DNA of 64,000 bases. Source: a phage. The notes beneath the pieces were generated by a model. That model worked only from the letters and a program-made list of their open reading frames with translations. It ran no database searches and was not told where the DNA came from. The stretch is from the sequence record PV467749.1, one strand, 5' to 3'. Each line of letters begins with the position of its first letter. The stretch's first letter is position 1. The translations under genes and the position numbers were made by a program. This document shows, piece by piece, positions 1 to 64,000 of the stretch.

Positions 1-1806
<1,806 letters not shown>

Positions 1807-1822
1807 TCACTTTCCCAGATTT

Positions 1823-1830
1823 GATAAATA
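1823..1830 (+). promoter_or_regulatory. late-promoter-like box GATAAATA (copy 1 of tandem TTGATAAATAATAT motif)
   Basis: TTGATAAATAATATCATA resembles the extended late promoter seen upstream of capsid gene. Confidence 0.35.
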
Positions 1831-1886
1831 ATATCATAGAGATCAGGGAATATTGCCTTAAATTTAAATGTGGTTTATATTTTTTG

Positions 1887-1894
1887 ATAAATAA
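1887..1894 (+). promoter_or_regulatory. late-promoter-like box GATAAATA (copy 2), about 45 nt upstream of structural gene 1940
   Basis: TTGATAAATAATATTAAG; spacing to ATG like other late promoters in window. Confidence 0.4.
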
Positions 1895-1939
1895 TATTAA
1901 GCAGGGTGTTCCTGCACAAAATTTGACAAGGAGATTTTT

Positions 1940-2539
1940 ATGAGTCTTAATTCTTTTAACCGTAACTATGGTATGTCTGCTACTGCTCGTGAATACTGGG
2001 GTGGTAACAATGGTTTCGTAACCATCGTTGTTGATCTACCAGCAGATGTTGAAGTTGGTACTACCGCTGTTACTTCTGACGGTTCCGAAATTCAAGATGA
2101 AGCACTACAAACTGCAATCAGCAATGCTCAATACAACCAATTCATGATTACCCAACTACTACAACAACGTGCAGTACTAGTTACTACTTCCGTACTAGCT
2201 CTAGACACCGCTGTTGTTATCCCTGCTGACTTTAAAACCGTTGGTGGTAACGTAATCGCGTTTGGTACTAGTGGTGCTGATGTTACAGGTGGTGCTGGTT
2301 CTGTTGCTCTAACCTTCATCTGTGAACGTCAAGACGTATTTGACAAACAAGAAGTTCGCCCAGGTGCTGCTTACTCTGTACCAGTTGATCCAACTGTTGA
2401 ACTAGCTAAAGCTATTGCACAAGCTAAATTCTTCCGTACCAAATCTTATGTTGCTCTAGGTACTGATGGTGTTGGTGATGCTGCTGCCGCTGACGCTGTT
2501 GCAATTAAAGTTCGTGCTGCTCTACCAGTACAACTATAA
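1940..2539 (+). CDS. putative virion structural protein, paralog A (Ala/Val/Thr/Gly-rich)
   Basis: ATG with GGAG RBS; strongly biased codon usage typical of highly expressed late genes; paralogous to next ORF (shared QQRAV..ATS and ER.NVFDK motifs). Confidence 0.7.
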   Translation: MSLNSFNRNYGMSATAREYWGGNNGFVTIVVDLPADVEVGTTAVTSDGSEIQDEALQTAISNAQYNQFMITQLLQQRAVLVTTSVLALDTAVVIPADFKTVGGNVIAFGTSGADVTGGAGSVALTFICERQDVFDKQEVRPGAAYSVPVDPTVELAKAIAQAKFFRTKSYVALGTDGVGDAAAADAVAIKVRAALPVQL

Positions 2540-2554
2540 TAGGGGGACTACAAT

Positions 2555-3244
2555 ATGTCTAATACTAATACTTCTTTTGAACGTATCAATGGTTATTCCT
2601 TTGATAAAATTCTAGGTTACTTCTGTGGCAAAAACGCCCTAGCATCTATCGCAATTAGTAAAATTGGTAATGTTAACGTGCGTGTTACTGGTGCAGTTGG
2701 TTCTTTCGCTGGTCTACAACGTTTCCTAAACACTGATGTAGCTGATGAAATCGTTGCATATCTAAACGAAAAAGGTATCATCCGTATCGATGGTACTCCA
2801 TTTGAAGCAGCAACTCTAGAAGCTGATTATAACGCTGCTTACGCTGCACAAACTAACGTTAAACGTATCGTTGATGTTGTTCAACAACGTGCAGTTATCA
2901 TCGCTACTTCCGAAATCGCTGGCAACGACGTTGAGCCATTTGCAGTTACTGGTTTTACCAACGCTGCTGACGGTATCCTAAGTGTTGGGTCTGTTGATAT
3001 CGCTAGTGCTTCAGTAGTTACTTTCCTCGTTGAACGTGCTAACGTATTTGATAAAGATATTCAATCTTTCCAAGGCGTTCCAAGTACTGAGATCGAAGAA
3101 GGCCGTCTACTAATTGATGACCTAACCGCAGTTCCACTACTCGCTAAAGATGGTGTTACTGAAGTTGTTCTACGTTCCCAAGCTGCTGATGCTGCTGGTG
3201 ACTTCGGTATCAAACTATTCAAATTCATCCCAGCGATGGTTTAA
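2555..3244 (+). CDS. putative virion structural protein, paralog B
   Basis: RBS AGGGGGA 7 nt upstream of ATG; paralog of 1940..2539; followed by strong terminator. Confidence 0.7.
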   Translation: MSNTNTSFERINGYSFDKILGYFCGKNALASIAISKIGNVNVRVTGAVGSFAGLQRFLNTDVADEIVAYLNEKGIIRIDGTPFEAATLEADYNAAYAAQTNVKRIVDVVQQRAVIIATSEIAGNDVEPFAVTGFTNAADGILSVGSVDIASASVVTFLVERANVFDKDIQSFQGVPSTEIEEGRLLIDDLTAVPLLAKDGVTEVVLRSQAADAAGDFGIKLFKFIPAMV

Positions 3245-3261
3245 TAAATTAAAGATAAAAG

Positions 3262-3291
3262 AAAAGGAGAGCTTTTGCTCTCCTTTTTTTA
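3262..3291. terminator. bidirectional intrinsic terminator between convergent genes
   Basis: AAAAGGAGAGC-TTTT-GCTCTCCTTTTTTT; A-run upstream, T-run downstream. Confidence 0.85.
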
Positions 3292-4014
3292 TTTGTATGA
3301 ACGGAACCCTTCAGGTAAACCAGGTAGATTCTCTAACCCTTCGTTCGCATTCACTAGCTTTACGTCATAATCATCACTGAAATCATCCGTAGCTAGTTTA
3401 CGCCCCATGTCTCTAACGAAGTTGTCAATAATTTCTTCTTCGTCATTACCTGGATGACCTTCCGCTTTTAACTTTTTCCAAAAGTATTCATTATAATCAA
3501 AAACAAATTCAACTTCATTTGTTTCTGGATTAAGTACTACATCCAAATCAATCCAAGGTTCTTTACGTAAAGTAAAGATTTCCTTTGAATACTCTTGTTG
3601 TGTAATCTCTTCATAACGATATGCAAACTCGATAGCTTTAAGACGTTTGTCATCACCATCAGGCATTAGTTCGATTACTTCCATATCATACTCTTTTTGA
3701 GTAATTGCACCAGTACTTAATTTAGCATCAAGTAATTTTACATTATACTCATCACGGGTAATCTTGGAATACTTCAATTGTACATCTGCCTGTGCTATTA
3801 GATAATCAAGAGTTTCTAATACATTGTATTTCTTTTTGATATCCAACTGTGCTACATCAACTTCATATGGTGTTAGATATGTAAGTTCTGCAACTAACAT
3901 ATCAGCTTCATAATCATCGTTATAGTAGTATGCTTTCGCAATCTCTTTCGCTTTACCAGAAAGTCCCCAATGAGCGGGGACCATCCAGAAAGGAATAAAC
4001 CTTTTTTTAGCCAT
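3289..4014 (-). CDS. hypothetical protein with three SHOCT-like repeats (IT.xEY...K..L)
   Basis: ORF track start is TTG at 4041; first in-frame ATG at 4014 (MAKKRF); repeats SKITRDEYNVKLL / GAITQKEYDMEV / EEITQQEYSKEI. Confidence 0.6.
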   Translation of the reverse strand: MAKKRFIPFWMVPAHWGLSGKAKEIAKAYYYNDDYEADMLVAELTYLTPYEVDVAQLDIKKKYNVLETLDYLIAQADVQLKYSKITRDEYNVKLLDAKLSTGAITQKEYDMEVIELMPDGDDKRLKAIEFAYRYEEITQQEYSKEIFTLRKEPWIDLDVVLNPETNEVEFVFDYNEYFWKKLKAEGHPGNDEEEIIDNFVRDMGRKLATDDFSDDYDVKLVNANEGLENLPGLPEGFRSYK

Positions 4015-4309
4015 TTGATTTCTTACCAAAAATTTCTTCAATTTTCATCACATAATATGTGTCTTCACCACCACCAAGATCTTCAGTGATAGGAGTGTTT
4101 AGTGATGAACGACCGAATACAACCATATCACCAACACAAATATTATGTTCTGCAATTTGCCCATTAGGTAGTACTTTACCTTCACCAACTGAAATCACCA
4201 TACCAACACATGGTGGTTCCACGTTTCCTAGGATAATACCACCAGTACTTTTATTCTGTGCTTCAATTTGACGAACCAGTACATAATCGTTAATCATTTT
4301 AATTTTCAT
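4007..4309 (-). CDS. GroES-like co-chaperonin (Cpn10; functional analogue of T4 gp31)
   Basis: INDYVLVRQIEAQNKSTGGIIL and GDMVVF align with E. coli GroES ([28 protein letters not shown]); start at in-frame ATG MKIKMINDY. Confidence 0.8.
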   Translation of the reverse strand: MKIKMINDYVLVRQIEAQNKSTGGIILGNVEPPCVGMVISVGEGKVLPNGQIAEHNICVGDMVVFGRSSLNTPITEDLGGGEDTYYVMKIEEIFGKKSNG

Positions 4310-4310
4310 A

Positions 4311-4517
4311 TCAGTAACCTCCAGTGTTTGCAAACCATTTACCACGGAAATAAAGATTAGCACCTTTATCACCAGGGGTAAAAACTTCCAACTTCATAGT
4401 CTTTTCACCATTACATTGAGGACAATCATGAGGTTCTTCACGATTGGCAATTTTTACAATCTTTTCTAAACTGTGTTTACATTCTTCTTTTTCACAACGA
4501 TATGTATATAATGGCAT
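4311..4517 (-). CDS. FmdB-family zinc-ribbon protein (68 aa)
   Basis: MPLYTYRCEKEEC...CPQC resembles FmdB-type CxxC..CxxC zinc ribbon; AAGGAAG RBS; late promoter upstream. Confidence 0.7.
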   Translation of the reverse strand: MPLYTYRCEKEECKHSLEKIVKIANREEPHDCPQCNGEKTMKLEVFTPGDKGANLYFRGKWFANTGGY

Positions 4518-4552
4518 TTTTGTCTTCCTTTACTTATTTTTAAATCAAAAAT

Positions 4553-4573
4553 TTGGGGAACTCCATGTTCCCC
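4553..4573 (-). other. stable hairpin in 5' UTR between late promoter and zinc-ribbon gene
   Basis: GGGGAAC-ATGGA-GTTCCCC on minus strand, directly downstream of TATAAATA at 4576..4583. Confidence 0.45.
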
Positions 4574-4575
4574 AT

Positions 4576-4583
4576 TATTTATA
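4576..4583 (-). promoter_or_regulatory. T4-type late promoter TATAAATA
   Basis: Exact TATAAATA on minus strand about 60 nt upstream of ATG at 4517. Confidence 0.6.
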
Positions 4584-5315
4584 TTAGCAACCAGTTACGT
4601 AAATCTTGTATACCGCAATACCAGTGTCTAGAGTTACGTTTAGCATACCAGTTTTTGTAATACCAAGGGTAACAGATTCTGCGTTAGAAACGCGGGATAG
4701 AGCTTGTAGAACACGATCAATGTTATAACCAAAACCAAGACCTAGTTCACCTTCAGTTTTAGAGAATGCTAGTGCACCAACGTGGTTACTTTTGTTCTTC
4801 TCACCAACGTGGAAGTAAAGAGTATCACCTTCAGTGTATGGAGTTACTAGAGAACTGAAAGATTTAAACACACCAGAGAAGCTTTTTAGTTCCTGAACTT
4901 TAGCTGCACTAGGTGTAACCTGTACGTCATATGGTTGTTCGTGGAAACGAGGCTGGGCTGGAATTAGTTTTTCTGGTTGAACCATGAAAGTAGTGCTTGC
5001 ATCTTCTGCTTTGAATGCTAGGCTCTTAACTGCACCATCTTTCAAATTAGAAGTGATAGTAGTTCCTTCAGTACTATAAGTTTTTAGAGACATTAGACCC
5101 TGTAGAAGACCTATGTTACCAAGACCAAAACGACCTTGAACTTCTGGTACGTCTTCTTTAGTGTGAGCACGCATAACTAGGGTGCGGTCATCGGTGTATG
5201 CTTCCATGTAAACACGCTGTCCATCACCACGGTCTTCACTGCTAACTGCGATACAAGAAAAGTCGATGCCGTTGGTAGTGTTAACTAGGTCACGTAGTAC
5301 GTTGCGTAGATCCAT
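4584..5315 (-). CDS. hypothetical protein; possible gp45-like sliding clamp (weak)
   Basis: 243 aa, ACGGAGAA RBS; N-terminal LRDLVNTTNGIDFS loosely resembles T4 gp45 LKNFATINSGIMLKSG; size and position near DNA polymerase fit a clamp; not verified. Confidence 0.55.
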   Translation of the reverse strand: MDLRNVLRDLVNTTNGIDFSCIAVSSEDRGDGQRVYMEAYTDDRTLVMRAHTKEDVPEVQGRFGLGNIGLLQGLMSLKTYSTEGTTITSNLKDGAVKSLAFKAEDASTTFMVQPEKLIPAQPRFHEQPYDVQVTPSAAKVQELKSFSGVFKSFSSLVTPYTEGDTLYFHVGEKNKSNHVGALAFSKTEGELGLGFGYNIDRVLQALSRVSNAESVTLGITKTGMLNVTLDTGIAVYKIYVTGC

Positions 5316-5382
5316 TATATAATTCTCCGTTTTATTTGTTAATCAAAAATGTTTTTGTATGCTTCAGATTACTACAAGCACC

Positions 5383-5412
5383 ATTATATCTCGTGAATGA
5401 TGCTTGTCTCAA
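5383..5412 (-). promoter_or_regulatory. sigma70-like promoter TTGAGA-N18-TATAAT
   Basis: Minus strand ttgagacaagcatcattcacgagaTATAATggtg upstream of gene 4584..5315. Confidence 0.5.
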
Positions 5413-5419
5413 TTTTTTA

Positions 5420-5722
5420 TCAGTATTTTGTGTTCCAACGTTTAAGGTACGGCTTATCAGCGTTTGCACCTGCACCAATGTTGAATTTGTAACGTAGATG
5501 TTCTAAGTCTTTTAACGTGTTAACATCTTCAACAATGACAACTTTGCGTTTCTTTTCAATAGAATAGACGTCAACAATCTCACCATCAATTTCAACAGAA
5601 CCAGTTCTGGTGAAACCAGCAGACATTAGAACAACTTCATCATCATTATTGTATGCAAGTACTGAATTTACGATAGTACTATCTTCCAGTACTGCACCAA
5701 CACGCTTATAGATATTTTCCAT
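5420..5722 (-). CDS. hypothetical protein (100 aa)
   Basis: Start moved to in-frame ATG (MENIYKR) preceded by AAGGAGAG RBS. Confidence 0.6.
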   Translation of the reverse strand: MENIYKRVGAVLEDSTIVNSVLAYNNDDEVVLMSAGFTRTGSVEIDGEIVDVYSIEKKRKVVIVEDVNTLKDLEHLRYKFNIGAGANADKPYLKRWNTKY

Positions 5723-5723
5723 A

Positions 5724-5864
5724 TTACTCTCCTTGGGATGCACTCCATAAAACGTACTGTTCCCACGCCTCGTTAACACTGTCCTCAGACAGTGCTAGTG
5801 ATTCATCAGAGAATACGTCATTTACTTCGTCATATTTTAGTTTAGTTTCGTCTGCAATAATCAT
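5724..5864 (-). CDS. small acidic hypothetical protein (46 aa)
   Basis: In-frame ATG (MIIADETK) with AAGGAAA RBS; start lies just upstream of the polymerase stop; track ORF has longer unlikely N-terminal extension. Confidence 0.4.
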   Translation of the reverse strand: MIIADETKLKYDEVNDVFSDESLALSEDSVNEAWEQYVLWSASQGE

Positions 5865-5874
5865 AATATTTTCC

Positions 5875-8800
5875 TTACCAGGTGAAGAATCCGTTATTAA
5901 CGGCTGCTGTACTTTTCTCATGAATACCAATATCCATATCCAGAATACCAAAAATGTTTTCTAATTTTTTAGTTAGAACTATTTCTTCCATTTTCTCTGT
6001 ATCAAATGGTAGTTCTAGGAACCATTCAGGTAGATATTCCACACAGTCAATTGGATAACCTACTGCTTTGATACCCATCGGGTTATCTTTTAAGTTACAT
6101 ACAATTACTTTTGTACCGTCAGTTACTTCAGGTACAGTTTTGTCATCATATACTTCACGTAGACGGTTCCATTGAATACCTGCTAATACATGACCAACTT
6201 TACATTTACCAGAAACTTCATATTCTGCTTCTAAGTTGGTATAGTTCTTAACAGTTTTCGGTGAACCCTTTTCGTGTACTGGCATGTCTTTAAATACCTC
6301 TTTAAAGTCACGTACACGCTGTTTAAGTTGAGCTTCAGACTCACCCACCAGCAATGCAATTAGAGTCTCTTCTAGGAAGTTCTGGATGTATTTTGGCGTA
6401 TCTGAACGTTTAATTTCAAGACCCATCGCTTTAATTTCACCAGGTTTACCATCAACATCTTTACGGAAACCATCTTCCCAGTACTTGAGAATTGCATAAC
6501 GCTTTTTCTTCAGGAATAGACCACGGGAACCGACCATCTCTAAGTCTGCACCAACAATCTTACCTTTCTCAATACCAGTATTGAACATTTCGTTCATGAA
6601 TGAAGGGAATGATTCACCAACTTCATCACCGATTTTGATATACATGTCAACGATTTCTTCTTTAGAAAGATTATATGGAATACCTTGTTCTTTCAGGTAA
6701 TGAGTTACACTGAAGTAAACGGAGTCAGTATCACCGTAAATCACAGAGCCACCTTGATGATTATAAACACCAGTAGTGATTTCATTGATACGGCTTGCCA
6801 TATGTTTAGTCATAGAACGACCAGTTAAGGTAACGGACTGACCTAAACGCTTATCAAAGAAACGTGAACCTTTGTTCAATAGTGCACCATATAGACTGTT
6901 TAGAAGAATCTTACGAATTTGCTGGTTCTGTTTCCAGAATGCACTTTGCTGTTTGAAGTAATTCTTATCTTCCGGTGCACAGAAAATACGACCATCTTTC
7001 AGTACTAAACCATTTTCCACAATGAGTTTTGCAACTTCTTCCCATTGACCTTTACCAATAGCAATACGTAATAGATAAACAGGATCATTGTCATGTAAGT
7101 TTGTACGGAACATTGTACCACTTGTGTAGTTAGATAGCAAAGGTTCAACCTTCTCAGAACCATTGAATTCCCACCCATCACTATACATGTGTTTGTAGTC
7201 GATTACCATTTTTTGTTGTGCTTTACGCTCAGAATACCATTGAGTAAGAATATCTGGAATTACACCATACTTAGACTTATCAAAAAGTGTTCCGTTAGCA
7301 CTTAGTACAATAGTACTGTCTTCAGCAAAGATAATATCATACAATTCTTTACCAGTTGCATTGAACGAACTACCATCTTCTAAATCAACAATCAAAGTTT
7401 TGTCAGATTTTTCATGAACCATTGTAAATTCTACAGCAGCAAATAAACCATGCCATGCAGCGGTCCAATCAGGTTCAAACGCTTTAGATTTGGATTTAGC
7501 TTTTTGCTCTTGTACTTTAGCAGCAAGATATGCATCAGTGTAGTCTTGACGAAGTTGTCCAAGAATACATTCAGTACTCATGCCAAGTGTACGTAGTACA
7601 GTTGGATACAATGAGTTAAAGTCTGTACATCCCAAATCGCTAACAAGGCCAAGAACTGGATCTTGAACCCATGCACCAGCAGCTTTTGCACTGATTTTCT
7701 CATCTTCTTCATCACCTTCTTCACCATAGTACTCCATCTCTGGATCTAACTCAAAATCATCCTTCGGTGCTTTGTTAAAAACAACTTCACCGCGTGAGTG
7801 AGCGAGGTTGATAATAGCAGTGTCGATTAGTGCAACAGAACCCATTGTGGTACTAATTAGTACACATTCTTTATGAGCAAGACGGTTATGCAGGTTGATA
7901 AAGTCACATTTAGCATCAATTTTCTTTAGAAGAATACTATCCTGCTTAGAATAACGCAAGAATGTAATGTAATCTTCTCGGTATAATTTATCCAAAGAAC
8001 CTTCATAGGATACTTTGTTTTCTTTAGTTACTTTTTCAGCAATATAATCTAGTTTGTACGACTGTTCAACTTGACCAGCATGTTTCTTATAAAGAGCAAG
8101 ATAGTCTAAGTGTACACGACCAATAAGATCATATGTTACTACAGTTTTACCAAAGTTATCAGCTTCACGAGCATTTGGTTTTTTATTCCACAAACACCAA
8201 CGAGCAGTAGTTGCTTCGTTGAAGATTTTCTTGGTACGGTTTACCATATATGGAATATCAAAGAATTCACTGTTCCAACCTGAAATTACATCAGAGTCAT
8301 CGATTAGACTAAAGAACTCCATAAACATTTCTTTCTCATCCGTATAAAGGATGACAGTACTGTTAGGGTCGTTAGTTTCTTCGTTTAACTGACGAACAAT
8401 ATCTTGTGCTTCGTACATTTCCATATCTGTTGGTGGCAAAGTAAGTACATAATCCTTACCAGTCCATGATTGATATAGAGAAATTGCAGTTACACGGTTG
8501 AATGGATCTGATGGTGGAGCATAACCAAACTTCTTATGGAAGTCGGTTTCGATATCGAAAAATGCTACGTTCAAATCCGGCGAACCTTTACCCATGTATT
8601 CTCTAGCCAACGTTTTGAAGGTAATGTTGCAATCACTTTCAAAAATACGCAGACCTTCATTTTTATGTTGCTCAACGCTTTTATTCATCTGTGATTGAGT
8701 TTCAAACTCCAAATGCTTTGCGTTAGTTCCATAAATTGTTTTGTGTTCACCAGTAGGACATTCAACATAATATTCATATACTGGGTCCAACTGACGTAGA

Positions 8801-8880
8801 ATACGTTTACCGTTTTTACGTTCTGCTACGTGCAAAATATCACCAGTACGTTTACGTTCCATATAAGCATCGATATACAT
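5875..8880 (-). CDS. DNA polymerase, family B (T4 gp43-like) with 3'-5' exonuclease domain
   Basis: Exo motif FFDIETD and polymerase motif VIYGDTDSVYF; 1001 aa; AAAGGAA RBS. Confidence 0.95.
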   Translation of the reverse strand: MYIDAYMERKRTGDILHVAERKNGKRILRQLDPVYEYYVECPTGEHKTIYGTNAKHLEFETQSQMNKSVEQHKNEGLRIFESDCNITFKTLAREYMGKGSPDLNVAFFDIETDFHKKFGYAPPSDPFNRVTAISLYQSWTGKDYVLTLPPTDMEMYEAQDIVRQLNEETNDPNSTVILYTDEKEMFMEFFSLIDDSDVISGWNSEFFDIPYMVNRTKKIFNEATTARWCLWNKKPNAREADNFGKTVVTYDLIGRVHLDYLALYKKHAGQVEQSYKLDYIAEKVTKENKVSYEGSLDKLYREDYITFLRYSKQDSILLKKIDAKCDFINLHNRLAHKECVLISTTMGSVALIDTAIINLAHSRGEVVFNKAPKDDFELDPEMEYYGEEGDEEDEKISAKAAGAWVQDPVLGLVSDLGCTDFNSLYPTVLRTLGMSTECILGQLRQDYTDAYLAAKVQEQKAKSKSKAFEPDWTAAWHGLFAAVEFTMVHEKSDKTLIVDLEDGSSFNATGKELYDIIFAEDSTIVLSANGTLFDKSKYGVIPDILTQWYSERKAQQKMVIDYKHMYSDGWEFNGSEKVEPLLSNYTSGTMFRTNLHDNDPVYLLRIAIGKGQWEEVAKLIVENGLVLKDGRIFCAPEDKNYFKQQSAFWKQNQQIRKILLNSLYGALLNKGSRFFDKRLGQSVTLTGRSMTKHMASRINEITTGVYNHQGGSVIYGDTDSVYFSVTHYLKEQGIPYNLSKEEIVDMYIKIGDEVGESFPSFMNEMFNTGIEKGKIVGADLEMVGSRGLFLKKKRYAILKYWEDGFRKDVDGKPGEIKAMGLEIKRSDTPKYIQNFLEETLIALLVGESEAQLKQRVRDFKEVFKDMPVHEKGSPKTVKNYTNLEAEYEVSGKCKVGHVLAGIQWNRLREVYDDKTVPEVTDGTKVIVCNLKDNPMGIKAVGYPIDCVEYLPEWFLELPFDTEKMEEIVLTKKLENIFGILDMDIGIHEKSTAAVNNGFFTW

Positions 8881-8903
8881 CGTTTGTATTCCTTTACGTT
8901 TAT

Positions 8904-8938
8904 TAAGTTAAAAATAAAGCCCCCATTCATTGGAGGCT
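8904..8938 (-). terminator. putative terminator between gene 8963..9268 and DNA polymerase
   Basis: Imperfect hairpin AGCCTCC-AATGAAT-GGGGGCT followed by TTTATTTTTAA on minus strand. Confidence 0.4.
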
Positions 8939-8962
8939 ATAAAGTTTAGTTTTTAGTACTTA

Positions 8963-9268
8963 TTAGTAATCGTCATCTGCTTGTGGCAAATTGTTAGTAA
9001 CACTTAGGATAGTTTCGATGTTATCGAGTTTGTTTTGTTTATCAAAGTAATCGCCTTTGTAGATACGTTGAGCGGCTTGTTTGATATCGGATGCATCAAT
9101 ACCTAGTTCATCAGAGATGGAACTAATGAAATCTGCATAGGATGCTTTGGTATCGTCAATAAAAGTAAGTTGTACTACTGCGTTGTTTAGTGCATCACCT
9201 AGACGTTTACGTTGTTCATCATTTAGGTCACGAATTTCAACTTTAACTTCTTTTTTAGCTTTTGCCAT
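8963..9268 (-). CDS. hypothetical protein (101 aa)
   Basis: ATG with GGAGAAG RBS; no recognisable motif. Confidence 0.6.
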   Translation of the reverse strand: MAKAKKEVKVEIRDLNDEQRKRLGDALNNAVVQLTFIDDTKASYADFISSISDELGIDASDIKQAAQRIYKGDYFDKQNKLDNIETILSVTNNLPQADDDY

Positions 9269-9291
9269 TTGTTTGCTTCTCCATGTGTTTT

Positions 9292-9327
9292 GAAAAAAAT
9301 GTCATCTCACAACCGCTGTAAGATGAC
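9292..9327 (-). terminator. intrinsic terminator downstream of tail fiber gene
   Basis: GTCATCT-13 nt loop-AGATGAC followed by TTTTTTT on minus strand. Confidence 0.7.
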
Positions 9328-9330
9328 TAC

Positions 9331-9360
9331 ATTGTATCACTACTTTAAAAGTTGTCTCAA
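9331..9360 (-). promoter_or_regulatory. sigma70-like promoter TTGAGA-N18-TACAAT overlapping terminator
   Basis: Minus strand ttgagacaacttttaaagtagtgaTACAAT; same TTGAGACAA -35 context as promoter at 5383..5412. Confidence 0.4.
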
Positions 9361-9367
9361 TATTTTT

Positions 9368-11077
9368 TTAATAACCAATTGTTGTCCAGTACACGCCCAG
9401 TCCACGTGGATTATCATCATTTGGGTTAGCTGCACCAACAGCAATCTGTGAGTTACTTAAAATATTACCATGTGATGCCCATGCAGCATCATTATCTGGA
9501 CGACCTGATACTCTACCAGTTACTTGTAGATTTAAACAAGCATTTGGGTATGGTATAGGTAATGTTACAGTTACATACGAGTCATCCCCTACTGCCAAGT
9601 ATCCCCACTGGGTTATCATACCAGTATTGTTATCTTTATACCAGCCATTTTGTGTCAACGACGCAGAAGTTGTTGTGGTAGATATAGTTACATTACCACT
9701 TGCATCTGCCGCAGTACCGTTAACTGAACGTACAATGTTTTTACCAGATACTGTTGCAGAGTTAGAACTAACAACCAACGATGGAGAAGTTAGTACACCA
9801 GATGAGTTAATTGTAACTTCCGAACCACCATTACTTCTCAAACGTAATGTATTGTTAGATGAACTATGATAAATTGCTGCACGTTCACCATCAGTAGCGT
9901 TACGGAAGTAAAGTACTAATGAAGTGTCATTTGAACGTATAGAAGCACTGTTAGCAATAGTCAATGAACCAGTCATTACATCACCAGTTTTAAGTACATA
10001 ACGGGTGTTTGCAACTTTTTCACTCAAAGCAACGTTGGACTCAGCAATGTTATATAAGTATGCCACATTGAAGTGTGGTACGTCAATATTACTAATTCCG
10101 TGGCTGTGTGCTTGACCACTACCAACGGTATTGGTTGAACCACTGAAACTATGCACGTGATCAGGTGCTTCGTTAATGTTATTAATTACAGTTGGGATTC
10201 CGTTGTCGTTACTGGATGTTAACGCATTAAGACCACTTCTGTCCATACCTTTTAGTGCCTGACTATGACCATGACGACCAGCAGCACCAGTAGTTCCACT
10301 GAAACTAAATGAGTGCGGTGGAAGTTGAGCAATTGATATCGCAGTACCACTAATTGATGCACTACTTGCAATCACACTATCAGTTTTAGTTACGCCTGAT
10401 GTGGTAATGCCTTTCAAGTATGCTTCTTGGTTAAGATTCGGAACTTGTTTTGTGATTGTACCATTTTCACCAACCCATTGCCACCACATTCCATCAGCAA
10501 AACACCAACCATCAGAAGTTTTCCACGGAGAACCTTGTGAACCATTACGACCACTTTGACCATTGGTTACACCAGACATCTGTTCACGAATACTAGCAAC
10601 AGTTTGTCCAGAAGTCAATGAGTACTGGGTAATTGCACCAGGCTTCATTGAAGTATAAAGACCTGTTGGGCCAGTACCGCTACTTGATGGAGTAGGGAAT
10701 ACGATATTTAAATTCGTACCACTAATGCTCGCACTTGGAACAGCACTACTACTATATGTTACAGTTTCAACTTTTAAATTCAGTTTACGGTTCACTTCAT
10801 CGAGTGAAATACGGATTGGTTCAAGAATTGTATCAGTATCGTATACTGCAATCCAACTTGTCCCGTTGTGGTATTTTAACACCAACTCATTTCTATCAAA
10901 TACCATCGCACCTTGCTCACCTGCTGGCAATGCCTGTACTGGTAAAATGACAGAAGATGAATTAAAACGAATAGGTCTTGGATTAGTTGGTGTACCACCA
11001 AGCACTATTAGTTCTAAAGATCCATTAGCACCAGTACTAGTCATAGTATCCAGTGGGTTATTAAAACTTATGCTCAT
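9368..11077 (-). CDS. tail fiber protein (Ser/Thr/Gly/Asn-rich, with HxH motifs)
   Basis: 569 aa fiber-like composition; HGHS, HVHS, HSHG motifs reminiscent of metal-binding HxH repeats in T4 gp37/gp12 fiber tips; terminator downstream. Confidence 0.8.
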   Translation of the reverse strand: MSISFNNPLDTMTSTGANGSLELIVLGGTPTNPRPIRFNSSSVILPVQALPAGEQGAMVFDRNELVLKYHNGTSWIAVYDTDTILEPIRISLDEVNRKLNLKVETVTYSSSAVPSASISGTNLNIVFPTPSSSGTGPTGLYTSMKPGAITQYSLTSGQTVASIREQMSGVTNGQSGRNGSQGSPWKTSDGWCFADGMWWQWVGENGTITKQVPNLNQEAYLKGITTSGVTKTDSVIASSASISGTAISIAQLPPHSFSFSGTTGAAGRHGHSQALKGMDRSGLNALTSSNDNGIPTVINNINEAPDHVHSFSGSTNTVGSGQAHSHGISNIDVPHFNVAYLYNIAESNVALSEKVANTRYVLKTGDVMTGSLTIANSASIRSNDTSLVLYFRNATDGERAAIYHSSSNNTLRLRSNGGSEVTINSSGVLTSPSLVVSSNSATVSGKNIVRSVNGTAADASGNVTISTTTTSASLTQNGWYKDNNTGMITQWGYLAVGDDSYVTVTLPIPYPNACLNLQVTGRVSGRPDNDAAWASHGNILSNSQIAVGAANPNDDNPRGLGVYWTTIGY

Positions 11078-11118
11078 GTATAAATCCCTTTAATGATTAA
11101 TATATACTATATTTATTA

Positions 11119-11427
11119 CTATAGCAAGTCGTTTTCCATATCGTCAAGAACAGAATCAACGATGTTCGCTGCTATCTTCTTAGGCATCTTGAACCACTCG
11201 GTGTTAGGTTGCCTTACTGCGTTCATTTGTTTTAGTCTTTTGTGAATTTCTTTCTCTGCTAAACGTGCATCTTCAAAGTGTACTTCATGGTATACCACAA
11301 AATCTCTAAAAGGTGTAGCAGTTTGATATGTCCTTAAACGTTCTGTCATTTCAGATTTACTGGTAAATCCTATCTTAACATAATCAGGCCACGCATCATT
11401 TACTATAACATAACATATCTGTGACAT
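11119..11427 (-). CDS. stand-alone GIY-YIG-like (T5orf172-type) nuclease domain protein
   Basis: ICYVIVNDAWPDYVKIGFT...R...Y fits GIY-YIG/T5orf172 pattern; start chosen at ATG with GGAGA RBS (track ORF starts 15 nt upstream). Confidence 0.65.
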   Translation of the reverse strand: MSQICYVIVNDAWPDYVKIGFTSKSEMTERLRTYQTATPFRDFVVYHEVHFEDARLAEKEIHKRLKQMNAVRQPNTEWFKMPKKIAANIVDSVLDDMENDLL

Positions 11428-11466
11428 AGAAAATATCTCCATCAGTAATATGAAGATATTTATTAA

Positions 11467-11817
11467 TCAAGTAATTCGGAAATTTACCCCAGCATCAATT
11501 AGGCGTTGGAATGGGTTTTGTGGCTCGAATTCAGAAGGAGTTTTTGAAATGTTCAGTACTGGAGCATCAGCATGTAACTTTGACATACGTTCTTTGTACT
11601 TATCTAAGTATTCTTCATATAACATATCTTCAGTGTTACTATCAAGTATGTCTTCAATAAATGAATCAATACTATAGTCCAGTCTATCATCATTATAATA
11701 CAAAGTTTCACTAGCTTCATCATAACCAACTAAAGTCCCGTATGGAACGTTAATCTCAATTTTTGAGTACTGACTCTTTAAGTACTCTTCTTTCTTAAAA
11801 ATGTATACAGTTAACAT
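11467..11817 (-). CDS. hypothetical acidic protein
   Basis: Track start is TTG; in-frame ATG (MLTVYIF) preceded by AAGGAG RBS. Confidence 0.55.
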   Translation of the reverse strand: MLTVYIFKKEEYLKSQYSKIEINVPYGTLVGYDEASETLYYNDDRLDYSIDSFIEDILDSNTEDMLYEEYLDKYKERMSKLHADAPVLNISKTPSEFEPQNPFQRLIDAGVNFRIT

Positions 11818-11840
11818 CCGTGTCAACTCCTTATGGTTGT

Positions 11841-12938
11841 TTACTTAAAAGTATTTACAATTTCTAAAACACTTTCAAGATACTTAGCATCAAAAGTTTC
11901 AGTAAATCCTGATGGCAACTCTTCAGTACTTACCACACCACTTTCAATGTATTTCTTTATGAACTTTTCCAACAGTAATGGTTGATTGCCATCTTCAAAG
12001 TAGCGTTCTATAAGTACTTCATGCTCGAACTCAGAATTGCGGCTTTGTTCGTTAACACGGCGTTTCATATCACCAGTGATCCCATATTTGTACACCGTCT
12101 TGTTATTGTTAGTTAGTTTTTGTACATAGAAATATCCAGGTTTTGATGGTTGATATCCATATTCACCACATGATGGACATCCTTTACCAGCCATATGTGC
12201 TTTTGGTTGTTGGGAGAAGACACCATGAGTCGGACATACAATATCAATATAATTCTCGCTTAAAGTATATTCAACCAAGCTATAATCATACTTATGGTTA
12301 TGGATAGGCGACACAAGTTCAATGAAACGTTCAGTGCTTCTTCCACCTTTACCAGAACATGTACCGCAGCCAGTTTTACCCTTCAATAAAGTTTGGGCTG
12401 AAACAGTCCATTCGTGTTTACCGCGTGTGCAATATACGGTAACTTCCGTTTTATTGTTAACATATTTGGTATTTGGAAATTCAAACGCACCACCATAGTT
12501 TTCTTTTACTTTTGCGATGAATGATTCAGTACTGTATGCTTCATTTTTATTACAGACAGGACATCCCCTACCAGAAAGAAATTTGTTTGGTGTAATTTCA
12601 AAGTAATCGTTATGGTCTTCATCAGTGCAAAATAGTGTTACTTTTGTTATAGCGTTAGTGTAATTTAGTTTATCAAATTTGAATTTATCTTTACCAAATT
12701 TAGTTTCTACAGTACTGATGAATGTGTCGTTGTTTGAACGCTGTGACATGTTTGAATAACATGATGCACATGTACATGCAATGTGACGAAGTGCAGACTT
12801 GGTGTTTTCTTTCCCACACTTGTTACATTTTACTGTTGTTTTACTTGCCTTGAATACTAAAGTACTGAAGTCAAATTCTCCATACTTAGCAGTCATTTGG
12901 TTAATAAACTCTTCTTTGTTGATACTTACGTTTGGCAT
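11841..12938 (-). CDS. homing-endonuclease-like protein: repeated Cys/His zinc-ribbon-like modules + C-terminal GIY-YIG-like (T5orf172) domain
   Basis: Four repeats of ...Y.....C..HG.F.Q.P..H..G.GC..C; C-terminal PGYFYV...KYGIT...R; consensus sigma70 promoter upstream. Confidence 0.8.
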   Translation of the reverse strand: MPNVSINKEEFINQMTAKYGEFDFSTLVFKASKTTVKCNKCGKENTKSALRHIACTCASCYSNMSQRSNNDTFISTVETKFGKDKFKFDKLNYTNAITKVTLFCTDEDHNDYFEITPNKFLSGRGCPVCNKNEAYSTESFIAKVKENYGGAFEFPNTKYVNNKTEVTVYCTRGKHEWTVSAQTLLKGKTGCGTCSGKGGRSTERFIELVSPIHNHKYDYSLVEYTLSENYIDIVCPTHGVFSQQPKAHMAGKGCPSCGEYGYQPSKPGYFYVQKLTNNNKTVYKYGITGDMKRRVNEQSRNSEFEHEVLIERYFEDGNQPLLLEKFIKKYIESGVVSTEELPSGFTETFDAKYLESVLEIVNTFK

Positions 12939-12970
12939 ATTTTTGTCTCTTTGATAGCGTGTATGTGCGT

Positions 12971-12999
12971 ATTATACATAACCAAAAACATCATGTCAA
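12971..12999 (-). promoter_or_regulatory. consensus sigma70 promoter TTGACA-N17-TATAAT
   Basis: Minus strand cattGACAtgatgtttttggttatgTATAATacg, just downstream of capsid terminator and upstream of endonuclease gene 11841..12938. Confidence 0.65.
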
Positions 13000-13009
13000 T
13001 GTTTTTAAT

Positions 13010-13034
13010 AAAAAAAGGGACTCCGAAGAGTCCC
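13010..13034 (-). terminator. strong intrinsic terminator downstream of major capsid gene
   Basis: GGGACTC-TTCG-GAGTCCC followed by TTTTTTT on minus strand. Confidence 0.85.
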
Positions 13035-13078
13035 TATTGTTTTTAATTTCTTGATTAAATCTTTTAAATCGATTATAA

Positions 13079-14254
13079 TTACATGAAAGTAACGTTTTTG
13101 ATAGCGATTTTGCTGTAGTAGTCAGCAGCGTTACCTAGTGAACTGGTGCTATCGGTCAACTGTACATAGCCATATCTGGTTAGAAAAGTTGTAACGAGTT
13201 CCCCAGTGTTAGGGTCCATTACAGTACCGGAAGCCATTAGTGGGATGTATGGGCAATAGAACACACCAGCATCAGTTTCAGCGTTACCTTTGTAACCAAT
13301 TAGGATATCTTCAACATCACTTGCATAGGTATCAACGAAGATACGCATGGTGCTGTTTAGAGTACCAACAAATTTAACGTTAGTTGGAGCTTCGAAAGTA
13401 CCTTCAGTAGTACGTGCAAAACTAGAAGTAGTTGCAGACTGTAGAATGGTTAGAGCGGTTGGAGAAACAACAGCCCAGTTCGCAGCACCACGTTTGGTAC
13501 GACGAGCAACTTCGTTCGCTTGACGGTTGATTAGGGTAGCTAGAGCAGCGTGCTCGTCACCAACGAAGGTCGCAACACCAGTAACTTTAGATTGGTCATA
13601 AGTTACAGCAGCAGCACCAGGTAGTGCACGTAGACGGCTTAGTAGCTCTTGGTCGATTTCAACGGTAACTTCTTGAGCGATTGCAGCCATTAGTTCAGCT
13701 TCAACGTCAATACCATGTTGGGATTGTGCATCTTGTGCAGATTCAACAGTCCAACGTGCAGATAGACGACGAGATTTCGCTTCAACAGTTTCACGTAGAA
13801 TACGGATGTTAACGCGACGACCCATAGTACCTTCTAGTTGGCTAGTAGGAGCAGCTTGTGGGTTGCTGTTGTCTGCGTTTAGGTCACCAGTATAAGACTT
13901 AGCGATTTTGTATGGAGAAAGCATTTCTTCACCAGCGATAACACCAGGAGCGTTGTCAGCATATTGAACACGTAGGGTGTGGATCTGACCAACTGGGCCA
14001 GTCATTGGCTGAACACCGATGATTTCGTTAGCGATTACGGTTGGCATAACACGACGCATAATTGGTAGAATCACTTTGTTTAGAGTAGCGATGTTACCAG
14101 CGGTGGTTGCACCAGAAGTAGCAGATTCGTTTAGCATTAGTTTACGATGGTTATCAAGTACGGTTTCCATTACGGACTTACGAGTACCTTGTAGACCTTC
14201 AACTAGTTTCTCTTTAACTGCTACCCATTTGGATTCATTTAGTAGTTGTGACAT
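13079..14254 (-). CDS. major capsid protein (T4 gp23-like)
   Basis: IIGVQPMTGPVGQ vs T4 gp23 ICGVQPMNSPTGQ; VEAKSRRL...SAQDAQSQHGIDVEAEL vs IEAKSRQL...LAQDLRAVHGMDADAEL; IGYKGNAETDAGVFYCPY vs VGYKGPNEMDAGIYYAPY; AAGGAGAT RBS, TATAAATA upstream, strong terminator downstream. Confidence 0.92.
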   Translation of the reverse strand: MSQLLNESKWVAVKEKLVEGLQGTRKSVMETVLDNHRKLMLNESATSGATTAGNIATLNKVILPIMRRVMPTVIANEIIGVQPMTGPVGQIHTLRVQYADNAPGVIAGEEMLSPYKIAKSYTGDLNADNSNPQAAPTSQLEGTMGRRVNIRILRETVEAKSRRLSARWTVESAQDAQSQHGIDVEAELMAAIAQEVTVEIDQELLSRLRALPGAAAVTYDQSKVTGVATFVGDEHAALATLINRQANEVARRTKRGAANWAVVSPTALTILQSATTSSFARTTEGTFEAPTNVKFVGTLNSTMRIFVDTYASDVEDILIGYKGNAETDAGVFYCPYIPLMASGTVMDPNTGELVTTFLTRYGYVQLTDSTSSLGNAADYYSKIAIKNVTFM

Positions 14255-14298
14255 TATTATCTCCTTAAAGATGTTATATTCGTTTTTCAGTATGATAT

Positions 14299-14306
14299 TA
14301 TTTATA
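14299..14306 (-). promoter_or_regulatory. T4-type late promoter TATAAATA for major capsid gene
   Basis: ttcagttcTATAAATAatatcatact about 45 nt upstream of ATG at 14254. Confidence 0.7.
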
Positions 14307-14344
14307 GAACTGAAAAATTTGATTATTAAAATGCTTTAAAATGT

Positions 14345-15460
14345 TTATTTTTTATTGATACCAGAAAGAACATCGAGTTCTTTTAGGAATGCCATATCGT
14401 CAGCGGTCATTTCTTCGCTTTCAACAATAGCCTGACGGTTGCCAGTGATTACTTTACCTTCTGCAAGAGTTCTCTTAGCGGAAGACTGAACTGCTTGACG
14501 AGTGGTAGCAGATTCATTTACTTTAGTACCGTTAAGTACTGACTTATGGTACTTGCTGAAATCGTCTTTAAGCTTTTCTGTAGGAGAAGTAGCTAGAAGG
14601 GATTCCATAATTTGTTTCTGTTGTGTAGTTAGTGGCTTAACTAGTTCAGACATAATCGCATTACGAGCTTGTGAATCTTCCATAATACGTAGTTTGGTTT
14701 TAGCAGCTTTAACTTCACTTACAGTTTCATTTAGTTCTTGTTTAACTTGTGCAATTTCGTCTTCTTTAGACTTAATTGATTCAGTTAGGGAACGTAGTAG
14801 TGAATTCTCATTAAATTGTTTGACATTAAACTCTTGAGCAAACGCTTCAAAGATTTTACGACCAAACATATTTTGTTTTGCTTCAACAAGATCTTCTTTC
14901 AAAGCGTATAGGTTTTTCTGAGTAGTTTCTGCAATATATTTAGCAGCACTTTCAGATGTACGTTTGATGAAGTTGTTACGTGCTTCAGCAATTTGACGGG
15001 AGCCTTCAGCTAGTAGTTTAACGCGAGTTTCAACTAGTTGACGTTTCTCGATGTGGAATTCTTTTAGCTCTTCTGCTAGGATACCGTTAGAGAAATTAAC
15101 GAATTTACCCATGCATTCTTGAAGATGCTTACGTTCTTTACGCATTTGTTTAACTTCTTCAGCCAAAACAGAGTTAGAAAACGCAGAGAAATTACTTAGG
15201 GTTTTACGGAGAGTTACACGATCTTCTACAAGACGTTTTTTCTCTTCATATACTGCACCCATTTCTTCAGCGATAACTTGAGTAACCATAGTATTTAGAC
15301 CTTCGGTTAGCTCAGACAAATCTTGTTTGTAGCGGCCTTTCATTTCTTCACGCATTTCTGCGGCAAGTGTGTTTTTTTCTTCATTCCATGCTTCCTGAAT
15401 TAGCTGTTTTGCCTCATCAGAAAGAGATGATTCTTTTAGAAGCTTTTCTAATTTAGACAT
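14345..15460 (-). CDS. prohead scaffold protein (T4 gp22-like, coiled coil)
   Basis: E/K/Q-rich coiled-coil protein between protease and capsid genes; AAAGGAGAG RBS; TATAAATA upstream. Confidence 0.8.
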   Translation of the reverse strand: MSKLEKLLKESSLSDEAKQLIQEAWNEEKNTLAAEMREEMKGRYKQDLSELTEGLNTMVTQVIAEEMGAVYEEKKRLVEDRVTLRKTLSNFSAFSNSVLAEEVKQMRKERKHLQECMGKFVNFSNGILAEELKEFHIEKRQLVETRVKLLAEGSRQIAEARNNFIKRTSESAAKYIAETTQKNLYALKEDLVEAKQNMFGRKIFEAFAQEFNVKQFNENSLLRSLTESIKSKEDEIAQVKQELNETVSEVKAAKTKLRIMEDSQARNAIMSELVKPLTTQQKQIMESLLATSPTEKLKDDFSKYHKSVLNGTKVNESATTRQAVQSSAKRTLAEGKVITGNRQAIVESEEMTADDMAFLKELDVLSGINKK

Positions 15461-15507
15461 TCGTTCTCTCCTTTAAGTACTGAAATATCTGTACTTCAAC
15501 ATACAAA

Positions 15508-15515
15508 TATTTATA
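15508..15515 (-). promoter_or_regulatory. T4-type late promoter TATAAATA for scaffold gene
   Basis: aaaaaTATAAATAtttg about 48 nt upstream of ATG at 15460. Confidence 0.65.
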
Positions 15516-15526
15516 TTTTTAAAATG

Positions 15527-16147
15527 TTAACCTTTTAATTTCTTGAAAAAATCGTAAATTTCAGAATCTACATTATTTACTGTTTTAGATTCTGTGATTT
15601 TTTTAGGACTATTACAAGGTGATCCGTACTTACTCATCAGAGATTCAAAAACCGCAGTAGGGTATGCCTCTGGAGCACTAGGTTGAGCAACAATATCAAT
15701 TGTGATAATTTCAAAATCAGAAACTATTCCATTGTAATCCACGTTACCGGAACCACGAGAACTTACACCAAGTTTCACACCAGCTTCTAGCATTTTACGA
15801 ATATTAGTACCATGAGCAGTATCAAGTAGTTTGATTTCTGCCATGCCGTTAGCACCTTCCATCCAGACCTTAGTAATCATTGCTGCTACACGGTCAAGGT
15901 TAATTGTTAGTGTTTCAGGGTGGTCACATTCAACTAGAATACTTTCACCTTTAGCCAAACGTTGAGCCATATTATTAACAGCTTTAGTAATTTCGGCTAA
16001 AGGGTAAATTCTCTCATTTAAATTTCTTTGATCGGCTTGAATAGCAATACCACGAAGATAGCAATCACGCCCACCAAGTCCATTATCACGATGTTCCAAA
16101 ACAACTTTAGAATCATTGAATGAAGACCATTCACGAATCATACTCAT
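15527..16147 (-). CDS. prohead core protease (T4 gp21-like)
   Basis: RNLNERIYPLAEITKAV vs T4 gp21 RNKRLYPKRILEKAV; GVSSRGSGNV vs GVSSRGLGSL. Confidence 0.9.
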   Translation of the reverse strand: MSMIREWSSFNDSKVVLEHRDNGLGGRDCYLRGIAIQADQRNLNERIYPLAEITKAVNNMAQRLAKGESILVECDHPETLTINLDRVAAMITKVWMEGANGMAEIKLLDTAHGTNIRKMLEAGVKLGVSSRGSGNVDYNGIVSDFEIITIDIVAQPSAPEAYPTAVFESLMSKYGSPCNSPKKITESKTVNNVDSEIYDFFKKLKG

Positions 16148-16178
16148 AATGATCTCCTTTCCTTTTCTTTATTTAGTG

Positions 16179-16994
16179 TTAGATTTTTGGTTGTGATTTT
16201 GGTAGTGGAGAACGAGATTTAGAAGCGGTATTTTTTGGCTTCGCAACATCTTTCATTTCGCCACGAGCATTTTTACCTAGGTCTTCATCAGTGTGGGACA
16301 TAGCATCTTCGTTTTCAAAATCATAATCTACTTGTTTTTCGGAAGCTTTAGCGAATTTCACTGGAGCAACACCTTGAACTGGAGATTTAGCTTCTGGTGC
16401 AACTGGGGACTTGGTATTAACGCCAGCTTTTTCTTTCTTATCAACCGCAGCAACTTGCTTAAGTTTGAAAGACTCACCAACTTTCTCATCACCGAATTGT
16501 ACATCAGCAAATTCGTCTTCAGATTCTTCACCATCAGCACCAACTTCAACTTCTTCGTCGTCAGAACCTAGGTCAACTTCATCACCACCGATTTCGTCAA
16601 ACATTTGTTGTAGGCCACGGAAAGCATCTTGAATAGATTCCCATTGGTCTTCGGAAGGAACTTCTGCACCAACTTCTGCTTCAGCGTCAACTTCTTCGCC
16701 ATCAGCATCAGCAGAGAATTCAACTTCTTCTTCTGCACTTTCATCTTCTTCACCTAGGGTGTATTCGATTTCAGCATTTAGACCAGCGTCTGGTTGAACA
16801 TCAAAGTCTTCGTCAAGTTTTTCTTCGTCTTTGACTTCAACTTCACATTCTTCTTCGTCCATGCTTTCTTCTAGTTCTTTATTGATTTCTTGAGCTTGCT
16901 CAACAAAGTACTTACGCATTTTTTTATCAGCAACATCTTGTTCGCCGTTTGCAAACGCTTCAATTGCTTCTTGTAGTAGTTTTAAATTCGCCAT
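16179..16994 (-). CDS. highly acidic prohead core protein (gp68-position)
   Basis: D/E-rich low-complexity protein between portal and protease; start chosen at ATG (MANLKLL) with GGAGGA RBS; internal ORFs on other frames are shadows. Confidence 0.65.
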   Translation of the reverse strand: MANLKLLQEAIEAFANGEQDVADKKMRKYFVEQAQEINKELEESMDEEECEVEVKDEEKLDEDFDVQPDAGLNAEIEYTLGEEDESAEEEVEFSADADGEEVDAEAEVGAEVPSEDQWESIQDAFRGLQQMFDEIGGDEVDLGSDDEEVEVGADGEESEDEFADVQFGDEKVGESFKLKQVAAVDKKEKAGVNTKSPVAPEAKSPVQGVAPVKFAKASEKQVDYDFENEDAMSHTDEDLGKNARGEMKDVAKPKNTASKSRSPLPKSQPKI

Positions 16995-17036
16995 TATATC
17001 CTCCATAGATATATTACATTCATATAAAGTATGATA

Positions 17037-17044
17037 TTATTTAG
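17037..17044 (-). promoter_or_regulatory. late-promoter-like box CTAAATAA within conserved 30-nt element
   Basis: aaatttttcagtacTAAATAATATCATACT nearly identical to capsid promoter region; about 45 nt upstream of acidic core protein ATG. Confidence 0.45.
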
Positions 17045-17094
17045 TACTGAAAAATTTCGCCATTTTTAAAAGCTTTAAAAAGTGCGATTTTTGT

Positions 17095-17322
17095 TTACAT
17101 TAATCCTGAACCATCACCGGATGGTGCTGCTGCATAAACAACAGCGACAACATTTTTGCGTCGTTGTTCTTCATTAGCTTTAAATTCACGGTACTTTCTT
17201 AAATTATTAAGTACTTGTAATGTTAGTTTTGGTTTTCTGGAATCAGTAATTTTATATACGTTCTGATCATCTTCAGGGTCGTATAAAGAATCACTGCTAG
17301 ATTCAAAGATGTCCTTTAACAT
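17095..17322 (-). CDS. small head-module protein (gp67-position), hypothetical
   Basis: 75 aa, AAAGGAGAT RBS, located between portal and acidic core protein genes. Confidence 0.6.
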   Translation of the reverse strand: MLKDIFESSSDSLYDPEDDQNVYKITDSRKPKLTLQVLNNLRKYREFKANEEQRRKNVVAVVYAAAPSGDGSGLM

Positions 17323-17346
17323 TTCATCTCCTTTGAATATGCATTA

Positions 17347-17374
17347 TAATGAGGGCAACTAATGTACCCTCATT
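17347..17374 (-). other. hairpin between portal stop and next gene, downstream of CATAAATA late-like box
   Basis: AATGAGGG-11 nt loop-CCCTCATT; no T-run. Confidence 0.35.
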
Positions 17375-17395
17375 CTTATACATTGTTATTTATGA

Positions 17396-19132
17396 TTAAA
17401 AAGAATCGCCTAAATTATTCGGGTTAAAACCTGCACTTCCTTGTTGTTCTTGGTATTCAGCATCGGCACTTTCTAAGTTACCGTCATCATCAATACCCAA
17501 ATCCATACCAGGATCGTTAGGAGCATCTATACCAACAGATTGCAACCCAGCAGCATCTTCTTCACCACTTGACGGAGCGGAACCATCTTGTGGATTTTCT
17601 TGGAGCCACATTTGCTCATTCTTAACAATATCAGCTTTAGAGAAGCCCATTTTTTCAAGAATAGTTTGTTTTGCCATATATGGCAGATCGTTAAGTGGGA
17701 GATAGGTGTTAATTAGTTTAGCATCTAGTTCCGCTTTACGATAAGAAGCCAAGTTAATAGGTGGATTCATAATTACTTCAAAAGATGAAGTACTAATGTT
17801 ATATCCATTTTTAACCATAAAACGTTTAAATTCTGCATCAAATAGTTTTGCAACTAAACGTTGATAACGCATACATTGGTTATTAAAACGTAATTCACTT
17901 GCCATTGCTTGTGTTGCACCATCACCAAATAGTGATACACCACCATCATCTGGACCTTGCGGTAGATATGAAGCTGGGATTTGCAAACCACGAATCAATT
18001 TATTGTTGAAGTAACGCAAGTCATCAATCTGACCTAAGTTATCACCACCAGGAAGTGTTTGTACATCTGAACCACGACCTTCAGAAGTTTGTGGGAAGAA
18101 GTAATCTTCTAGAATACTTAATGGATTATATGCTGCATCCATTAGTGAAGTACTGCCACCTTTATTTGAAGGAATACGTCTTTGGTGAATTTCATTTTTG
18201 AATCGTTCTACGTATGCCATTGCTTGGTGAGTTTGCATATCACCAACGTCGATTTTAAATACACGACGCTCTGGAGCACGTTGAACACGATAGATAATAA
18301 TACTATCTTCAAGTAATTCTTTTTGTTTATAGACTTTGAAAACATCTTCAAGTATACTAGTACCAAAAGGCCAAACTCCATCTTGTCCTGTATTTAGGGT
18401 TAGATGAATTACATGTTCTGCACCAACTGGAATAACATCAAGACGACCGTTAGTACTGAATGGGTCAGCAGAGTTTCCTTGGTTAGTAAAGCCAGATGCA
18501 CCACCTGCTGCTACTGAACCACCGCCACCTAATGTGGTAGGGATTGCACCAGGATATGCAGTTTTGTCAAAACCAACTTGCAAGTTACTAAACACTTTAT
18601 CTTTAAGATTCAAAGATACGTCACGGATATAATAAATTACAGGGGTTTTTCCGGTTGCTTCGTTAACGAATACTTGTTCAACGTTTTTTGGGCTTACCCA
18701 GTACCAGTCAAATGTTTCTGGGTCACGAATGAAGAATTGGTCACCGTATTTTAATAGGCCACGTACAATTTCATACATTCTGGTTTTAAAATCATTTTGT
18801 TCTGTCCATGCATCCAAACGGTCTTCAATAGTAGTTACTTCTGTATCACCAATATCATCTTTATATTTGATTTTATATGGAAGACCAAAATCTTCAGTAC
18901 TTTGTGTACAGAAGTCAGCAATGATATTAAGTGCTGTTCTAATTTCAGGATCTTGGTCCATCTGTTCATACTGACTATAACGTTCAGTACGGTTAGCTAA
19001 ACCATTGTATACTACTGGAAGATAGGAAGCGAAATTGGTTTTCGTTCCTGTTGATTTGTTGCTATTACTGGACTGATTAGGGACGACCGATAACTTCGAT
19101 CTCCCCATTGTCATATGTCGTTTCCAACTCAT
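17396..19132 (-). CDS. portal protein (T4 gp20-like)
   Basis: [21 protein letters not shown] vs T4 gp20 [39 protein letters not shown] vs DTLPGADNTGNMEDIRWF. Confidence 0.92.
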   Translation of the reverse strand: [578 protein letters not shown]

Positions 19133-19144
19133 TATTGTTCGTCC

Positions 19145-21343
19145 TTAACTGTTTCTCTCACCTTGGGTGTTTTCAGAGATAGTTCTTAGATAATTATTTG
19201 TCTGTTGTACAGCAGATAGTGATTGTTCATTAACATCGGCAAGCTTTTTGAGTATTTCTTTCATTTCATCAGAAATCGGTGCTGGTGGTCCAGTTCTCGA
19301 TGTCACTGCACTACCATTATTTATCATCTTCTTAATTGCCTCTGTATCGTCAGGTTTTGGCGGTACTGGTGGTTCACCTGGTGCCCATGCAGTTTTATCA
19401 AAATCTTTACGAGATACAGTTATTTCTGGAGCAACGTTATTGGTTTTTTCAATAACAGGACGAATACGTTCTACTCCTGGACGGTTGAATAAACTGTCAG
19501 CATAATCAGATGGTAGTGGTTTTGGTTCTTTGTAGTTACGTGAGGTGTTCCATTTGTTGAACTTATCCCACATCCCTGCAAAATAATCACTAACACTATT
19601 TACACCGTTGTCAATGATGTTGTTTACGCTTTCTGCTGGGGTTTCAGTACTGTTATTGAGTTTTATATCATTATCAGAACCACCACCGAACCAACTTTTA
19701 ACAGAATTCCATAGGTTACCAGGTAAATCCATTAAGTTATTCATAAAGGTATCAAATGCTTCTGACACTTTAGAGTAACCTGAACCGAATATATCTGCAC
19801 CCAATCCATCCAACCAAGCTGTAAATTCAGCACCAATACGATCAAGGTAAGCAATTGCATCTTTAGCAATAGGTACTAACCCAAATCCATCAAGAGCCAA
19901 TTCCCCAATAAACTCCCATGCACCATCAGTTCTGTCTGCAATGTCTGAAAGATAATCCACAATTGAATTTTGTGTATTAGCATACATTGTATTAAATGGT
20001 TCAGTGAATTCTTTACTAATCCACATATTGAAGCGGTTAGTAAATTGAGTTAATTTATCAGCGGGATTATTTTTAGGTTCATTTACGGTTGCTTCCATAT
20101 CCAATAGTTGTTGGTAGAAGGTTGCAGCAGTTGTGTTTCCTAATTGAATCTGGTTAAGCAAATCTTGCTTAATTAATTCTTTATTCTTTTTAACGAATTC
20201 TAATTGTTGGCGACGAATTTCTTGTGAATCAGTTACCCCACTACGTACAAGATTTTCACCTAAATCAGCGAACTGGTTCAGTACTGGAGTGAGTAGGTCA
20301 TCCGGTACGCCACCAATAGACAATCTGTGTGATATCAAACGGAGGAAATCTGCACCTGCATCACCCATTGCACCCGCAGCTTCGTTGAACGCCTTAGATG
20401 TTGCTACAGCAGCTTTACTGGATAGTCCAGAGTAGTTCTGCAATGCAATTTGCATAGAACGCGTATCGAGTGATTTATCTAGGTTTTGTGTTTTGTTTAG
20501 TAATGCATCTACGGATTCACCCATGCTTTTACTGAATTTAGTCATGCTCATGATGAATTGTTCAGTACTTTTAGCTTGGTCCATACTACGAAGAGCTTCA
20601 CGACCACCATATTGTTTTTGGAACTTAATGTTTCTTGCAGTTAAATCAGTTAATGTTTTTTGAGAAATACCATAAAGGCCAAGTTCATTTTGAGCTTGTT
20701 GAACAGTTCCTAATAATTTACCAAAGGTAGCAACACCATCACCATATGCACCATCCAATTGAGCTACTACAGAACTATGTGTTTGTAGAGCTTCACTGAA
20801 TGCATCCATACTCAACATAGATGCACCTGCACCTTTCAGTACTGAGCCATAACCTTCAGCCAATGCAACACCAGCACTGTTAATTCTGGTATAAACTTCC
20901 AATTGTGCATTAAGGGCATTGTATACCGCAAGACCAGCACCAGTAACGAGTTTAAACGCTGCTGCCGCTGCACCAATTGGACCTGGCATCATTGCTAATG
21001 AACCAGCAAATGATGATGCACTAACGCCTAATGAGTTTACTACAGTACTTACGTTGGTACTGGAGTTCATCATTGTTTTGCTTACATTAGAAACTTCAGA
21101 AGATAGTGATTTGAACAATTTACCAAATGCTTTCCCATCATCGGCTTGTGCACTTCCACGATTTCCACGATTACTGGAAGAACTGGAACTGGAACCATTC
21201 TTTTTACTATTTGAACCTGATTTTTTCTTATCATTCTTTATATTTTCAGCTAATAACTCACGGATAGCAGTCAAACTATCATTGTTATCTTTAGTTTGAT
21301 TAACCAACTGCTGTAGTAGGTAATCACTTGTATTGACAGCCAT
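19145..21343 (-). CDS. tape-measure-like / large internal virion protein
   Basis: Track ORF starts at GTG with implausible N-terminal extension; start moved to ATG (MAVNTS) with AAAGGGA RBS; Ala/Gly/Ser-rich with helical repeats typical of tape measure proteins; function not verified. Confidence 0.6.
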   Translation of the reverse strand: MAVNTSDYLLQQLVNQTKDNNDSLTAIRELLAENIKNDKKKSGSNSKKNGSSSSSSSNRGNRGSAQADDGKAFGKLFKSLSSEVSNVSKTMMNSSTNVSTVVNSLGVSASSFAGSLAMMPGPIGAAAAAFKLVTGAGLAVYNALNAQLEVYTRINSAGVALAEGYGSVLKGAGASMLSMDAFSEALQTHSSVVAQLDGAYGDGVATFGKLLGTVQQAQNELGLYGISQKTLTDLTARNIKFQKQYGGREALRSMDQAKSTEQFIMSMTKFSKSMGESVDALLNKTQNLDKSLDTRSMQIALQNYSGLSSKAAVATSKAFNEAAGAMGDAGADFLRLISHRLSIGGVPDDLLTPVLNQFADLGENLVRSGVTDSQEIRRQQLEFVKKNKELIKQDLLNQIQLGNTTAATFYQQLLDMEATVNEPKNNPADKLTQFTNRFNMWISKEFTEPFNTMYANTQNSIVDYLSDIADRTDGAWEFIGELALDGFGLVPIAKDAIAYLDRIGAEFTAWLDGLGADIFGSGYSKVSEAFDTFMNNLMDLPGNLWNSVKSWFGGGSDNDIKLNNSTETPAESVNNIIDNGVNSVSDYFAGMWDKFNKWNTSRNYKEPKPLPSDYADSLFNRPGVERIRPVIEKTNNVAPEITVSRKDFDKTAWAPGEPPVPPKPDDTEAIKKMINNGSAVTSRTGPPAPISDEMKEILKKLADVNEQSLSAVQQTNNYLRTISENTQGERNS

Positions 21344-21488
21344 AACATTCCCTTTTAATAGATGTATTATAGAAATATTTATGAATCTATAACGAATAAA
21401 AAAGACCCATCTATAACATTTGTCCAATTTGTCCCATTTTTTGGTAATAAATACTACAGAGACATTTATTACATGGAGATTTAATAAA

Positions 21489-22325
21489 ATGGCAATGAAC
21501 CCACTAGCTAAGTATACTAAAATTGAAGAACTTGGTACAAAATTGGTCACAAATGGCGTGATTCCTTATAAAGAAGGAGTTCTTGGCTCTAAAGGTATCA
21601 AATGTGGCATTTGTGCTCGTAGTGCACGCGATGAAATGACACTCAATACACCAGATATGCTTCTAAATGGTGATGCAATTGCTCGTGTTATTGAAAACTG
21701 CGTACCTAACGTACTTGATGCAGATGAACTTTATGTAAATGACGTAGAGCAACTACTTATCGCTATTAAAGTAGCTTCTAAAGAAGAATCATATGATATT
21801 AATGTGACATGTCCTGAATGTAACAAAGAAGGCCGTTTTGAGCGTAGCTTATCATATCTACTAGAAACAGCACATACTTTCAGTGAAGTTCCTACTGTAC
21901 AATTGGATAATGGACTAAGTTTAGAGTTTAGACCACTTACTTGGAAGGAATATTCTAACTTCGCAGAAAGAATGTTTACAGAACAACAAAAAACTAAATT
22001 CCTTGAAACTGCCGAAATGGAGCAGGAAGAAAAAGTTAAAGTGTTTGGTGAAGTATTTGAAAGTATGGCACAACTCAACTTTGATATGATCGCAGGAGTT
22101 ATTGCTAAAGTAATTACTCCTGAAGGTGATGAAGTAACTGAAAACGAATTCATTTCTGAATGGCTAGGTCAGCAGTCCAAAGGAACACTTAAAATAATTC
22201 GTGAAAAAATGGATGAAGTACTTGAAATTGGTGTTTCCCATACTATGGAAGTTGAATGCAGTGACTGTAATCATCAATGGGAAATTAATGGACTGAAATA
22301 TGACCCAAGTCATTTTTTCGCATAA
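21489..22325 (+). CDS. zinc-ribbon-containing protein (CGIC...CPEC...CSDC), hypothetical
   Basis: Start at ATG (MAMNPL) with GGAG RBS; three CxxC motifs. Confidence 0.65.
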   Translation: MAMNPLAKYTKIEELGTKLVTNGVIPYKEGVLGSKGIKCGICARSARDEMTLNTPDMLLNGDAIARVIENCVPNVLDADELYVNDVEQLLIAIKVASKEESYDINVTCPECNKEGRFERSLSYLLETAHTFSEVPTVQLDNGLSLEFRPLTWKEYSNFAERMFTEQQKTKFLETAEMEQEEKVKVFGEVFESMAQLNFDMIAGVIAKVITPEGDEVTENEFISEWLGQQSKGTLKIIREKMDEVLEIGVSHTMEVECSDCNHQWEINGLKYDPSHFFA

Positions 22326-22534
22326 TGCTTCTCCACTCATCTCCTGAAGAAATACAAGAAGTACTTAAGGAATTTGAGTTGAATAAGTCAGATATTAAAA
22401 CTGCATTAATGGAGTGTTCTGTTTATATGGAAAGTGTTGATTACGGAACACTACTTAATATGCCACTAATTGATAGAGACTTATTAGTTAAGTCTTTTAA
22501 TAAGAAAATTAAAAAACAAAACGAGAAGCACTAA
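22325..22534 (+). CDS. hypothetical protein (69 aa)
   Basis: ATG overlaps upstream stop (TAATG); followed by strong terminator. Confidence 0.5.
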   Translation: MLLHSSPEEIQEVLKEFELNKSDIKTALMECSVYMESVDYGTLLNMPLIDRDLLVKSFNKKIKKQNEKH

Positions 22535-22544
22535 CTCACAAGGA

Positions 22545-22572
22545 GCCAGCACATTGTTGCTGGTTTTTTTTT
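22545..22572 (+). terminator. intrinsic terminator after gene 22325..22534
   Basis: CCAGCA-CATTGT-TGCTGG followed by T9. Confidence 0.85.
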
Positions 22573-23372
22573 GGTTTTAAACTACAGAATTGATTGAATT
22601 GAATTATGAAAGGAATTAATTATTTTATAGTGAACTCATCTAACTCATTTCATTCGTTAGCTGAAGAATATTCGTTACTACGTAACTCATATTCATTTCT
22701 TATAATTAATTATAAAGAACTTTAAAAGATTTAATACTTGACGGGATTTGTTGAAGACATTTTCATCCCCCCGCAGGGGAATGAAGACAATAAAAAAGAG
22801 ACAATTAAGTCTCTTAATTCTTGACGCTGATGGTTTCAGCATTTATTGTATTGCGAATTTCTTAAAATTCATTAAGAACGAAAGCGGGTTGCTCTGTTTC
22901 TCTCTATCGCAGTCATGTGCAACGGTCGTCAGTCTTAATCATCCTGACACTCACCTGAAAGTCTATACAATCAAACTTCAGGCTGTTTATTAAATCACTT
23001 AATAAACTCCCTTAGCAAATCTGGTAAGGTGCGATCCTTATACATCTATCGAGGAACTCTCTGTATGCTTATCGGAGTTCTTTATTGAGCCGTGTCGCCG
23101 TGAGGGGTTCAAACTATGCCCACATCTAACGGGTTTCTTCTGCTCATCGCACTGTTGAACTGCTCATCTGCCATCTACATTTTCGATAGGATCAGGTTCT
23201 AATTTATATGCATTTCTGCATTCAACAGGATTGTCATCACTACAATTAACATTATAGCACCAAATTCAAAAGTGTCTCACTATTATGATAAAAAATTTAT
23301 AAAAAGTACATAATTCTTGAACATTGAAGTAACGCATAAATATTTTGATAAGAATTAGTTTAGTGGGGATTT

Positions 23373-23858
23373 ATGAAGAAAAGATTAAAAGATAGTAAAG
23401 AAGCTGCAAACTATCGAAATGAATTACTAAAGAAGCAAAAAGGAATTGATCCTATAATTAAGGAACCAATAACTAAGCCAGTACTTGATCACTATCACTT
23501 CGAGAATCAACATTGTCGCGGAGTACTCCAGAATGAGATAAACGCCTTTGAGGGTAAGGTTTCCAACGCATGGAACCGATATGGAAAGCATTTAACTGAT
23601 ATGCCATTACATGAAGTACTAAGAAACCTTGCAGATTATCTTGAAAAGAACAATAATATCCCACTGGAAGAACAGGTGATTCATCACACGGCACTAACTG
23701 TGGATGTAAACAAGTTTAAAAGGCTCCCTGCAACGCGTCAGAACGAGATATTGGGGTTATGCGGTATAGAGCCATTACCTAATACAAAAGAACGCTCAAA
23801 GAGAGCTAGAGAGCTTATTAAGAAAGGAATTCTCAATATAAATGAATACAAAAAATGA
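23373..23858 (+). CDS. Endonuclease VII-family protein (T4 gp49-like resolvase)
   Basis: LDHYHFENQHCRGVLQNEINAFEG aligns with T4 endo VII LDHDHELNGPKAGKVRGLLCNLCNAAEG; HEVLRNLADYLEK vs YLEWLENLLTYL; zinc-ligand cysteines apparently absent. Confidence 0.7.
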   Translation: MKKRLKDSKEAANYRNELLKKQKGIDPIIKEPITKPVLDHYHFENQHCRGVLQNEINAFEGKVSNAWNRYGKHLTDMPLHEVLRNLADYLEKNNNIPLEEQVIHHTALTVDVNKFKRLPATRQNEILGLCGIEPLPNTKERSKRARELIKKGILNINEYKK

Positions 23859-24546
23859 TATTTTTATAGATAAAGCAAATATAAAACATAACAACAAATA
23901 TGAATATACATTAGTTGAGTATGTAAATAATTACACTAAAGTTAAAATTATATGTAAGAAACATGGTATGTTTTCACAAACTCCAAATCACCATTTAAAA
24001 GGAAGTGGATGTAATGAATGTTACTTAGAAAGCAAGCACGATACTAAAGATGACTTCATAAAAAAATCCATGAAAGTTCATGGTGAATTATATGATTACT
24101 CAAATGTGATATATAAATCTTCAAAGAAAAAAGTTGAAATTATATGCAATAAACATGGTTCTTTTTATCAGAGGCCACATGAACATATATCAGGTAAAGG
24201 TTGTTCAGAATGTGGAGTTGGTGGTTACAAGAGAAGTAAACCAGGTCGTTTATATGTATATGAAGTTTTACAAGACGACAAAACTATAGCATACAAATAC
24301 GGAATAACTAATGGTACTATTAATAATAGAAAATATTACCATGAGTATCACTCTAACTTAAAATTTAATTGTGTTTATGAACTATATGATGAAGATGGTA
24401 ATGTTCCATATAATATAGAAAAAGCAATAAAAGCTGGCATGAAAAGTGTTTTTTTATCAAAAACTATTTTAGAAGTTGGGTATACCGAAACGATAGAACC
24501 GTCTTTATATGAAGATTTGATTAATATAATAAAAAAAGGGAGCTAA
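23842..24546 (+). CDS. homing-endonuclease-like protein: two zinc-ribbon-like modules + GIY-YIG-like (T5orf172) domain
   Basis: Repeats YEYTLVEYVNNYTKVKIICKKHGMFSQTPNHHLKGSGCNEC and YDYSNVIYKSSKKKVEIICNKHGSFYQRPHEHISGKGCSEC; C-terminal PGRLYVYEV...KYGIT. Confidence 0.8.
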   Translation: MNTKNDIFIDKANIKHNNKYEYTLVEYVNNYTKVKIICKKHGMFSQTPNHHLKGSGCNECYLESKHDTKDDFIKKSMKVHGELYDYSNVIYKSSKKKVEIICNKHGSFYQRPHEHISGKGCSECGVGGYKRSKPGRLYVYEVLQDDKTIAYKYGITNGTINNRKYYHEYHSNLKFNCVYELYDEDGNVPYNIEKAIKAGMKSVFLSKTILEVGYTETIEPSLYEDLINIIKKGS

Positions 24547-24562
24547 GGCTCCCTTTCCTTTT
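24531..24562. terminator. bidirectional terminator between convergent endonuclease and gp46-like genes
   Basis: A7-GGGAGC-TAAG-GCTCCC-TTTCCTTTT; stop codon of plus gene lies in the loop. Confidence 0.75.
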
Positions 24563-24564
24563 AA

Positions 24565-26712
24565 TTAGAAAACATCATCCAGAGTTGTATACTCAACAGT
24601 ACTGAAACCATCCTCTTTAACTACTTTTAGGATTTTCTCAGTCTTAGAAAGCAATTCTTCTCTGTGAGAAATGGCATATACATTCTTACCACGCACAGCA
24701 GCCATATCTTGGAAGATAGACCACACGCGAAGAACACCACTTGAATCAAGACCTTGGTCAATCATCTCATCAATGATAAGAATATTGATACTTTGATACA
24801 ATGACTCATATGTATCACGGAAAGCACAAGATAAAGCAATGTTTACCCTTGTACGCTCACCACGACTAAGCTGTTTATAGTCAAAGTACTGACCACTTTT
24901 CTCAATTTCTACACTCAAATCATTCAAGAACACAACATTATGTTCAGAACCACACATATCAATGTAATATTGAAGACGTGTATTCAGATACGAAATGTTT
25001 TGTTCAATAATACGCTTACGGACATAAGAATCCTTGTTTAACAACAATTTAACCAAGAAATCTTGGTGATTTGCCATCTTATCAAGGTTATTATAGTCAC
25101 TATAGTCGATTGGTACTAATGAATCGGTCGTAAGTGTATTAATTTGTCCAATAAATGTGTTAGTAGTTTTCAATTCACGATCTAATTGCTGTGATAATGA
25201 AGTTACTGTCATTTCTAACTCTTTTACTTCAGATTTATTCAATGTATCTGGTACTTCTTGAAGAACATGTGCGTTCAGTTCTTCATATGATGACATAAGT
25301 TCATTAGCATAGATGTTAATTTGCTCTTCTTCACTCTTTTTAATAAGTTCTTGAAGCTTATGCTCATGCATTTGTGCTTCAGTTAGTGTAGAATAGAATG
25401 TCACAGGCTTAGGTGGCATATCAAAAATCTCAATACTATCAATTTCCTGAAGTATTGTTTCAATTTCAGAAGTGGAACTATCAATTTTCGATTGAAGTTC
25501 ATTAATAGTATTTTGAATTTTATCTTTAATAGACGAAGTATGTTCATTATGTTCTAATTCGGACATACAAAGTGGACATTTACTACTCTCCACTGTTGCT
25601 AATTTGTCCACCTCAGCACGTAACGAACTCTCATGACCATTTAAAGCCACCTTTAATGCGTTAAGTTTTTGTTCTTTGAAACGTTTTTGGTTATTATTCT
25701 CTTTTAGAATACCCTCCAACTGTTTCCATATCTCCAACTCATTGTGATTTTCTAATTCAGTACTGATATCAATAGTTTTTAGCTTATCAATACTTACATT
25801 TAATGCTAATTTTGCTGTTGCTAGTTCACGGTCATATGCATCATACTTCAAAGCTAACTCTTGCACACGTCTTTCTATTTGATCACGAGCAGCATTATGA
25901 ATAAGAGCTTTCTCTTTCACTTCTGCCAAATCATAGAGATCGTTGAAGTCTAAAGTTTTGTAGATATTCAATTCTTCAGTCAACTTAGATACTCTATTAT
26001 TTTTATCAATCTCAAATTGGTTAGCTTGTTCTTGTAATGATTCAATACTTTTTTGAATACGTTCATTACTTGCAGCCACAGTTTCAATTTTGAACTTTTC
26101 TTGTTCAGCTAAACGTTTAGAATCTTTATACATATCCTTTAATAGTTCAGCTTTCTCTGTTAATTGTGTGATGCCCAGAAGTTCCTCAATCATATCACGT
26201 TGTTTCTGTGATGATAATGCAAGAAACGGCTCTACGTTAGCATTAAGTACTACAATATGTTCAAATAGTAGTTGAGAAATCCCAAGAATCTCGTTTAGAT
26301 CTTCTTGTGTATCTTTCTTCTCCCCTCTTGACTCATCTTCGACCTTATTATCTTTACCTAATGTAATAAAGTTGAAATACGTGGGACTTCTCCCACGCTC
26401 GACGAGATATTGTACACCATCTTTCTCGAACTCAACAGATACTTCACAGTTTTTAGCATTAGTTTTATTAACTAAGTTTGGAATTTTGATATCGTTACCA
26501 ATACTTTTTCCAAACAAACCAAAAACTAAACCTTGAATGATGGCACTTTTACCAACACCATTACGGCGACCGGAACTATCACCACCTTCAATAACTGCAT
26601 CATTGTTTTGACCAAGAACTAACGATATATCAGCACCAGACAAATCAATTACTTGTGGTGCATTGCCAAATGAAAAGAAGTTCCTCATTGATATACGTGT
26701 AATGTTTAGCAC
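24565..26712 (-). CDS. recombination/repair exonuclease subunit, SbcC/Rad50-like ATPase (T4 gp46-like)
   Basis: N-terminal Walker A GVGKSAI, long coiled-coil middle, C-terminal ABC signature region; N-terminus parallels T4 gp46; track start is GTG with AAGGGAAA RBS. Confidence 0.9.
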   Translation of the reverse strand: MLNITRISMRNFFSFGNAPQVIDLSGADISLVLGQNNDAVIEGGDSSGRRNGVGKSAIIQGLVFGLFGKSIGNDIKIPNLVNKTNAKNCEVSVEFEKDGVQYLVERGRSPTYFNFITLGKDNKVEDESRGEKKDTQEDLNEILGISQLLFEHIVVLNANVEPFLALSSQKQRDMIEELLGITQLTEKAELLKDMYKDSKRLAEQEKFKIETVAASNERIQKSIESLQEQANQFEIDKNNRVSKLTEELNIYKTLDFNDLYDLAEVKEKALIHNAARDQIERRVQELALKYDAYDRELATAKLALNVSIDKLKTIDISTELENHNELEIWKQLEGILKENNNQKRFKEQKLNALKVALNGHESSLRAEVDKLATVESSKCPLCMSELEHNEHTSSIKDKIQNTINELQSKIDSSTSEIETILQEIDSIEIFDMPPKPVTFYSTLTEAQMHEHKLQELIKKSEEEQINIYANELMSSYEELNAHVLQEVPDTLNKSEVKELEMTVTSLSQQLDRELKTTNTFIGQINTLTTDSLVPIDYSDYNNLDKMANHQDFLVKLLLNKDSYVRKRIIEQNISYLNTRLQYYIDMCGSEHNVVFLNDLSVEIEKSGQYFDYKQLSRGERTRVNIALSCAFRDTYESLYQSINILIIDEMIDQGLDSSGVLRVWSIFQDMAAVRGKNVYAISHREELLSKTEKILKVVKEDGFSTVEYTTLDDVF

Positions 26713-26724
26713 AATAAATTTCCC

Positions 26725-27756
26725 TTATAGTGATCTGTAAATTTGGATTAGAAGATTTTTATCGAACATAGGTGAATCAATTTCCATGATTTGTTGTAAC
26801 ACAATCTCATCAACTGACTCAGTACTTTCAAAGCTTTCACCATCTTCAATAAGTTCTTTGATACTTTGCTTGCTAGTAACAACGTTAAACTCACGAATGT
26901 TATAAAGTTTAGTAAAAGTATCACGAATAAAACTAATCTCATCAGTAGTGATAGCAATATCAACTTGAACCTTTGAAATAGTATTGTCTTGAAGATAATA
27001 ACTTGGATCTGTTAATAGTTCTGAAAGTGTAAATGTTCTATATTTTGGTGCTTCTGACCAAGAATGGAAAGTTGGTTCTTTACCATGTTCTAAAATCATC
27101 ACACCTCTTGCATCATCCCATGTATCAGAAAAGTTATGTGGGAAACAGTTACCTGTGTAAATTACACGAGTTCCTTTGGATGTTGTTTTTGCTTGTCTCT
27201 TGTGGAAATGCCCACTAAAAACATACTCACAACCACCAAAAGAACCTTCAGTCTCTTTACCATGATCTGGCATCTCAACCATTTTATTGAGCAAGTAGCC
27301 AGGTAACTCTAAGTGACCAAAAACATACTTACTTTTAAGTTGAGGTAGAACTTTGTATTCATCTTCAATCATAAATGGAATGAAAGTACAATCATCAAAT
27401 GTTGTGATTTCATTAATGAACTCGATGTTCTCATAAACTTGTGCCATATTAATACTAGTAATGTCACGTTTATTTTTATGATACATGTCATGGTTCCCAA
27501 CTAAGAAGTAAACCTTATCAAAGTTGTCATTTAGTAATTGTAGAATTTGTAAACCATAGTTTAATGTTTGAATGTTAATATTACTGCGGTTATGGAAGTA
27601 ATCTCCCATAAACACGCATACAGTAATACCATTTTTCTTAGCAAGTTCAATCATAAACTTGATGAAGTTCAAACAATCTTCGTTGTGCTGCTTGCTGTTA
27701 TTCTTTAATCCTAAATGAATATCAGTAAATGTAATTGCTTTATCAAATAGAGCCAT
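26725..27756 (-). CDS. recombination/repair nuclease subunit, SbcD/Mre11-like phosphoesterase (T4 gp47-like)
   Basis: N-terminal FTDIHLG and GDYFH, GNHD phosphoesterase motifs; start moved from TTG to ATG (MALFDK) with AAAGGAAA RBS. Confidence 0.9.
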   Translation of the reverse strand: MALFDKAITFTDIHLGLKNNSKQHNEDCLNFIKFMIELAKKNGITVCVFMGDYFHNRSNINIQTLNYGLQILQLLNDNFDKVYFLVGNHDMYHKNKRDITSINMAQVYENIEFINEITTFDDCTFIPFMIEDEYKVLPQLKSKYVFGHLELPGYLLNKMVEMPDHGKETEGSFGGCEYVFSGHFHKRQAKTTSKGTRVIYTGNCFPHNFSDTWDDARGVMILEHGKEPTFHSWSEAPKYRTFTLSELLTDPSYYLQDNTISKVQVDIAITTDEISFIRDTFTKLYNIREFNVVTSKQSIKELIEDGESFESTESVDEIVLQQIMEIDSPMFDKNLLIQIYRSL

Positions 27757-28582
27757 CTTCGTTTTTCCTTTCAATCATGTTCATTTCAATTTCGATTTGA
27801 CGAGTGTGTGATGGTGTAAAACCATGCATCTCAAGTAAATCGTCTCGGATGTTACGAACATTTTTCTCACTATTAAGAATCGAACGGAAACTATTGTTAA
27901 CGAACGAAGTATAGTAAGAGAAAGGATTCAACTGTACTGCTGGTTTATCTTTTTTGTAAAGAATACTCTCTTTAAAGAGAAGTGCGTTTTTAACTAATTG
28001 TATTCTGGCATCACCCATCATTTCATCCAAATATGTATAGTTTCTATAGTTGGATTTGTGTGAGATTTCCTCTGCCAGTTTAATGAACATTTTACCTAGT
28101 TCATTAGTGATTTTACCATGAACAGTGCTGAATTCTCCGTCTTCAAGATCACCTTTCCAGTGAGAACGAACGACTTCGTACAGAATACCTTCTTCATCTA
28201 CAATGTAATGTTTGAATGGTTCAAAATTAACTCTTGTATCTGCTGGGATATGTTCATCGGTAATTACACGAATAACCACCTCATCGATAGGTACATCAGT
28301 CAGTACTAAATTGTGCTCATCTGCGTATTCCTTCGCTTTCTTCGCACTCATACCTTCTTTTTCACGAATTGCATCAAGCATTTCATTGTTGAGACGTTTA
28401 ATACGTGCTGCTTTAGCTTTATCTAAAAGTTCTGCTGTGATTTCGGATTCATCAAAAACGATATAATCGTACATACTGTAGCACTTATCAAGTAACCAGC
28501 AATATGAGATTTTACTTTTTTGTATCTCACGAAGTAAATCAGCATTGTTAAGATACTTTTTACGCTTCGGCCTATTTGTCAT
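27743..28582 (-). CDS. late-transcription sigma factor (T4 gp55-like) with large internal insertion
   Basis: KYLNNADLLREIQKSK vs T4 gp55 KYNYVNNKELLQAIIDWK; NPFSYYTSFVNNSFRSILNSEKN vs [23 protein letters not shown]; start at ATG (MTNRPKRKK) with GGAGAG RBS. Confidence 0.8.
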   Translation of the reverse strand: MTNRPKRKKYLNNADLLREIQKSKISYCWLLDKCYSMYDYIVFDESEITAELLDKAKAARIKRLNNEMLDAIREKEGMSAKKAKEYADEHNLVLTDVPIDEVVIRVITDEHIPADTRVNFEPFKHYIVDEEGILYEVVRSHWKGDLEDGEFSTVHGKITNELGKMFIKLAEEISHKSNYRNYTYLDEMMGDARIQLVKNALLFKESILYKKDKPAVQLNPFSYYTSFVNNSFRSILNSEKNVRNIRDDLLEMHGFTPSHTRQIEIEMNMIERKNEDGSI

Positions 28583-28639
28583 TATTTCAACTCTCCATGT
28601 TTTAAATCCAATAGGTACATTCCTTGTACCATCAATGTT

Positions 28640-28668
28640 ATTATAGCACCAAAAACGTCTTTGTCCCA
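28640..28668 (-). promoter_or_regulatory. sigma70-like promoter with extended -10 (TGCTATAAT) upstream of gp55-like gene
   Basis: Minus strand gggacaaagacgtttttggTGCTATAAT; same GTGCTATAAT -10 context as rnh promoter. Confidence 0.45.
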
Positions 28669-28670
28669 CG

Positions 28671-28678
28671 TATAAATA
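28671..28678 (+). promoter_or_regulatory. T4-type late promoter TATAAATA for baseplate operon
   Basis: cacgTATAAATAcatc about 35 nt upstream of ATG 28714; divergent from gp55 promoter. Confidence 0.65.
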
Positions 28679-28713
28679 CATCAAATGTTCCCTTCTTATG
28701 GAGAATCAAAAAG

Positions 28714-29445
28714 ATGATTGATCGTAGAATCCGATTAAGACCTAAAACCGCAGGTGCTAACTATGTGTATGGTGATTTTGGCAACAGTTCAGAGCCAACA
28801 TTGCTGTCGTTTCTGCGTCCAACAAATGGTTTGGTTTGGACTGTAACCCCAACTGTAACTGAACAAAGGTCGGTTCAATATGAAACACAGTCCCCTATAC
28901 ATACTAACAGTAACTACAACAACTACAAGAATACAACAAACACAATTTTCACTATCCAAGGTGAGTTTTATGCAAACACTGCTGCTGAAGCAATGTATGC
29001 ATTGGCTTGTGTTCATTTTATTCGTTCCGTGTCCTTAATGGACTTTGGTCGTCAAGCAGCATCTGCTAATAATCCCGAACTAGCAATTGCAGGTGCACCA
29101 CCGCCAATTTTACTATTAAGTGGGTATGGTCGTTATACATATAATGATATTCCTGTTATTTTGAAAGCATATAATTTTACATATCCAAATGATGTTTCTT
29201 ACATTCAGGTTCCATTGAATAGTAGTGATAGTACTTTTAATTTATCTGATATGGATAGTCGTCAATTCTTCGAACAGCTTAGAAGTACTGGATATATGAA
29301 TCCACAAGATGAGGTATGGGTTCCACAGAAAATATCTGTAATGCTTCAACTTGAAGAACAACCAACATCTGATTACATGACTAAAAAGTTCAACCTAAAT
29401 GCATTTAAGCGTGGTGAACTATTACGTAATGGAGGATTTATCTAA
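28714..29445 (+). CDS. putative baseplate protein
   Basis: Start at ATG (MIDRRIRL); TATAAATA about 35 nt upstream; first gene of baseplate operon; family not determined. Confidence 0.6.
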   Translation: MIDRRIRLRPKTAGANYVYGDFGNSSEPTLLSFLRPTNGLVWTVTPTVTEQRSVQYETQSPIHTNSNYNNYKNTTNTIFTIQGEFYANTAAEAMYALACVHFIRSVSLMDFGRQAASANNPELAIAGAPPPILLLSGYGRYTYNDIPVILKAYNFTYPNDVSYIQVPLNSSDSTFNLSDMDSRQFFEQLRSTGYMNPQDEVWVPQKISVMLQLEEQPTSDYMTKKFNLNAFKRGELLRNGGFI

Positions 29446-29759
29446 TGTCCAATTATAGTCAATACTCTCCTTATGCAAAGGTTAAACAAACGTGGTATCT
29501 TGGTTACAATTTACCACGTGATATGGTTCCTGCTGATACTGACGACTTCTATGTAATTCCATTGAAGTATGAGCATCAACCTTGGCGTTTAGCATACGAA
29601 ATGTATGGTAATGAACGTCTGTATTATGTATTTGCCCTATTGAATCCTGATATATTAGGAGAAGACCCAATATACAATTTTAATAGTGGTATCACAATTC
29701 GTGTTCCCTCAAATCAACGAGTGCAAAACTATTTGAACGGTACTCGTAACATAGGTTAA
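29445..29759 (+). CDS. hypothetical small baseplate-operon protein
   Basis: ATG overlapping upstream stop; 104 aa. Confidence 0.55.
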   Translation: MSNYSQYSPYAKVKQTWYLGYNLPRDMVPADTDDFYVIPLKYEHQPWRLAYEMYGNERLYYVFALLNPDILGEDPIYNFNSGITIRVPSNQRVQNYLNGTRNIG

Positions 29760-29770
29760 TGGAGTAAAGT

Positions 29771-32026
29771 ATGGCAGATTTACAAAGTTCTGTTGATAAT
29801 TTTAAAAATGATATTTCAAACATCACAAGTTCTGCAAAGGCAGCAAAAGAAACTGCAACAAGTACTATTGAAAGCTTAAAAGCCACTGCTAATACTTTGC
29901 AAAATGATCTTGAAAAAGTAAAAAACAATTTTAAAGCTAAGGTTAGTAACGTACAGTCTTTACCAAAGCAAAGTGCAAGCGTTGACCAAGTGTATGAAGA
30001 CTTGGATCTAAGTGAGTTTGTTATTCCTTATGACAATAAATTGTTAAAGTATGACAATCCAACTTGGCACTTTTCCCTTTTCGCATTAGACAAGGATGAT
30101 TTCAAAAACTTCTGGCTTTACCCAGATGCTGAAGTTCAACGTCATGTCATCTCTGAAAGTGGTGTAACTGGAAAGTATAATATCACAAGTGTTCAGATGA
30201 CACAAGCTGGTCCTTCAACTCCAGGGATGACAACCAACTATTGCTTCAACACAGCAGTACTGAACCTTTCAGAAAACAATAGTATGAGTTTATATGATGA
30301 ACTAATTTCTTTAAGTAATAAACTAAGGTATCATAAGTTCATGGACTTACCTTTGATATTAGAATTGAAATTTATTGGATTCAATACTAATGGTGTACCT
30401 GAAACTATACCAGAAACAACTCGTAGATGGTCCGTGAAGATTAACAGTGTTACCGCTAGTGCATCACAAAGTGGTAGTACTATGCTGTATTCTATGAGTC
30501 TTGTTCATAACCGTGCGGCTCTAGTGGATAATGTGGAATGGACTCTTAAAGAACCATTTACCTGCACAGCAGAAAACTTTGGTGATTTTTGTTTTGATTT
30601 GGAAGATAAATTGAATCAAATGGCAGACCAGCAATATGGTTATTTGCGTTATAAATTTGGTGAGTTAGCAGAAGGGAAGTTCTTTGAATTCAAAGTTGCA
30701 CCAGATTTACAGGATTTGTTTATAAACTATGATTCTAAACAGATGGCAGAAGCTGGAGCTACAAAAAGTGGTGCACAGGGTTCTAAAAACTTTTCATGGA
30801 ATCCAAGTACTCCAATTTCTCGAATTATCGATGACGTAATAGATACCTGTACTGTACAGGCTGATGATAGTACTAGTGTTCGTCAATTTGTTAATATAAT
30901 CCCACTTAAACAGTATGTTGGATTTGATAATTACCGAAACACGTCAGTTTATAAAGTTGTTTTCTATATAGTTCGTTTTAAAATTGGTGATATTGTTCAT
31001 GAATCCGATTTACAGCCAGAAAACTTTACATTTGAGTATTTCTTTGAAAATGCCGAGAAATATGTAGACCCAAATGACCAAAAACCAAAGATTAACATGA
31101 AAACTTACAATTATCAGTTTAGTGGACTCAATAGTGAGATTCTAGACCTTGATTTGAAGTTTGATCAGCAATTCTTTGTAGCTACAACTCGTAACCCTGG
31201 TCCAATACAGGACGTTGCGAACCATGCTGGTACACACACATCACAAGAATTGAATATCCAAGGTGTTCAGTACAACAGTATACCAGATGCGTGGGCAAAA
31301 ACAAGTGATTTACGCGTCACACGTGATCTTGGTGGTATATTAACACAGGCACAAGAGCAACTTTTAAATCGAGTAGAAACTTTAGCAAGAGAACAAATGC
31401 AGGTTGGTAATGCTGAAGAACAGGATCGTTATAATAACTATCAAGTAAACGTTCTACCACAGTATATTGAAGATTATGTAACCACATATGAAGAAAATGA
31501 CGGTGGAACCGATGGAATTGGTCATCGATATGGTGAAGTATTCACAATGCCAACTGAAGCAACCAATAATGAAACAACATTATCTGCATCATTGAACGAT
31601 AACAGTAGTACATATGAAATGGACCGCCGTAAAATTCGTGACAACTATTACAATCGTCCATTCTTGTGTAAATTGGATATGCGTGTAGTTGGTGACCCAT
31701 ATTGGTTAGGTTGGAGTGATTATTCATATATCCAATATCTTGAACAGGTAATTAATGGAGAAGATATGGAAATTAATCCAGAAGATTACCATGTAGCAAA
31801 CTACATTACATCTGAAGCATATCTTTTATTGAAATTACAACCTGTAGTTTCTATAAATGATAACACTGGTGTTCTTGATATTAATACCCCAACTACATTT
31901 AACCAAACTGTTTATCGTGTAAACAAAATTGTTCATGATTTTGGTGCAGGTGGTTCATTTACACAACAAATTCAGGCTGCAATTGTAATTCGTGCACTCA
32001 AACGTCACGATAGTATAATTGAATAA
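29771..32026 (+). CDS. large structural protein with N-terminal coiled coil (baseplate hub region)
   Basis: GGAG RBS; 751 aa; lies directly upstream of gp5-like gene; no motif-level assignment. Confidence 0.7.
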   Translation: MADLQSSVDNFKNDISNITSSAKAAKETATSTIESLKATANTLQNDLEKVKNNFKAKVSNVQSLPKQSASVDQVYEDLDLSEFVIPYDNKLLKYDNPTWHFSLFALDKDDFKNFWLYPDAEVQRHVISESGVTGKYNITSVQMTQAGPSTPGMTTNYCFNTAVLNLSENNSMSLYDELISLSNKLRYHKFMDLPLILELKFIGFNTNGVPETIPETTRRWSVKINSVTASASQSGSTMLYSMSLVHNRAALVDNVEWTLKEPFTCTAENFGDFCFDLEDKLNQMADQQYGYLRYKFGELAEGKFFEFKVAPDLQDLFINYDSKQMAEAGATKSGAQGSKNFSWNPSTPISRIIDDVIDTCTVQADDSTSVRQFVNIIPLKQYVGFDNYRNTSVYKVVFYIVRFKIGDIVHESDLQPENFTFEYFFENAEKYVDPNDQKPKINMKTYNYQFSGLNSEILDLDLKFDQQFFVATTRNPGPIQDVANHAGTHTSQELNIQGVQYNSIPDAWAKTSDLRVTRDLGGILTQAQEQLLNRVETLAREQMQVGNAEEQDRYNNYQVNVLPQYIEDYVTTYEENDGGTDGIGHRYGEVFTMPTEATNNETTLSASLNDNSSTYEMDRRKIRDNYYNRPFLCKLDMRVVGDPYWLGWSDYSYIQYLEQVINGEDMEINPEDYHVANYITSEAYLLLKLQPVVSINDNTGVLDINTPTTFNQTVYRVNKIVHDFGAGGSFTQQIQAAIVIRALKRHDSIIE

Positions 32027-32039
32027 GGAATAATTTAAG

Positions 32040-34703
32040 ATGGCAGATACAAGTAAGAAATATGCCCAACAACAGTTGGGTCGTTTTGACCCTTCGTATC
32101 CACAACTAGCAACCGTGATGGATAACCGTGACCCAACTAAATCCGGTAAGCTAAAAGTGTGGATTCAAGGTTCACAAAGTGATAAAAATTCAAAAGAGTC
32201 ATGGATTGAAGCATCATACATGTCTCCATTCGCTGGTAAAACTCCAGGGATACCAAGTGCTGATGCTTATGGTCAATATCCAAAGGGATATGGTTTTTGG
32301 GCGGTTCCACCTGATGTCGGATGTACTGTTGTTGTTATATTTGCACAAGCAAGAACATTCCAAGCGTATTGGATTGGTTGTGTTTATGACCAACGTATGA
32401 ATACGATGGTTCCTGGGATGGCTACTGAAATAAGCAATTATGCAGGTACTGATATGCCATTACCCGTAACTGATTATGACCGTAATACAATTTCTACCAG
32501 TACTCAAGACAAATATGCAAACGTTCCAATTATTGCAGGTCTGAAAAAACAAAACTTACTTTATGATGAGGAAGCGGGTGTTGCTAACCGTAGTAGTACT
32601 CGCCAGACCACCAGTACTGTTTATGGTCTTTCCTCACCTCGTGGTAACAGTTTTATTATTGATGATGGTTACACAGAAGAAGAATTAACAGCACCTACAT
32701 GGGATCAAGATCCAGATGGTTATCAGGATACCCAATTCAATAACCCAGTGAACGATACTCGTGTTGGTTCTCGTAAAAATGAAGGCGTTGTAATTAAAAC
32801 ACGTAGTGGTGCACAGTTGTTGTTATCTGAAGCCTCTGGTGATGTTCTTTTAATTAACCGTGATGGTACTGCACGTATTAAATTCACTGGTGAAGGTGAT
32901 ATTGAAATGCACTGTGATAAGAATATTAACATTCGTGCAGGTCAAGATATTAACATGGTTGCTGGACGCTCATATAATATTGAAAGTGGAGCAGACTTCA
33001 ATGCTCGTGTTGGTGCAAACACTAAACTAGATTTGGTTGGTGCATTGGATGCTAAAGTTGGTGGTCAGGTTGTTATTAACGCTGGAGCAGATTTACGTTT
33101 AGTAACAGCAGCTTCATTACGTATGCAAAGTGGTAGCAGTACTGATATAACTGCTGGTTCTAATGCGTCAATCTCTGCTGCTACCAGTGCTAATCTTATT
33201 GGTTCTTCATCAGCTATTATTAGTGGTGGTGGTCAAACCCTTACTGTTAACAGTGGTGGTAATAGTGGTACTGCTGAATTTAATGCACCAAACTTCCGCA
33301 CCCCATCTGCTGGCTTGAATGATCATATACATGATATATCGGCTTGGGTTGATGCAGAGAATCACGGCAGTACTGTTGAACCTCCACGTCAAGGTGGTGG
33401 TAGTGGGAATAGTGAATCCCCAGTTCAACCTGAACCTGCTAATGATGTAGCTCCAACTTTAGCTCCAGTACAGGACACTGAAGCAATTCAATATGTAAAT
33501 TATACAACAGAAACAGAACAAGTTCAAACACAAGATTTAATGACTTCTGATCCTAGTATGACTGGTTATAGCATTACTTATGAAGGTCTTCATATGTTCA
33601 TGCCGTGTAGTGGAACCATTCGCCAATACGGTTATTGGGGGAAAGGTGTCCCGACTAGTGGTGGTGGTAAAGCTGATAGAAGTGGCTGGGAAATACAGTG
33701 CAAGGGTGATGTTGTAGCTCCAGATGGCGGTGTAGTTGTTATCACTAATGGTGCTTTATTGGTTCAACATAAGTCTGGATATAAATCTGTATTTTATAAT
33801 ATTCAATCAGATTTGCTCAATAAAGACGTTGTTCAAAAAGGTCAAGTTATCGGTAAAGCTAATGGTGTTATTCAATTTGAAATAAGAGTCACCTCTGCCA
33901 ACGTACTAGGATTTAGTGGTTCTGTTGACCCTGGATTATTCTATGCATCCCAGACTGGTACAGGTTCTGAAGCGGGAAATAAAACATTAATTGCAGGACA
34001 AGCAACGAACCAAGCAGCACCGAAAGCTGTTGTTCAACCTTCTGTTGATAGTGATGAATTAGTTGTAACAACTAAAATTAAAACTATCGGTACTGGGTAT
34101 TCTCAACGTGGTTCTCGTCATGTCCCTCGTCGTAGAAGAACACAACGTTCAGGTGGTACTCCAGCACCTACTGCACAAGAATCATACAATGTGGGTAATG
34201 TTGATAAGACTGCAATTGATTGGAAAGTTGTTCCGGGTGATTCACAATTTATTTCTGAATTGAAAGAATATGAAGGAACAATGGCGTATCAACAAGCTAA
34301 AGGATATTACCGCAATGGTAAATTTTGGAGATATTTGGATAGTCGTGGATTCCCAACTATTGGTTACGGTCACTTGATTGTTGGTGGTGAAAACTTCTCT
34401 GGTGGGATTACCGAACAGGAAGCCAATGATATGTTGGTGCGTGATAGTAGTAAGGCTATATATGACGCAAAATCCATTTACGCTTCTTATAAGATGAAAA
34501 CACCTTACATGGCACAACAAGTTCTATGTCAAATGGTATTCCAGATGGGTAAAGGTGGTGTAATGAAATTTAAGTCAATGCTATCTGAAATGGCTAAAGG
34601 TAACTACAAGCAAGCTGCTGCTCAAATTCGAAATTCAGCTTGGTATCGTCAAACTACACGCCGTGCTGAATTAATGGCACGTAGATTAGAGGCATGTCAA
34701 TAA
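32040..34703 (+). CDS. baseplate hub/puncturing protein (T4 gp5-like) with C-terminal GH24 lysozyme domain
   Basis: N-terminal OB-like region (KLKVWIQG...GCTVVVIFA) resembles gp5 N-domain; beta-helix-like Ser/Gly/Ala repeats; C-terminal CQMVFQMGKGGVMKF...SAWYRQTTRRAELM matches T4 lysozyme INMVFQMGETGVAGF...SRWYNQTPNRAKRV. Confidence 0.9.
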   Translation: MADTSKKYAQQQLGRFDPSYPQLATVMDNRDPTKSGKLKVWIQGSQSDKNSKESWIEASYMSPFAGKTPGIPSADAYGQYPKGYGFWAVPPDVGCTVVVIFAQARTFQAYWIGCVYDQRMNTMVPGMATEISNYAGTDMPLPVTDYDRNTISTSTQDKYANVPIIAGLKKQNLLYDEEAGVANRSSTRQTTSTVYGLSSPRGNSFIIDDGYTEEELTAPTWDQDPDGYQDTQFNNPVNDTRVGSRKNEGVVIKTRSGAQLLLSEASGDVLLINRDGTARIKFTGEGDIEMHCDKNINIRAGQDINMVAGRSYNIESGADFNARVGANTKLDLVGALDAKVGGQVVINAGADLRLVTAASLRMQSGSSTDITAGSNASISAATSANLIGSSSAIISGGGQTLTVNSGGNSGTAEFNAPNFRTPSAGLNDHIHDISAWVDAENHGSTVEPPRQGGGSGNSESPVQPEPANDVAPTLAPVQDTEAIQYVNYTTETEQVQTQDLMTSDPSMTGYSITYEGLHMFMPCSGTIRQYGYWGKGVPTSGGGKADRSGWEIQCKGDVVAPDGGVVVITNGALLVQHKSGYKSVFYNIQSDLLNKDVVQKGQVIGKANGVIQFEIRVTSANVLGFSGSVDPGLFYASQTGTGSEAGNKTLIAGQATNQAAPKAVVQPSVDSDELVVTTKIKTIGTGYSQRGSRHVPRRRRTQRSGGTPAPTAQESYNVGNVDKTAIDWKVVPGDSQFISELKEYEGTMAYQQAKGYYRNGKFWRYLDSRGFPTIGYGHLIVGGENFSGGITEQEANDMLVRDSSKAIYDAKSIYASYKMKTPYMAQQVLCQMVFQMGKGGVMKFKSMLSEMAKGNYKQAAAQIRNSAWYRQTTRRAELMARRLEACQ

Positions 34704-34716
34704 ATATTTCAGTACT

Positions 34717-34724
34717 ATAAATAA
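34717..34724 (+). promoter_or_regulatory. T4-type late promoter TATAAATA for endolysin
   Basis: atttcagtacTATAAATAataatgagg about 17 nt upstream of ATG 34741. Confidence 0.7.
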
Positions 34725-34740
34725 TAATGAGGAAATCTTT

Positions 34741-35229
34741 ATGAGTAAATGGGAAATCAAAAATACCGACGAACAATTTTTTAAAGAAATTAAAGAATTT
34801 GAAGGTACTATTGCGTATCAGAAAAAACTTGGTTATTTTAAAAATGATAAGTTTTGGGTATATAAAGACAGTCTAGGTCTTGATACCATTGGTTACGGTC
34901 ACCTTGTACTTAAGGGTGAAAGTTTCAAAAATGGACTCACTGAAGCAGAAGCTGATGCTCTCCTTATAAAAGATGCTCAGACCGCTTACAATGACGCAAA
35001 ATCAATCTATGATCAATTTGGAATGACTGCTCCAGTACAGGTTCAGCGTGTATTGTGGTTTATGGTGTTCCAAATGGGTAAATCAAAAGTTTTAAATTTC
35101 AAAAAAGCGATGGCTGCTCTCGGTCGTGGTGATTATAAAACTGCTGGTAAAGAAATGCGTGATAGTTCGTGGTACAAACAAACCACATCCAGAGCGGAGA
35201 AGATGGCTCGCATCGTCGAATCCGTATAA
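34741..35229 (+). CDS. endolysin, T4-lysozyme-like (GH24)
   Basis: EFEG...DTIGYGH...WFMVFQMGKSKVLNF...SSWYKQTTSRAEKM; RBS GAGGA; TATAAATA about 17 nt upstream of ATG. Confidence 0.9.
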   Translation: MSKWEIKNTDEQFFKEIKEFEGTIAYQKKLGYFKNDKFWVYKDSLGLDTIGYGHLVLKGESFKNGLTEAEADALLIKDAQTAYNDAKSIYDQFGMTAPVQVQRVLWFMVFQMGKSKVLNFKKAMAALGRGDYKTAGKEMRDSSWYKQTTSRAEKMARIVESV

Positions 35230-35244
35230 TAAAGGAAACACATA

Positions 35245-35640
35245 ATGGCAATTGTTTTTAAAGGTTTTTCAACTCCAGTAGTTGGAAGAACTGAAACATT
35301 GTATGACAGTGAATTGGTTCGTCAGGATTTAATGAATCATTTCAATACAAAAAAAGGTGAACGTGCATTTGATGCTGATTATGGGTTCATTGCGTGGGAT
35401 TTGCTATTTGAATTGGATGGTTATAATACAATCAACCTTTTGGAAGCAGATGCCCGTAGAATTATTAGCTTGGACCCACGTTTAAGCTTAAAGAAACTTC
35501 AAATATCAAGAATTGAGTACGGTTATCAGATGGATATAGTACTTGAATATGTTGTTCTCAATACTCTTGAAGAATTAACTATAGTTTTTGATGCAAGAAG
35601 TAACAACAGAATGGCTACCTATTCTGTATCATCTTTGTAA
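35245..35640 (+). CDS. baseplate wedge protein (T4 gp25-like)
   Basis: GERAFDADYGFIAWDLLFE vs T4 gp25 GSRPFDPEFGCDLSDQLFE; 131 aa; terminator downstream. Confidence 0.85.
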   Translation: MAIVFKGFSTPVVGRTETLYDSELVRQDLMNHFNTKKGERAFDADYGFIAWDLLFELDGYNTINLLEADARRIISLDPRLSLKKLQISRIEYGYQMDIVLEYVVLNTLEELTIVFDARSNNRMATYSVSSL

Positions 35641-35645
35641 ATTAT

Positions 35646-35675
35646 AAAAGCACTCTTCGGGGTGCTTTTCTTTTT
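35646..35675 (+). terminator. intrinsic terminator after gp25-like gene
   Basis: AAAAGCACTC-TTCG-GGGTGCTTTT with UUCG-type tetraloop, then T-run. Confidence 0.8.
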
Positions 35676-35712
35676 GGATAAATATTTCTATATATAATTT
35701 ATAGGATGATGT

Positions 35713-36477
35713 ATGAAATATGCAACAACCAGATCAACAAAATACAAATTTGTAACCAACGCCATTAGAGTGCATGGTATGCGTTATGATTATAGTATGG
35801 TTAAATATCATAATGCTAAAACAAAGGTGTGGATCGGATGTGAGAAGCATGGGTTTTTCCTACAAACACCAAATGACCATACATGTGGCAAAGGATGCAT
35901 GGAATGCTCGGTTGAGTATAATGCGAATCGTCAGAAAAGTCCACAGAACTTTATAAATTTTCTTAATAAGGCTAATTTAAAGTTTAGAAATAAATTTGAT
36001 TATAGCACAGTAGAATATGTTAATAATAAAACTCACATATCCATAATATGCCCAACACATGGGTCTTTTTTACAAAGACCTGATAATCATTTGTCAAGTA
36101 AGTATGGTTGTGAGAAATGTATGATTGAATCAACGCAATCAAAAGCAGTAACTGATATTGAAAAAATGATATCTTTCACTAATTATGTTAAAGAAAAGCG
36201 TTTTGATGATTGTAGAAACATATTAACTTTGCCATTTGATTTTTATATTGAAGATTTAAACTTGTGTATTGAATATGATGGTGAACAACACTTTCGATGT
36301 TCTGAACATTGGGGTGGTGACAAATCGCTAAAACAAACTCAACACAATGATAAAATTAAAAACACGTACTGTGCTGACCATGATATTAACTTACTTCGTA
36401 TCAAATACGATGAAGATCATATCATCGTACTAAAAAAGTACTTTTATGATAATTTTAACATAATATTAAAGGATTAA
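35713..36477 (+). CDS. homing-endonuclease-like protein: two zinc-ribbon-like modules + C-terminal PD-(D/E)xK (DUF559/Vsr-like) nuclease domain
   Basis: Repeats YDYSMVKYHNAKTKVWIGCEKHGFFLQTPNDHTCGKGCMEC and FDYSTVEYVNNKTHISIICPTHGSFLQRPDNHLSSKYGCEKC; C-terminal LCIEYDGEQHF...LLRIKYDE. Confidence 0.8.
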   Translation: MKYATTRSTKYKFVTNAIRVHGMRYDYSMVKYHNAKTKVWIGCEKHGFFLQTPNDHTCGKGCMECSVEYNANRQKSPQNFINFLNKANLKFRNKFDYSTVEYVNNKTHISIICPTHGSFLQRPDNHLSSKYGCEKCMIESTQSKAVTDIEKMISFTNYVKEKRFDDCRNILTLPFDFYIEDLNLCIEYDGEQHFRCSEHWGGDKSLKQTQHNDKIKNTYCADHDINLLRIKYDEDHIIVLKKYFYDNFNIILKD

Positions 36478-36481
36478 TACA

Positions 36482-39400
36482 ATGTCACAACAAAAAAGAC
36501 AGTCTAATTTATATAGTGGTGAGGATTGGACTCAAGTATATGAAAGTTTCTATAAAATCAATCTTACGGCATATGATTTTGATACCATTCGTCAAAGTAT
36601 GATTGATTATCTACGTGCTACGTACCCCGATTCTTTCAACGATTGGATCGAAAACGACCAGTTTATCTTTATTCTAGATACCATTTCTATGCTAGGCCAG
36701 AACTTAGCATTCCGCATGGACTTAAACACCCGTGAGAACTTCCTAGATACTGCTACTCGTCGTGCATCAGTACTGAAACTCGCAAAAATGATTTCTTACT
36801 CTCCACGCCGTTCATATCCAGGTCGTGCAGTTGCTAAATTAACAGAAATAAAAACCAACCAAGACGTTCGTAATAGTTTTAACGAATCACTTAAGGATAA
36901 AATCATTCGTTGGAATGACCCAATGGACACAAACTGGTATGAGAACTTCATTCTAGTTATGAACAGTTCATTTGTCAGTACTAACCAGTTTGGTAATCCG
37001 GTTAAACGTATCGATATCAATGGTGTTTCTCGTCAGCTATATCGTATGAATACAATTCCAATGTCAGCACCAAGTCTTCCATTCACAGCTACAGTTAATG
37101 GTGAATCGATGACATTTGAAGTTGTCAACCCTGATATTACCGCAGTTGGTGTTGAAGAGCGTCACCCTGAACCACAAGAGCAAAAATATATCGTTTATCA
37201 GAATGATGGTAACGGATTTAGTTCTCCAAATACTGGTTTCTTCGTTTATTTTGTTCAAGGGACATTGACATACCAAGATTACCAATATAATATTCGTGAA
37301 GAAAACCGTATCCAAGACATCAACGTAGATAATATCAACGAAACTGATGTTTGGGTTCAGGAAATCAACGAAGATGGTATTGTACGTACTAAATGGACCA
37401 AAGTTCCATCTATGGAAAGTATCGCATACAATACTGTTAACCGTCAACTAAAAACAATCTTTGCTGTCACAACTCGTGATAAAGACCAGATTACTATTAA
37501 GTATCCTGATTCTCGTAGTGGTGTTGTTCCTCGTGGGACATATCGTGTATGGTATCGTGTTAGTAATGGTGAAACATACAACATTAAAACGTCTGAAATC
37601 CAGAACAAAAGTGTAAAATACACCTATAGAACCAAAACACAATCAAGCTACGAATCCAGTACTTTGGATATTCGTTTCACATTGCAATATGAATCAGATC
37701 GTGCACAAAGTGCAGAAACAATTGAACAAATTAAGGCTCGTGCTCCACAAATGTATTACACTCAAAACCGTTTTGTTAACGGCGAAGACTATAACATTGC
37801 TCCGTTGAGTTTGGGTAACACAGTTCTTAAATCTAAAGCAATTAACCGTTTATATAGTGGACAGTCACGATTCATTGATATTAATGATCCAACTGGTAAG
37901 TATCAAAACACTGATGTGTTTAGTGATGATGGATCAATGTATCAAGAAAACACACAATTTAATAAATCTTTACAATTACCAACTACCAAAACAAATGCTA
38001 GTATTGTAATTGATAATATTCAGCCATTGATTGGTGAGAATGCTGTAATCCAACGTTATCAAGCATATCCACCGAATACAATTGGTATTGAAATTCAACA
38101 AAAATGGACACCTGAATACAATTCTAATTACGCAACTAATACGTATGGTCGTATTATGGGGGCAACAGGTAACGTATTCGGAAATTATCAAGTTGGTACG
38201 TTGATTAAGTTTTCAAATGCCGGAACTACTGTGTGGGCTAGTATTGTTAGTGTTCTTGATAATGGATATTACGTTCTAAGTACTTCAGTTTCATCAAATA
38301 TGCAAGCACAAGAGTACATTTTACAATACAGAACACGTTTTAATAGTGTCGAAGTGCAAGCAATCGCCGCAATGCTTGATAAAAAGACAGATTTTGTTAT
38401 TATTCATGATAAAGAAACAACTTCTTGGATTCCATTAGAAATCAGTACTGATGAAGATACTATTTCTTATAATGGAAATGAAGTTCTTGTTATGATTAAC
38501 ATCAAATATACTGCTGAAACATGGGAATTTGATGCGAATGGCGTTGAATATGTGTTCGTTGGTGGTGATAAAGTTCGTTTTTACTTCGTTTCTTCTAAAA
38601 AGATAACTGATATTAGTACTGGTAGTGTTCAAAGTGACAAAATTGAAATTTTATCATCAAATACCACAAGCAATAGTAATGCTGGGTTGACAAGTAACAT
38701 AGATTTCCAAATTTATGACACAATTCAACAAGAAAACGGGTATCTTGATGGTTCTCGTGTGGTTATCACCTCTGAAAACGTTGATAGTAATGGAATCCCA
38801 CTAGAACCTAATCAATTCAGAGAAATTGTACCAAATTGGACTGGTGAAGATTCAGTTAAATATGGTGGTATATTGGTTTTCCAAGAAAACGATGATTTCA
38901 CTATATCAGTACTGTCATTACCGAACGATACTTTCACTATTCTTGATTCTTCATGGGCTTATACAATGGATCAGGCACTTGCAGAAACTAATGCGTATAA
39001 GAGAAGTGAATTTGTTCGCAACAATGCTATTCGCTCAACAACATTGAGTGGTATCTATAGTAAAGGTTCAGGCTTTATGGTTGGCTTTAAATATGATGGT
39101 AAATATTACTTCATTGAACAAACTGTTGGTAATAATAATGACCGTTTAAACCAATTAATTGAGAACTTGACCTATTCTGATGATACAACTGCTGCAACTC
39201 CTGAACTTGCGTTTTATCGTGCTATTGTTAATATCGGTACTAATGCTGATGTTAACCAAAAGTTAGATTATTATGGTTATAAAGATGTAACTTCACAATA
39301 TACCGTAAAAACGAATGCAAGAACTGGTATTGATTTCCACTGGAAACATTATGCACCAGATGATAATCGCATTGACCCAAGTAGAACAAACTTGATTGAC

Positions 39401-39943
39401 ATGTATGTATTAACCAATTCATACAAAACTGAAGTTGATGTATGGTTGAAGAATGGAACACAAGGTAATATGCCTAAACCGCCAACATCTGTTGAATTGA
39501 AAGACATTTTTAAAGAAGTTGAACAAAAAATAGTCATCAGTGACAGTATTATTTGGCATAGTGCAGAATATCTACCATTATTTGGTGCGAGTGCTGCTGA
39601 AGATTATAAAGCAGATTTCAAAGTCGTCAAATTGCCTAACAGTACAATGAGTGATGATGAAATTCGTCAAAATGTCGTAGCACTAACTAACGAGTATTTT
39701 AATGTTGACAACTGGGATTTTGGTGAAAGTTTCTATTACACAGACTTGTGTACATACATTCACTCCCAATTAGGACGACATATTAGTACTATTGTTATCG
39801 TAGCTCAAAACCCTAACTCTAAATTTGGTTCACTATTTGAAATACCTTCACGTTCTGACCAGATTTTCTTAAGTACTGCATCAGTTGATAACGTACAGAT
39901 AGTCAATTCCTTGGCTAAGAGTAACATTAACATTGGTTCATAA
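36482..39943 (+). CDS. baseplate wedge protein (T4 gp6-like N-terminus), 1153 aa
   Basis: N-terminal YDFDTIRQSMIDYL region resembles T4 gp6 YDFEGSRLNVLCDLL; follows gp25-like gene; terminator downstream. Confidence 0.8.
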   Translation: MSQQKRQSNLYSGEDWTQVYESFYKINLTAYDFDTIRQSMIDYLRATYPDSFNDWIENDQFIFILDTISMLGQNLAFRMDLNTRENFLDTATRRASVLKLAKMISYSPRRSYPGRAVAKLTEIKTNQDVRNSFNESLKDKIIRWNDPMDTNWYENFILVMNSSFVSTNQFGNPVKRIDINGVSRQLYRMNTIPMSAPSLPFTATVNGESMTFEVVNPDITAVGVEERHPEPQEQKYIVYQNDGNGFSSPNTGFFVYFVQGTLTYQDYQYNIREENRIQDINVDNINETDVWVQEINEDGIVRTKWTKVPSMESIAYNTVNRQLKTIFAVTTRDKDQITIKYPDSRSGVVPRGTYRVWYRVSNGETYNIKTSEIQNKSVKYTYRTKTQSSYESSTLDIRFTLQYESDRAQSAETIEQIKARAPQMYYTQNRFVNGEDYNIAPLSLGNTVLKSKAINRLYSGQSRFIDINDPTGKYQNTDVFSDDGSMYQENTQFNKSLQLPTTKTNASIVIDNIQPLIGENAVIQRYQAYPPNTIGIEIQQKWTPEYNSNYATNTYGRIMGATGNVFGNYQVGTLIKFSNAGTTVWASIVSVLDNGYYVLSTSVSSNMQAQEYILQYRTRFNSVEVQAIAAMLDKKTDFVIIHDKETTSWIPLEISTDEDTISYNGNEVLVMINIKYTAETWEFDANGVEYVFVGGDKVRFYFVSSKKITDISTGSVQSDKIEILSSNTTSNSNAGLTSNIDFQIYDTIQQENGYLDGSRVVITSENVDSNGIPLEPNQFREIVPNWTGEDSVKYGGILVFQENDDFTISVLSLPNDTFTILDSSWAYTMDQALAETNAYKRSEFVRNNAIRSTTLSGIYSKGSGFMVGFKYDGKYYFIEQTVGNNNDRLNQLIENLTYSDDTTAATPELAFYRAIVNIGTNADVNQKLDYYGYKDVTSQYTVKTNARTGIDFHWKHYAPDDNRIDPSRTNLIDMYVLTNSYKTEVDVWLKNGTQGNMPKPPTSVELKDIFKEVEQKIVISDSIIWHSAEYLPLFGASAAEDYKADFKVVKLPNSTMSDDEIRQNVVALTNEYFNVDNWDFGESFYYTDLCTYIHSQLGRHISTIVIVAQNPNSKFGSLFEIPSRSDQIFLSTASVDNVQIVNSLAKSNINIGS

Positions 39944-39949
39944 CACATT

Positions 39950-39976
39950 AAGGCGTTCTTCGGAACGTCTTTTTTA
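39950..39976 (+). terminator. intrinsic terminator after gp6-like gene
   Basis: AAGGCGTTC-TTCG-GAACGTCTT followed by TTTTT. Confidence 0.8.
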
Positions 39977-39979
39977 TAT

Positions 39980-39987
39980 CATAAATA
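39980..39987 (+). promoter_or_regulatory. late-promoter-like box CATAAATA upstream of giant ORF
   Basis: atatCATAAATAaatc about 36 nt upstream of ATG 40024. Confidence 0.4.
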
Positions 39988-40023
39988 AATCAAATGAATG
40001 AACGAATTATATGGAGTCCAAAA

Positions 40024-43000
40024 ATGACTAATAATTTTAAGTTTCAACCTACACAGATGGCTGAAGCAGTACAGAAGAAGCTTTTCATAAAAAGATTGCC
40101 TGAGTGGATGCAAGGCTTAGAAGATATTCAGAAAGTCAGTGATGATGTTATCCAACAATGGTTTAATCCGGCTGAAAACGAATTAGTTGACGGCTACATT
40201 GGTGACATGGGTTCTCCGGCAGCAGCAGGGAACATCTTCTTACACGAGTCAACAGTCGCACGTCAACTATATCAGTTGTCCACTGCGTATGTCTCAAGAA
40301 ATGATGACTCCAGCATTCGTTCAATTCAATTTTATGATGATCTAGTTGGCTATATGAATCATTACGGGGCACTAACCGAAAATGAAAGCCGTTTGTTTAA
40401 TGGTAAGTTCTATTCATGGACCCCACCAATTAACCCTAACAAAATGAACAACTACAGTTCATATCTATGGGATTCCAAGAATAGCTATAATATCGCAACT
40501 CCAGATTATATTGTAATGGAACGTGGTGCAGAAAATGGAAACACTTGGTCACTACAAAACTTCTGGTACACATTAGGTGAAACTTTAGAAGATGGTACAA
40601 TCCTAACTGAAGAACTAATGCAAGATTCCCGTTTTGTTCGTGCTCGTGCTCCAATTATCGAATACAATAAAAATATCGAACTAATGAACTACGGTACTAA
40701 ATTCCGTGGGACAGTTGATTTGTTCTCTGATATTATTAAACCTGAAGATATCGTACAAAAAGATATTAACAGCGGTATACGTATTGATGGTATTATTCCA
40801 CAAGATGGTATGCGTATTCTTTTCACCAGTATTGGTAACAATGGTGAAAACAACCGAATTTATAAAGTATATGTTAAACGTATGCAAGATGGAACACGTG
40901 TGTATGGTCTAGCATTAGACCCAGACGAAGAATCTGAAAGCCGTCCGAGTGGTGAACCACAAGATGGTGACGTAGTTCTTATTATCAAAGGTAATGAATT
41001 TGGTAACAGTTCCATGTATTGGGACGGTTCTCATTGGATTCAAGCACAGTCTAAAACTTCTGTGAACGTATTTCCACAATTCCAATTGTATGACCGTAAT
41101 GGTGTTAAACTAAACAACACTACTACCTATCCATCAAGTACTTTTACTGGTTCTTCATTATTTGGTTTTAAAATTAACTATAATTATGCAACCGATAGCG
41201 TTTATGGTTATAACATTGAACTGGGTGATTACAATTATTACACCTATGAGAATTTCCTACAATCAACTCGTTATACCTACGAGCATTTGGGTGTGGAAGT
41301 TGAAATTGATGGACTATATTACTATAACGTAATTGGTGAAGGTAATACAATGAACCTAGAAACTGATTGGGTTCGTAGTACTGAATACTCCAAACAATAT
41401 GTTAAACAAACTCCACAGGTTGAACGTACAGTAATGTTCCGCGTGTTCAGTACTGTTTATGACATGGAAAGTTTCAAAGATCCAGTTGAAGGAATGTATG
41501 CTTATGTAATTGAAGTTGACAGAACTTATCAATATTACAAAGCAGAACGTGAAACATATCTTGATTGGCATGTTATCGTTGGTGATGGGGTACAAAGCGT
41601 TAAGTACAATCATACATTTGAATTGGCACAAAAAGTACTAGATAATTCTGATGATATTATCGAACTAGTTGTTGATGGTGTGGAAATAAAAGAATACACC
41701 AAAACTGTAGTTAATAATCAAGTACAAAGTATTACAATTGATAGCTCTGTTGATTTGGATGAAGATTCTGTTGTACAAATAAGAACTTATAGTAGCACTA
41801 TCACTCCTAATAAAGAGTTGGGTGCATATGAAGTTCCAATTAACCTACAAAATAACCCATATAATTCAAACATTGAATACATCAATCAAGGTGATTACAC
41901 CCTGCACTTCCAAGATATTATTCAAAAGAATATTACATCTGGTTCTGCTGATGACTTTAACAATTACGAAGAACGTTTGGCTGCTGGTTTGGTTAATAAT
42001 GGTGTAGGCACTAAAATTATTCAAAACGAAGCGTCCATGTTACCACTAATGGCACATACCGCTAATGAAGATATTGATTTGTTTGAATCAATCATGTTTA
42101 TGCAAGCAGAATACTTCCGCTTCATTAACAAGTTCAACACTCAAATGCTTCGTTTGTATGAAGAAGACCCAAGTGCTTTTCTTGGTAATAGTGCATCAAA
42201 CATCGTAGATGCGATTCTAACAGCTATTAATATGGGACGTGATAGTTCATTCCCATTCTACTATGACAACGTTGCAAGCACTGCTGGGTTTATTCGTGCA
42301 TTTGTCCCACCAACTCCACAGTTCTTGGGTATTTTGCAAGCTTATACACCACAAAAAGCAACATTCTTAACTGCTGGTAGTAAATCTAGCTGTTATAATA
42401 TCAGTCATACTGGTGTTATTTCAAAAGCATACCGTGTTATCAATGGTGTTGATAAAATGGATGACGTAGTTTTTGAATTGGAAAATCGTATCTTTAATAG
42501 TATTGACCTTACTTTCAAGGATATTGATTATAAACCAGTACTAAACAGTGAAGACCTATTCCCAACTCCATATTTCACTGGTACTGATTATAGTGCAGAA
42601 GAAAAGAAAACTCTATTACTACGTGGTTACATTAACTTCACAGCAACCAATGGTATTAGTAACAGTACTCATGATTATGATGCAAATAACTGGAGAACTT
42701 GGAACTATACTGGTAGTTATTATGTTGTTGATGGTCAACGTACTGAAATTCCTGCTCGTGGTTCATGGCGTGCAATCTATACTGACCAATATGGCACATA
42801 TCGTCCAGCAACCCATCCGTGGGAAATGATGGGCTTCTCTCAACGTCCTACTTGGTGGAACCAAGAATACGAACCAACCGCAGTTCAAGTTGGTGAACGT
42901 GAGGGTGATGTTGTTTATGTGTATGAAGCACTAGTAATGAATGAAAATGGTGATTTGGTCCCAAGTGGATTGTGGGATATTGATGGTACTATCGGTGACA

Positions 43001-46000
43001 GCAGCACTGGTACTATTTTGTCCGGTGAACGCCGTGGTCAATATGACAAATACAAGCGTTTCGGTGTACAGCCATTTAAAATCACTAAGACTGGCGAGAA
43101 AACCAGTACTGGTATTGATATTTGTGAAGTTGAGTATATTGCACCTGAAGTTTTAGGTCTTGTTAGTGGTAATTTAGATCATCGTGCAGAACCGTGGGCT
43201 TATGGTGACATGGGTGACATGGAATTCACTTACATGAACACTGCGATGTTTGCTTATGACCAAATGCTTCTTCTATACAAAGCAAAACCAGCACAGTTTG
43301 CAAACTATTACTGGGATACCCGTAATGATAACCTTAAACCAGTTTATACTGATGGTTCACAGTTCCTTTATGGTGAAACCCGTAAGCGTCTAAACTTTGA
43401 CAGTGCTACATTAGTACATGGTGAGAAAAATACCCGTACTATCGGTTATCAAATGTTTGTTAGTGACTATTTGATGTATCAGAATAAGAACATTACCACC
43501 AAATACGGTGACGTTGTTCGTTCTTCTTATGTCAATGTCGCTCACAAAATTGGTGGCTTTACTAAAGCAGACCAATTGACATTCACTGCTAAATCTTTCG
43601 GTTTGATTTCACAAGAAAACCAAACTATCGGTCTAGTTCGTTCCAATAACATTCGCGATGAGCAAATGAGTGCAGTAAAAATTACTTGGAATGGTAGTGC
43701 ATATCAAATTGATGGTTATGATTTAGTTGGTGCTAAATTTAAATATAAAATTCCAGTTAAAAATGGAAGAAAAGTAACTCTTAAATTGGAAGACAGAACT
43801 GTTGTTCATTACAATGAATGGAAATCTGAAGGTACATTAGAATATGGTAAAATATTCAATACATACCAAGAAGTTTATACTTTCATTTGTGGATATGGTG
43901 AATATCTAAAAGAACATGGCTGGATTTTTGAAGATGTAAATGATAGTGGTGCTCAACAAGACTGGACAACTATTGCTAAAGACTTTGTTATTTGGAGTCA
44001 GAATAATTTAAGTACTGGTGAGTTCATCTCCTGTACTCCAAGTGCAGCTAATGCTAAATTTGGTGCAGATTTTGGTTCAGTTCAATCTGTTACACAGAAC
44101 AGTGGTGGTGTTTGGTCACTACTCGATGATGAAAACCAAGGTATCCGTCAATATGAAATCGAAACTTCGCGTATCGGTAACGTATTCACAGTGAGAACTA
44201 CATCTGAATCACAAAAACGTATGGCGTTGATTCGTTTGAGCCTAAGTTCATATGAACACGCAGTTGTTTTTGATGATAAAACTATCTTTGGTGATTACAT
44301 TTACCAACCAACTTATGGTGCTATTCAAGAATTGATTAAAATGTATGGTTACATTACTGGGGCATGGACTGGTCGCCTACAAGCACCTGGTTTCATTATC
44401 CTAGAAGCAGGAACTTTACCATCATTTGAAAAATTAGTAACTGATTTTGAATTATATTATAATAGTGAAACTCCTGTGAGTGATGTTCAGCTTCAAGAGT
44501 TATCAAATCACTTGATTGGCTATCAAACTCGTGATTATCTACAACGTATGATTAGTAGTGATGTTAGTCGTGTTGATTTCTATAAAGGATTCATTCATGA
44601 CAAAGGTACTAACCAAGTAATGGAAAAAGTACTACGCGTTTCTAAATCTTACGACACTGATGAATATAAAGCACTACAGGAATGGGCATTTAAGATTGGC
44701 ACTTATGGTAATATCAATGGTAAGAAAAATCTACAATTTAAACTAATCAATGACCAATTTAAACAACAACCACAGATGGTTTCGTTTGATGTTAATGCTA
44801 CATCAAATGGTACTGGTAATGGTATTGTTTATTACGGTGAACAAGGGGTTGACTCACGCTGGATTACTCGTCCAAATGGTAAGTTTTCATTCCCAATGCG
44901 TAGTGGAAGAAGTGAGAATATCCAACTTCCAGACATTGGCCCAGTAACACTAGATGAAATTTCATACGTTACTAAAGATTTCAGTACTGCATATAATGAT
45001 CGTATCAATTATATGAATAACAGTGGTGAAATACCAGATTCTGTATGGATGTTTAAAGATGGTAATGATTTGTGGAATATTTTCGAACTAGTAGACACTG
45101 AAGTTGAGATGCTCTCTATCGTTCCAATTGAAAATACCGATGTATATGCAGAACAATTCTGTAAAGTAACTCTAAGTGATGATATCCCACTAAATGATGG
45201 TGATTATTATTACTTTGTTGATGAAACTAACTTTATGCCAGATACATTGACTATAGAAAGTCAATATTATACTGCGGGTAATGACCCTAGAGTTATGGTA
45301 GTTCCGTTTGACACTTCAATAACTATTGACTTCACTGATCCTGATACTCGCCCACGCTTGTATCGTTATGTTTCACGATTCAGTACTGAAGAGATGCGTC
45401 AGGAATACATTGACAGAAAATATAGTTTTAAAGCTCCACAAAGTACTTTGTTTGACCGCCCAACCACATATGATGAGCGTACTAACATTACTGCGTTGTA
45501 CCTAAACGTGTTTGACCCAATCAACGGTGTTATTCCTGGTGCAGCGATGCAGAACGTTACCTACACATCTCCAGTTGACCCAGCACAATACAACAGCAAT
45601 GGTGAATTGATTCAAGCATGGGGTGCTGATAAAGTTGGTCAGGTTTGGTGGAACACCAGCACTGCTTTCTACTTAGATTACACTCGTGCAATCTATGATG
45701 CTGATGGTAATGTGGATGTTGATGCAACAAATGAATATAAACGTTATAACTGGGGCAGATTGCTACCGCACAGTACTGTTGATGTTCTTGAATGGGTATG
45801 TTCGCCAGTGGAACCATATAACTGGGACAAATACTGTAAAGACGTTGCTAACAAAAATAAAAACAATACTATGTACCTACCAAGCGGAACCGCATTGGAA
45901 GATAATTATAGTACGTTCTTAGAATATGATAGCACAACTGATACTTATGTTACAAAATACTATTTCTGGGTTCGTGATACAATCTATGTACCACCATTGC

Positions 46001-49000
46001 ATTCCAGAACTAAATCTTGTACTGATATTGCTCGTATTATTAAAGAACCAGCACAGCTTAACATTCCTTGGTTTGCACCAATCAATGAAAGCTCGTTCAT
46101 TCTAAGTAATATGCAATTTGAAGTCAACGATGACACAAGTATTTTAACTGTTTCTTATTACATGGATAATACTGAAGTTATTAAACATGACCAGTATCAA
46201 TTATGTAAAGAAGGTGATAGCTATAACTTCAATCCATCAATCTGGACTTCTATGTGGAATTCTATGATTGGTCAAGAAACTACTGAATCAGGAACTGTTA
46301 TTGATTTACTATATCCTTTAGTACCAAACGGTTTAGGTTCTAATAAGACTTGGTTCCAAGATGTAATTGAAGCTCGTAGAAACTTTGTAGAAAGTGCAAA
46401 TAACTATTATCGCTCACAGAATATAACAACTAACACTGTTCTAATGGACGAAGTGTTTAATGTTAAAACTACTGAAGTTAACCCGAATGAAGTATCATAT
46501 CGTGTACTAACTTACAATAGTGAATTAGTCATTGCACCTGAAAGTGACAAGTTCAAAGAAAACGACGCAGTACTAGTAAGTACTAGTGGTGTATTACCTA
46601 ACCCACTATCAACTAGCTCTGTATATTTTGTGCATATTGATGCTAATGGTTATATTCATCTAATGAATAGTCCATCAAGTGCTGGTAGTGTGGTTACCAT
46701 TACATTGGAAAACCGTGGTGAAGGTCAACAGAAAATGATTAAACAATCAGACTATGTTGAAGCACTAGGAACTTCATTGGACATGACCCAGTACTGGTCA
46801 CTAGCAGATTGGTATGATATTGGTTACGATAAAAATACTGCATATACACAAGAATCCAGCCTAGAAGATGCAAACACTAAGAACTATCAAGTTGGTGACA
46901 TTATCAGAATTACAGATGTTGATGGCATCTGGACATTGTACATTAAAGCACAATCACGTGATTCAGTTTACTGGAAAGCAATTGGTCGTGAAAATAGTAC
47001 AGTTGAATTGAATGATATGTTATACGCTGACTATACAGTTCGTGATGCTAATGGTTCGTTGAGTAATCGTGAGATTAACGTTCGTAAAGCACTAGCTTTA
47101 TTGAAGAACTCATTCGACTTACATCAGAGTGAAATTGTGTTTGATATGGTTAAGTATGTTCACGTAGAACAAAGCGTTGTTGATTGGGTATTCAAAACAT
47201 CTTACATTTATATTGTAGGTTTAGAACAATCATTAGTACAGAACTATTCCAACGACAACTTGATTAATCAAATCGTTGAGTACTTTGAAGAAGTTAAACC
47301 ATATAGAACTAAGATTCGTTCCCAGATTGAACAGAAAACATCAGATGATGATTTAATTAAAGGTTTGTGTAATGATTTAGATCCTAATGGCTATATATTT
47401 GCAGATGGGACTTGGGTTAAAACGGAAAAAGACATTTGGGATTATGAATATGCTCAATTCAATGAGGTAACTCAACGTTGGGAGCAAGTTGGTGAATTGC
47501 CAAGTGATTTCGTAACACCTAATCGCCGTTTCCAAGAAATTGATGTTATCATGCACTACGACAACACTCAATGTAAACCAAATGATAATTTGGCAAGTGT
47601 TGATGTATTGGAAGAAGTGAATAAGAAATATCAATCTAATGCACAAGATGTTGTTAGTAATTTTGAATTACAACGTTACAAATATACATTCCCAGAATAC
47701 AGTGATGAAGATTTCGACCTATTGGTTGCTTATCAGATGCAATTGTATTACCCAGAATTGAACGTAACTCTAGGGATTGCTTACGGTGTTAACCAATGGT
47801 ATGCAGACCATGCAGATGATTTGGTAGCAACCGCAGAATTCACAGAAACGTTGAATCGTGTATATAAAGAATCAACACAAAATGAAATGTTTAATGACGT
47901 AAATCATTACGTTCAGTATAACACACTCTCTAACCGTTTGAAATTGTACACAGGTGCAGATGATGAAGTAATTCATGATGAAGTTGGATGTGGATTTAGT
48001 GGGTTAACCTATGATGATAATCCAAGCACCAGACTACCGTTTGGTTATGCATCCAGTACTGATTATAACTTTGGTTACTTTGAAGTTAGTAGTGAGTTGT
48101 ATAAAAAGTATGTTTCTTTAATTAAAGAAAACAATACTACTGCAACTGATGATGAAGTTAGAATTATACTTGAAGTTGAATATGGTGTTTATTCATATCG
48201 CCATGTAGATGAAGATGGAAATCAACGATTCTACAATGACGCAATTCATGTATTGTCCGGTATGCGTGGTTTGTATGACAAAGATGCTACCGACCATTAT
48301 GAAAAGGCTGAAGAAATACTAAGTAGAATGCCTATTGATATTCATGCATTTACTATGATGCCACGAAAATATGTTTATGTTAATGTTAATGGTGTATACG
48401 AGAGTATCCCAGATGACCAAAGCATTGATGATTTCATGGAAGACAAATTCATAACTGACGGTCAACTAGTTCAATTGGCAGAAATAAATCTTGATGACTT
48501 ACCTCTTGATAGAAATAACCCAATGTACAGTGATTATCAGCACATCCTAGATAGCATCACCGATGCTAAGTACTACGATGATATGAATGCATTTGATAAC
48601 CTAGCACTTGAATCACAAACTTCCGAGTTAAAATGGGAAGTTGAAGGTGACGAAGTAGATCCGTACATAATCGACATTTCTGATATTAACCCATCAGGAA
48701 GAAAGATTGGTCAGATTCGCTTCACAGTTGATGGTTATGGATTCAATAGTGTTTCACTAGTTCAATTGAGAGACAATAGTAGATATAAAACTGAAGGTAT
48801 GGTTATTATCAACCCTTATAAAACAACAGAAGCAATTGTTAGTATTCCTTCTTACGCTAAGATTGAAAATGATATTAGTAAATCATACAGTAAGTATGAT
48901 GAAAAATACTTCTATAAAATTAAATCAATTGTTAGTGATACAGAAGCTGAAGTAATTGACAATACCCTATCTGATGGTGATAAGGTTATGATATTCACAA

Positions 49001-49995
49001 CTGATGGTGAAGATTATGTGAGATACCAAAACAATGCATGGGAAACCATCTTGAGTGTATCAAAAATCAAAACTGACACCACACCAACCTTGTACACAGT
49101 AAGAAACACTGCGAACGGAACTGTAGAACTACTAGATAGTACTGGAGTTGTACTTCGTTATGATAACATCACTAAACAACAACAAAATGAACCAGCAATA
49201 CCTCTAGCATTGAACATCGTTCGTATTAGAACCTTTGCTGATCCAGAATTCTTGGTTGATGGTGTTAAGTTGTATGAAACAAATAGAAACTATGCTATCG
49301 ACGCAATGAACTATGAAGTATTCTACGACACAACACTATACGGTGGTTCTTATAATGATGGAATTACACCAGATGACGTTGATGTTTGGGTAGTGTCTAA
49401 CGAGATATTTGAAGTTGATGGTGTTACCATTGATAACGGATATAACTTACCAATTACTGGTGCAGGTGTTCTTAGTGAGTTAGTGAGAACCAAAATGACT
49501 GATAGTGTGGAAATTAACGTGTTCGAGTATGATGTTGGTATTATTCAACCAGTACTGAATACTGAAGGGGTATGGGAATATGCATATCCACTAGTTAGTG
49601 ATACATATATTGGTGTAGTTGGTGGAACAGTAACTAACATTACTGCTATCAGTGAAGAAAATGCTACTTATGTTTCACAACCAGATTCAGTTAGTCCATA
49701 TAGTGTTACTAATAATGTTCTATCTGGTGCTGGTGCAAGTATGAATGATATTATTTCTCTTGGTTTTGAAAAAGTTGAAGTACGATTTGCAAATAACTTA
49801 CTCCGTGGGGTAATGTATAGTGCAGAACACGACTTTAAAGAGAATGTGACATATTCATTTAATGGCTTGAACTTAGGTAAAGTTAATTTACTAAAACGTT
49901 ATAGTGTTAACAGTTATCCAATCGAACTATCTGTTTACTCCGATAGTTTGCAAATAAGTGGTAATGACATTAAAAATCTATTAGAAGTTAAATAA
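40024..49995 (+). CDS. giant virion-associated protein (~3,320 aa), probable baseplate/tail component
   Basis: Uninterrupted ~10-kb ORF; start chosen at ATG (MTNNFKF) with GGAG RBS and CATAAATA late-like box about 36 nt upstream; track ORF starts 30 nt earlier without RBS. Confidence 0.85.
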   Translation: MTNNFKFQPTQMAEAVQKKLFIKRLPEWMQGLEDIQKVSDDVIQQWFNPAENELVDGYIGDMGSPAAAGNIFLHESTVARQLYQLSTAYVSRNDDSSIRSIQFYDDLVGYMNHYGALTENESRLFNGKFYSWTPPINPNKMNNYSSYLWDSKNSYNIATPDYIVMERGAENGNTWSLQNFWYTLGETLEDGTILTEELMQDSRFVRARAPIIEYNKNIELMNYGTKFRGTVDLFSDIIKPEDIVQKDINSGIRIDGIIPQDGMRILFTSIGNNGENNRIYKVYVKRMQDGTRVYGLALDPDEESESRPSGEPQDGDVVLIIKGNEFGNSSMYWDGSHWIQAQSKTSVNVFPQFQLYDRNGVKLNNTTTYPSSTFTGSSLFGFKINYNYATDSVYGYNIELGDYNYYTYENFLQSTRYTYEHLGVEVEIDGLYYYNVIGEGNTMNLETDWVRSTEYSKQYVKQTPQVERTVMFRVFSTVYDMESFKDPVEGMYAYVIEVDRTYQYYKAERETYLDWHVIVGDGVQSVKYNHTFELAQKVLDNSDDIIELVVDGVEIKEYTKTVVNNQVQSITIDSSVDLDEDSVVQIRTYSSTITPNKELGAYEVPINLQNNPYNSNIEYINQGDYTLHFQDIIQKNITSGSADDFNNYEERLAAGLVNNGVGTKIIQNEASMLPLMAHTANEDIDLFESIMFMQAEYFRFINKFNTQMLRLYEEDPSAFLGNSASNIVDAILTAINMGRDSSFPFYYDNVASTAGFIRAFVPPTPQFLGILQAYTPQKATFLTAGSKSSCYNISHTGVISKAYRVINGVDKMDDVVFELENRIFNSIDLTFKDIDYKPVLNSEDLFPTPYFTGTDYSAEEKKTLLLRGYINFTATNGISNSTHDYDANNWRTWNYTGSYYVVDGQRTEIPARGSWRAIYTDQYGTYRPATHPWEMMGFSQRPTWWNQEYEPTAVQVGEREGDVVYVYEALVMNENGDLVPSGLWDIDGTIGDSSTGTILSGERRGQYDKYKRFGVQPFKITKTGEKTSTGIDICEVEYIAPEVLGLVSGNLDHRAEPWAYGDMGDMEFTYMNTAMFAYDQMLLLYKAKPAQFANYYWDTRNDNLKPVYTDGSQFLYGETRKRLNFDSATLVHGEKNTRTIGYQMFVSDYLMYQNKNITTKYGDVVRSSYVNVAHKIGGFTKADQLTFTAKSFGLISQENQTIGLVRSNNIRDEQMSAVKITWNGSAYQIDGYDLVGAKFKYKIPVKNGRKVTLKLEDRTVVHYNEWKSEGTLEYGKIFNTYQEVYTFICGYGEYLKEHGWIFEDVNDSGAQQDWTTIAKDFVIWSQNNLSTGEFISCTPSAANAKFGADFGSVQSVTQNSGGVWSLLDDENQGIRQYEIETSRIGNVFTVRTTSESQKRMALIRLSLSSYEHAVVFDDKTIFGDYIYQPTYGAIQELIKMYGYITGAWTGRLQAPGFIILEAGTLPSFEKLVTDFELYYNSETPVSDVQLQELSNHLIGYQTRDYLQRMISSDVSRVDFYKGFIHDKGTNQVMEKVLRVSKSYDTDEYKALQEWAFKIGTYGNINGKKNLQFKLINDQFKQQPQMVSFDVNATSNGTGNGIVYYGEQGVDSRWITRPNGKFSFPMRSGRSENIQLPDIGPVTLDEISYVTKDFSTAYNDRINYMNNSGEIPDSVWMFKDGNDLWNIFELVDTEVEMLSIVPIENTDVYAEQFCKVTLSDDIPLNDGDYYYFVDETNFMPDTLTIESQYYTAGNDPRVMVVPFDTSITIDFTDPDTRPRLYRYVSRFSTEEMRQEYIDRKYSFKAPQSTLFDRPTTYDERTNITALYLNVFDPINGVIPGAAMQNVTYTSPVDPAQYNSNGELIQAWGADKVGQVWWNTSTAFYLDYTRAIYDADGNVDVDATNEYKRYNWGRLLPHSTVDVLEWVCSPVEPYNWDKYCKDVANKNKNNTMYLPSGTALEDNYSTFLEYDSTTDTYVTKYYFWVRDTIYVPPLHSRTKSCTDIARIIKEPAQLNIPWFAPINESSFILSNMQFEVNDDTSILTVSYYMDNTEVIKHDQYQLCKEGDSYNFNPSIWTSMWNSMIGQETTESGTVIDLLYPLVPNGLGSNKTWFQDVIEARRNFVESANNYYRSQNITTNTVLMDEVFNVKTTEVNPNEVSYRVLTYNSELVIAPESDKFKENDAVLVSTSGVLPNPLSTSSVYFVHIDANGYIHLMNSPSSAGSVVTITLENRGEGQQKMIKQSDYVEALGTSLDMTQYWSLADWYDIGYDKNTAYTQESSLEDANTKNYQVGDIIRITDVDGIWTLYIKAQSRDSVYWKAIGRENSTVELNDMLYADYTVRDANGSLSNREINVRKALALLKNSFDLHQSEIVFDMVKYVHVEQSVVDWVFKTSYIYIVGLEQSLVQNYSNDNLINQIVEYFEEVKPYRTKIRSQIEQKTSDDDLIKGLCNDLDPNGYIFADGTWVKTEKDIWDYEYAQFNEVTQRWEQVGELPSDFVTPNRRFQEIDVIMHYDNTQCKPNDNLASVDVLEEVNKKYQSNAQDVVSNFELQRYKYTFPEYSDEDFDLLVAYQMQLYYPELNVTLGIAYGVNQWYADHADDLVATAEFTETLNRVYKESTQNEMFNDVNHYVQYNTLSNRLKLYTGADDEVIHDEVGCGFSGLTYDDNPSTRLPFGYASSTDYNFGYFEVSSELYKKYVSLIKENNTTATDDEVRIILEVEYGVYSYRHVDEDGNQRFYNDAIHVLSGMRGLYDKDATDHYEKAEEILSRMPIDIHAFTMMPRKYVYVNVNGVYESIPDDQSIDDFMEDKFITDGQLVQLAEINLDDLPLDRNNPMYSDYQHILDSITDAKYYDDMNAFDNLALESQTSELKWEVEGDEVDPYIIDISDINPSGRKIGQIRFTVDGYGFNSVSLVQLRDNSRYKTEGMVIINPYKTTEAIVSIPSYAKIENDISKSYSKYDEKYFYKIKSIVSDTEAEVIDNTLSDGDKVMIFTTDGEDYVRYQNNAWETILSVSKIKTDTTPTLYTVRNTANGTVELLDSTGVVLRYDNITKQQQNEPAIPLALNIVRIRTFADPEFLVDGVKLYETNRNYAIDAMNYEVFYDTTLYGGSYNDGITPDDVDVWVVSNEIFEVDGVTIDNGYNLPITGAGVLSELVRTKMTDSVEINVFEYDVGIIQPVLNTEGVWEYAYPLVSDTYIGVVGGTVTNITAISEENATYVSQPDSVSPYSVTNNVLSGAGASMNDIISLGFEKVEVRFANNLLRGVMYSAEHDFKENVTYSFNGLNLGKVNLLKRYSVNSYPIELSVYSDSLQISGNDIKNLLEVK

Positions 49996-49996
49996 C

Positions 49997-50030
49997 AAAA
50001 AGGAGAGCATTTGCTCTCCTTTTCTTTTTT
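49997..50030. terminator. bidirectional terminator between giant ORF and ClpA gene
   Basis: AAAAAGGAGAGC-ATTT-GCTCTCCTTTTCTTTTTT; near-identical stem to terminator at 3262. Confidence 0.8.
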
Positions 50031-52317
50031 ACGCAATAACTTTTTCTACTGCTTTAGTTCGTTTAGGTTTGATAGCCAATTTACCATCAATCACATCAAA
50101 CGTTACGTTACCACCATTAACCAGAGAACCACACAACATCTCTTTAGCTAGTGGAACACGGATGTTTTGCTCAATAGTGCGTTTCATTGGACGTGCACCC
50201 ATCCCAACTTTAACACCATTTGTTGCCAACCACTCACGTGCCGCTTTGGTTAGTGAAACTTTAACTTTGCGGTCTTTGATTTGTTCATTCAAACTTCCCA
50301 TGAACTTATCAATGATGCTGTCAATCGCTTCGCTGCTTAGGTCTTTGAATGTCACAATACTATCGATGCGGTTGATGAATTCAGGTGGCAAGAATGCTTT
50401 AATCGCTTTATCTTGTGCTGTATCACTACCGCTCATCCCAATACTACGCTTGGTTGAATCTGCTGCACCAAGGTTAGTTGTCATAATAACAGTTACGTTA
50501 TTGAAGTAAACAGTTTTACCTTGTGAACCAGTCAAACGTCCTTCGTCCAGAACCTGTAGGAAGGTTAGTAGTACTTTACGATCAGCTTTTTCGATTTCAT
50601 CAAGCAACAGTACTGCATTCGGGAACTGCTCAATCTTGTCGAGTAGCAGACCGTTACCGGAATCGTGACCAACATAGCCTGGAGGTGAACCAATCAGTTT
50701 AGCAACAGTATGTTCCTGTGAAAACTCGGACATATCGAAACGAATCAGTTCAGAGCCAGTTGCATCAGCCAGTGCTTTGGTAATTTCAGTTTTACCAGTA
50801 CCAGATGGCCCAACAAACATGAATGCACCTTGAACACTTGATTTATCACGCAGACCAGCACGAGCTACCATCACGTTATCAACCAGTTTCTGTACTGCTT
50901 CTTCTTGACCGTATACACGAGAACGTAGTGCATCTGGTAGATTACGCATACGCTCACTTTCAGTGCAAGCAACCACGTTAATATCTAGGTTTGCGATACC
51001 TGCAACAACTTCTTGAATCAGTGCAACAGTGATGATGTTATCATCAGTTTCACGAGAACGTACTTTCGCTGCCGCCGCATCCATTAGGTCGATTGCTTTG
51101 TCAGGGAAGTGTTTGTTCTTCAGGAACTTATCACTTAGTGTAATAACTGCATCCATTGCTTCAGTACTGAACTCTACGTTATGGAAAGTTTCATAAGTAG
51201 ATTTCAAACCATTCACAATCGCACGGGTTTCATCAATTGTTGGCTCAACTACATCAATTTTCATGAAACGGCGAGTTAGTGCACTATCTTTTTCGATGTT
51301 TTTACGATATTCATCGTAAGTTGTTGCACCGATTACACGAATCTCACCACGAGATAGTGCAGGTTTGAGCATGTTACTCATATCCATAGAACCGTTGCTT
51401 GCTGAACCAGCACCAACCATAATATGGATTTCATCGATGAACACAATAGTGTTTTCACGTTTCTTCAGTTCTTTGAGTAGGTTATCGATACGTTCTTCGA
51501 ACTCACCACGGTACTTAGTACCAGCAGTCAGTGCACCTACGTTCAGAGACAGAATTTCAACATCTTTAAGATGCTCTGGTACTTCACCATCAGCGATTGC
51601 CTGTGCTAGACCATCAATGATTTGAGTTTTACCAACACCAGCTTCACCAGTCAGGATGGCATTCTTCTTAGTCTTACGGGCCAGAGTTTCAATCAGTGCA
51701 GAAAGCTCTTTCTGGCGACCAATCATTGGGTCAAGTTTACCTTCTTTTGCAAGTGCGGTTAGGTTAGTGGTGTAATCTTCTAAACCTTTTTGTTTGGACG
51801 ATGGTTGCTGTTGTGCCACTTTTTTCTCCCCAGTTGGCTCATCACTAATGCTTTGAAGGTTGATTCCGTTGTCGATTGCTTCTACGTGCTTCTGTAGAGT
51901 TCGTGCTGCTTCAGTACAAGTGATACCCTCTTCACGCAATGCTGCTTCTAGTGCAGTATTTGGGAAGGACAAACACTCAAACAGTACAAAATAAGCATCA
52001 ATTGAGAAATCATCACGTTTAAGTTGCTCAATTACTGATTTCTTAGAAAGTTCCTGAACTACACGGTTCACGAGAAGTGATGTGCGGTTCGCTTCATCAC
52101 CATCAGCACTTTTAGGTGCATGTGGGAATGTTGTATTCTTCAGATATGCAATCAAACGACTGTGTAGGTTGTCTGCATCGATGTTCATATCTTCAAATAC
52201 TGCTTTGATGCTATCGATTGTCAGTACTGTAGCACTTAGATGGTCAATAGTCAAGAATGTATGACCCAGAGAAGTTGCCAGTTCGTCGCTTTTTTTGAAT
52301 AATTGGGTAAGATTCAT
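50029..52317 (-). CDS. clpA: ClpA-family AAA+ unfoldase (two ATPase domains plus N-domain)
   Basis: Walker A GEAGVGKT and GPSGTGKT; SIGM loop at the position of the ClpA IGL ClpP-docking loop; C-terminal MGARPMKRTIEQNIRVPLAKEMLCGSLVNGG matches E. coli ClpA; start at ATG (MNLTQLF) with AGGAGA RBS; consensus sigma70 promoter upstream. Confidence 0.9.
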   Translation of the reverse strand: MNLTQLFKKSDELATSLGHTFLTIDHLSATVLTIDSIKAVFEDMNIDADNLHSRLIAYLKNTTFPHAPKSADGDEANRTSLLVNRVVQELSKKSVIEQLKRDDFSIDAYFVLFECLSFPNTALEAALREEGITCTEAARTLQKHVEAIDNGINLQSISDEPTGEKKVAQQQPSSKQKGLEDYTTNLTALAKEGKLDPMIGRQKELSALIETLARKTKKNAILTGEAGVGKTQIIDGLAQAIADGEVPEHLKDVEILSLNVGALTAGTKYRGEFEERIDNLLKELKKRENTIVFIDEIHIMVGAGSASNGSMDMSNMLKPALSRGEIRVIGATTYDEYRKNIEKDSALTRRFMKIDVVEPTIDETRAIVNGLKSTYETFHNVEFSTEAMDAVITLSDKFLKNKHFPDKAIDLMDAAAAKVRSRETDDNIITVALIQEVVAGIANLDINVVACTESERMRNLPDALRSRVYGQEEAVQKLVDNVMVARAGLRDKSSVQGAFMFVGPSGTGKTEITKALADATGSELIRFDMSEFSQEHTVAKLIGSPPGYVGHDSGNGLLLDKIEQFPNAVLLLDEIEKADRKVLLTFLQVLDEGRLTGSQGKTVYFNNVTVIMTTNLGAADSTKRSIGMSGSDTAQDKAIKAFLPPEFINRIDSIVTFKDLSSEAIDSIIDKFMGSLNEQIKDRKVKVSLTKAAREWLATNGVKVGMGARPMKRTIEQNIRVPLAKEMLCGSLVNGGNVTFDVIDGKLAIKPKRTKAVEKVIA

Positions 52318-52355
52318 GTATTCTCCTAAATGAGTAGTCACTCTAATTAATAAAC

Positions 52356-52383
52356 ATTATATCACATTCTTTGCGTTTGTCAA
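52356..52383 (-). promoter_or_regulatory. consensus sigma70 promoter TTGACA-N16-TGTGATATAAT for ClpA gene
   Basis: Minus strand ccTTGACAaacgcaaagaatgTGaTATAATgtt about 40 nt upstream of ATG 52317. Confidence 0.65.
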
Positions 52384-52425
52384 CAAGGTAAATAAAGATA
52401 TACCCGATTTATTTTGGAGACAAAC

Positions 52426-53922
52426 ATGGCATATAGAATGTGGAAAAAAGGTAGAACCAATGATTACAAGTTCATTGACTCTGCCATAGCAGAACAATAC
52501 AACATCGGTGGTGTTGACATGTGGCTTTATGCCTATGTCGGACCAAAACAAGTCGCTGATAACACTGATTTATCATACGGCGGTGATTATTATGGATCAG
52601 ATAGTACCGTTGTGTCAAGCATTGGTGATTTAATTTTTGGTGACACTCCAAGTCGTAACTATAATCTCGAAGCTATCACCTTAAGTTGCGTCTACCAAGT
52701 CCAAGAAGCAACTCCTGACTTGAAAATCCCAGGATTGTTCTTCAATTTTAACACAATGGACATCACAATTCATTATAACACAATGATTCAGCGTTTGGGA
52801 AGAAAAATTATGCCAGGTGACGTAATCGAACTTCCTAACTTACGTGATTTTGATGTACTTGGTAAAGATTCTGGTTTAAACCGCTTCTATGTAGTACAAG
52901 ATGGGTTTAGAACGTCAGAAGGTTACTCAGTTACATGGCAACATCACATTTACAAACTCCGTGTTAAACCTCTTACTGATTCACCAGAGTACTCTGACCT
53001 TCTAGGTAACAATAACTACCCTGATGACCCAGATGATCCAAACAACGGCAATGGTAATACTGATGATGGCTCTTCAGAGAACAGCAGTTATGGTAATGAA
53101 ATGGATATTATGAACCGTATCATTATGCAAGCTGATGATGAAGTACCATACATTCATTTTACTAACGAACACTTGTTCGATGACAGACCAGATACTGTTG
53201 ATTTGTCTAAGTATATGCTAAATGGATACGAATTACCAGAGGAACCGGCAAATAAAATGTATTTCCTCAAGAAAACTTACCCAGTACTGAAAGAACTATC
53301 TAATGATACATGGATTTCTGTAGAAGTCAAGCGTGGAACAATCTTTCCTCGCAAACCGATGGATGGTGACTTCTTCTTTAAAGAAAACGAGGCTGATGTC
53401 ACTGGCTTCTCATTGTATCAATACGATAAATCTGCCAAAAAGTGGCTAAATTGTGATGTTGAGTATACTACAGAAAGCACACCACCACAAGGGGTTGATG
53501 ATTTTTATATTGAATACAAAGAACCACACATTTATCAGTACTTAAATGGTAAATGGGGAGAACCAGAAGTAACTTACGTTAATGACCCATTCACTTCTAA
53601 TAGTGTTTATGGAAATATCGATTCACAACAAGATTATCGTCCTAAGATTCCTCCAGCACGAGGTACAGTTCCTGAAGGTAACATGTTCCCAAGTGATGCA
53701 GTTGATGGTGATTACTACTATCGTACCGATTATACACCAGTAACCCTATGGGAATACAGTGCGTCCAAGAATTCTTGGGTGATTTTCGATTACGGTGGTA
53801 GAAAACCGTGGGAAGGTGCAGATCTTGCTCTAACAGAATTTGTTAATAGCCCGAACCGTGTGCCATTACATGATGCAGTTAAACCTAATACAGTGTATCG
53901 TATACATAAGGATTCAGAATGA
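52426..53922 (+). CDS. putative neck/tail-completion structural protein (position of gp13/gp14)
   Basis: Start at ATG (MAYRMWKK) with GGAGA RBS; track start is an upstream TTG; immediately precedes gp15-like gene. Confidence 0.65.
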   Translation: MAYRMWKKGRTNDYKFIDSAIAEQYNIGGVDMWLYAYVGPKQVADNTDLSYGGDYYGSDSTVVSSIGDLIFGDTPSRNYNLEAITLSCVYQVQEATPDLKIPGLFFNFNTMDITIHYNTMIQRLGRKIMPGDVIELPNLRDFDVLGKDSGLNRFYVVQDGFRTSEGYSVTWQHHIYKLRVKPLTDSPEYSDLLGNNNYPDDPDDPNNGNGNTDDGSSENSSYGNEMDIMNRIIMQADDEVPYIHFTNEHLFDDRPDTVDLSKYMLNGYELPEEPANKMYFLKKTYPVLKELSNDTWISVEVKRGTIFPRKPMDGDFFFKENEADVTGFSLYQYDKSAKKWLNCDVEYTTESTPPQGVDDFYIEYKEPHIYQYLNGKWGEPEVTYVNDPFTSNSVYGNIDSQQDYRPKIPPARGTVPEGNMFPSDAVDGDYYYRTDYTPVTLWEYSASKNSWVIFDYGGRKPWEGADLALTEFVNSPNRVPLHDAVKPNTVYRIHKDSE

Positions 53923-55262
53923 AAATAGATTATTATTATGATGGTCAATTTCGTCGAGTACTGAAACATCTTATCAGAGTGTTTGGTGAATTTCAAGTAC
54001 AAAATGGTGTTGATGCTGACGGAAAACCAAAATATAAGAAAGTTCCTTGCCGCTATGCAGATATTTCACGTATGGCAGCAGCAATTATTAATGGTAACAG
54101 TGAGAACGTGCTTCCAACAGCACCAATCATGACCATTAGTGTAAACCAACTTAAACTAGATCGCAAGTCAGTTCGTTCAAACGCAAATGAAACATTGGTT
54201 ATGGGGACTAACAAGTCCCCTGGAATTAACGAATATACTAAAGACTTAGATAAACAGTATAAAGTAACTCGTCATAACCCAGTACCTTGGACATTTACTT
54301 TTGATGTTAATATTTGGGTTACACAAACACAAACCAAAATGGAACTATTTGAGCAAATTTCAACATTGTTTGCTCCTAGTATTCAATTACAACTCTCCGA
54401 GAACCCATTGGATTGGACATCATTGAGTGATGTGGAGTTAATTGACTGTCAATTTACTACTCGTGGTTTCCCACAAGGAACCGATAGTGATTTGGATATA
54501 ATGGTTTTGACATTTGAAACAACAATTTGGTTCTCTTTGCCAGCTATTGTTGAGAAACCAAAACTTATTCAACAAATTACCACCAATATTAAAGGTGCTC
54601 GTGATGAACTTGATTTTGAAATTGGTAATTACTCGGATATCATTACTGATGTATTCACACCAAAGAACTTATGTATTAAAGTTGATGAAATAACAAACTC
54701 TGAACTTAATATTCCAGATACTTACCAACTCACTCTTGTTAGTCAATCACTATCAGAAACATCACCAAATGGTGGAATTTATTCATGGGAAAAATACCTT
54801 AAGTACTTGGACCCAGAATATGAAGACAAGACGGTTGGTATCAAATTCCAACAAGCTATAGAAGAGGACAACCCACTAAAAGGACACATCTCTTCATTTG
54901 GTGAAGGTGCTGAATCTAACAAGATTGTAGTTCAGCTTGATAATAGTAATTATACTGTTGATTATACAATACATGGATTCATTAGTAAAAGCTCTTTGTT
55001 ATATAACGCACTGCCTGAACAATATTATGTAAATAATAGCATACATAACATCATTTACAAAGAGACTGAAATCCCAGCGAACTATTTGTTTAAAATTACC
55101 AATGATGGAGCAGAACTTATTGAGCCATCACTAGTACACAACTATGTTTATAATATGGAAGATAGTGGGTATTATAGATATAATGACAAATTCAAATGGC
55201 ATAAGAGTATTATGTCAGTATATCGTCAGGGGTATTGGAAAATAACTTTCACTGACAAATAA
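53919..55262 (+). CDS. tail sheath stabiliser / tail completion protein (T4 gp15-like)
   Basis: YYYDGQFRRVLKHLIRVFGEFQVQ vs T4 gp15 YFYNSSFRRYATLMGDLFSNIQIK; ATGA start/stop overlap with upstream gene. Confidence 0.8.
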   Translation: MKIDYYYDGQFRRVLKHLIRVFGEFQVQNGVDADGKPKYKKVPCRYADISRMAAAIINGNSENVLPTAPIMTISVNQLKLDRKSVRSNANETLVMGTNKSPGINEYTKDLDKQYKVTRHNPVPWTFTFDVNIWVTQTQTKMELFEQISTLFAPSIQLQLSENPLDWTSLSDVELIDCQFTTRGFPQGTDSDLDIMVLTFETTIWFSLPAIVEKPKLIQQITTNIKGARDELDFEIGNYSDIITDVFTPKNLCIKVDEITNSELNIPDTYQLTLVSQSLSETSPNGGIYSWEKYLKYLDPEYEDKTVGIKFQQAIEEDNPLKGHISSFGEGAESNKIVVQLDNSNYTVDYTIHGFISKSSLLYNALPEQYYVNNSIHNIIYKETEIPANYLFKITNDGAELIEPSLVHNYVYNMEDSGYYRYNDKFKWHKSIMSVYRQGYWKITFTDK

Positions 55263-55274
55263 GGAGGTGTTGTT

Positions 55275-55739
55275 ATGAATGAAGCAGTAGGTGCTATATT
55301 TTTATCTAAAAGTACTGGACACATGATGTTAAACTTGAGATCAGAAAGAAGTACGTATTCTAACAACTGGGCATTTGTTGGTGGGAAGCTTGAGTATAAT
55401 GAAACTCCTTTACAGGGTCTTATGCGTGAGATTAAAGAAGAACTAGGTGATTCTATTCCAACGATAATAGATATTATACCATTTGATGTGTTCTGCACTA
55501 AGAATGGTAAATTTAAATACTATTCATTTGTCATTGTAGTTGAAAATGAATTCGTACCTACTTTAAATCATGAGAGTTCTGGTTATGCATGGGTTAAGAT
55601 TGGCTCATGGCCTAAACCGTTACATCCTGGTGCAAAAAACACATTACTCAACGCAAATTTAATGAAGGATTTTTATTCATTGTGGGAAAGTATACGACAA
55701 GGTACACAGTTTGTCAACAGCTTACCATATCGATATTAA
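55275..55739 (+). CDS. NUDIX hydrolase
   Basis: Nudix box GGKLEYNETPLQGLMREIKEELGD; RBS AAGGAGG. Confidence 0.85.
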   Translation: MNEAVGAIFLSKSTGHMMLNLRSERSTYSNNWAFVGGKLEYNETPLQGLMREIKEELGDSIPTIIDIIPFDVFCTKNGKFKYYSFVIVVENEFVPTLNHESSGYAWVKIGSWPKPLHPGAKNTLLNANLMKDFYSLWESIRQGTQFVNSLPYRY

Positions 55740-55741
55740 TA

Positions 55742-55775
55742 AAAAAAGGAGCCATTGGCTCCTTTTTTCTTTTTA
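55742..55775. terminator. bidirectional terminator between NUDIX gene and minus-strand tail cluster
   Basis: AAAAAAAGGAGCC-ATTG-GCTCCTTTTTTCTTTTT. Confidence 0.8.
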
Positions 55776-56873
55776 TACCCCAATCAGTGGGATACCTGTT
55801 ATATTAAGTAGAACAGATGCTTGAAGCTTAACTGACTCACCTGCCGAAAGGTTGTTTACTATACCATCGACGCGGAACCCTAAGTTTTTATTAGAGTTGA
55901 GAGAGTTAATCACCCAGTTTTCGTAATCCGCTTTTGTAATACCATTCGGATTTGGGAGAGTTGGGTCAACATCATTAATTACCATAGAAACATCCCAATT
56001 CGGGCGACTACTTGTAATTACATCCTTGATTGATTCTAGTTGTGTAATGCGACGTGGATCTGGAATCTGACTTGCACCAATTGAACCAGGAACAAATGTA
56101 CCTTGATTATCAACATAGAACTGACCTTTAATGAAAAATGTTTTTGAATTATACGGAAGAGAAACAATTTCACCTGATGAATCACTAACTTCACGAATCA
56201 TAATTTTCAATTCATAAAAATAGTTACTACCAAATTCAAACACACCAGTACCATTTGTGAATGTTGTCCAGTTATTTGAATCAACCTGTGAAGTACCACC
56301 CATATTGAAGTACGCTAATGGCTTAGTACTGTTACTTTGTGTAAATTCAATATATTTCTTACCTGTATCATAGTTGATATCAAGTAGTGTGGAGTACTCT
56401 TTATTTTCTGGACGAGATGTTTGAATTTCACGCCATTCTTTATTTTTCATTAGGACACGAAGGGAATCACCATTACTGGTAAGAACCATACGACCCATAA
56501 TACTATTTTCACCATCTGGTACTGTGTTGAAAATTGAAATCATTGGGATAGATGCCCAGTCAGCTTCAGATGCAGTATCTACTGGCTGACGAGCATTATC
56601 AACTAATGCAAGAAGTAGTTCGCCAGTGTTGCCAGTATTTCTGTACCAAATCTGACCATTAACGTTACCACGAGGTGCAGTAGCTCCACTGAAGTTCTCA
56701 ACCAAGTGGAGGAAGTTTTCGTTCCATGCTTGACCGTAACCAACTTTATTTCGACCTGCAAAGTTTAACGGTACTGGGTTACTACCAGGTTGGTTTGGTC
56801 CTAATATTACGTTATTTGGAATGGTAGCATAAACGCTACCATTACTTCTATAAATTGTATAACTTACACTCAT
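55773..56873 (-). CDS. putative baseplate/tail fiber-associated structural protein (366 aa)
   Basis: Complete ORF with RBS; in minus-strand three-gene tail cluster; no motif-level assignment. Confidence 0.7.
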   Translation of the reverse strand: MSVSYTIYRSNGSVYATIPNNVILGPNQPGSNPVPLNFAGRNKVGYGQAWNENFLHLVENFSGATAPRGNVNGQIWYRNTGNTGELLLALVDNARQPVDTASEADWASIPMISIFNTVPDGENSIMGRMVLTSNGDSLRVLMKNKEWREIQTSRPENKEYSTLLDINYDTGKKYIEFTQSNSTKPLAYFNMGGTSQVDSNNWTTFTNGTGVFEFGSNYFYELKIMIREVSDSSGEIVSLPYNSKTFFIKGQFYVDNQGTFVPGSIGASQIPDPRRITQLESIKDVITSSRPNWDVSMVINDVDPTLPNPNGITKADYENWVINSLNSNKNLGFRVDGIVNNLSAGESVKLQASVLLNITGIPLIGV

Positions 56874-56885
56874 ATCATCACCTTA

Positions 56886-57494
56886 TTATTGTAGTTGGAC
56901 ACGAACTGTGTATTTGATTTGCAAAACACGGTTAGCACTTTTCTCAACTGGGTGAAAAATAATATGGGTAAGTGGAATACCGCTATCACCATTTGTATAT
57001 AAACCCAATTCGTCAAATACATATGTCCCATCCATGCTAGTACCAGAGCTAACACCTTGGTCAGATGGCTCACCTAAACCTAATGTACAAATACAGACGA
57101 TATCAGTGTAAGCTTGACCTGGAATGTGAACAGTTGTAATGTTGTTATATTGTGAATCAATACCAGCAGAGATACGTGGGTTGATTTTTTTCAGATAAGT
57201 CTGAGAATATAGACCACCGAAAGAAGTAACGCGTGGTTTCTTGTATGTGATACGACCAGTACTCAAAACTACTGTTCCACCATTACCAAAACGCATCTCA
57301 CTAATAGATCCAATAGGAATACCAGTACTATCTTGATTATAAGCCAACGCATTAGCAATAGCAGTACTCATATTTTCAGGGTGAATTGCGTTTGATTTAT
57401 CCAAAACGATTTTTTGGTTAGATGGATCAGTAACGTCAGTAATTAGTACATGACCCTTAACAAATAGTTTTGGTTGTTCTGTTTCTAATTTCAT
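56886..57494 (-). CDS. putative tail structural protein (202 aa)
   Basis: ATG with AAGGA RBS; co-oriented with flanking tail genes. Confidence 0.7.
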   Translation of the reverse strand: MKLETEQPKLFVKGHVLITDVTDPSNQKIVLDKSNAIHPENMSTAIANALAYNQDSTGIPIGSISEMRFGNGGTVVLSTGRITYKKPRVTSFGGLYSQTYLKKINPRISAGIDSQYNNITTVHIPGQAYTDIVCICTLGLGEPSDQGVSSGTSMDGTYVFDELGLYTNGDSGIPLTHIIFHPVEKSANRVLQIKYTVRVQLQ

Positions 57495-57503
57495 TTCTAA
57501 TCC

Positions 57504-58001
57504 TTAGTAGTTAATTAAAATTTGTTCTAACTTACCAGCTAAACTTTTTTGTACATCAGATGGATACTTGCTAATGTAATCACGGTCAATACCAACTTTC
57601 AGATAGGTAAAGTTTCCGGTTAAGGTTTCAGCGAATGTACCAGTTGTACCTTGTTCTCTAATAAGGTCGCCGCCATTTGGGTTAAGAATGACATTATCAG
57701 TAAATTCAAGATAGAAGTTGCAGCTTTCGGTAAATTTAATTGGGAACCAATCATCGTCAGATGGATTACTTGCCAGTGTAGCGAGTACGTAAATTCTACC
57801 AATGAAGTTACGTAGGGTAAAGGATATTGTATGTAATCCTGTAGTACTACCATAATAGCCGCCACTAGCTAATGGTAATGTTTGTTCGTTCCAATGATAA
57901 TCTAAGTTAGCAGGATACCAGCTATCTGATTCAGGAAATTCTTGCCATGAACCATCTTTAGTTTTTCTTTTGAAGAGGAAGTCTTTTGATCTTAATGCCA
58001 T
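57504..58001 (-). CDS. putative tail structural protein (165 aa)
   Basis: ATG with AAAAGGG RBS; first gene of minus-strand tail cluster. Confidence 0.7.
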   Translation of the reverse strand: MALRSKDFLFKRKTKDGSWQEFPESDSWYPANLDYHWNEQTLPLASGGYYGSTTGLHTISFTLRNFIGRIYVLATLASNPSDDDWFPIKFTESCNFYLEFTDNVILNPNGGDLIREQGTTGTFAETLTGNFTYLKVGIDRDYISKYPSDVQKSLAGKLEQILINY

Positions 58002-58110
58002 TGTTAAGCCCTTTTAGTAGTGAACTTTCATTTATTTATTAATGGCAACGAAATGTATTTTGTACTGATAAATATTGGTATATGACATTAACTCATACAA
58101 GGGAAATATT

Positions 58111-59238
58111 ATGACAATTTCATTCAACAATGGGTCAGGTGGTTCATGTAATAATTCTGGCATCAAAAGTTTAGTTATTAACGCTGCTGGACATTTAATT
58201 GTAACCTATTCCGACAATACAATCCAAGACCTAGGTCTAGTGGTTGGACAAAATGGTGCTAACGGTAGAAACTTTTATCCAAATGAGATAGGTTTTGAAG
58301 TTCCTAATGAACTCTTCCGTGTTGGTGAAGAACTAGGGTGGTGTTATCTTAGTCTTGCAAACGGCACTAGTACTTTATATTTTAAATCAAACGATGCCCA
58401 AGAAACAATTAGTACTTGGAACCGTGTAGAGTTTGGTAAAGGTGATACTGGTGAAGCTGGTAAACCATTCCACATTGACAGTTCTGGTACGGCGTTTCCA
58501 ACAACTGGTCTTTTCGATAATTACACATTCTATAATACTGAAGATGGTAAATTATATTTCTATCAAAGCGTAACTGCAACATGGAGTGATGGTATTCCTT
58601 TCCGTGGTGAACAAGGTCTACGTGGTCGTTTCCATATTGATAGTACTGGTAGTCAATTCCCAAGCATTGATAATCTACCACAAGATTATTGCTTCTATAA
58701 CACGACAGATGGTAATTTGTATTATGTCGATATCGTAACTACATCATCAACCCCAACTAAAGAGTGGAGTGCTGGTATCTTATTCCGTGGAAAAGACGGT
58801 GAAGAAGGTAAGCAAGGTGAACAAGGTATTCAGGGTGAACCAGGTAAAGATACAGTTGTTATTATCAACACTATTGATCATTCATGGACTAACGCATTGT
58901 TAGTTATTGGTACATGCCCTGCTGGATACCTAGTAACTAATATCGAAGTTGATATTAACCAAGCATATGATGAACCAGTAAATGAAATGTTTGTACGTTT
59001 CGGTGGTGAAGCACAAGAAGATATTGGTGGTACTGTAATTGCACCTGTTGATTATTTCGATATCAACCGCAAAATGCGTTACATTGTTAACGAAACCAAC
59101 CACGAAGTATCAAGTAAAGATGAAATCATTTCTTGTGTATTCAATGATTCCGTAAACAACAGTTCATTTGGTGAAATGAAGATCGTTTGTACTTTATCAT
59201 GGCAAGCACCTATTCAGCCTATTCAAGATAACATTTAA
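58111..59238 (+). CDS. tail fiber protein with collagen-like Gly-X-Y repeats
   Basis: Start at ATG (MTISFNNG) with AAGGGAAA RBS; GEAGKPF, GEQGLRGRF, GKDGEEGKQGEQGIQGEPGKD repeats. Confidence 0.8.
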   Translation: MTISFNNGSGGSCNNSGIKSLVINAAGHLIVTYSDNTIQDLGLVVGQNGANGRNFYPNEIGFEVPNELFRVGEELGWCYLSLANGTSTLYFKSNDAQETISTWNRVEFGKGDTGEAGKPFHIDSSGTAFPTTGLFDNYTFYNTEDGKLYFYQSVTATWSDGIPFRGEQGLRGRFHIDSTGSQFPSIDNLPQDYCFYNTTDGNLYYVDIVTTSSTPTKEWSAGILFRGKDGEEGKQGEQGIQGEPGKDTVVIINTIDHSWTNALLVIGTCPAGYLVTNIEVDINQAYDEPVNEMFVRFGGEAQEDIGGTVIAPVDYFDINRKMRYIVNETNHEVSSKDEIISCVFNDSVNNSSFGEMKIVCTLSWQAPIQPIQDNI

Positions 59239-59252
59239 AAGAGGGTTGATAA

Positions 59253-59288
59253 ATGGCAGTTTTTTCCAATTTAGAAGGGACCATGATG
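59253..59288 (+). repeat. direct repeat (copy 1) covering start of tailspike gene
   Basis: atggcagttttttccaatttagaagggaccatga; about 32/34 identical to copy at 61409. Confidence 0.75.
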
Positions 59289-61394
59289 CCAACATTCAAG
59301 TTGGGTAAACGTGGTGCTTCTATTAATTTTGTAAACGATTCTGTCGCAATCAAAGACTTTTTAGGCGAAACGTTCCTACCTGTTAAGGTGGGAACTCCTA
59401 ATGACGATGATTCCGCAGTAAACGTTAGGTATCTTGAAGATAACCCAAATGCTTTATTTGGCGTACTTCCACCAACAAATGACATTGGTAAAAATAACAA
59501 CACTTATTTTCAAGTTGATTCTGAGGGTATTGTTGATATCTTTGCAAAAACAAATGATGTTTGGGTAAAATCATTATACATTAATAAAAATGTCCTTTCC
59601 AGTGTTAACGGTGCTGATTATATCGGACTTATTACTGGAGGAACACTTCAACAGGCACAGTTTTACATAACTCCAGAAGAGTTTGGTGCAAAAGGTGATG
59701 GCATCACTGATGACACGGCGGCGGTTAACGCATGTGCAGTTTATGCTAAAGAACACAAAATCCAAATTCAAGCTGGTGGTAATTATCGTATCAGAACTGC
59801 TGTTTATTTGAATGATATTCAATGGTTTGGTGGTACAATCACTGGTAACGGTGGCACAATGGTATCGGTACTGAATAGTACAATCCAACAAGCAACATTA
59901 ACAGGATGTTATTTAAAATTCTTTGGTGGTAATGGTAAATTTTATTTTAATAAATTTATTAATATTACAAGTACTGCTGCATTTCTAATGCAAGGTATGA
60001 CTGAATCAGGTACTATCGACTTCTGCTTTAATGAAATGACACAATGTAAGTACGGTGTTCTTCAGCAAGGCACTGGTGAGAAAATGACCGTTGGGCGTTA
60101 TTCATACAACCACATCCATGATATATATGGTGATGCAATTGAATTGAACGTAGTCAACTCACATTACCCAGACGGATTTGTAATAGAAGGTAACTTGATT
60201 GAAAACGTAGATGGTACAAATGCACCAATTCCTCTTTCAAACTGGGGTATTGGTATCGGTGTTGCAGGTTCTGGTCCTTATGATGTGAATGCTGATGATT
60301 CACAATATGTAAAAAAATTCGTTATAAAAAATAACCGCTTGTACAATGTCCGTCAATGTATTCACGTTGAGTTGGGTAAAGACTTTAAAATTCTCAATAA
60401 TGAAGTTTATCCATCAACGTTGGTATCAATTGGTACTGGTTTGACAACCGCTGGTGTAATTACTTATGGTTCTGTTGATTTTATTATTGATGGCCTATCT
60501 GGGCATCTATTAAATGATCCATCAGTAACTAACCGTATGGTTTCTATTAACTGGGGCGTAACATCTGGTAAATTTGCTGGTCCACCACGAAACTTTAAAT
60601 TATGTAATCTCCACATTCCTGAGTCGTCTATTATTGTGTATACTTCAGGCTCTGATAATTGGCTAAATACTACTGAACTTTCTAATATTACATGTAGTAG
60701 AATTCAATGGCGTGGATTGCCGTCATCTTCCAAGTTTAATAATATCAGTACTAAAGAACTTGATGTTATTGGACAACACCTTGCAACTGAAGGTGAAGGA
60801 GGGGGCTTATATACTCGCTCTAAATATACATATACCAACTGGACTAATTGTGTTGTTCAAGATGATTGTAACATATCAAAATATAGTTTCTCAAGAATGT
60901 ATGTTGACCGTATTGACCAATCATCTAATAACTTTAAAGTAACCACTGCAATTGATGGAACGGGTCATCGTGGACCTGTAGTAATACCTGTAGTTGAACA
61001 GTATTACGTGCCTTATGATGTTTTTCCTGGTGGGAGATATTTCCCAGCAGGAACAATTATCCATAAACAATCAGGTGGAAAATTTATTGTTACAGTAGGT
61101 GGTTCTTTCTTTGGTCGATATGACACAATTAGACAAACAGTTGCAGGACAAACTTATATCGAAGCATTGGGTGTATCATGGGGTGATAATCAATATGCTA
61201 AAGCTGCTGGAACCGAAATCCTAATCACAGGAGCAGGGGAAAATGGCGAAGATTTAAAAACATATATCACTAGAGCAGTTTATGTTGTTAATAATGCGTA
61301 TCGTATCGATATTGCCGATCCGATTGTTACTGCTACCGCAGCAGGGGCATTATTGAAAGCTGCTCAACCAATAACATATATCACCCTATCTTAA
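59253..61394 (+). CDS. tailspike with pectate-lyase-like beta-helix (putative polysaccharide depolymerase)
   Basis: FGAKGDGITDDTAAVNA motif typical of pectate lyase superfamily tailspikes; conserved N-terminal anchor MAVFSNLEGTM shared with next gene. Confidence 0.8.
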   Translation: MAVFSNLEGTMMPTFKLGKRGASINFVNDSVAIKDFLGETFLPVKVGTPNDDDSAVNVRYLEDNPNALFGVLPPTNDIGKNNNTYFQVDSEGIVDIFAKTNDVWVKSLYINKNVLSSVNGADYIGLITGGTLQQAQFYITPEEFGAKGDGITDDTAAVNACAVYAKEHKIQIQAGGNYRIRTAVYLNDIQWFGGTITGNGGTMVSVLNSTIQQATLTGCYLKFFGGNGKFYFNKFINITSTAAFLMQGMTESGTIDFCFNEMTQCKYGVLQQGTGEKMTVGRYSYNHIHDIYGDAIELNVVNSHYPDGFVIEGNLIENVDGTNAPIPLSNWGIGIGVAGSGPYDVNADDSQYVKKFVIKNNRLYNVRQCIHVELGKDFKILNNEVYPSTLVSIGTGLTTAGVITYGSVDFIIDGLSGHLLNDPSVTNRMVSINWGVTSGKFAGPPRNFKLCNLHIPESSIIVYTSGSDNWLNTTELSNITCSRIQWRGLPSSSKFNNISTKELDVIGQHLATEGEGGGLYTRSKYTYTNWTNCVVQDDCNISKYSFSRMYVDRIDQSSNNFKVTTAIDGTGHRGPVVIPVVEQYYVPYDVFPGGRYFPAGTIIHKQSGGKFIVTVGGSFFGRYDTIRQTVAGQTYIEALGVSWGDNQYAKAAGTEILITGAGENGEDLKTYITRAVYVVNNAYRIDIADPIVTATAAGALLKAAQPITYITLS

Positions 61395-61408
61395 AGGAGA
61401 TTATAAAA

Positions 61409-61444
61409 ATGGCAGTTTTTTCTAATTTAGAAGGAACCATGAAG
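61409..61444 (+). repeat. direct repeat (copy 2) covering start of next fiber gene
   Basis: atggcagttttttctaatttagaaggaaccatga. Confidence 0.75.
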
Positions 61445-62308
61445 AAGACCTTCATACTTGGTAAAAATGGTGCACAAATTGCCACTAATGGTAATGTTGT
61501 TCAAATCCAGAACTACACGGGTACACAACTTCTTCCTGTTTCAGCAGGTGACCCAACCGCAAATACACACTTGGTTACATTGGGTTATTTGAATACACAT
61601 AGCGGTGGCGGTGGTGGTTCCGGTATTTTACGTGGAACTATTGCACCATCTGAATCAATCGGTGTAGATGGTGACGCTTACTTCTTAGTTGACAGTACTA
61701 ATATTATTCAGATCTATATTAAAGACCTTGGTGTTTGGAAGCCTCTCCAAAGCACAACTCCAGGTACTGATAGTTCTTACGTTACTACTGAAATCGTTCC
61801 TGTATCGGCATTTACATTAGTTCCTGGAACAACTGATCAATATACTTATTCTTTACCTGAATCAGTACATGGTCGTGGACCAGATATTATGGTTCAGCTA
61901 CAGGGTGATCCTGGTAACATCCCACTTGACACTGTATTCCAAACTAACGTCACTGTGAGTGGTATTGGTGACATTACGATTGATGTTATTGGTCAAATCA
62001 CTGAATATACAAGTGTCAAAGTCAACATCATAGGAGCAACAACAATGACAGTACCTTATAGTAAATTAATTAATATAGCAGATTGGGTAGCATCTGGTGA
62101 TGATTACACCATTACTGTTCCAGCGTCAGAACATAACCAAACACCTGACAATTTGTATATTTCTATATATTCAAATAAAACACCAGGCAGTACAGCAGCA
62201 TCACCATTTGAACTGGTAATAACCGAAACTCAAATTGATGCAAGTGGTAATGTTACATTTACTTCTGACGAAGCGTTTAGTGGTAAAATAGTAATTTCCG
62301 GTAAATAA
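61409..62308 (+). CDS. tail fiber/spike protein sharing the N-terminal anchor module
   Basis: N-terminus MAVFSNLEGTMKKTFILGKNGA near-identical to 59253 gene at DNA level for about 34 nt; AAGGAG RBS; terminator downstream. Confidence 0.8.
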   Translation: MAVFSNLEGTMKKTFILGKNGAQIATNGNVVQIQNYTGTQLLPVSAGDPTANTHLVTLGYLNTHSGGGGGSGILRGTIAPSESIGVDGDAYFLVDSTNIIQIYIKDLGVWKPLQSTTPGTDSSYVTTEIVPVSAFTLVPGTTDQYTYSLPESVHGRGPDIMVQLQGDPGNIPLDTVFQTNVTVSGIGDITIDVIGQITEYTSVKVNIIGATTMTVPYSKLINIADWVASGDDYTITVPASEHNQTPDNLYISIYSNKTPGSTAASPFELVITETQIDASGNVTFTSDEAFSGKIVISGK

Positions 62309-62315
62309 AAAAAAT

Positions 62316-62350
62316 AGTCCAGACTATGATTCATCTAGTCTGGATTTTTT
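62316..62350 (+). terminator. intrinsic terminator after fiber gene 61409..62308
   Basis: TCCAGACTA-TGATTCATC-TAGTCTGGA followed by TTTTTT. Confidence 0.8.
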
Positions 62351-62426
62351 ATATCAATAACTAAATATATGTATATTAACAAGGTCAAATGTATTTTATG
62401 CTTTTTGCCTATTTGGAGGGAACTAA

Positions 62427-64000
62427 ATGTACTCGATTAAAACAGATCTCGATATAACTGGTGGTGCAACGGTTGCTAAAGATCTTCTTGTGAAAGGCGA
62501 TGCAGTATTCAATAAAAATCTAACAGTTAATGGAACTGTAACTTTTGCTGACGCTGTATTCACTGCAATTGAAGCAGAAACTGTAGACATTTCATCTACA
62601 CTAGATGTTGCTGGTAAAGCATCATTGAATGGTGGAATTGAAGTTCATGGTAATTCCGTAATTGGTAATTTGCCTGTTGGTTCTGATACTGCAACGATTA
62701 ATTCCAATGCACAATTCCAAAGCCCAGTATCAATGGCAGGTAACCTAACACAAACCGCTGGCACTGCTGTACTAAAAGATACCCAAGTGGCATCAATGGA
62801 TGTTCTTGGAACTTCTTCATTTAAAGGTAATATTACTGCTGAAACTGGCACTACCGCAGCATTTGACAAAATAACTGCAACTGATGCAACATTCACAAAC
62901 ACTGCAACTACTGATATCACATCAACTGGAACTGCAAACTTTAAAGATGTGAATATTTCCGGTACACTAGGTGGAACATTTAGTCTATCTGATGTTAATG
63001 CAACAACTCTAACTGTTTCTGGTTTAACCAGTCTACAAGGTGGTGTTACATTAGGTTCCAACATTACTGGTGTGAATAGTAGTGCAAACTTCCGTGATAT
63101 TAAAATTGGTTCCAATGCTGCAAACACTAACTACCGTTTGAGCTTTAACTATTCTGCTCCAAGTCTTCGTCCAACTGTAATTCTACAGAACGAAATCCAA
63201 TCAGAATTGATGTCTCCAGCTACCCTAAGTGTATTGAAAACTGCATCTTTTGGTGATTCGTCACTATCCACTTTTGGTATTACTGGTAATGGTCTAAACA
63301 AACTAGATTACCTAACAGTATCTGGTAACTCTGTTCAAGATCCAACAACTCCACTATTACAAGTAACTTCAGGTAAAACTAAAGTTCATGATTTCGAAGT
63401 AACAGGAACTGCAACTATTCCTAACATTGAAAGTACTGGTACTGCTAATTTTAATAACATCAACGTATCTGGTACACTCGGTGGTACTTTCAGTCTTGAT
63501 GATATTGAAGCAAACACTCTAACTGTTTCTGGATTAACTAGCCTTGTTGGTGGTGTAACTTTAGGTGCTGATATTTCCGGTGCTAATAGTACTGCTAATT
63601 TTAAAGCAGTAAGTTTAGGACAAAACGCAGCCGATGCTAACGTTAAGTATGGTTTTGCTTATTCTGCCCCTGGTGCTCGCCCAACTGTAATTCTACAAAA
63701 TGAAATTCAGTCTGAGCTAGTATCTCCAGCAGTACTTAATGTACAAAAAACTGCAACCTTTGGTGATGCATCTCTTGCAACCTATGGTATCACAGGTAAC
63801 GGTCTAAACAAACTAGATTATCTATCTATTACTGGTAATGGTACACAAAGTCCAGCTACCCCACAACTACAAGTTGCTGGTAAATCAGTACTAAATGATG
63901 TTGAATTCACTGGTACTGTAACTGGTCTAACTGTTGATGTAAGTGGGCAAGACCTAACTCCTAAATCAGTAGTTGCTGCTGAAGCAATCAAAGGTCAAAC
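62427..64000 (+). CDS. long repetitive tail fiber protein (3'-truncated by window end)
   Basis: ATG with GGAGGG RBS; open to window end; Thr/Gly/Asn/Val-rich with two ~150-aa internal tandem repeats; absent from ORF track because incomplete. Confidence 0.7.
   Translation, partial: MYSIKTDLDITGGATVAKDLLVKGDAVFNKNLTVNGTVTFADAVFTAIEAETVDISSTLDVAGKASLNGGIEVHGNSVIGNLPVGSDTATINSNAQFQSPVSMAGNLTQTAGTAVLKDTQVASMDVLGTSSFKGNITAETGTTAAFDKITATDATFTNTATTDITSTGTANFKDVNISGTLGGTFSLSDVNATTLTVSGLTSLQGGVTLGSNITGVNSSANFRDIKIGSNAANTNYRLSFNYSAPSLRPTVILQNEIQSELMSPATLSVLKTASFGDSSLSTFGITGNGLNKLDYLTVSGNSVQDPTTPLLQVTSGKTKVHDFEVTGTATIPNIESTGTANFNNINVSGTLGGTFSLDDIEANTLTVSGLTSLVGGVTLGADISGANSTANFKAVSLGQNAADANVKYGFAYSAPGARPTVILQNEIQSELVSPAVLNVQKTATFGDASLATYGITGNGLNKLDYLSITGNGTQSPATPQLQVAGKSVLNDVEFTGTVTGLTVDVSGQDLTPKSVVAAEAIKGQ
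62931..63890 (+). repeat. in-frame tandem duplication (two units of about 450-510 nt) inside the terminal fiber gene
   Basis: Protein repeats TGTANFKDVNISGTLGGTFSLSDVNATTLTVSGLTSL... and TGTANFNNINVSGTLGGTFSLDDIEANTLTVSGLTSL...; DNA segment ggtctaaacaaactagatta recurs about 510 nt apart. Confidence 0.75.

Follow-up and report, generated by a model that had tools for sequence, protein, structure and literature searches.

The window analyzed here (64,000 nucleotides of sequence record PV467749.1) belongs to an Asteriusvirus jumbo coliphage, with 99.6% identity to EC.P1 and about 78% identity to 121Q/PBECO4. Its terminal region, positions 58111 to 64000, is the start of the Asteriusvirus tail fiber gene cluster; 31 phage records covered at least 80% of this region, and recorded hosts include K-12 MG1655 and O157:H7. 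In agreement with an initial annotation of this DNA, four consecutive genes were found on the plus strand: ORF1 (58111 to 59238), ORF2 (59253 to 61394), ORF3 (61409 to 62308), and ORF4 (62427 to beyond the window end at 64000). Each was preceded by a Shine-Dalgarno-like sequence, and the gaps between ORF1 and ORF2 and between ORF2 and ORF3 measured 14 nt each. A terminator-like hairpin followed by a U-run (62316 to 62352, plus strand) lies 3' of ORF3 and separates ORF1-3 from ORF4. Its free energy was −15.9 kcal/mol (z, −5.3), and none of 200 shuffled sequences folded as well; a scan for consensus promoters and terminators did not rise above shuffled sequences and missed this hairpin. Because of the 14-nt gaps and the end at a hairpin with U-run, ORF1-3 probably constitute one late transcription unit. 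Past the window, the cluster extends into a second long-fiber paralog, a gene for a DUF4376 protein, and one for a 654-aa fiber-like protein. Orthologs of ORF1-3 in 121Q/PBECO4, including the colanidase gene, are already annotated in GenBank: 121Q gp573 (the PBECO4 "colanic acid-degrading protein"), gp572, gp574, and gp571 are orthologous and keep the order of the window genes, and the identities of 121Q to the window genes were 81% (ORF1), 87% (ORF2), and 82% (ORF3).

ORF1 (375 aa) encodes a "tail protein" that is conserved among Rak2-like jumbo phages; it matched phrog_13565 over its full length (E value, 4e-213). In the protein, a segment of about 55 aa occurs three times, and the segments are separated by short G-X-Y runs, three of them with 3 triplets and the longest with 7. 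The original description as a collagen-like fiber holds only marginally, since the Pfam Collagen profile (PF01391) scored 16.8 bits against a cutoff of 27.2. Orthologs in 121Q, A4, RaK2, GAP32, 7t3, and CBB were 60 to 82% identical, and those of CBB (CBB_228) and phAPEC6 (gp253) were detected in virions by mass spectrometry (MS). PDB sequence and profile searches with ORF1 returned no significant solved homolog.

ORF2 (713 aa) was assigned as a putative colanidase tailspike by its homology to phi92 gp150. Residues 96 to 712 matched PDB entries 6E0V/6E0W (phi92 gp150) over 617 residues (E value, 4e-233), and phrog_6117 ("colanic acid degradation") was matched from residue 94 only. The protein comprises an N-terminal anchor module (aa 1 to about 110; 59253 to 59582, plus strand) and a beta-helix domain with the predicted colanidase catalytic region, a mobile cassette (aa 96 to 713; 59538 to 61394, plus strand). 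Hydrolysis of colanic acid is reported only for phi92 gp150, which is described as an experimentally characterized hydrolase (PMC13450770). ORF2 contains the sequence EEFGAKGDGITDDTAAV and resembles phi92 gp150 in its catalytic region, which is homologous end to end, in the motif GAxGDGxTDDT, and in the predicted colanic acid substrate. In contrast, the N termini are unrelated, phi92-type proteins carrying about 188 residues with PF26208 and ORF2 carrying a 105-aa Rak2-type module, and phi92 is a 148-kb myophage, whereas ORF2 belongs to a 350-kb jumbo phage. ORF2 itself gave weak Pfam matches to a pectate-lyase-like family (PF12708; E value, 0.005) and to endosialidase N-terminal families, and its homologs matched Beta_helix and pectate-lyase families. 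From the end-to-end homology to a solved chain and these Pfam matches, we infer that ORF2 probably adopts a right-handed parallel beta-helix fold; the beta-helix tailspike proposed from the sequence alone was supported, with the match to the solved tailspike being decisive. In addition, PF27800 (WcaM) was precomputed on all ORF2 homologs, including one that is 99% identical (P0067), and the annotations of relatives read colanidase or colanic acid-degrading protein. These data support the assignment of ORF2 as a polysaccharide depolymerase tailspike of the beta-helix type with colanic acid as its predicted substrate, a call on activity and substrate that rests on 56 to 57% identity to phi92-type proteins. 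Most E. coli produce colanic acid as a slime induced by stress, not as a K capsule. The encapsulated host that had been predicted was not supported, given that the homolog phi92 gp150 degrades colanic acid and that hosts such as K-12 MG1655 and O157:H7 are on record.

ORF3 (299 aa) had been listed as a shorter fiber. A structure model instead showed an N-terminal module (aa 1 to about 112; 61409 to 61744, plus strand; matched by the module profile) followed by C-terminal beta-sandwich domains, which resemble lectin, CBM, or Ig sandwiches; PDB sequence and profile searches with ORF3 gave nothing significant. The homologs of ORF3, found across genera with different hosts, were all full length, and MS detected the ortholog in CBB virions. 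ORF3 is an ancestral core virion protein common to all Rak2-like phages, and its conservation at full length despite different hosts is unlike that of a variable receptor-binding cassette.

The complete divergence of ORF2 and ORF3 behind their first codons, as had been assumed, was not confirmed: their N-terminal domains are homologous over about 105 to 110 aa (41% identity; E value, 2e-19). In ORF2, this module is composed of an anchor submodule (aa 1 to about 65) and a small beta submodule (about aa 58 to 106). PDB sequence and profile searches with the module gave nothing significant, the N-terminal domains of ORF2 and ORF3 were not of the CBA120 TSP D1/XD type (T4 gp10-like, PF18668), and literature searches found no paper describing a shared N terminus in Asteriusvirus. 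Elsewhere, the ∼65 aa at the start of the module also head other proteins, together with beta-helix, Peptidase_S74, or BNR domains, and an unrelated 120-kb phage contig encodes two tailspikes that start with this ∼65-aa unit. The second half of the module weakly resembles collagen trimerization domains and is found as a repeat inside many collagen-like proteins. When all ORFs of the window were searched with the module profile (hmmsearch), only ORF2 and ORF3 matched; homology of the ORF1 repeats to the second half of the module was rejected on this result and on an hhalign probability of 0.1. As a separate observation, PF27114 (Phage_tail_beta) was precomputed on the two L010 tailspikes.

GAP32, 7t3, and CBB have the gene order ORF1-ORF3-long fiber, without ORF2. 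Since GAP32, CBB, 7t3, and RaK2 carry only an ORF3-type gene at the ORF2/ORF3 position, ORF2 is a lineage-specific addition that combines an ORF3-type anchor with a colanidase cassette that moves horizontally. The cassette, 56.5% identical to phi92-like Justusliebigvirus proteins, was present in 256 phage records from several lineages; elsewhere it stands behind at least five other N-terminal types (PF26208, PF18668, PF12571, PF09008, and PF03906), and in a different Rak2-like contig it occupies another position in the cluster. The modular anchor suggested by the initial annotation was therefore upheld by the homologous N termini of ORF2 and ORF3 and by the exchange of the cassette among anchor types across phages. 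Within Asteriusvirus, ORF2 and ORF3 were syntenic, with 82 to 87% identity when the EC.P1 lineage was compared with that of 121Q, and the comparison of related phages revealed no cassette swapping at the conserved junction.

Based on these homologies, domain boundaries, synteny, and conservation, we favor, with a probability of roughly 0.7, an explanation of the cluster in which ORF2 is a colanidase tailspike on an ORF3-type module and the long fibers are the variable part. The near-invariant N-terminal peptide of ORF3 and its ∼105-aa module most likely serve for trimerization and for docking on the tail or baseplate. Candidate docking partners are ORF1, three structural proteins encoded on the minus strand at 55773 to 58001, the baseplate wedge (36482 to 39943), and the N terminus of the long fiber. 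In ORF2, such a module is fused at about residue 95 to 110 to the beta-helix cassette, which moves horizontally among enterobacterial phages, and the resulting homotrimeric tailspike would occupy a socket of the kind used by ORF3. There, it may hydrolyze colanic acid slime and so allow the long tail fibers (ORF4 and its paralog) to reach the cell surface. Phage JP4 has an in-frame deletion of the entire beta-helix yet was isolated on O157:H7, and the enzyme is therefore accessory at best. A further point against this explanation is that PBECO4, which carries the colanidase gene, was reportedly blocked by a colanic acid-overproducing mutant in work by Kim and colleagues from 2015.

More tentatively, and with somewhat less than even confidence, the first ∼65 residues (MA[VI]FSNLxGTMxKxFxLGKxGA...) may represent a widespread docking module without a solved structure, used by unrelated phage lineages to mount very different receptor-binding domains, such as the colanidase, further beta-helices bearing an S74 chaperone, and BNR/sialidase-like propellers. 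ORF3 would then be the ancestral occupant of the socket, its C-terminal domains working with the long fiber, and the colanidase a second occupant added by Asteriusvirus. In line with this reading, RaK2 lacks both the long fiber and the DUF4376 gene, and its ORF3 is truncated to the bare 115-aa module.

The predicted location of ORF2 in the virion has to be weighed against the phAPEC6 virion proteome, which contains gp253 (the ORF1 ortholog) and gp256 (the long fiber) but lacks gp254 and gp255, identified by gene order and mass as the colanidase and ORF3 orthologs. ORF2 might accordingly be a soluble nonvirion enzyme, produced late in infection and set free by lysis, that aids diffusion of the progeny through slime or biofilm, a role speculated on in PMC13532299; its N-terminal module would only trimerize the protein, in line with the collagen-related features of the second half of the module, and not anchor it. 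We consider this unlikely. That a single MS list omits the protein carries little weight, and the module is common to ORF3, whose ortholog was found in CBB virions. Moreover, the peptide at the very N terminus does not vary across genera, as is typical of a docking interface, and the cassette elsewhere always follows recognized particle-binding domains (including the P22 head-binding, T7 fiber N-terminal, and CBA120 TSP N-terminal domains).

The window holds the first 524 aa of ORF4 (62427 to 64000, plus strand), 523 of which are identical to the EC.P1 gene, and as proposed initially, the protein is long and repetitive, reaching 1,644 aa in EC.P1 and containing internal repeats of about 170 aa. 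It matched the tail fiber family phrog_4549 (E value, 7e-110) and is homologous to the phiTE fiber (PDB 9CUY chain g; E value, 8e-19). Both are baseplate-attached myophage fibers with homologous central repeats (PMC11972413), but ORF4 is twice as long, tandem duplicated, and different at its N terminus. Orthologs of the long fiber, phAPEC6 gp256 and CBB_226, are present in virion MS lists. Homology to a fiber located at the baseplate and the presence of orthologs in virions identify ORF4 as a myophage long tail fiber. It is the first of two paralogs, which are 53% identical and have the N terminus MYSIKTDLD in common; the clade of the window (EC.P1, Ecwhy_1, CMSTMSU, and BF17) has both, whereas 121Q has one. 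Between the EC.P1 and 121Q lineages, the long fibers were only 52 to 54% identical, compared to 81 to 98% for all other genes compared (81 to 87% for ORF1-3 and 88 to 98% for the flanking genes). We infer that the long fibers are the variable host recognition element of the cluster. A hotspot of host range switching at the N-terminal junction, as had been predicted, is at odds with these values, since ORF2 and ORF3 (82 to 87%) remained close to the flanking genes.

The same comparison bears on the idea of a true multireceptor arsenal, in which ORF1, ORF3, and the long fibers would be independent receptor binders that broaden the host range by frequent swaps at the junction. Tandem fiber-like genes with two long-fiber paralogs, metagenomic module-bearing proteins with differing C-terminal domains, and the lectin-, CBM-, or Ig-like sandwiches of ORF3 would all suit it. 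However, ORF1 and ORF3 are conserved in phages of Escherichia, Cronobacter, Pectobacterium, Yersinia, Erwinia, and Salmonella, which is unexpected for host-specific binders, and the lack of junction swaps within Asteriusvirus also argues against it. A multidepolymerase arsenal, as originally envisaged, was not supported by Pfam scans of ORF1, ORF3, one of the long fibers (ORF4/LTF-A), and the 654-aa protein (p654), which left ORF2 as the only scanned protein of the cluster with an enzymatic domain. We therefore regard an arsenal as quite improbable and retain the single colanidase tailspike with variable long fibers.

The near-identical start of ORF2 and ORF3, correctly noted before, comprises 32 of the first 34 nt; only these two such sites exist in the window, and none was expected from 100 shuffles. 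Across all Asteriusvirus lineages, 29 to 32 of the 34 nt are identical, and the first module residues are invariant across genera. Since this identity is kept in all lineages while the module as a whole shows only 52% nucleotide identity, with near-identity limited to the first 11 codons, the high identity of the start points to purifying selection and not to recent conversion. Recent gene conversion was rejected on the codon-by-codon identity profile and the presence of the match in all lineages. The ORF2 module is equally distant (31 to 44% identity) from the ORF3 modules of every genus, and the split is therefore old. Thus, although the 32/34 match, the adjacency of the two genes, and split or frameshifted versions in some deposited genomes might suggest a functionally meaningless product of recent duplication or conversion between neighbors, or of annotation or assembly, the old split, the restriction of near-identity to 11 codons even in diverged lineages, and the intact, conserved state of both genes in dozens of genomes make this extremely improbable.

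In branched multi-tailspike systems, neighboring genes display differing C-terminal receptor-binding or enzymatic domains on homologous N-terminal modules (PMC10253068). CBA120 TSP1-4, RaK2/K64-1 gp526-534, and the KP32-type docking peptide resemble ORF2 and ORF3 in principle. Like branched multi-RBP systems of the CBA120/RaK2 type, the cluster has two neighboring genes with a homologous N-terminal domain (ORF2 and ORF3), but unlike them it does not have several depolymerases, ORF2 being the sole enzyme. The cluster illustrates the usual modularity of phage receptor-binding proteins and leaves the understanding of them unchanged. Its practical value is modest and lies in a precise domain boundary, at about residue 95 to 110, for engineering Asteriusvirus tailspikes. 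For host range differences among jumbo phages considered as therapeutic candidates, the long fibers and not the tailspike are the place to look. The conserved N-terminal module, for which no structure has been solved, might be used to attach new receptor-binding domains to Rak2-like phages.

Four consecutive plus-strand genes form the part of the fiber cluster that lies in the window: ORF1 (58111-59238; 375 aa), ORF2 (59253-61394; 713 aa), ORF3 (61409-62308; 299 aa), and ORF4, which starts at 62427 and continues to the end of the window. ORF1, ORF2, and ORF3 are spaced by 14 nt each, and the 118-nt gap between ORF3 and ORF4 holds a strong hairpin followed by a U-run (62316-62352, 3' of ORF3; -15.9 kcal/mol, z -5.3 by folding). 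This 6-kb region was 99.6% identical to Escherichia phage EC.P1, 98 to 99.5% identical to Ecwhy_1, vB_Ec-M-J, fEgEco12, CMSTMSU, and BF17, and ~78% identical to 121Q, PBECO4, and phAPEC6; these relatives are all Asteriusvirus jumbo myophages of ~350 kb. At least 80% of the region was covered in 31 records. In relatives, the genes are annotated as a tail protein, a colanic acid-degrading protein or colanidase tailspike, a virion structural protein, and a long tail fiber. The cluster adds one more case to a known design, in genomes that were already annotated. The initial annotation of four fiber or spike genes was largely right, except that the supposed collagen-like fiber, ORF1, is a conserved tail protein (60 to 82% identity across genera) with G-X-Y runs of 3, 3, 3, and 7 triplets, in which Pfam Collagen stayed below threshold.

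Upstream, a T4 gp15-like tail sheath stabilizer (Pfam E 5e-22) directly followed by a NUDIX hydrolase (53919-55739) lies within the structural module, a pair also kept in RaK2, GAP32, CBB, and 7t3. Between the NUDIX gene and ORF1, three conserved structural genes on the minus strand (55773-58001; 366, 202, and 165 aa) kept their synteny in all Rak2-like genera, and the first two have phAPEC6 and CBB orthologs in virion mass spectrometry (MS) lists. An 1153-aa and a 3333-aa ORF (36482-49995) correspond in size to gp244 (baseplate wedge, 131 kDa) and gp245 (382 kDa) of the phAPEC6 virion; this pairing, made by mass and order only, would put the baseplate genes ~8 kb upstream of the fiber cluster.

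The alignment between residues 96 to 712 of ORF2 and phage phi92 gp150, a protein of solved structure (PDB 6E0V/6E0W), ran end to end (E 4e-233), and the match to the PHROG "colanic acid degradation" profile began only at residue 94. phi92 gp150 is reported to be a colanic-acid hydrolase cleaving the beta-1,4 Glc-Fuc bond (Xu et al. 2025, as cited in PMC13450770). The colanidase domain (precomputed Pfam PF27800, WcaM) has a bacterial relative, the WcaM protein, hence the misannotations as "colanic acid biosynthesis." It was present in 256 phage records, with carriers including phi92-like Justusliebigvirus (56.5% identity), rV5-like and Phapecoctavirus myophages, and several podophages, such as NST1. 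In those phages, the domains preceding it were PF26208, PF18668 (CBA120 TSP N terminus), PF12571 (tail collar), PF09008 (P22 head binding), and PF03906 (T7 fiber N terminus), whereas ORF2 carries a Rak2-type module. This variety of N-terminal domains marks the cassette as a standard tailspike body that is exchanged horizontally. The idea of a modular anchor held in principle, as ORF2 and ORF3 have homologous N-terminal modules; the accompanying claims of multiple depolymerases and an encapsulated host found no support.

A scan of the window for the 34-nt start of ORF2 gave a single further site, the start of ORF3, which differed at 2 positions (0 expected by chance). Protein homology was not confined to these first 11 residues but extended over ~105 to 110 residues (41% identity, E 2e-19). 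Nucleotide identity was 94% in the first 11 codons and averaged ~50% in the remainder of the module. Recent recombination could have produced the near-identical start, but it is contradicted by this low identity and by recurrence of the same pattern in 121Q, A4, and JP4 (29 to 30 of 34 nt). Since the N-terminal peptide MAVFSNLEGTMKKxFILGKNGA was also near-invariant among ORF3 orthologs of every genus, the matching starts point to purifying selection on the peptide. The ORF2 module was equally distant from the ORF3 modules of all genera (31 to 44%), which makes the duplication or acquisition an old one.

ORF3 counts as a core gene and ORF2 as an insertion. ORF3 homologs formed 66 clusters with at least 44% identity, nearly all full length at 284 to 309 aa, with one fragment of 203 aa. 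The gene order gp15-like gene, NUDIX, three minus-strand structural genes, ORF1, ORF3, and long fiber was shared by GAP32, CBB, and Salmonella phage 7t3, and ORF2 was not found at this syntenic locus. The module occurs twice in Asteriusvirus genomes and once in those of other genera. In RaK2, the ORF3 homolog (ORF061w; 6001-6348 of comparison locus L002) consists of the module only (115 aa), and the long fiber and DUF4376 genes are missing from this locus, hinting that the C-terminal domains of ORF3 work together with the long fiber. RaK2 ORF060w (L002 6513-8045) is an ortholog (48% identity) of p654, a 654-aa Asteriusvirus structural protein; both adjoin the thymidylate synthase gene thyA. 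In another Rak2-like contig (Logan SRR31729320; L009 6320-8698), a 792-aa fusion of module and colanidase with ~86 additional C-terminal residues was located directly upstream of thyA, at the opposite end of the fiber cluster, suggesting that the fusion moves within the cluster.

In CBB, the orthologs of ORF3 (CBB_227; 5 peptides) and ORF1 (CBB_228) were detected by virion MS. For phAPEC6, gp253 and gp256 are on the virion proteome list, but gp254 and gp255, taken by order and mass as the orthologs of ORF2 and ORF3, are absent from it. In JP4 (PQ330092; L011 6001-6606), the colanidase gene encodes only 201 aa: the entire beta-helix is deleted in frame, and the N-terminal module and linker through FGAKGDG run directly into the final ~50 residues. 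Unless the deletion is an assembly artifact, JP4 is a naturally colanidase-null Asteriusvirus, and the colanidase would be dispensable on at least one host.

ORF4 covers the first 524 residues of a fiber of 1644 aa (523/524 identical to EC.P1), contains repeats of ~170 aa, and is homologous to the phiTE fiber. Beyond the window, the EC.P1 clade, to which it belongs, has a second tandem paralog of 1906 aa (53% identity; both start with MYSIKTDLD), and 121Q has a single long fiber of 1841 aa (L007 18427-29231 in EC.P1 versus L006 18435-23960 in 121Q). In vB_Ec-M-J, the first long fiber is deposited as 1049 plus 582 aa (L001 16429-21349) and the colanidase as two coding sequences (L001 13254-15396); both are single genes in EC.P1, so the splits are probably sequencing frameshifts. 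Between EC.P1 and 121Q, identity was 81% for ORF1, 87% for ORF2, 82% for ORF3, and 88 to 98% for flanking genes, but only 52 to 54% for the long fibers, which diverge more than any other gene in the cluster. Judged from these comparisons, the host-range hotspot would be the long fiber and not, as initially proposed, the ORF2/ORF3 junction, for which the claim was unsupported.

When a module profile was searched against 1.84 billion representative proteins, the module split into two submodules. The first (positions 1 to ~70) was found at the extreme N terminus of proteins of 99 to 1366 aa, some of which also have beta-helix, Peptidase_S74 chaperone, BNR or sialidase-like, or CBM5/12 domains; the second (positions ~65 to 112) is a unit present in 4 to 14 copies within long, often collagen-containing proteins. 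An unrelated 120-kb phage contig (Logan SRR18476386; L010 10001-20688) mirrors the ORF2/ORF3 arrangement, encoding two beta-helix tailspikes (780 and 705 aa) that both start with this ~65-residue N-terminal submodule. Precomputed Pfam PF27114 (Phage_tail_beta) is listed for both, and the 780-aa protein has an S74 chaperone. They are interleaved with two paralogous ~900-aa proteins and with a protein of 199 aa that begins much like the long-fiber N terminus. The one mildly new point of this cluster is the N-terminal module of Rak2 type, together with its distribution beyond these phages.

Follow-up and report, generated by a model that had tools for sequence, protein, structure and literature searches.

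Domain repetition is well known in phage fibres, and the gene analysed here belongs to a group of long fibre genes of the Asteriusvirus and Rak2-like jumbo phages (121Q gp571, phAPEC6 gp256, CBB_226, Ecwhy1_207/208), all of which are its orthologs or paralogs. Two of the encoded proteins, whose orthology to the present gene was checked by position and length, have been found in virions by mass spectrometry, 15 peptides being assigned to phAPEC6 gp256 (180 kDa; PMC7247149) and 10 to CBB_226 (PMC5259590). CBB displays baseplate fibres of 29 nm and tail 'hairs' of 119 ± 10 nm (PMC5259590), and phAPEC6 (PMC7247149) and fEgEco12 (PMC13070987) are likewise 'hairy'. No description of an internal repeat in Asteriusvirus/Rak2-like fibres was found in the literature searched, including the phAPEC6 and CBB reports (PMC7247149, PMC5259590). 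The only relative by sequence with a solved structure is the long tail fibre of Pectobacterium phage phiTE (PDB 9CUY/9MJN chain g; phmmer E 1e-27 for 9CUY chain g), which is attached to the baseplate and trimeric, including the region homologous to the module described below; residues 14–171 of this protein were built, and for the remainder AlphaFold3 predicts a trimeric beta-helix of highly extended form, in which 793 aa span 512 Å (PMC11972413).

The window, by which we mean the whole 64,000-nucleotide stretch of phage record PV467749.1 that was analysed, closes within a gene of this type. A frame of 524 codons remains open on the plus strand from an ATG to the window end (62427–64000), and is missing from the window ORF list because it runs past that end. 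A GGAGG ribosome-binding site, read directly from the sequence, lies 7 nt 5' of the start codon (62415–62419, plus strand). A 299-aa structural protein gene (61409–62308, stop at 62308) is directly upstream, itself preceded by the gene of a colanic-acid-degrading tailspike-like protein (59253–61394). Between the 299-aa gene and the fibre gene, RNA folding places a hairpin followed by a T-run (62316–62350, plus strand; −15.9 kcal/mol, z = −5.3, with none of 200 shuffles folding equally well), a likely intrinsic terminator which a terminator consensus scan did not return, probably because its stem-loop geometry is outside that scan's simple pattern. The neighbourhood, consisting of a nudix hydrolase, structural genes, a tail protein, the tailspike-like protein, the 299-aa protein and the fibre, is common to the window and the Rak2-like fibres.

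Ten Escherichia jumbo phages of ~355–385 kb, among them Turkey3, Ecwhy_1 and EC.P1 (99% each), vB_Ec-M-J and fEgEco12, match the final 1.7 kb of the window at 98–99% identity, and the 121Q/PBECO4 group matches it at ~72–75%, all being Asteriusvirus. The full-length ortholog is Ecwhy_1 gene 207 (Ecwhy1_207, 1644 aa), to which the window part is identical at 523 of 524 residues, and a second fibre gene of ~1900 aa (Ecwhy1_208) comes after it. The original prediction had described a 'terminal' fibre gene, which is correct insofar as the gene occupies the window end, with 524 of 1644 codons inside, but not in a genomic sense, as another fibre gene is next in related genomes. The window lineage has two such genes in tandem, whereas 121Q has one; per unit, the window fibre is 71–79% identical to those of 121Q and JNE01, and the C-terminal parts and total length differ (1644 versus 1841 aa). 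Common to these fibres is an N-terminal region of 164 aa (62427–62918, plus strand, delimited by HMM domain coordinates in relatives) followed by tandem units. The length of this region is conserved, the first unit beginning at about residue 165 in most homologous fibres (HMM domain coordinates of 121Q, JNE01, PHA46, EJP2, P0010–P0018 and ph0011).

The fibre segment that follows is a tandem, in-frame duplication. Unit 1 (aa 165–334, 62919–63428, U1 type, with the C-terminal end ...KTKVHDFEVTGTATIPNI) and unit 2 (aa 335–504, 63429–63938, U2 type, with the C-terminal junction ...LQVAGKSVLNDVEFTGTVTGLTVD), both on the plus strand and delimited by protein alignment, form a direct repeat in the frame of the ATG at 62427, abutting without a spacer at a start-to-start distance of exactly 510 nt, or 170 codons. 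Unit 2 keeps the ancestral state at this junction, which single-copy homologs also show. It leads into the start of the downstream shaft (VSGQDLTPKSV..., identified from the translation at 63939–64000, plus strand), truncated there by the window end. Exactly two copies of the unit are present in the full-length protein of 1644 aa. Antisense ORFs occur within the repeat, for example one of 160 aa on the minus strand (62645–63127), and were treated as artefacts of the coding-strand frame.

Among the offsets at which the gene matches itself, 510 is the sole outlier, and the two best repeat blocks, one of 215 nt with 73% and one of 167 nt with 74% identity, are both spaced by exactly this distance. 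The high-similarity core, ~62922–63375 against ~63432–63885, agrees essentially with the span of 62931–63890 originally proposed. In register, the two units are 67% identical in DNA over 454 nt, and 66–67% identical in protein over 165 aa (BLASTP, E ~1e-72), values that lie above the 60% named beforehand as the floor for a repeat but do not make the units the 'near-identical' segments of ~150 aa that had been envisaged, the unit being 170 aa in length. The 20-mer GGTCTAAACAAACTAGATTA, previously pointed out as common to both units, is the longest exact DNA match between them, and has exactly two occurrences in the window, in register, at 63291–63310 and 63801–63820 (plus strand). It codes for the conserved motif G-L-N-K-L-D-Y, of which N-K-L-D-Y is invariant in all aligned Asteriusvirus-type units, and the D and Y in all 19–23 aligned units. 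The 510-nt repeat went unreported by Tandem Repeats Finder, which handles periods of up to 500 only and for which the divergence of the copies is too great.

Long fibre shafts rich in G, T, S and N can resemble themselves through low-complexity composition, and a similarity arising as a by-product of this composition, with no true duplication, would find some support in the first ~50 residues of the unit, which resemble generic shaft repeats, and in weak HMM matches (E 0.08–0.8) elsewhere in the protein. We attach next to no credence to it. The BLASTP E-value between units extends over 165 aa, and the in-register DNA identity stands ~15 SD above the other in-frame offsets of the fibre gene (31 ± 2.4%, maximum 38.5%). 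Furthermore, the conserved motifs RPTVILQNEIQSE and GITGNGLNKLDY are not low-complexity, and the units make up a recognisable family, of which exhaustive profile searching among 1.84 billion proteins turned up no more than 15 cluster representatives.

The original prediction had called the duplication recent. Between units 1 and 2, the Nei–Gojobori method gives dN 0.27 and dS 1.30, synonymous sites thus being saturated, and identity at third codon positions is 48%. The same codon is used at 62 of the 111 identical amino acids, where 57.7 would be expected from the codon usage of the gene, so that the DNA resemblance of the units is a product of protein conservation and codon bias; gene conversion between the units was rejected on the same grounds, identical codons not being in excess. 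Both units are found at the same residues in the orthologs of 121Q (gp571), JNE01 and ph0011 (phAPEC6 gp256 having the same length as 121Q gp571), and the paralogous neighbour Ecwhy1_208 has a U1-type copy followed by a U2-type copy. Per-unit identities amount to 71–79% between orthologous and 56–67% between paralogous units. In neighbour-joining trees (~170 columns, 300–500 bootstraps) that included the window phage, 121Q, JNE01 and the paralog, the U1 type is monophyletic with 97–99% bootstrap support and the U2 type with 93%. Neither clustering of units by genome nor a low between-unit dS, both tested as signs of recency, was found; the between-unit dS of 0.8–1.3 is at least as large as the between-ortholog dS of 0.7–1.1. 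The presence of both unit types in orthologs and paralog, their separate clades and these dS values together show that the duplication is older than the radiation of the Asteriusvirus lineages sampled and older than the duplication of the fibre gene itself. The dN/dS of the units (~0.2–0.35) shows that purifying selection has kept both copies.

The same data bear on the view that a recent duplication with near-identical copies has made the locus unstable, through homologous recombination, and liable to collapse when short reads are assembled. In its favour are the tandem, in-frame arrangement with a common 20-nt exact match and the existence, elsewhere in the family, of an exact one-unit deletion allele. 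Against it stand the dS of 1.3 with no excess of identical codons, the DNA identity of 67%, the position-specific occurrence of both units in the paralog as well as in every Asteriusvirus lineage sampled, and the constancy of the locus among its closest relatives. Specifically, in the ten isolates at 98–99% identity the region aligns in one piece and at the same length, so that the comparison among isolates proposed earlier yields no copy-number change, and the units share no 21-mer, their longest common string being 20 nt, which is at odds with the suggested risk of assembly collapse. In the window's own lineage the repeat is neither unstable nor an assembly hazard. The anticipated tendency to expand and contract is therefore absent at this range and finds its counterpart only across the wider family, where one to three copies and the deletion allele occur. 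Taken with the mode of that deletion, described below, these observations refute a recent and fragile duplication, and a long-read check of the locus is not needed.

The number of module copies per homologous fibre, counted with a unit HMM, ranges from one to three. Single copies are found in rV5 gp28, phiTE-like P0021, Erwinia pEa_SNUABM_50, Xanthomonas XaC1 and P0018, two copies in the window phage, 121Q, CBB, PHA46 and P0011–P0015, and three in the second fibre of JNE01 (P0010) and in EJP2; most Rak2-like jumbo phages carry the module twice. The JNE01 second fibre has an extra copy of U1 type, its units 1 and 2 forming a pair in the tree (85% bootstrap, 83% aa identity, dS 0.53). Units 2 and 3 of EJP2 likewise pair (90% bootstrap), as do the two units of P0011 (96%), and the tree indicates several separate changes of copy number.

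A loss was captured in two short metagenome contigs (L009 and L010) from the independent runs SRR20818753 and ERR13965906, each with a one-unit fibre. Their flanks are both 98.3–99.3% identical to the two-unit phage ph0011 (OP557969), relative to which exactly 510 nt, corresponding to unit 1, are absent. The contigs share one junction (junction sequence AGTACTGGAACTGCTAATTTT), located where both units begin, within a microhomology of 15 nt, AGTACTGGnACTGCT; this microhomology has an internal mismatch, and no extended homology was used, contrary to what a recent duplication undergoing homologous recombination would imply. The single unit is sister to unit 2 of 121Q (98% bootstrap), so that the one-unit state arose by loss and is not primitive. 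Because so short a shared stretch should not collapse an assembly graph at k=31, the one-unit deletion allele, known from assembled contigs, is taken as real. Scans of IMG/VR and metagenomes for further alleles returned 121Q, CBB and three contigs only. Copy number in these fibres would then change rarely, by unit-precise, in-frame insertions and deletions at short microhomologies, and homologous recombination between copies would play no part. The ancient, stable two-copy module is nothing out of the ordinary in the evolution of fibres, and the unit-precise variants that nature has provided could guide the engineering of fibre length.

Variation in copy number can also be read in terms of valency. 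Among related phages, both jumbo and Vi1-like, branched fibre complexes are known, and the two genes directly upstream of the fibre, encoding the tailspike-like protein (59253–61394) and the 299-aa structural protein (61409–62308), have a common N-terminus of ~65 aa (MAVFSNLEGTM...). Each unit could accordingly act as a docking platform binding one accessory side protein through this N-terminal adaptor, so that a branched receptor-binding complex would have its valency set by the number of copies. Some of the counts are in accord with this notion, as Asteriusvirus has two adaptors and two units per fibre and Eneladusvirus and XaC1 one of each, the ratio of units to adaptors being 2:2 in 121Q and 1:1 in both Erwinia and XaC1. 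Genome-wide tblastn counts gave two adaptors in Asteriusvirus, and one in Eneladusvirus, Mimasvirus, RaK2-type phages and XaC1. Elsewhere the numbers diverge. CBB has two units versus one adaptor, and the JNE01 second fibre three units versus two adaptors. PHA46 has two units and one adaptor-bearing gene (counted within the fibre locus only), and EJP2 has three units; in the SE_PL/Munch group there is one adaptor, and SE_PL has two unit-matching places, which are candidate units only. Since unit and adaptor counts do not track each other outside a few genomes, docking is kept as an unlikely alternative, judged on sequence counts.

The preferred reading, a shaft module present in two ancient copies, is best approached through the question of what the module resembles. 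Neither Pfam, searched with the full-length protein and both units, nor NCBIfam offered a family match for it. A Pfam/NCBIfam match to MmoB/DmpM was below threshold and was dismissed as noise, and the bactofilin label PF04519, precomputed only on the distant fragment P0009, was discarded, having no Pfam match in the full-length protein or in either unit. PHROG 4549 ('tail fiber protein') recognises the fibre protein over most of its length (E 3.9e-181) as well as the unit alone (E 2.9e-28), and all of the cluster representatives with the module that were inspected are long fibre-like proteins. Word-indexed protein searches with the two units, with an alignment of 19 units and with the conserved core gave 6, 4 and 1 matches, respectively, the small numbers in the first two probably reflecting a compositionally biased query that fills the candidate list. 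On phage genomes, tblastn matches to the module fell in Rak2-like jumbo phages, with rV5-like phages and their relatives showing a single partial copy. The locus defines a 170-aa fibre module without a Pfam family, occurring in one to three tandem copies in Rak2-like phages and singly in rV5-like and phiTE-like ones.

Structural information on this module comes mainly from phiTE. The phiTE long fibre shares with the window-type fibre one copy of the module (or its C-terminal 120–140 aa) and the C-terminal domain, and in both the VSGQDLTPKSV motif follows the unit; rV5 gp28 similarly contains a single copy or its C-terminal 120–140 aa (HMM E 1e-15). Both proteins (793 aa in phiTE, 581 aa in rV5) are much shorter than the window-type fibre, the N-terminal attachment region of phiTE does not align to the window protein, and the phiTE module copy lies in the predicted and not in the experimentally built part of the structure. 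An AlphaFold2 monomer computed from an alignment of 23 sequences (moderate confidence, pLDDT 70) is a fully extended chain in which intrachain secondary structure is absent, as expected for one chain of an intertwined trimer that folds only with the two others; the model is compatible with such a trimer but does not prove it. The single-sequence model of both units (pLDDT 50) was unusable, and a Foldseek search of the unit model against the PDB produced one meaningless match (E 5.8). Confidence is low in the middle of the unit (~aa 88–109 of unit 2), a region that could project as a small domain and take part in binding. According to this model the module would be a segment of an intertwined homotrimeric shaft, its two copies situated directly after the N-terminal 164 aa, and on the phiTE scale (170 aa to ~11 nm) each copy would lengthen the proximal shaft by ~10–11 nm. 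From these predictions we infer that the module may serve as a spacer setting shaft length, at ~10–11 nm per copy. By analogy with the mass spectrometry of its orthologs, the window protein is probably a virion component. As a whole, the data are best explained by a long virion fibre of the Asteriusvirus type with an ancient two-copy, 170-aa shaft module under selection, a reading to which we assign a probability of roughly 80%.

Names given to this gene in GenBank vary, and include 'long tail fiber proximal subunit' (that is, T4 gp34), 'flagellar hook-length control protein' and 'colanic acid-degrading protein'. What the gene has in common with that of T4 gp34 is a position near baseplate genes and a long fibre product exceeding 1200 aa, whereas homology of gp34 to the window fibre is not detectable: the best BLASTP segment covers 99 columns, 28% of them gaps, at E 0.01, and hhalign gives a probability of 0.1%, so that this assignment was rejected. 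The label 'long tail fiber proximal subunit' thus has no detectable sequence basis, and the present analysis corrects a gp34-type annotation that is widespread among these genes.

To our knowledge, the genes for the hairs of Rak2-like phages have never been assigned. Scaled by phiTE (793 aa to a predicted 512 Å), a fibre of 1550–1840 aa would measure ~100–120 nm, nearer in length to the tail hairs of CBB (119 nm) than to the baseplate fibres of that phage (29 nm). It is conceivable, if doubtful, that proteins of 1,550–2,100 aa such as this one constitute the ~120-nm tail (perhaps capsid) hairs or whiskers of the Rak2-like phages CBB, phAPEC6 and fEgEco12, and not a baseplate long tail fibre. 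Were it true, the number of modules (1, 2 or 3) would be a natural length dial of these appendages.

Variation in the number of fibre units is evident in two one-unit metagenome contigs, L009 and L010 (Logan), obtained from the two independent runs SRR20818753 and ERR13965906, where a single 510-nt unit has been cleanly deleted, in frame, relative to L012:4879-5388 of the two-unit phage ph0011 (OP557969). Flanking sequences on both sides of the deletion retain 98.3-99.3% identity to ph0011, and the junction, which lies within the microhomology AGTACTGGnACTGCT, is the same in both contigs. Unit number differs also in a paralogous long fibre gene located immediately 3' of the first in the window's phage group and in JNE01, with two units in Ecwhy_1 (Ecwhy1_208, L001:14212-19701) and three in JNE01 (L003:12147-15666). 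Unlike these phages, 121Q is without this second paralogous gene.

Scaled on the predicted length of the phiTE long fibre (512 A for 793 aa), the whole fibre would measure ~100-120 nm (orthologs of 1553-1841 aa). Of the appendages described for phage CBB, this fits the 119-nm tail 'hairs' better than the 29-nm baseplate fibres (PMC5259590). GenBank records of the orthologs differ in the name they give this gene, which appears as 'long tail fiber proximal subunit', 'flagellar hook-length control protein', 'colanic acid-degrading protein' or just 'hypothetical'. Homology between T4 gp34 and the window-type fibre was not detectable. A 302-aa fragment (protein database hit P0002, from a 1255-nt contig), 100% identical to the window fibre, carries the NCBI organism label Actinomadura adrarensis, and this contig is almost certainly phage or E. 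coli contamination of that assembly.

Upstream of the fibre gene, a 713-aa tailspike-like colanic-acid-degrading protein and a 299-aa structural protein have in common an N-terminus of ~65 aa (MAVFSNLEGTM..., encoded at 59253-59450 and 61409-61610, respectively), which is probably a common attachment adaptor. Asteriusvirus genomes contain two copies of this segment, and those of Eneladusvirus, Mimasvirus, RaK2 and XaC1 contain one. The intergenic region that separates the fibre gene from the 299-aa gene contains a strong hairpin followed by a T-run (62316-62350, -15.9 kcal/mol, z -5.3), which was not picked up by a consensus terminator scan.

Elsewhere in the window, a single plus-strand ORF of 3333 aa (39994-49995) is the probable counterpart of phAPEC6 gp245, a 382-kDa virion protein (PMC7247149). 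Within the ORF at 58075-59238 ('tail protein', PHROG 13565), a short 9/18-nt tandem repeat (58798-58848) encodes a collagen-like Gly-x-y run (GKDGEEGKQGEQGIQGEPGKD).
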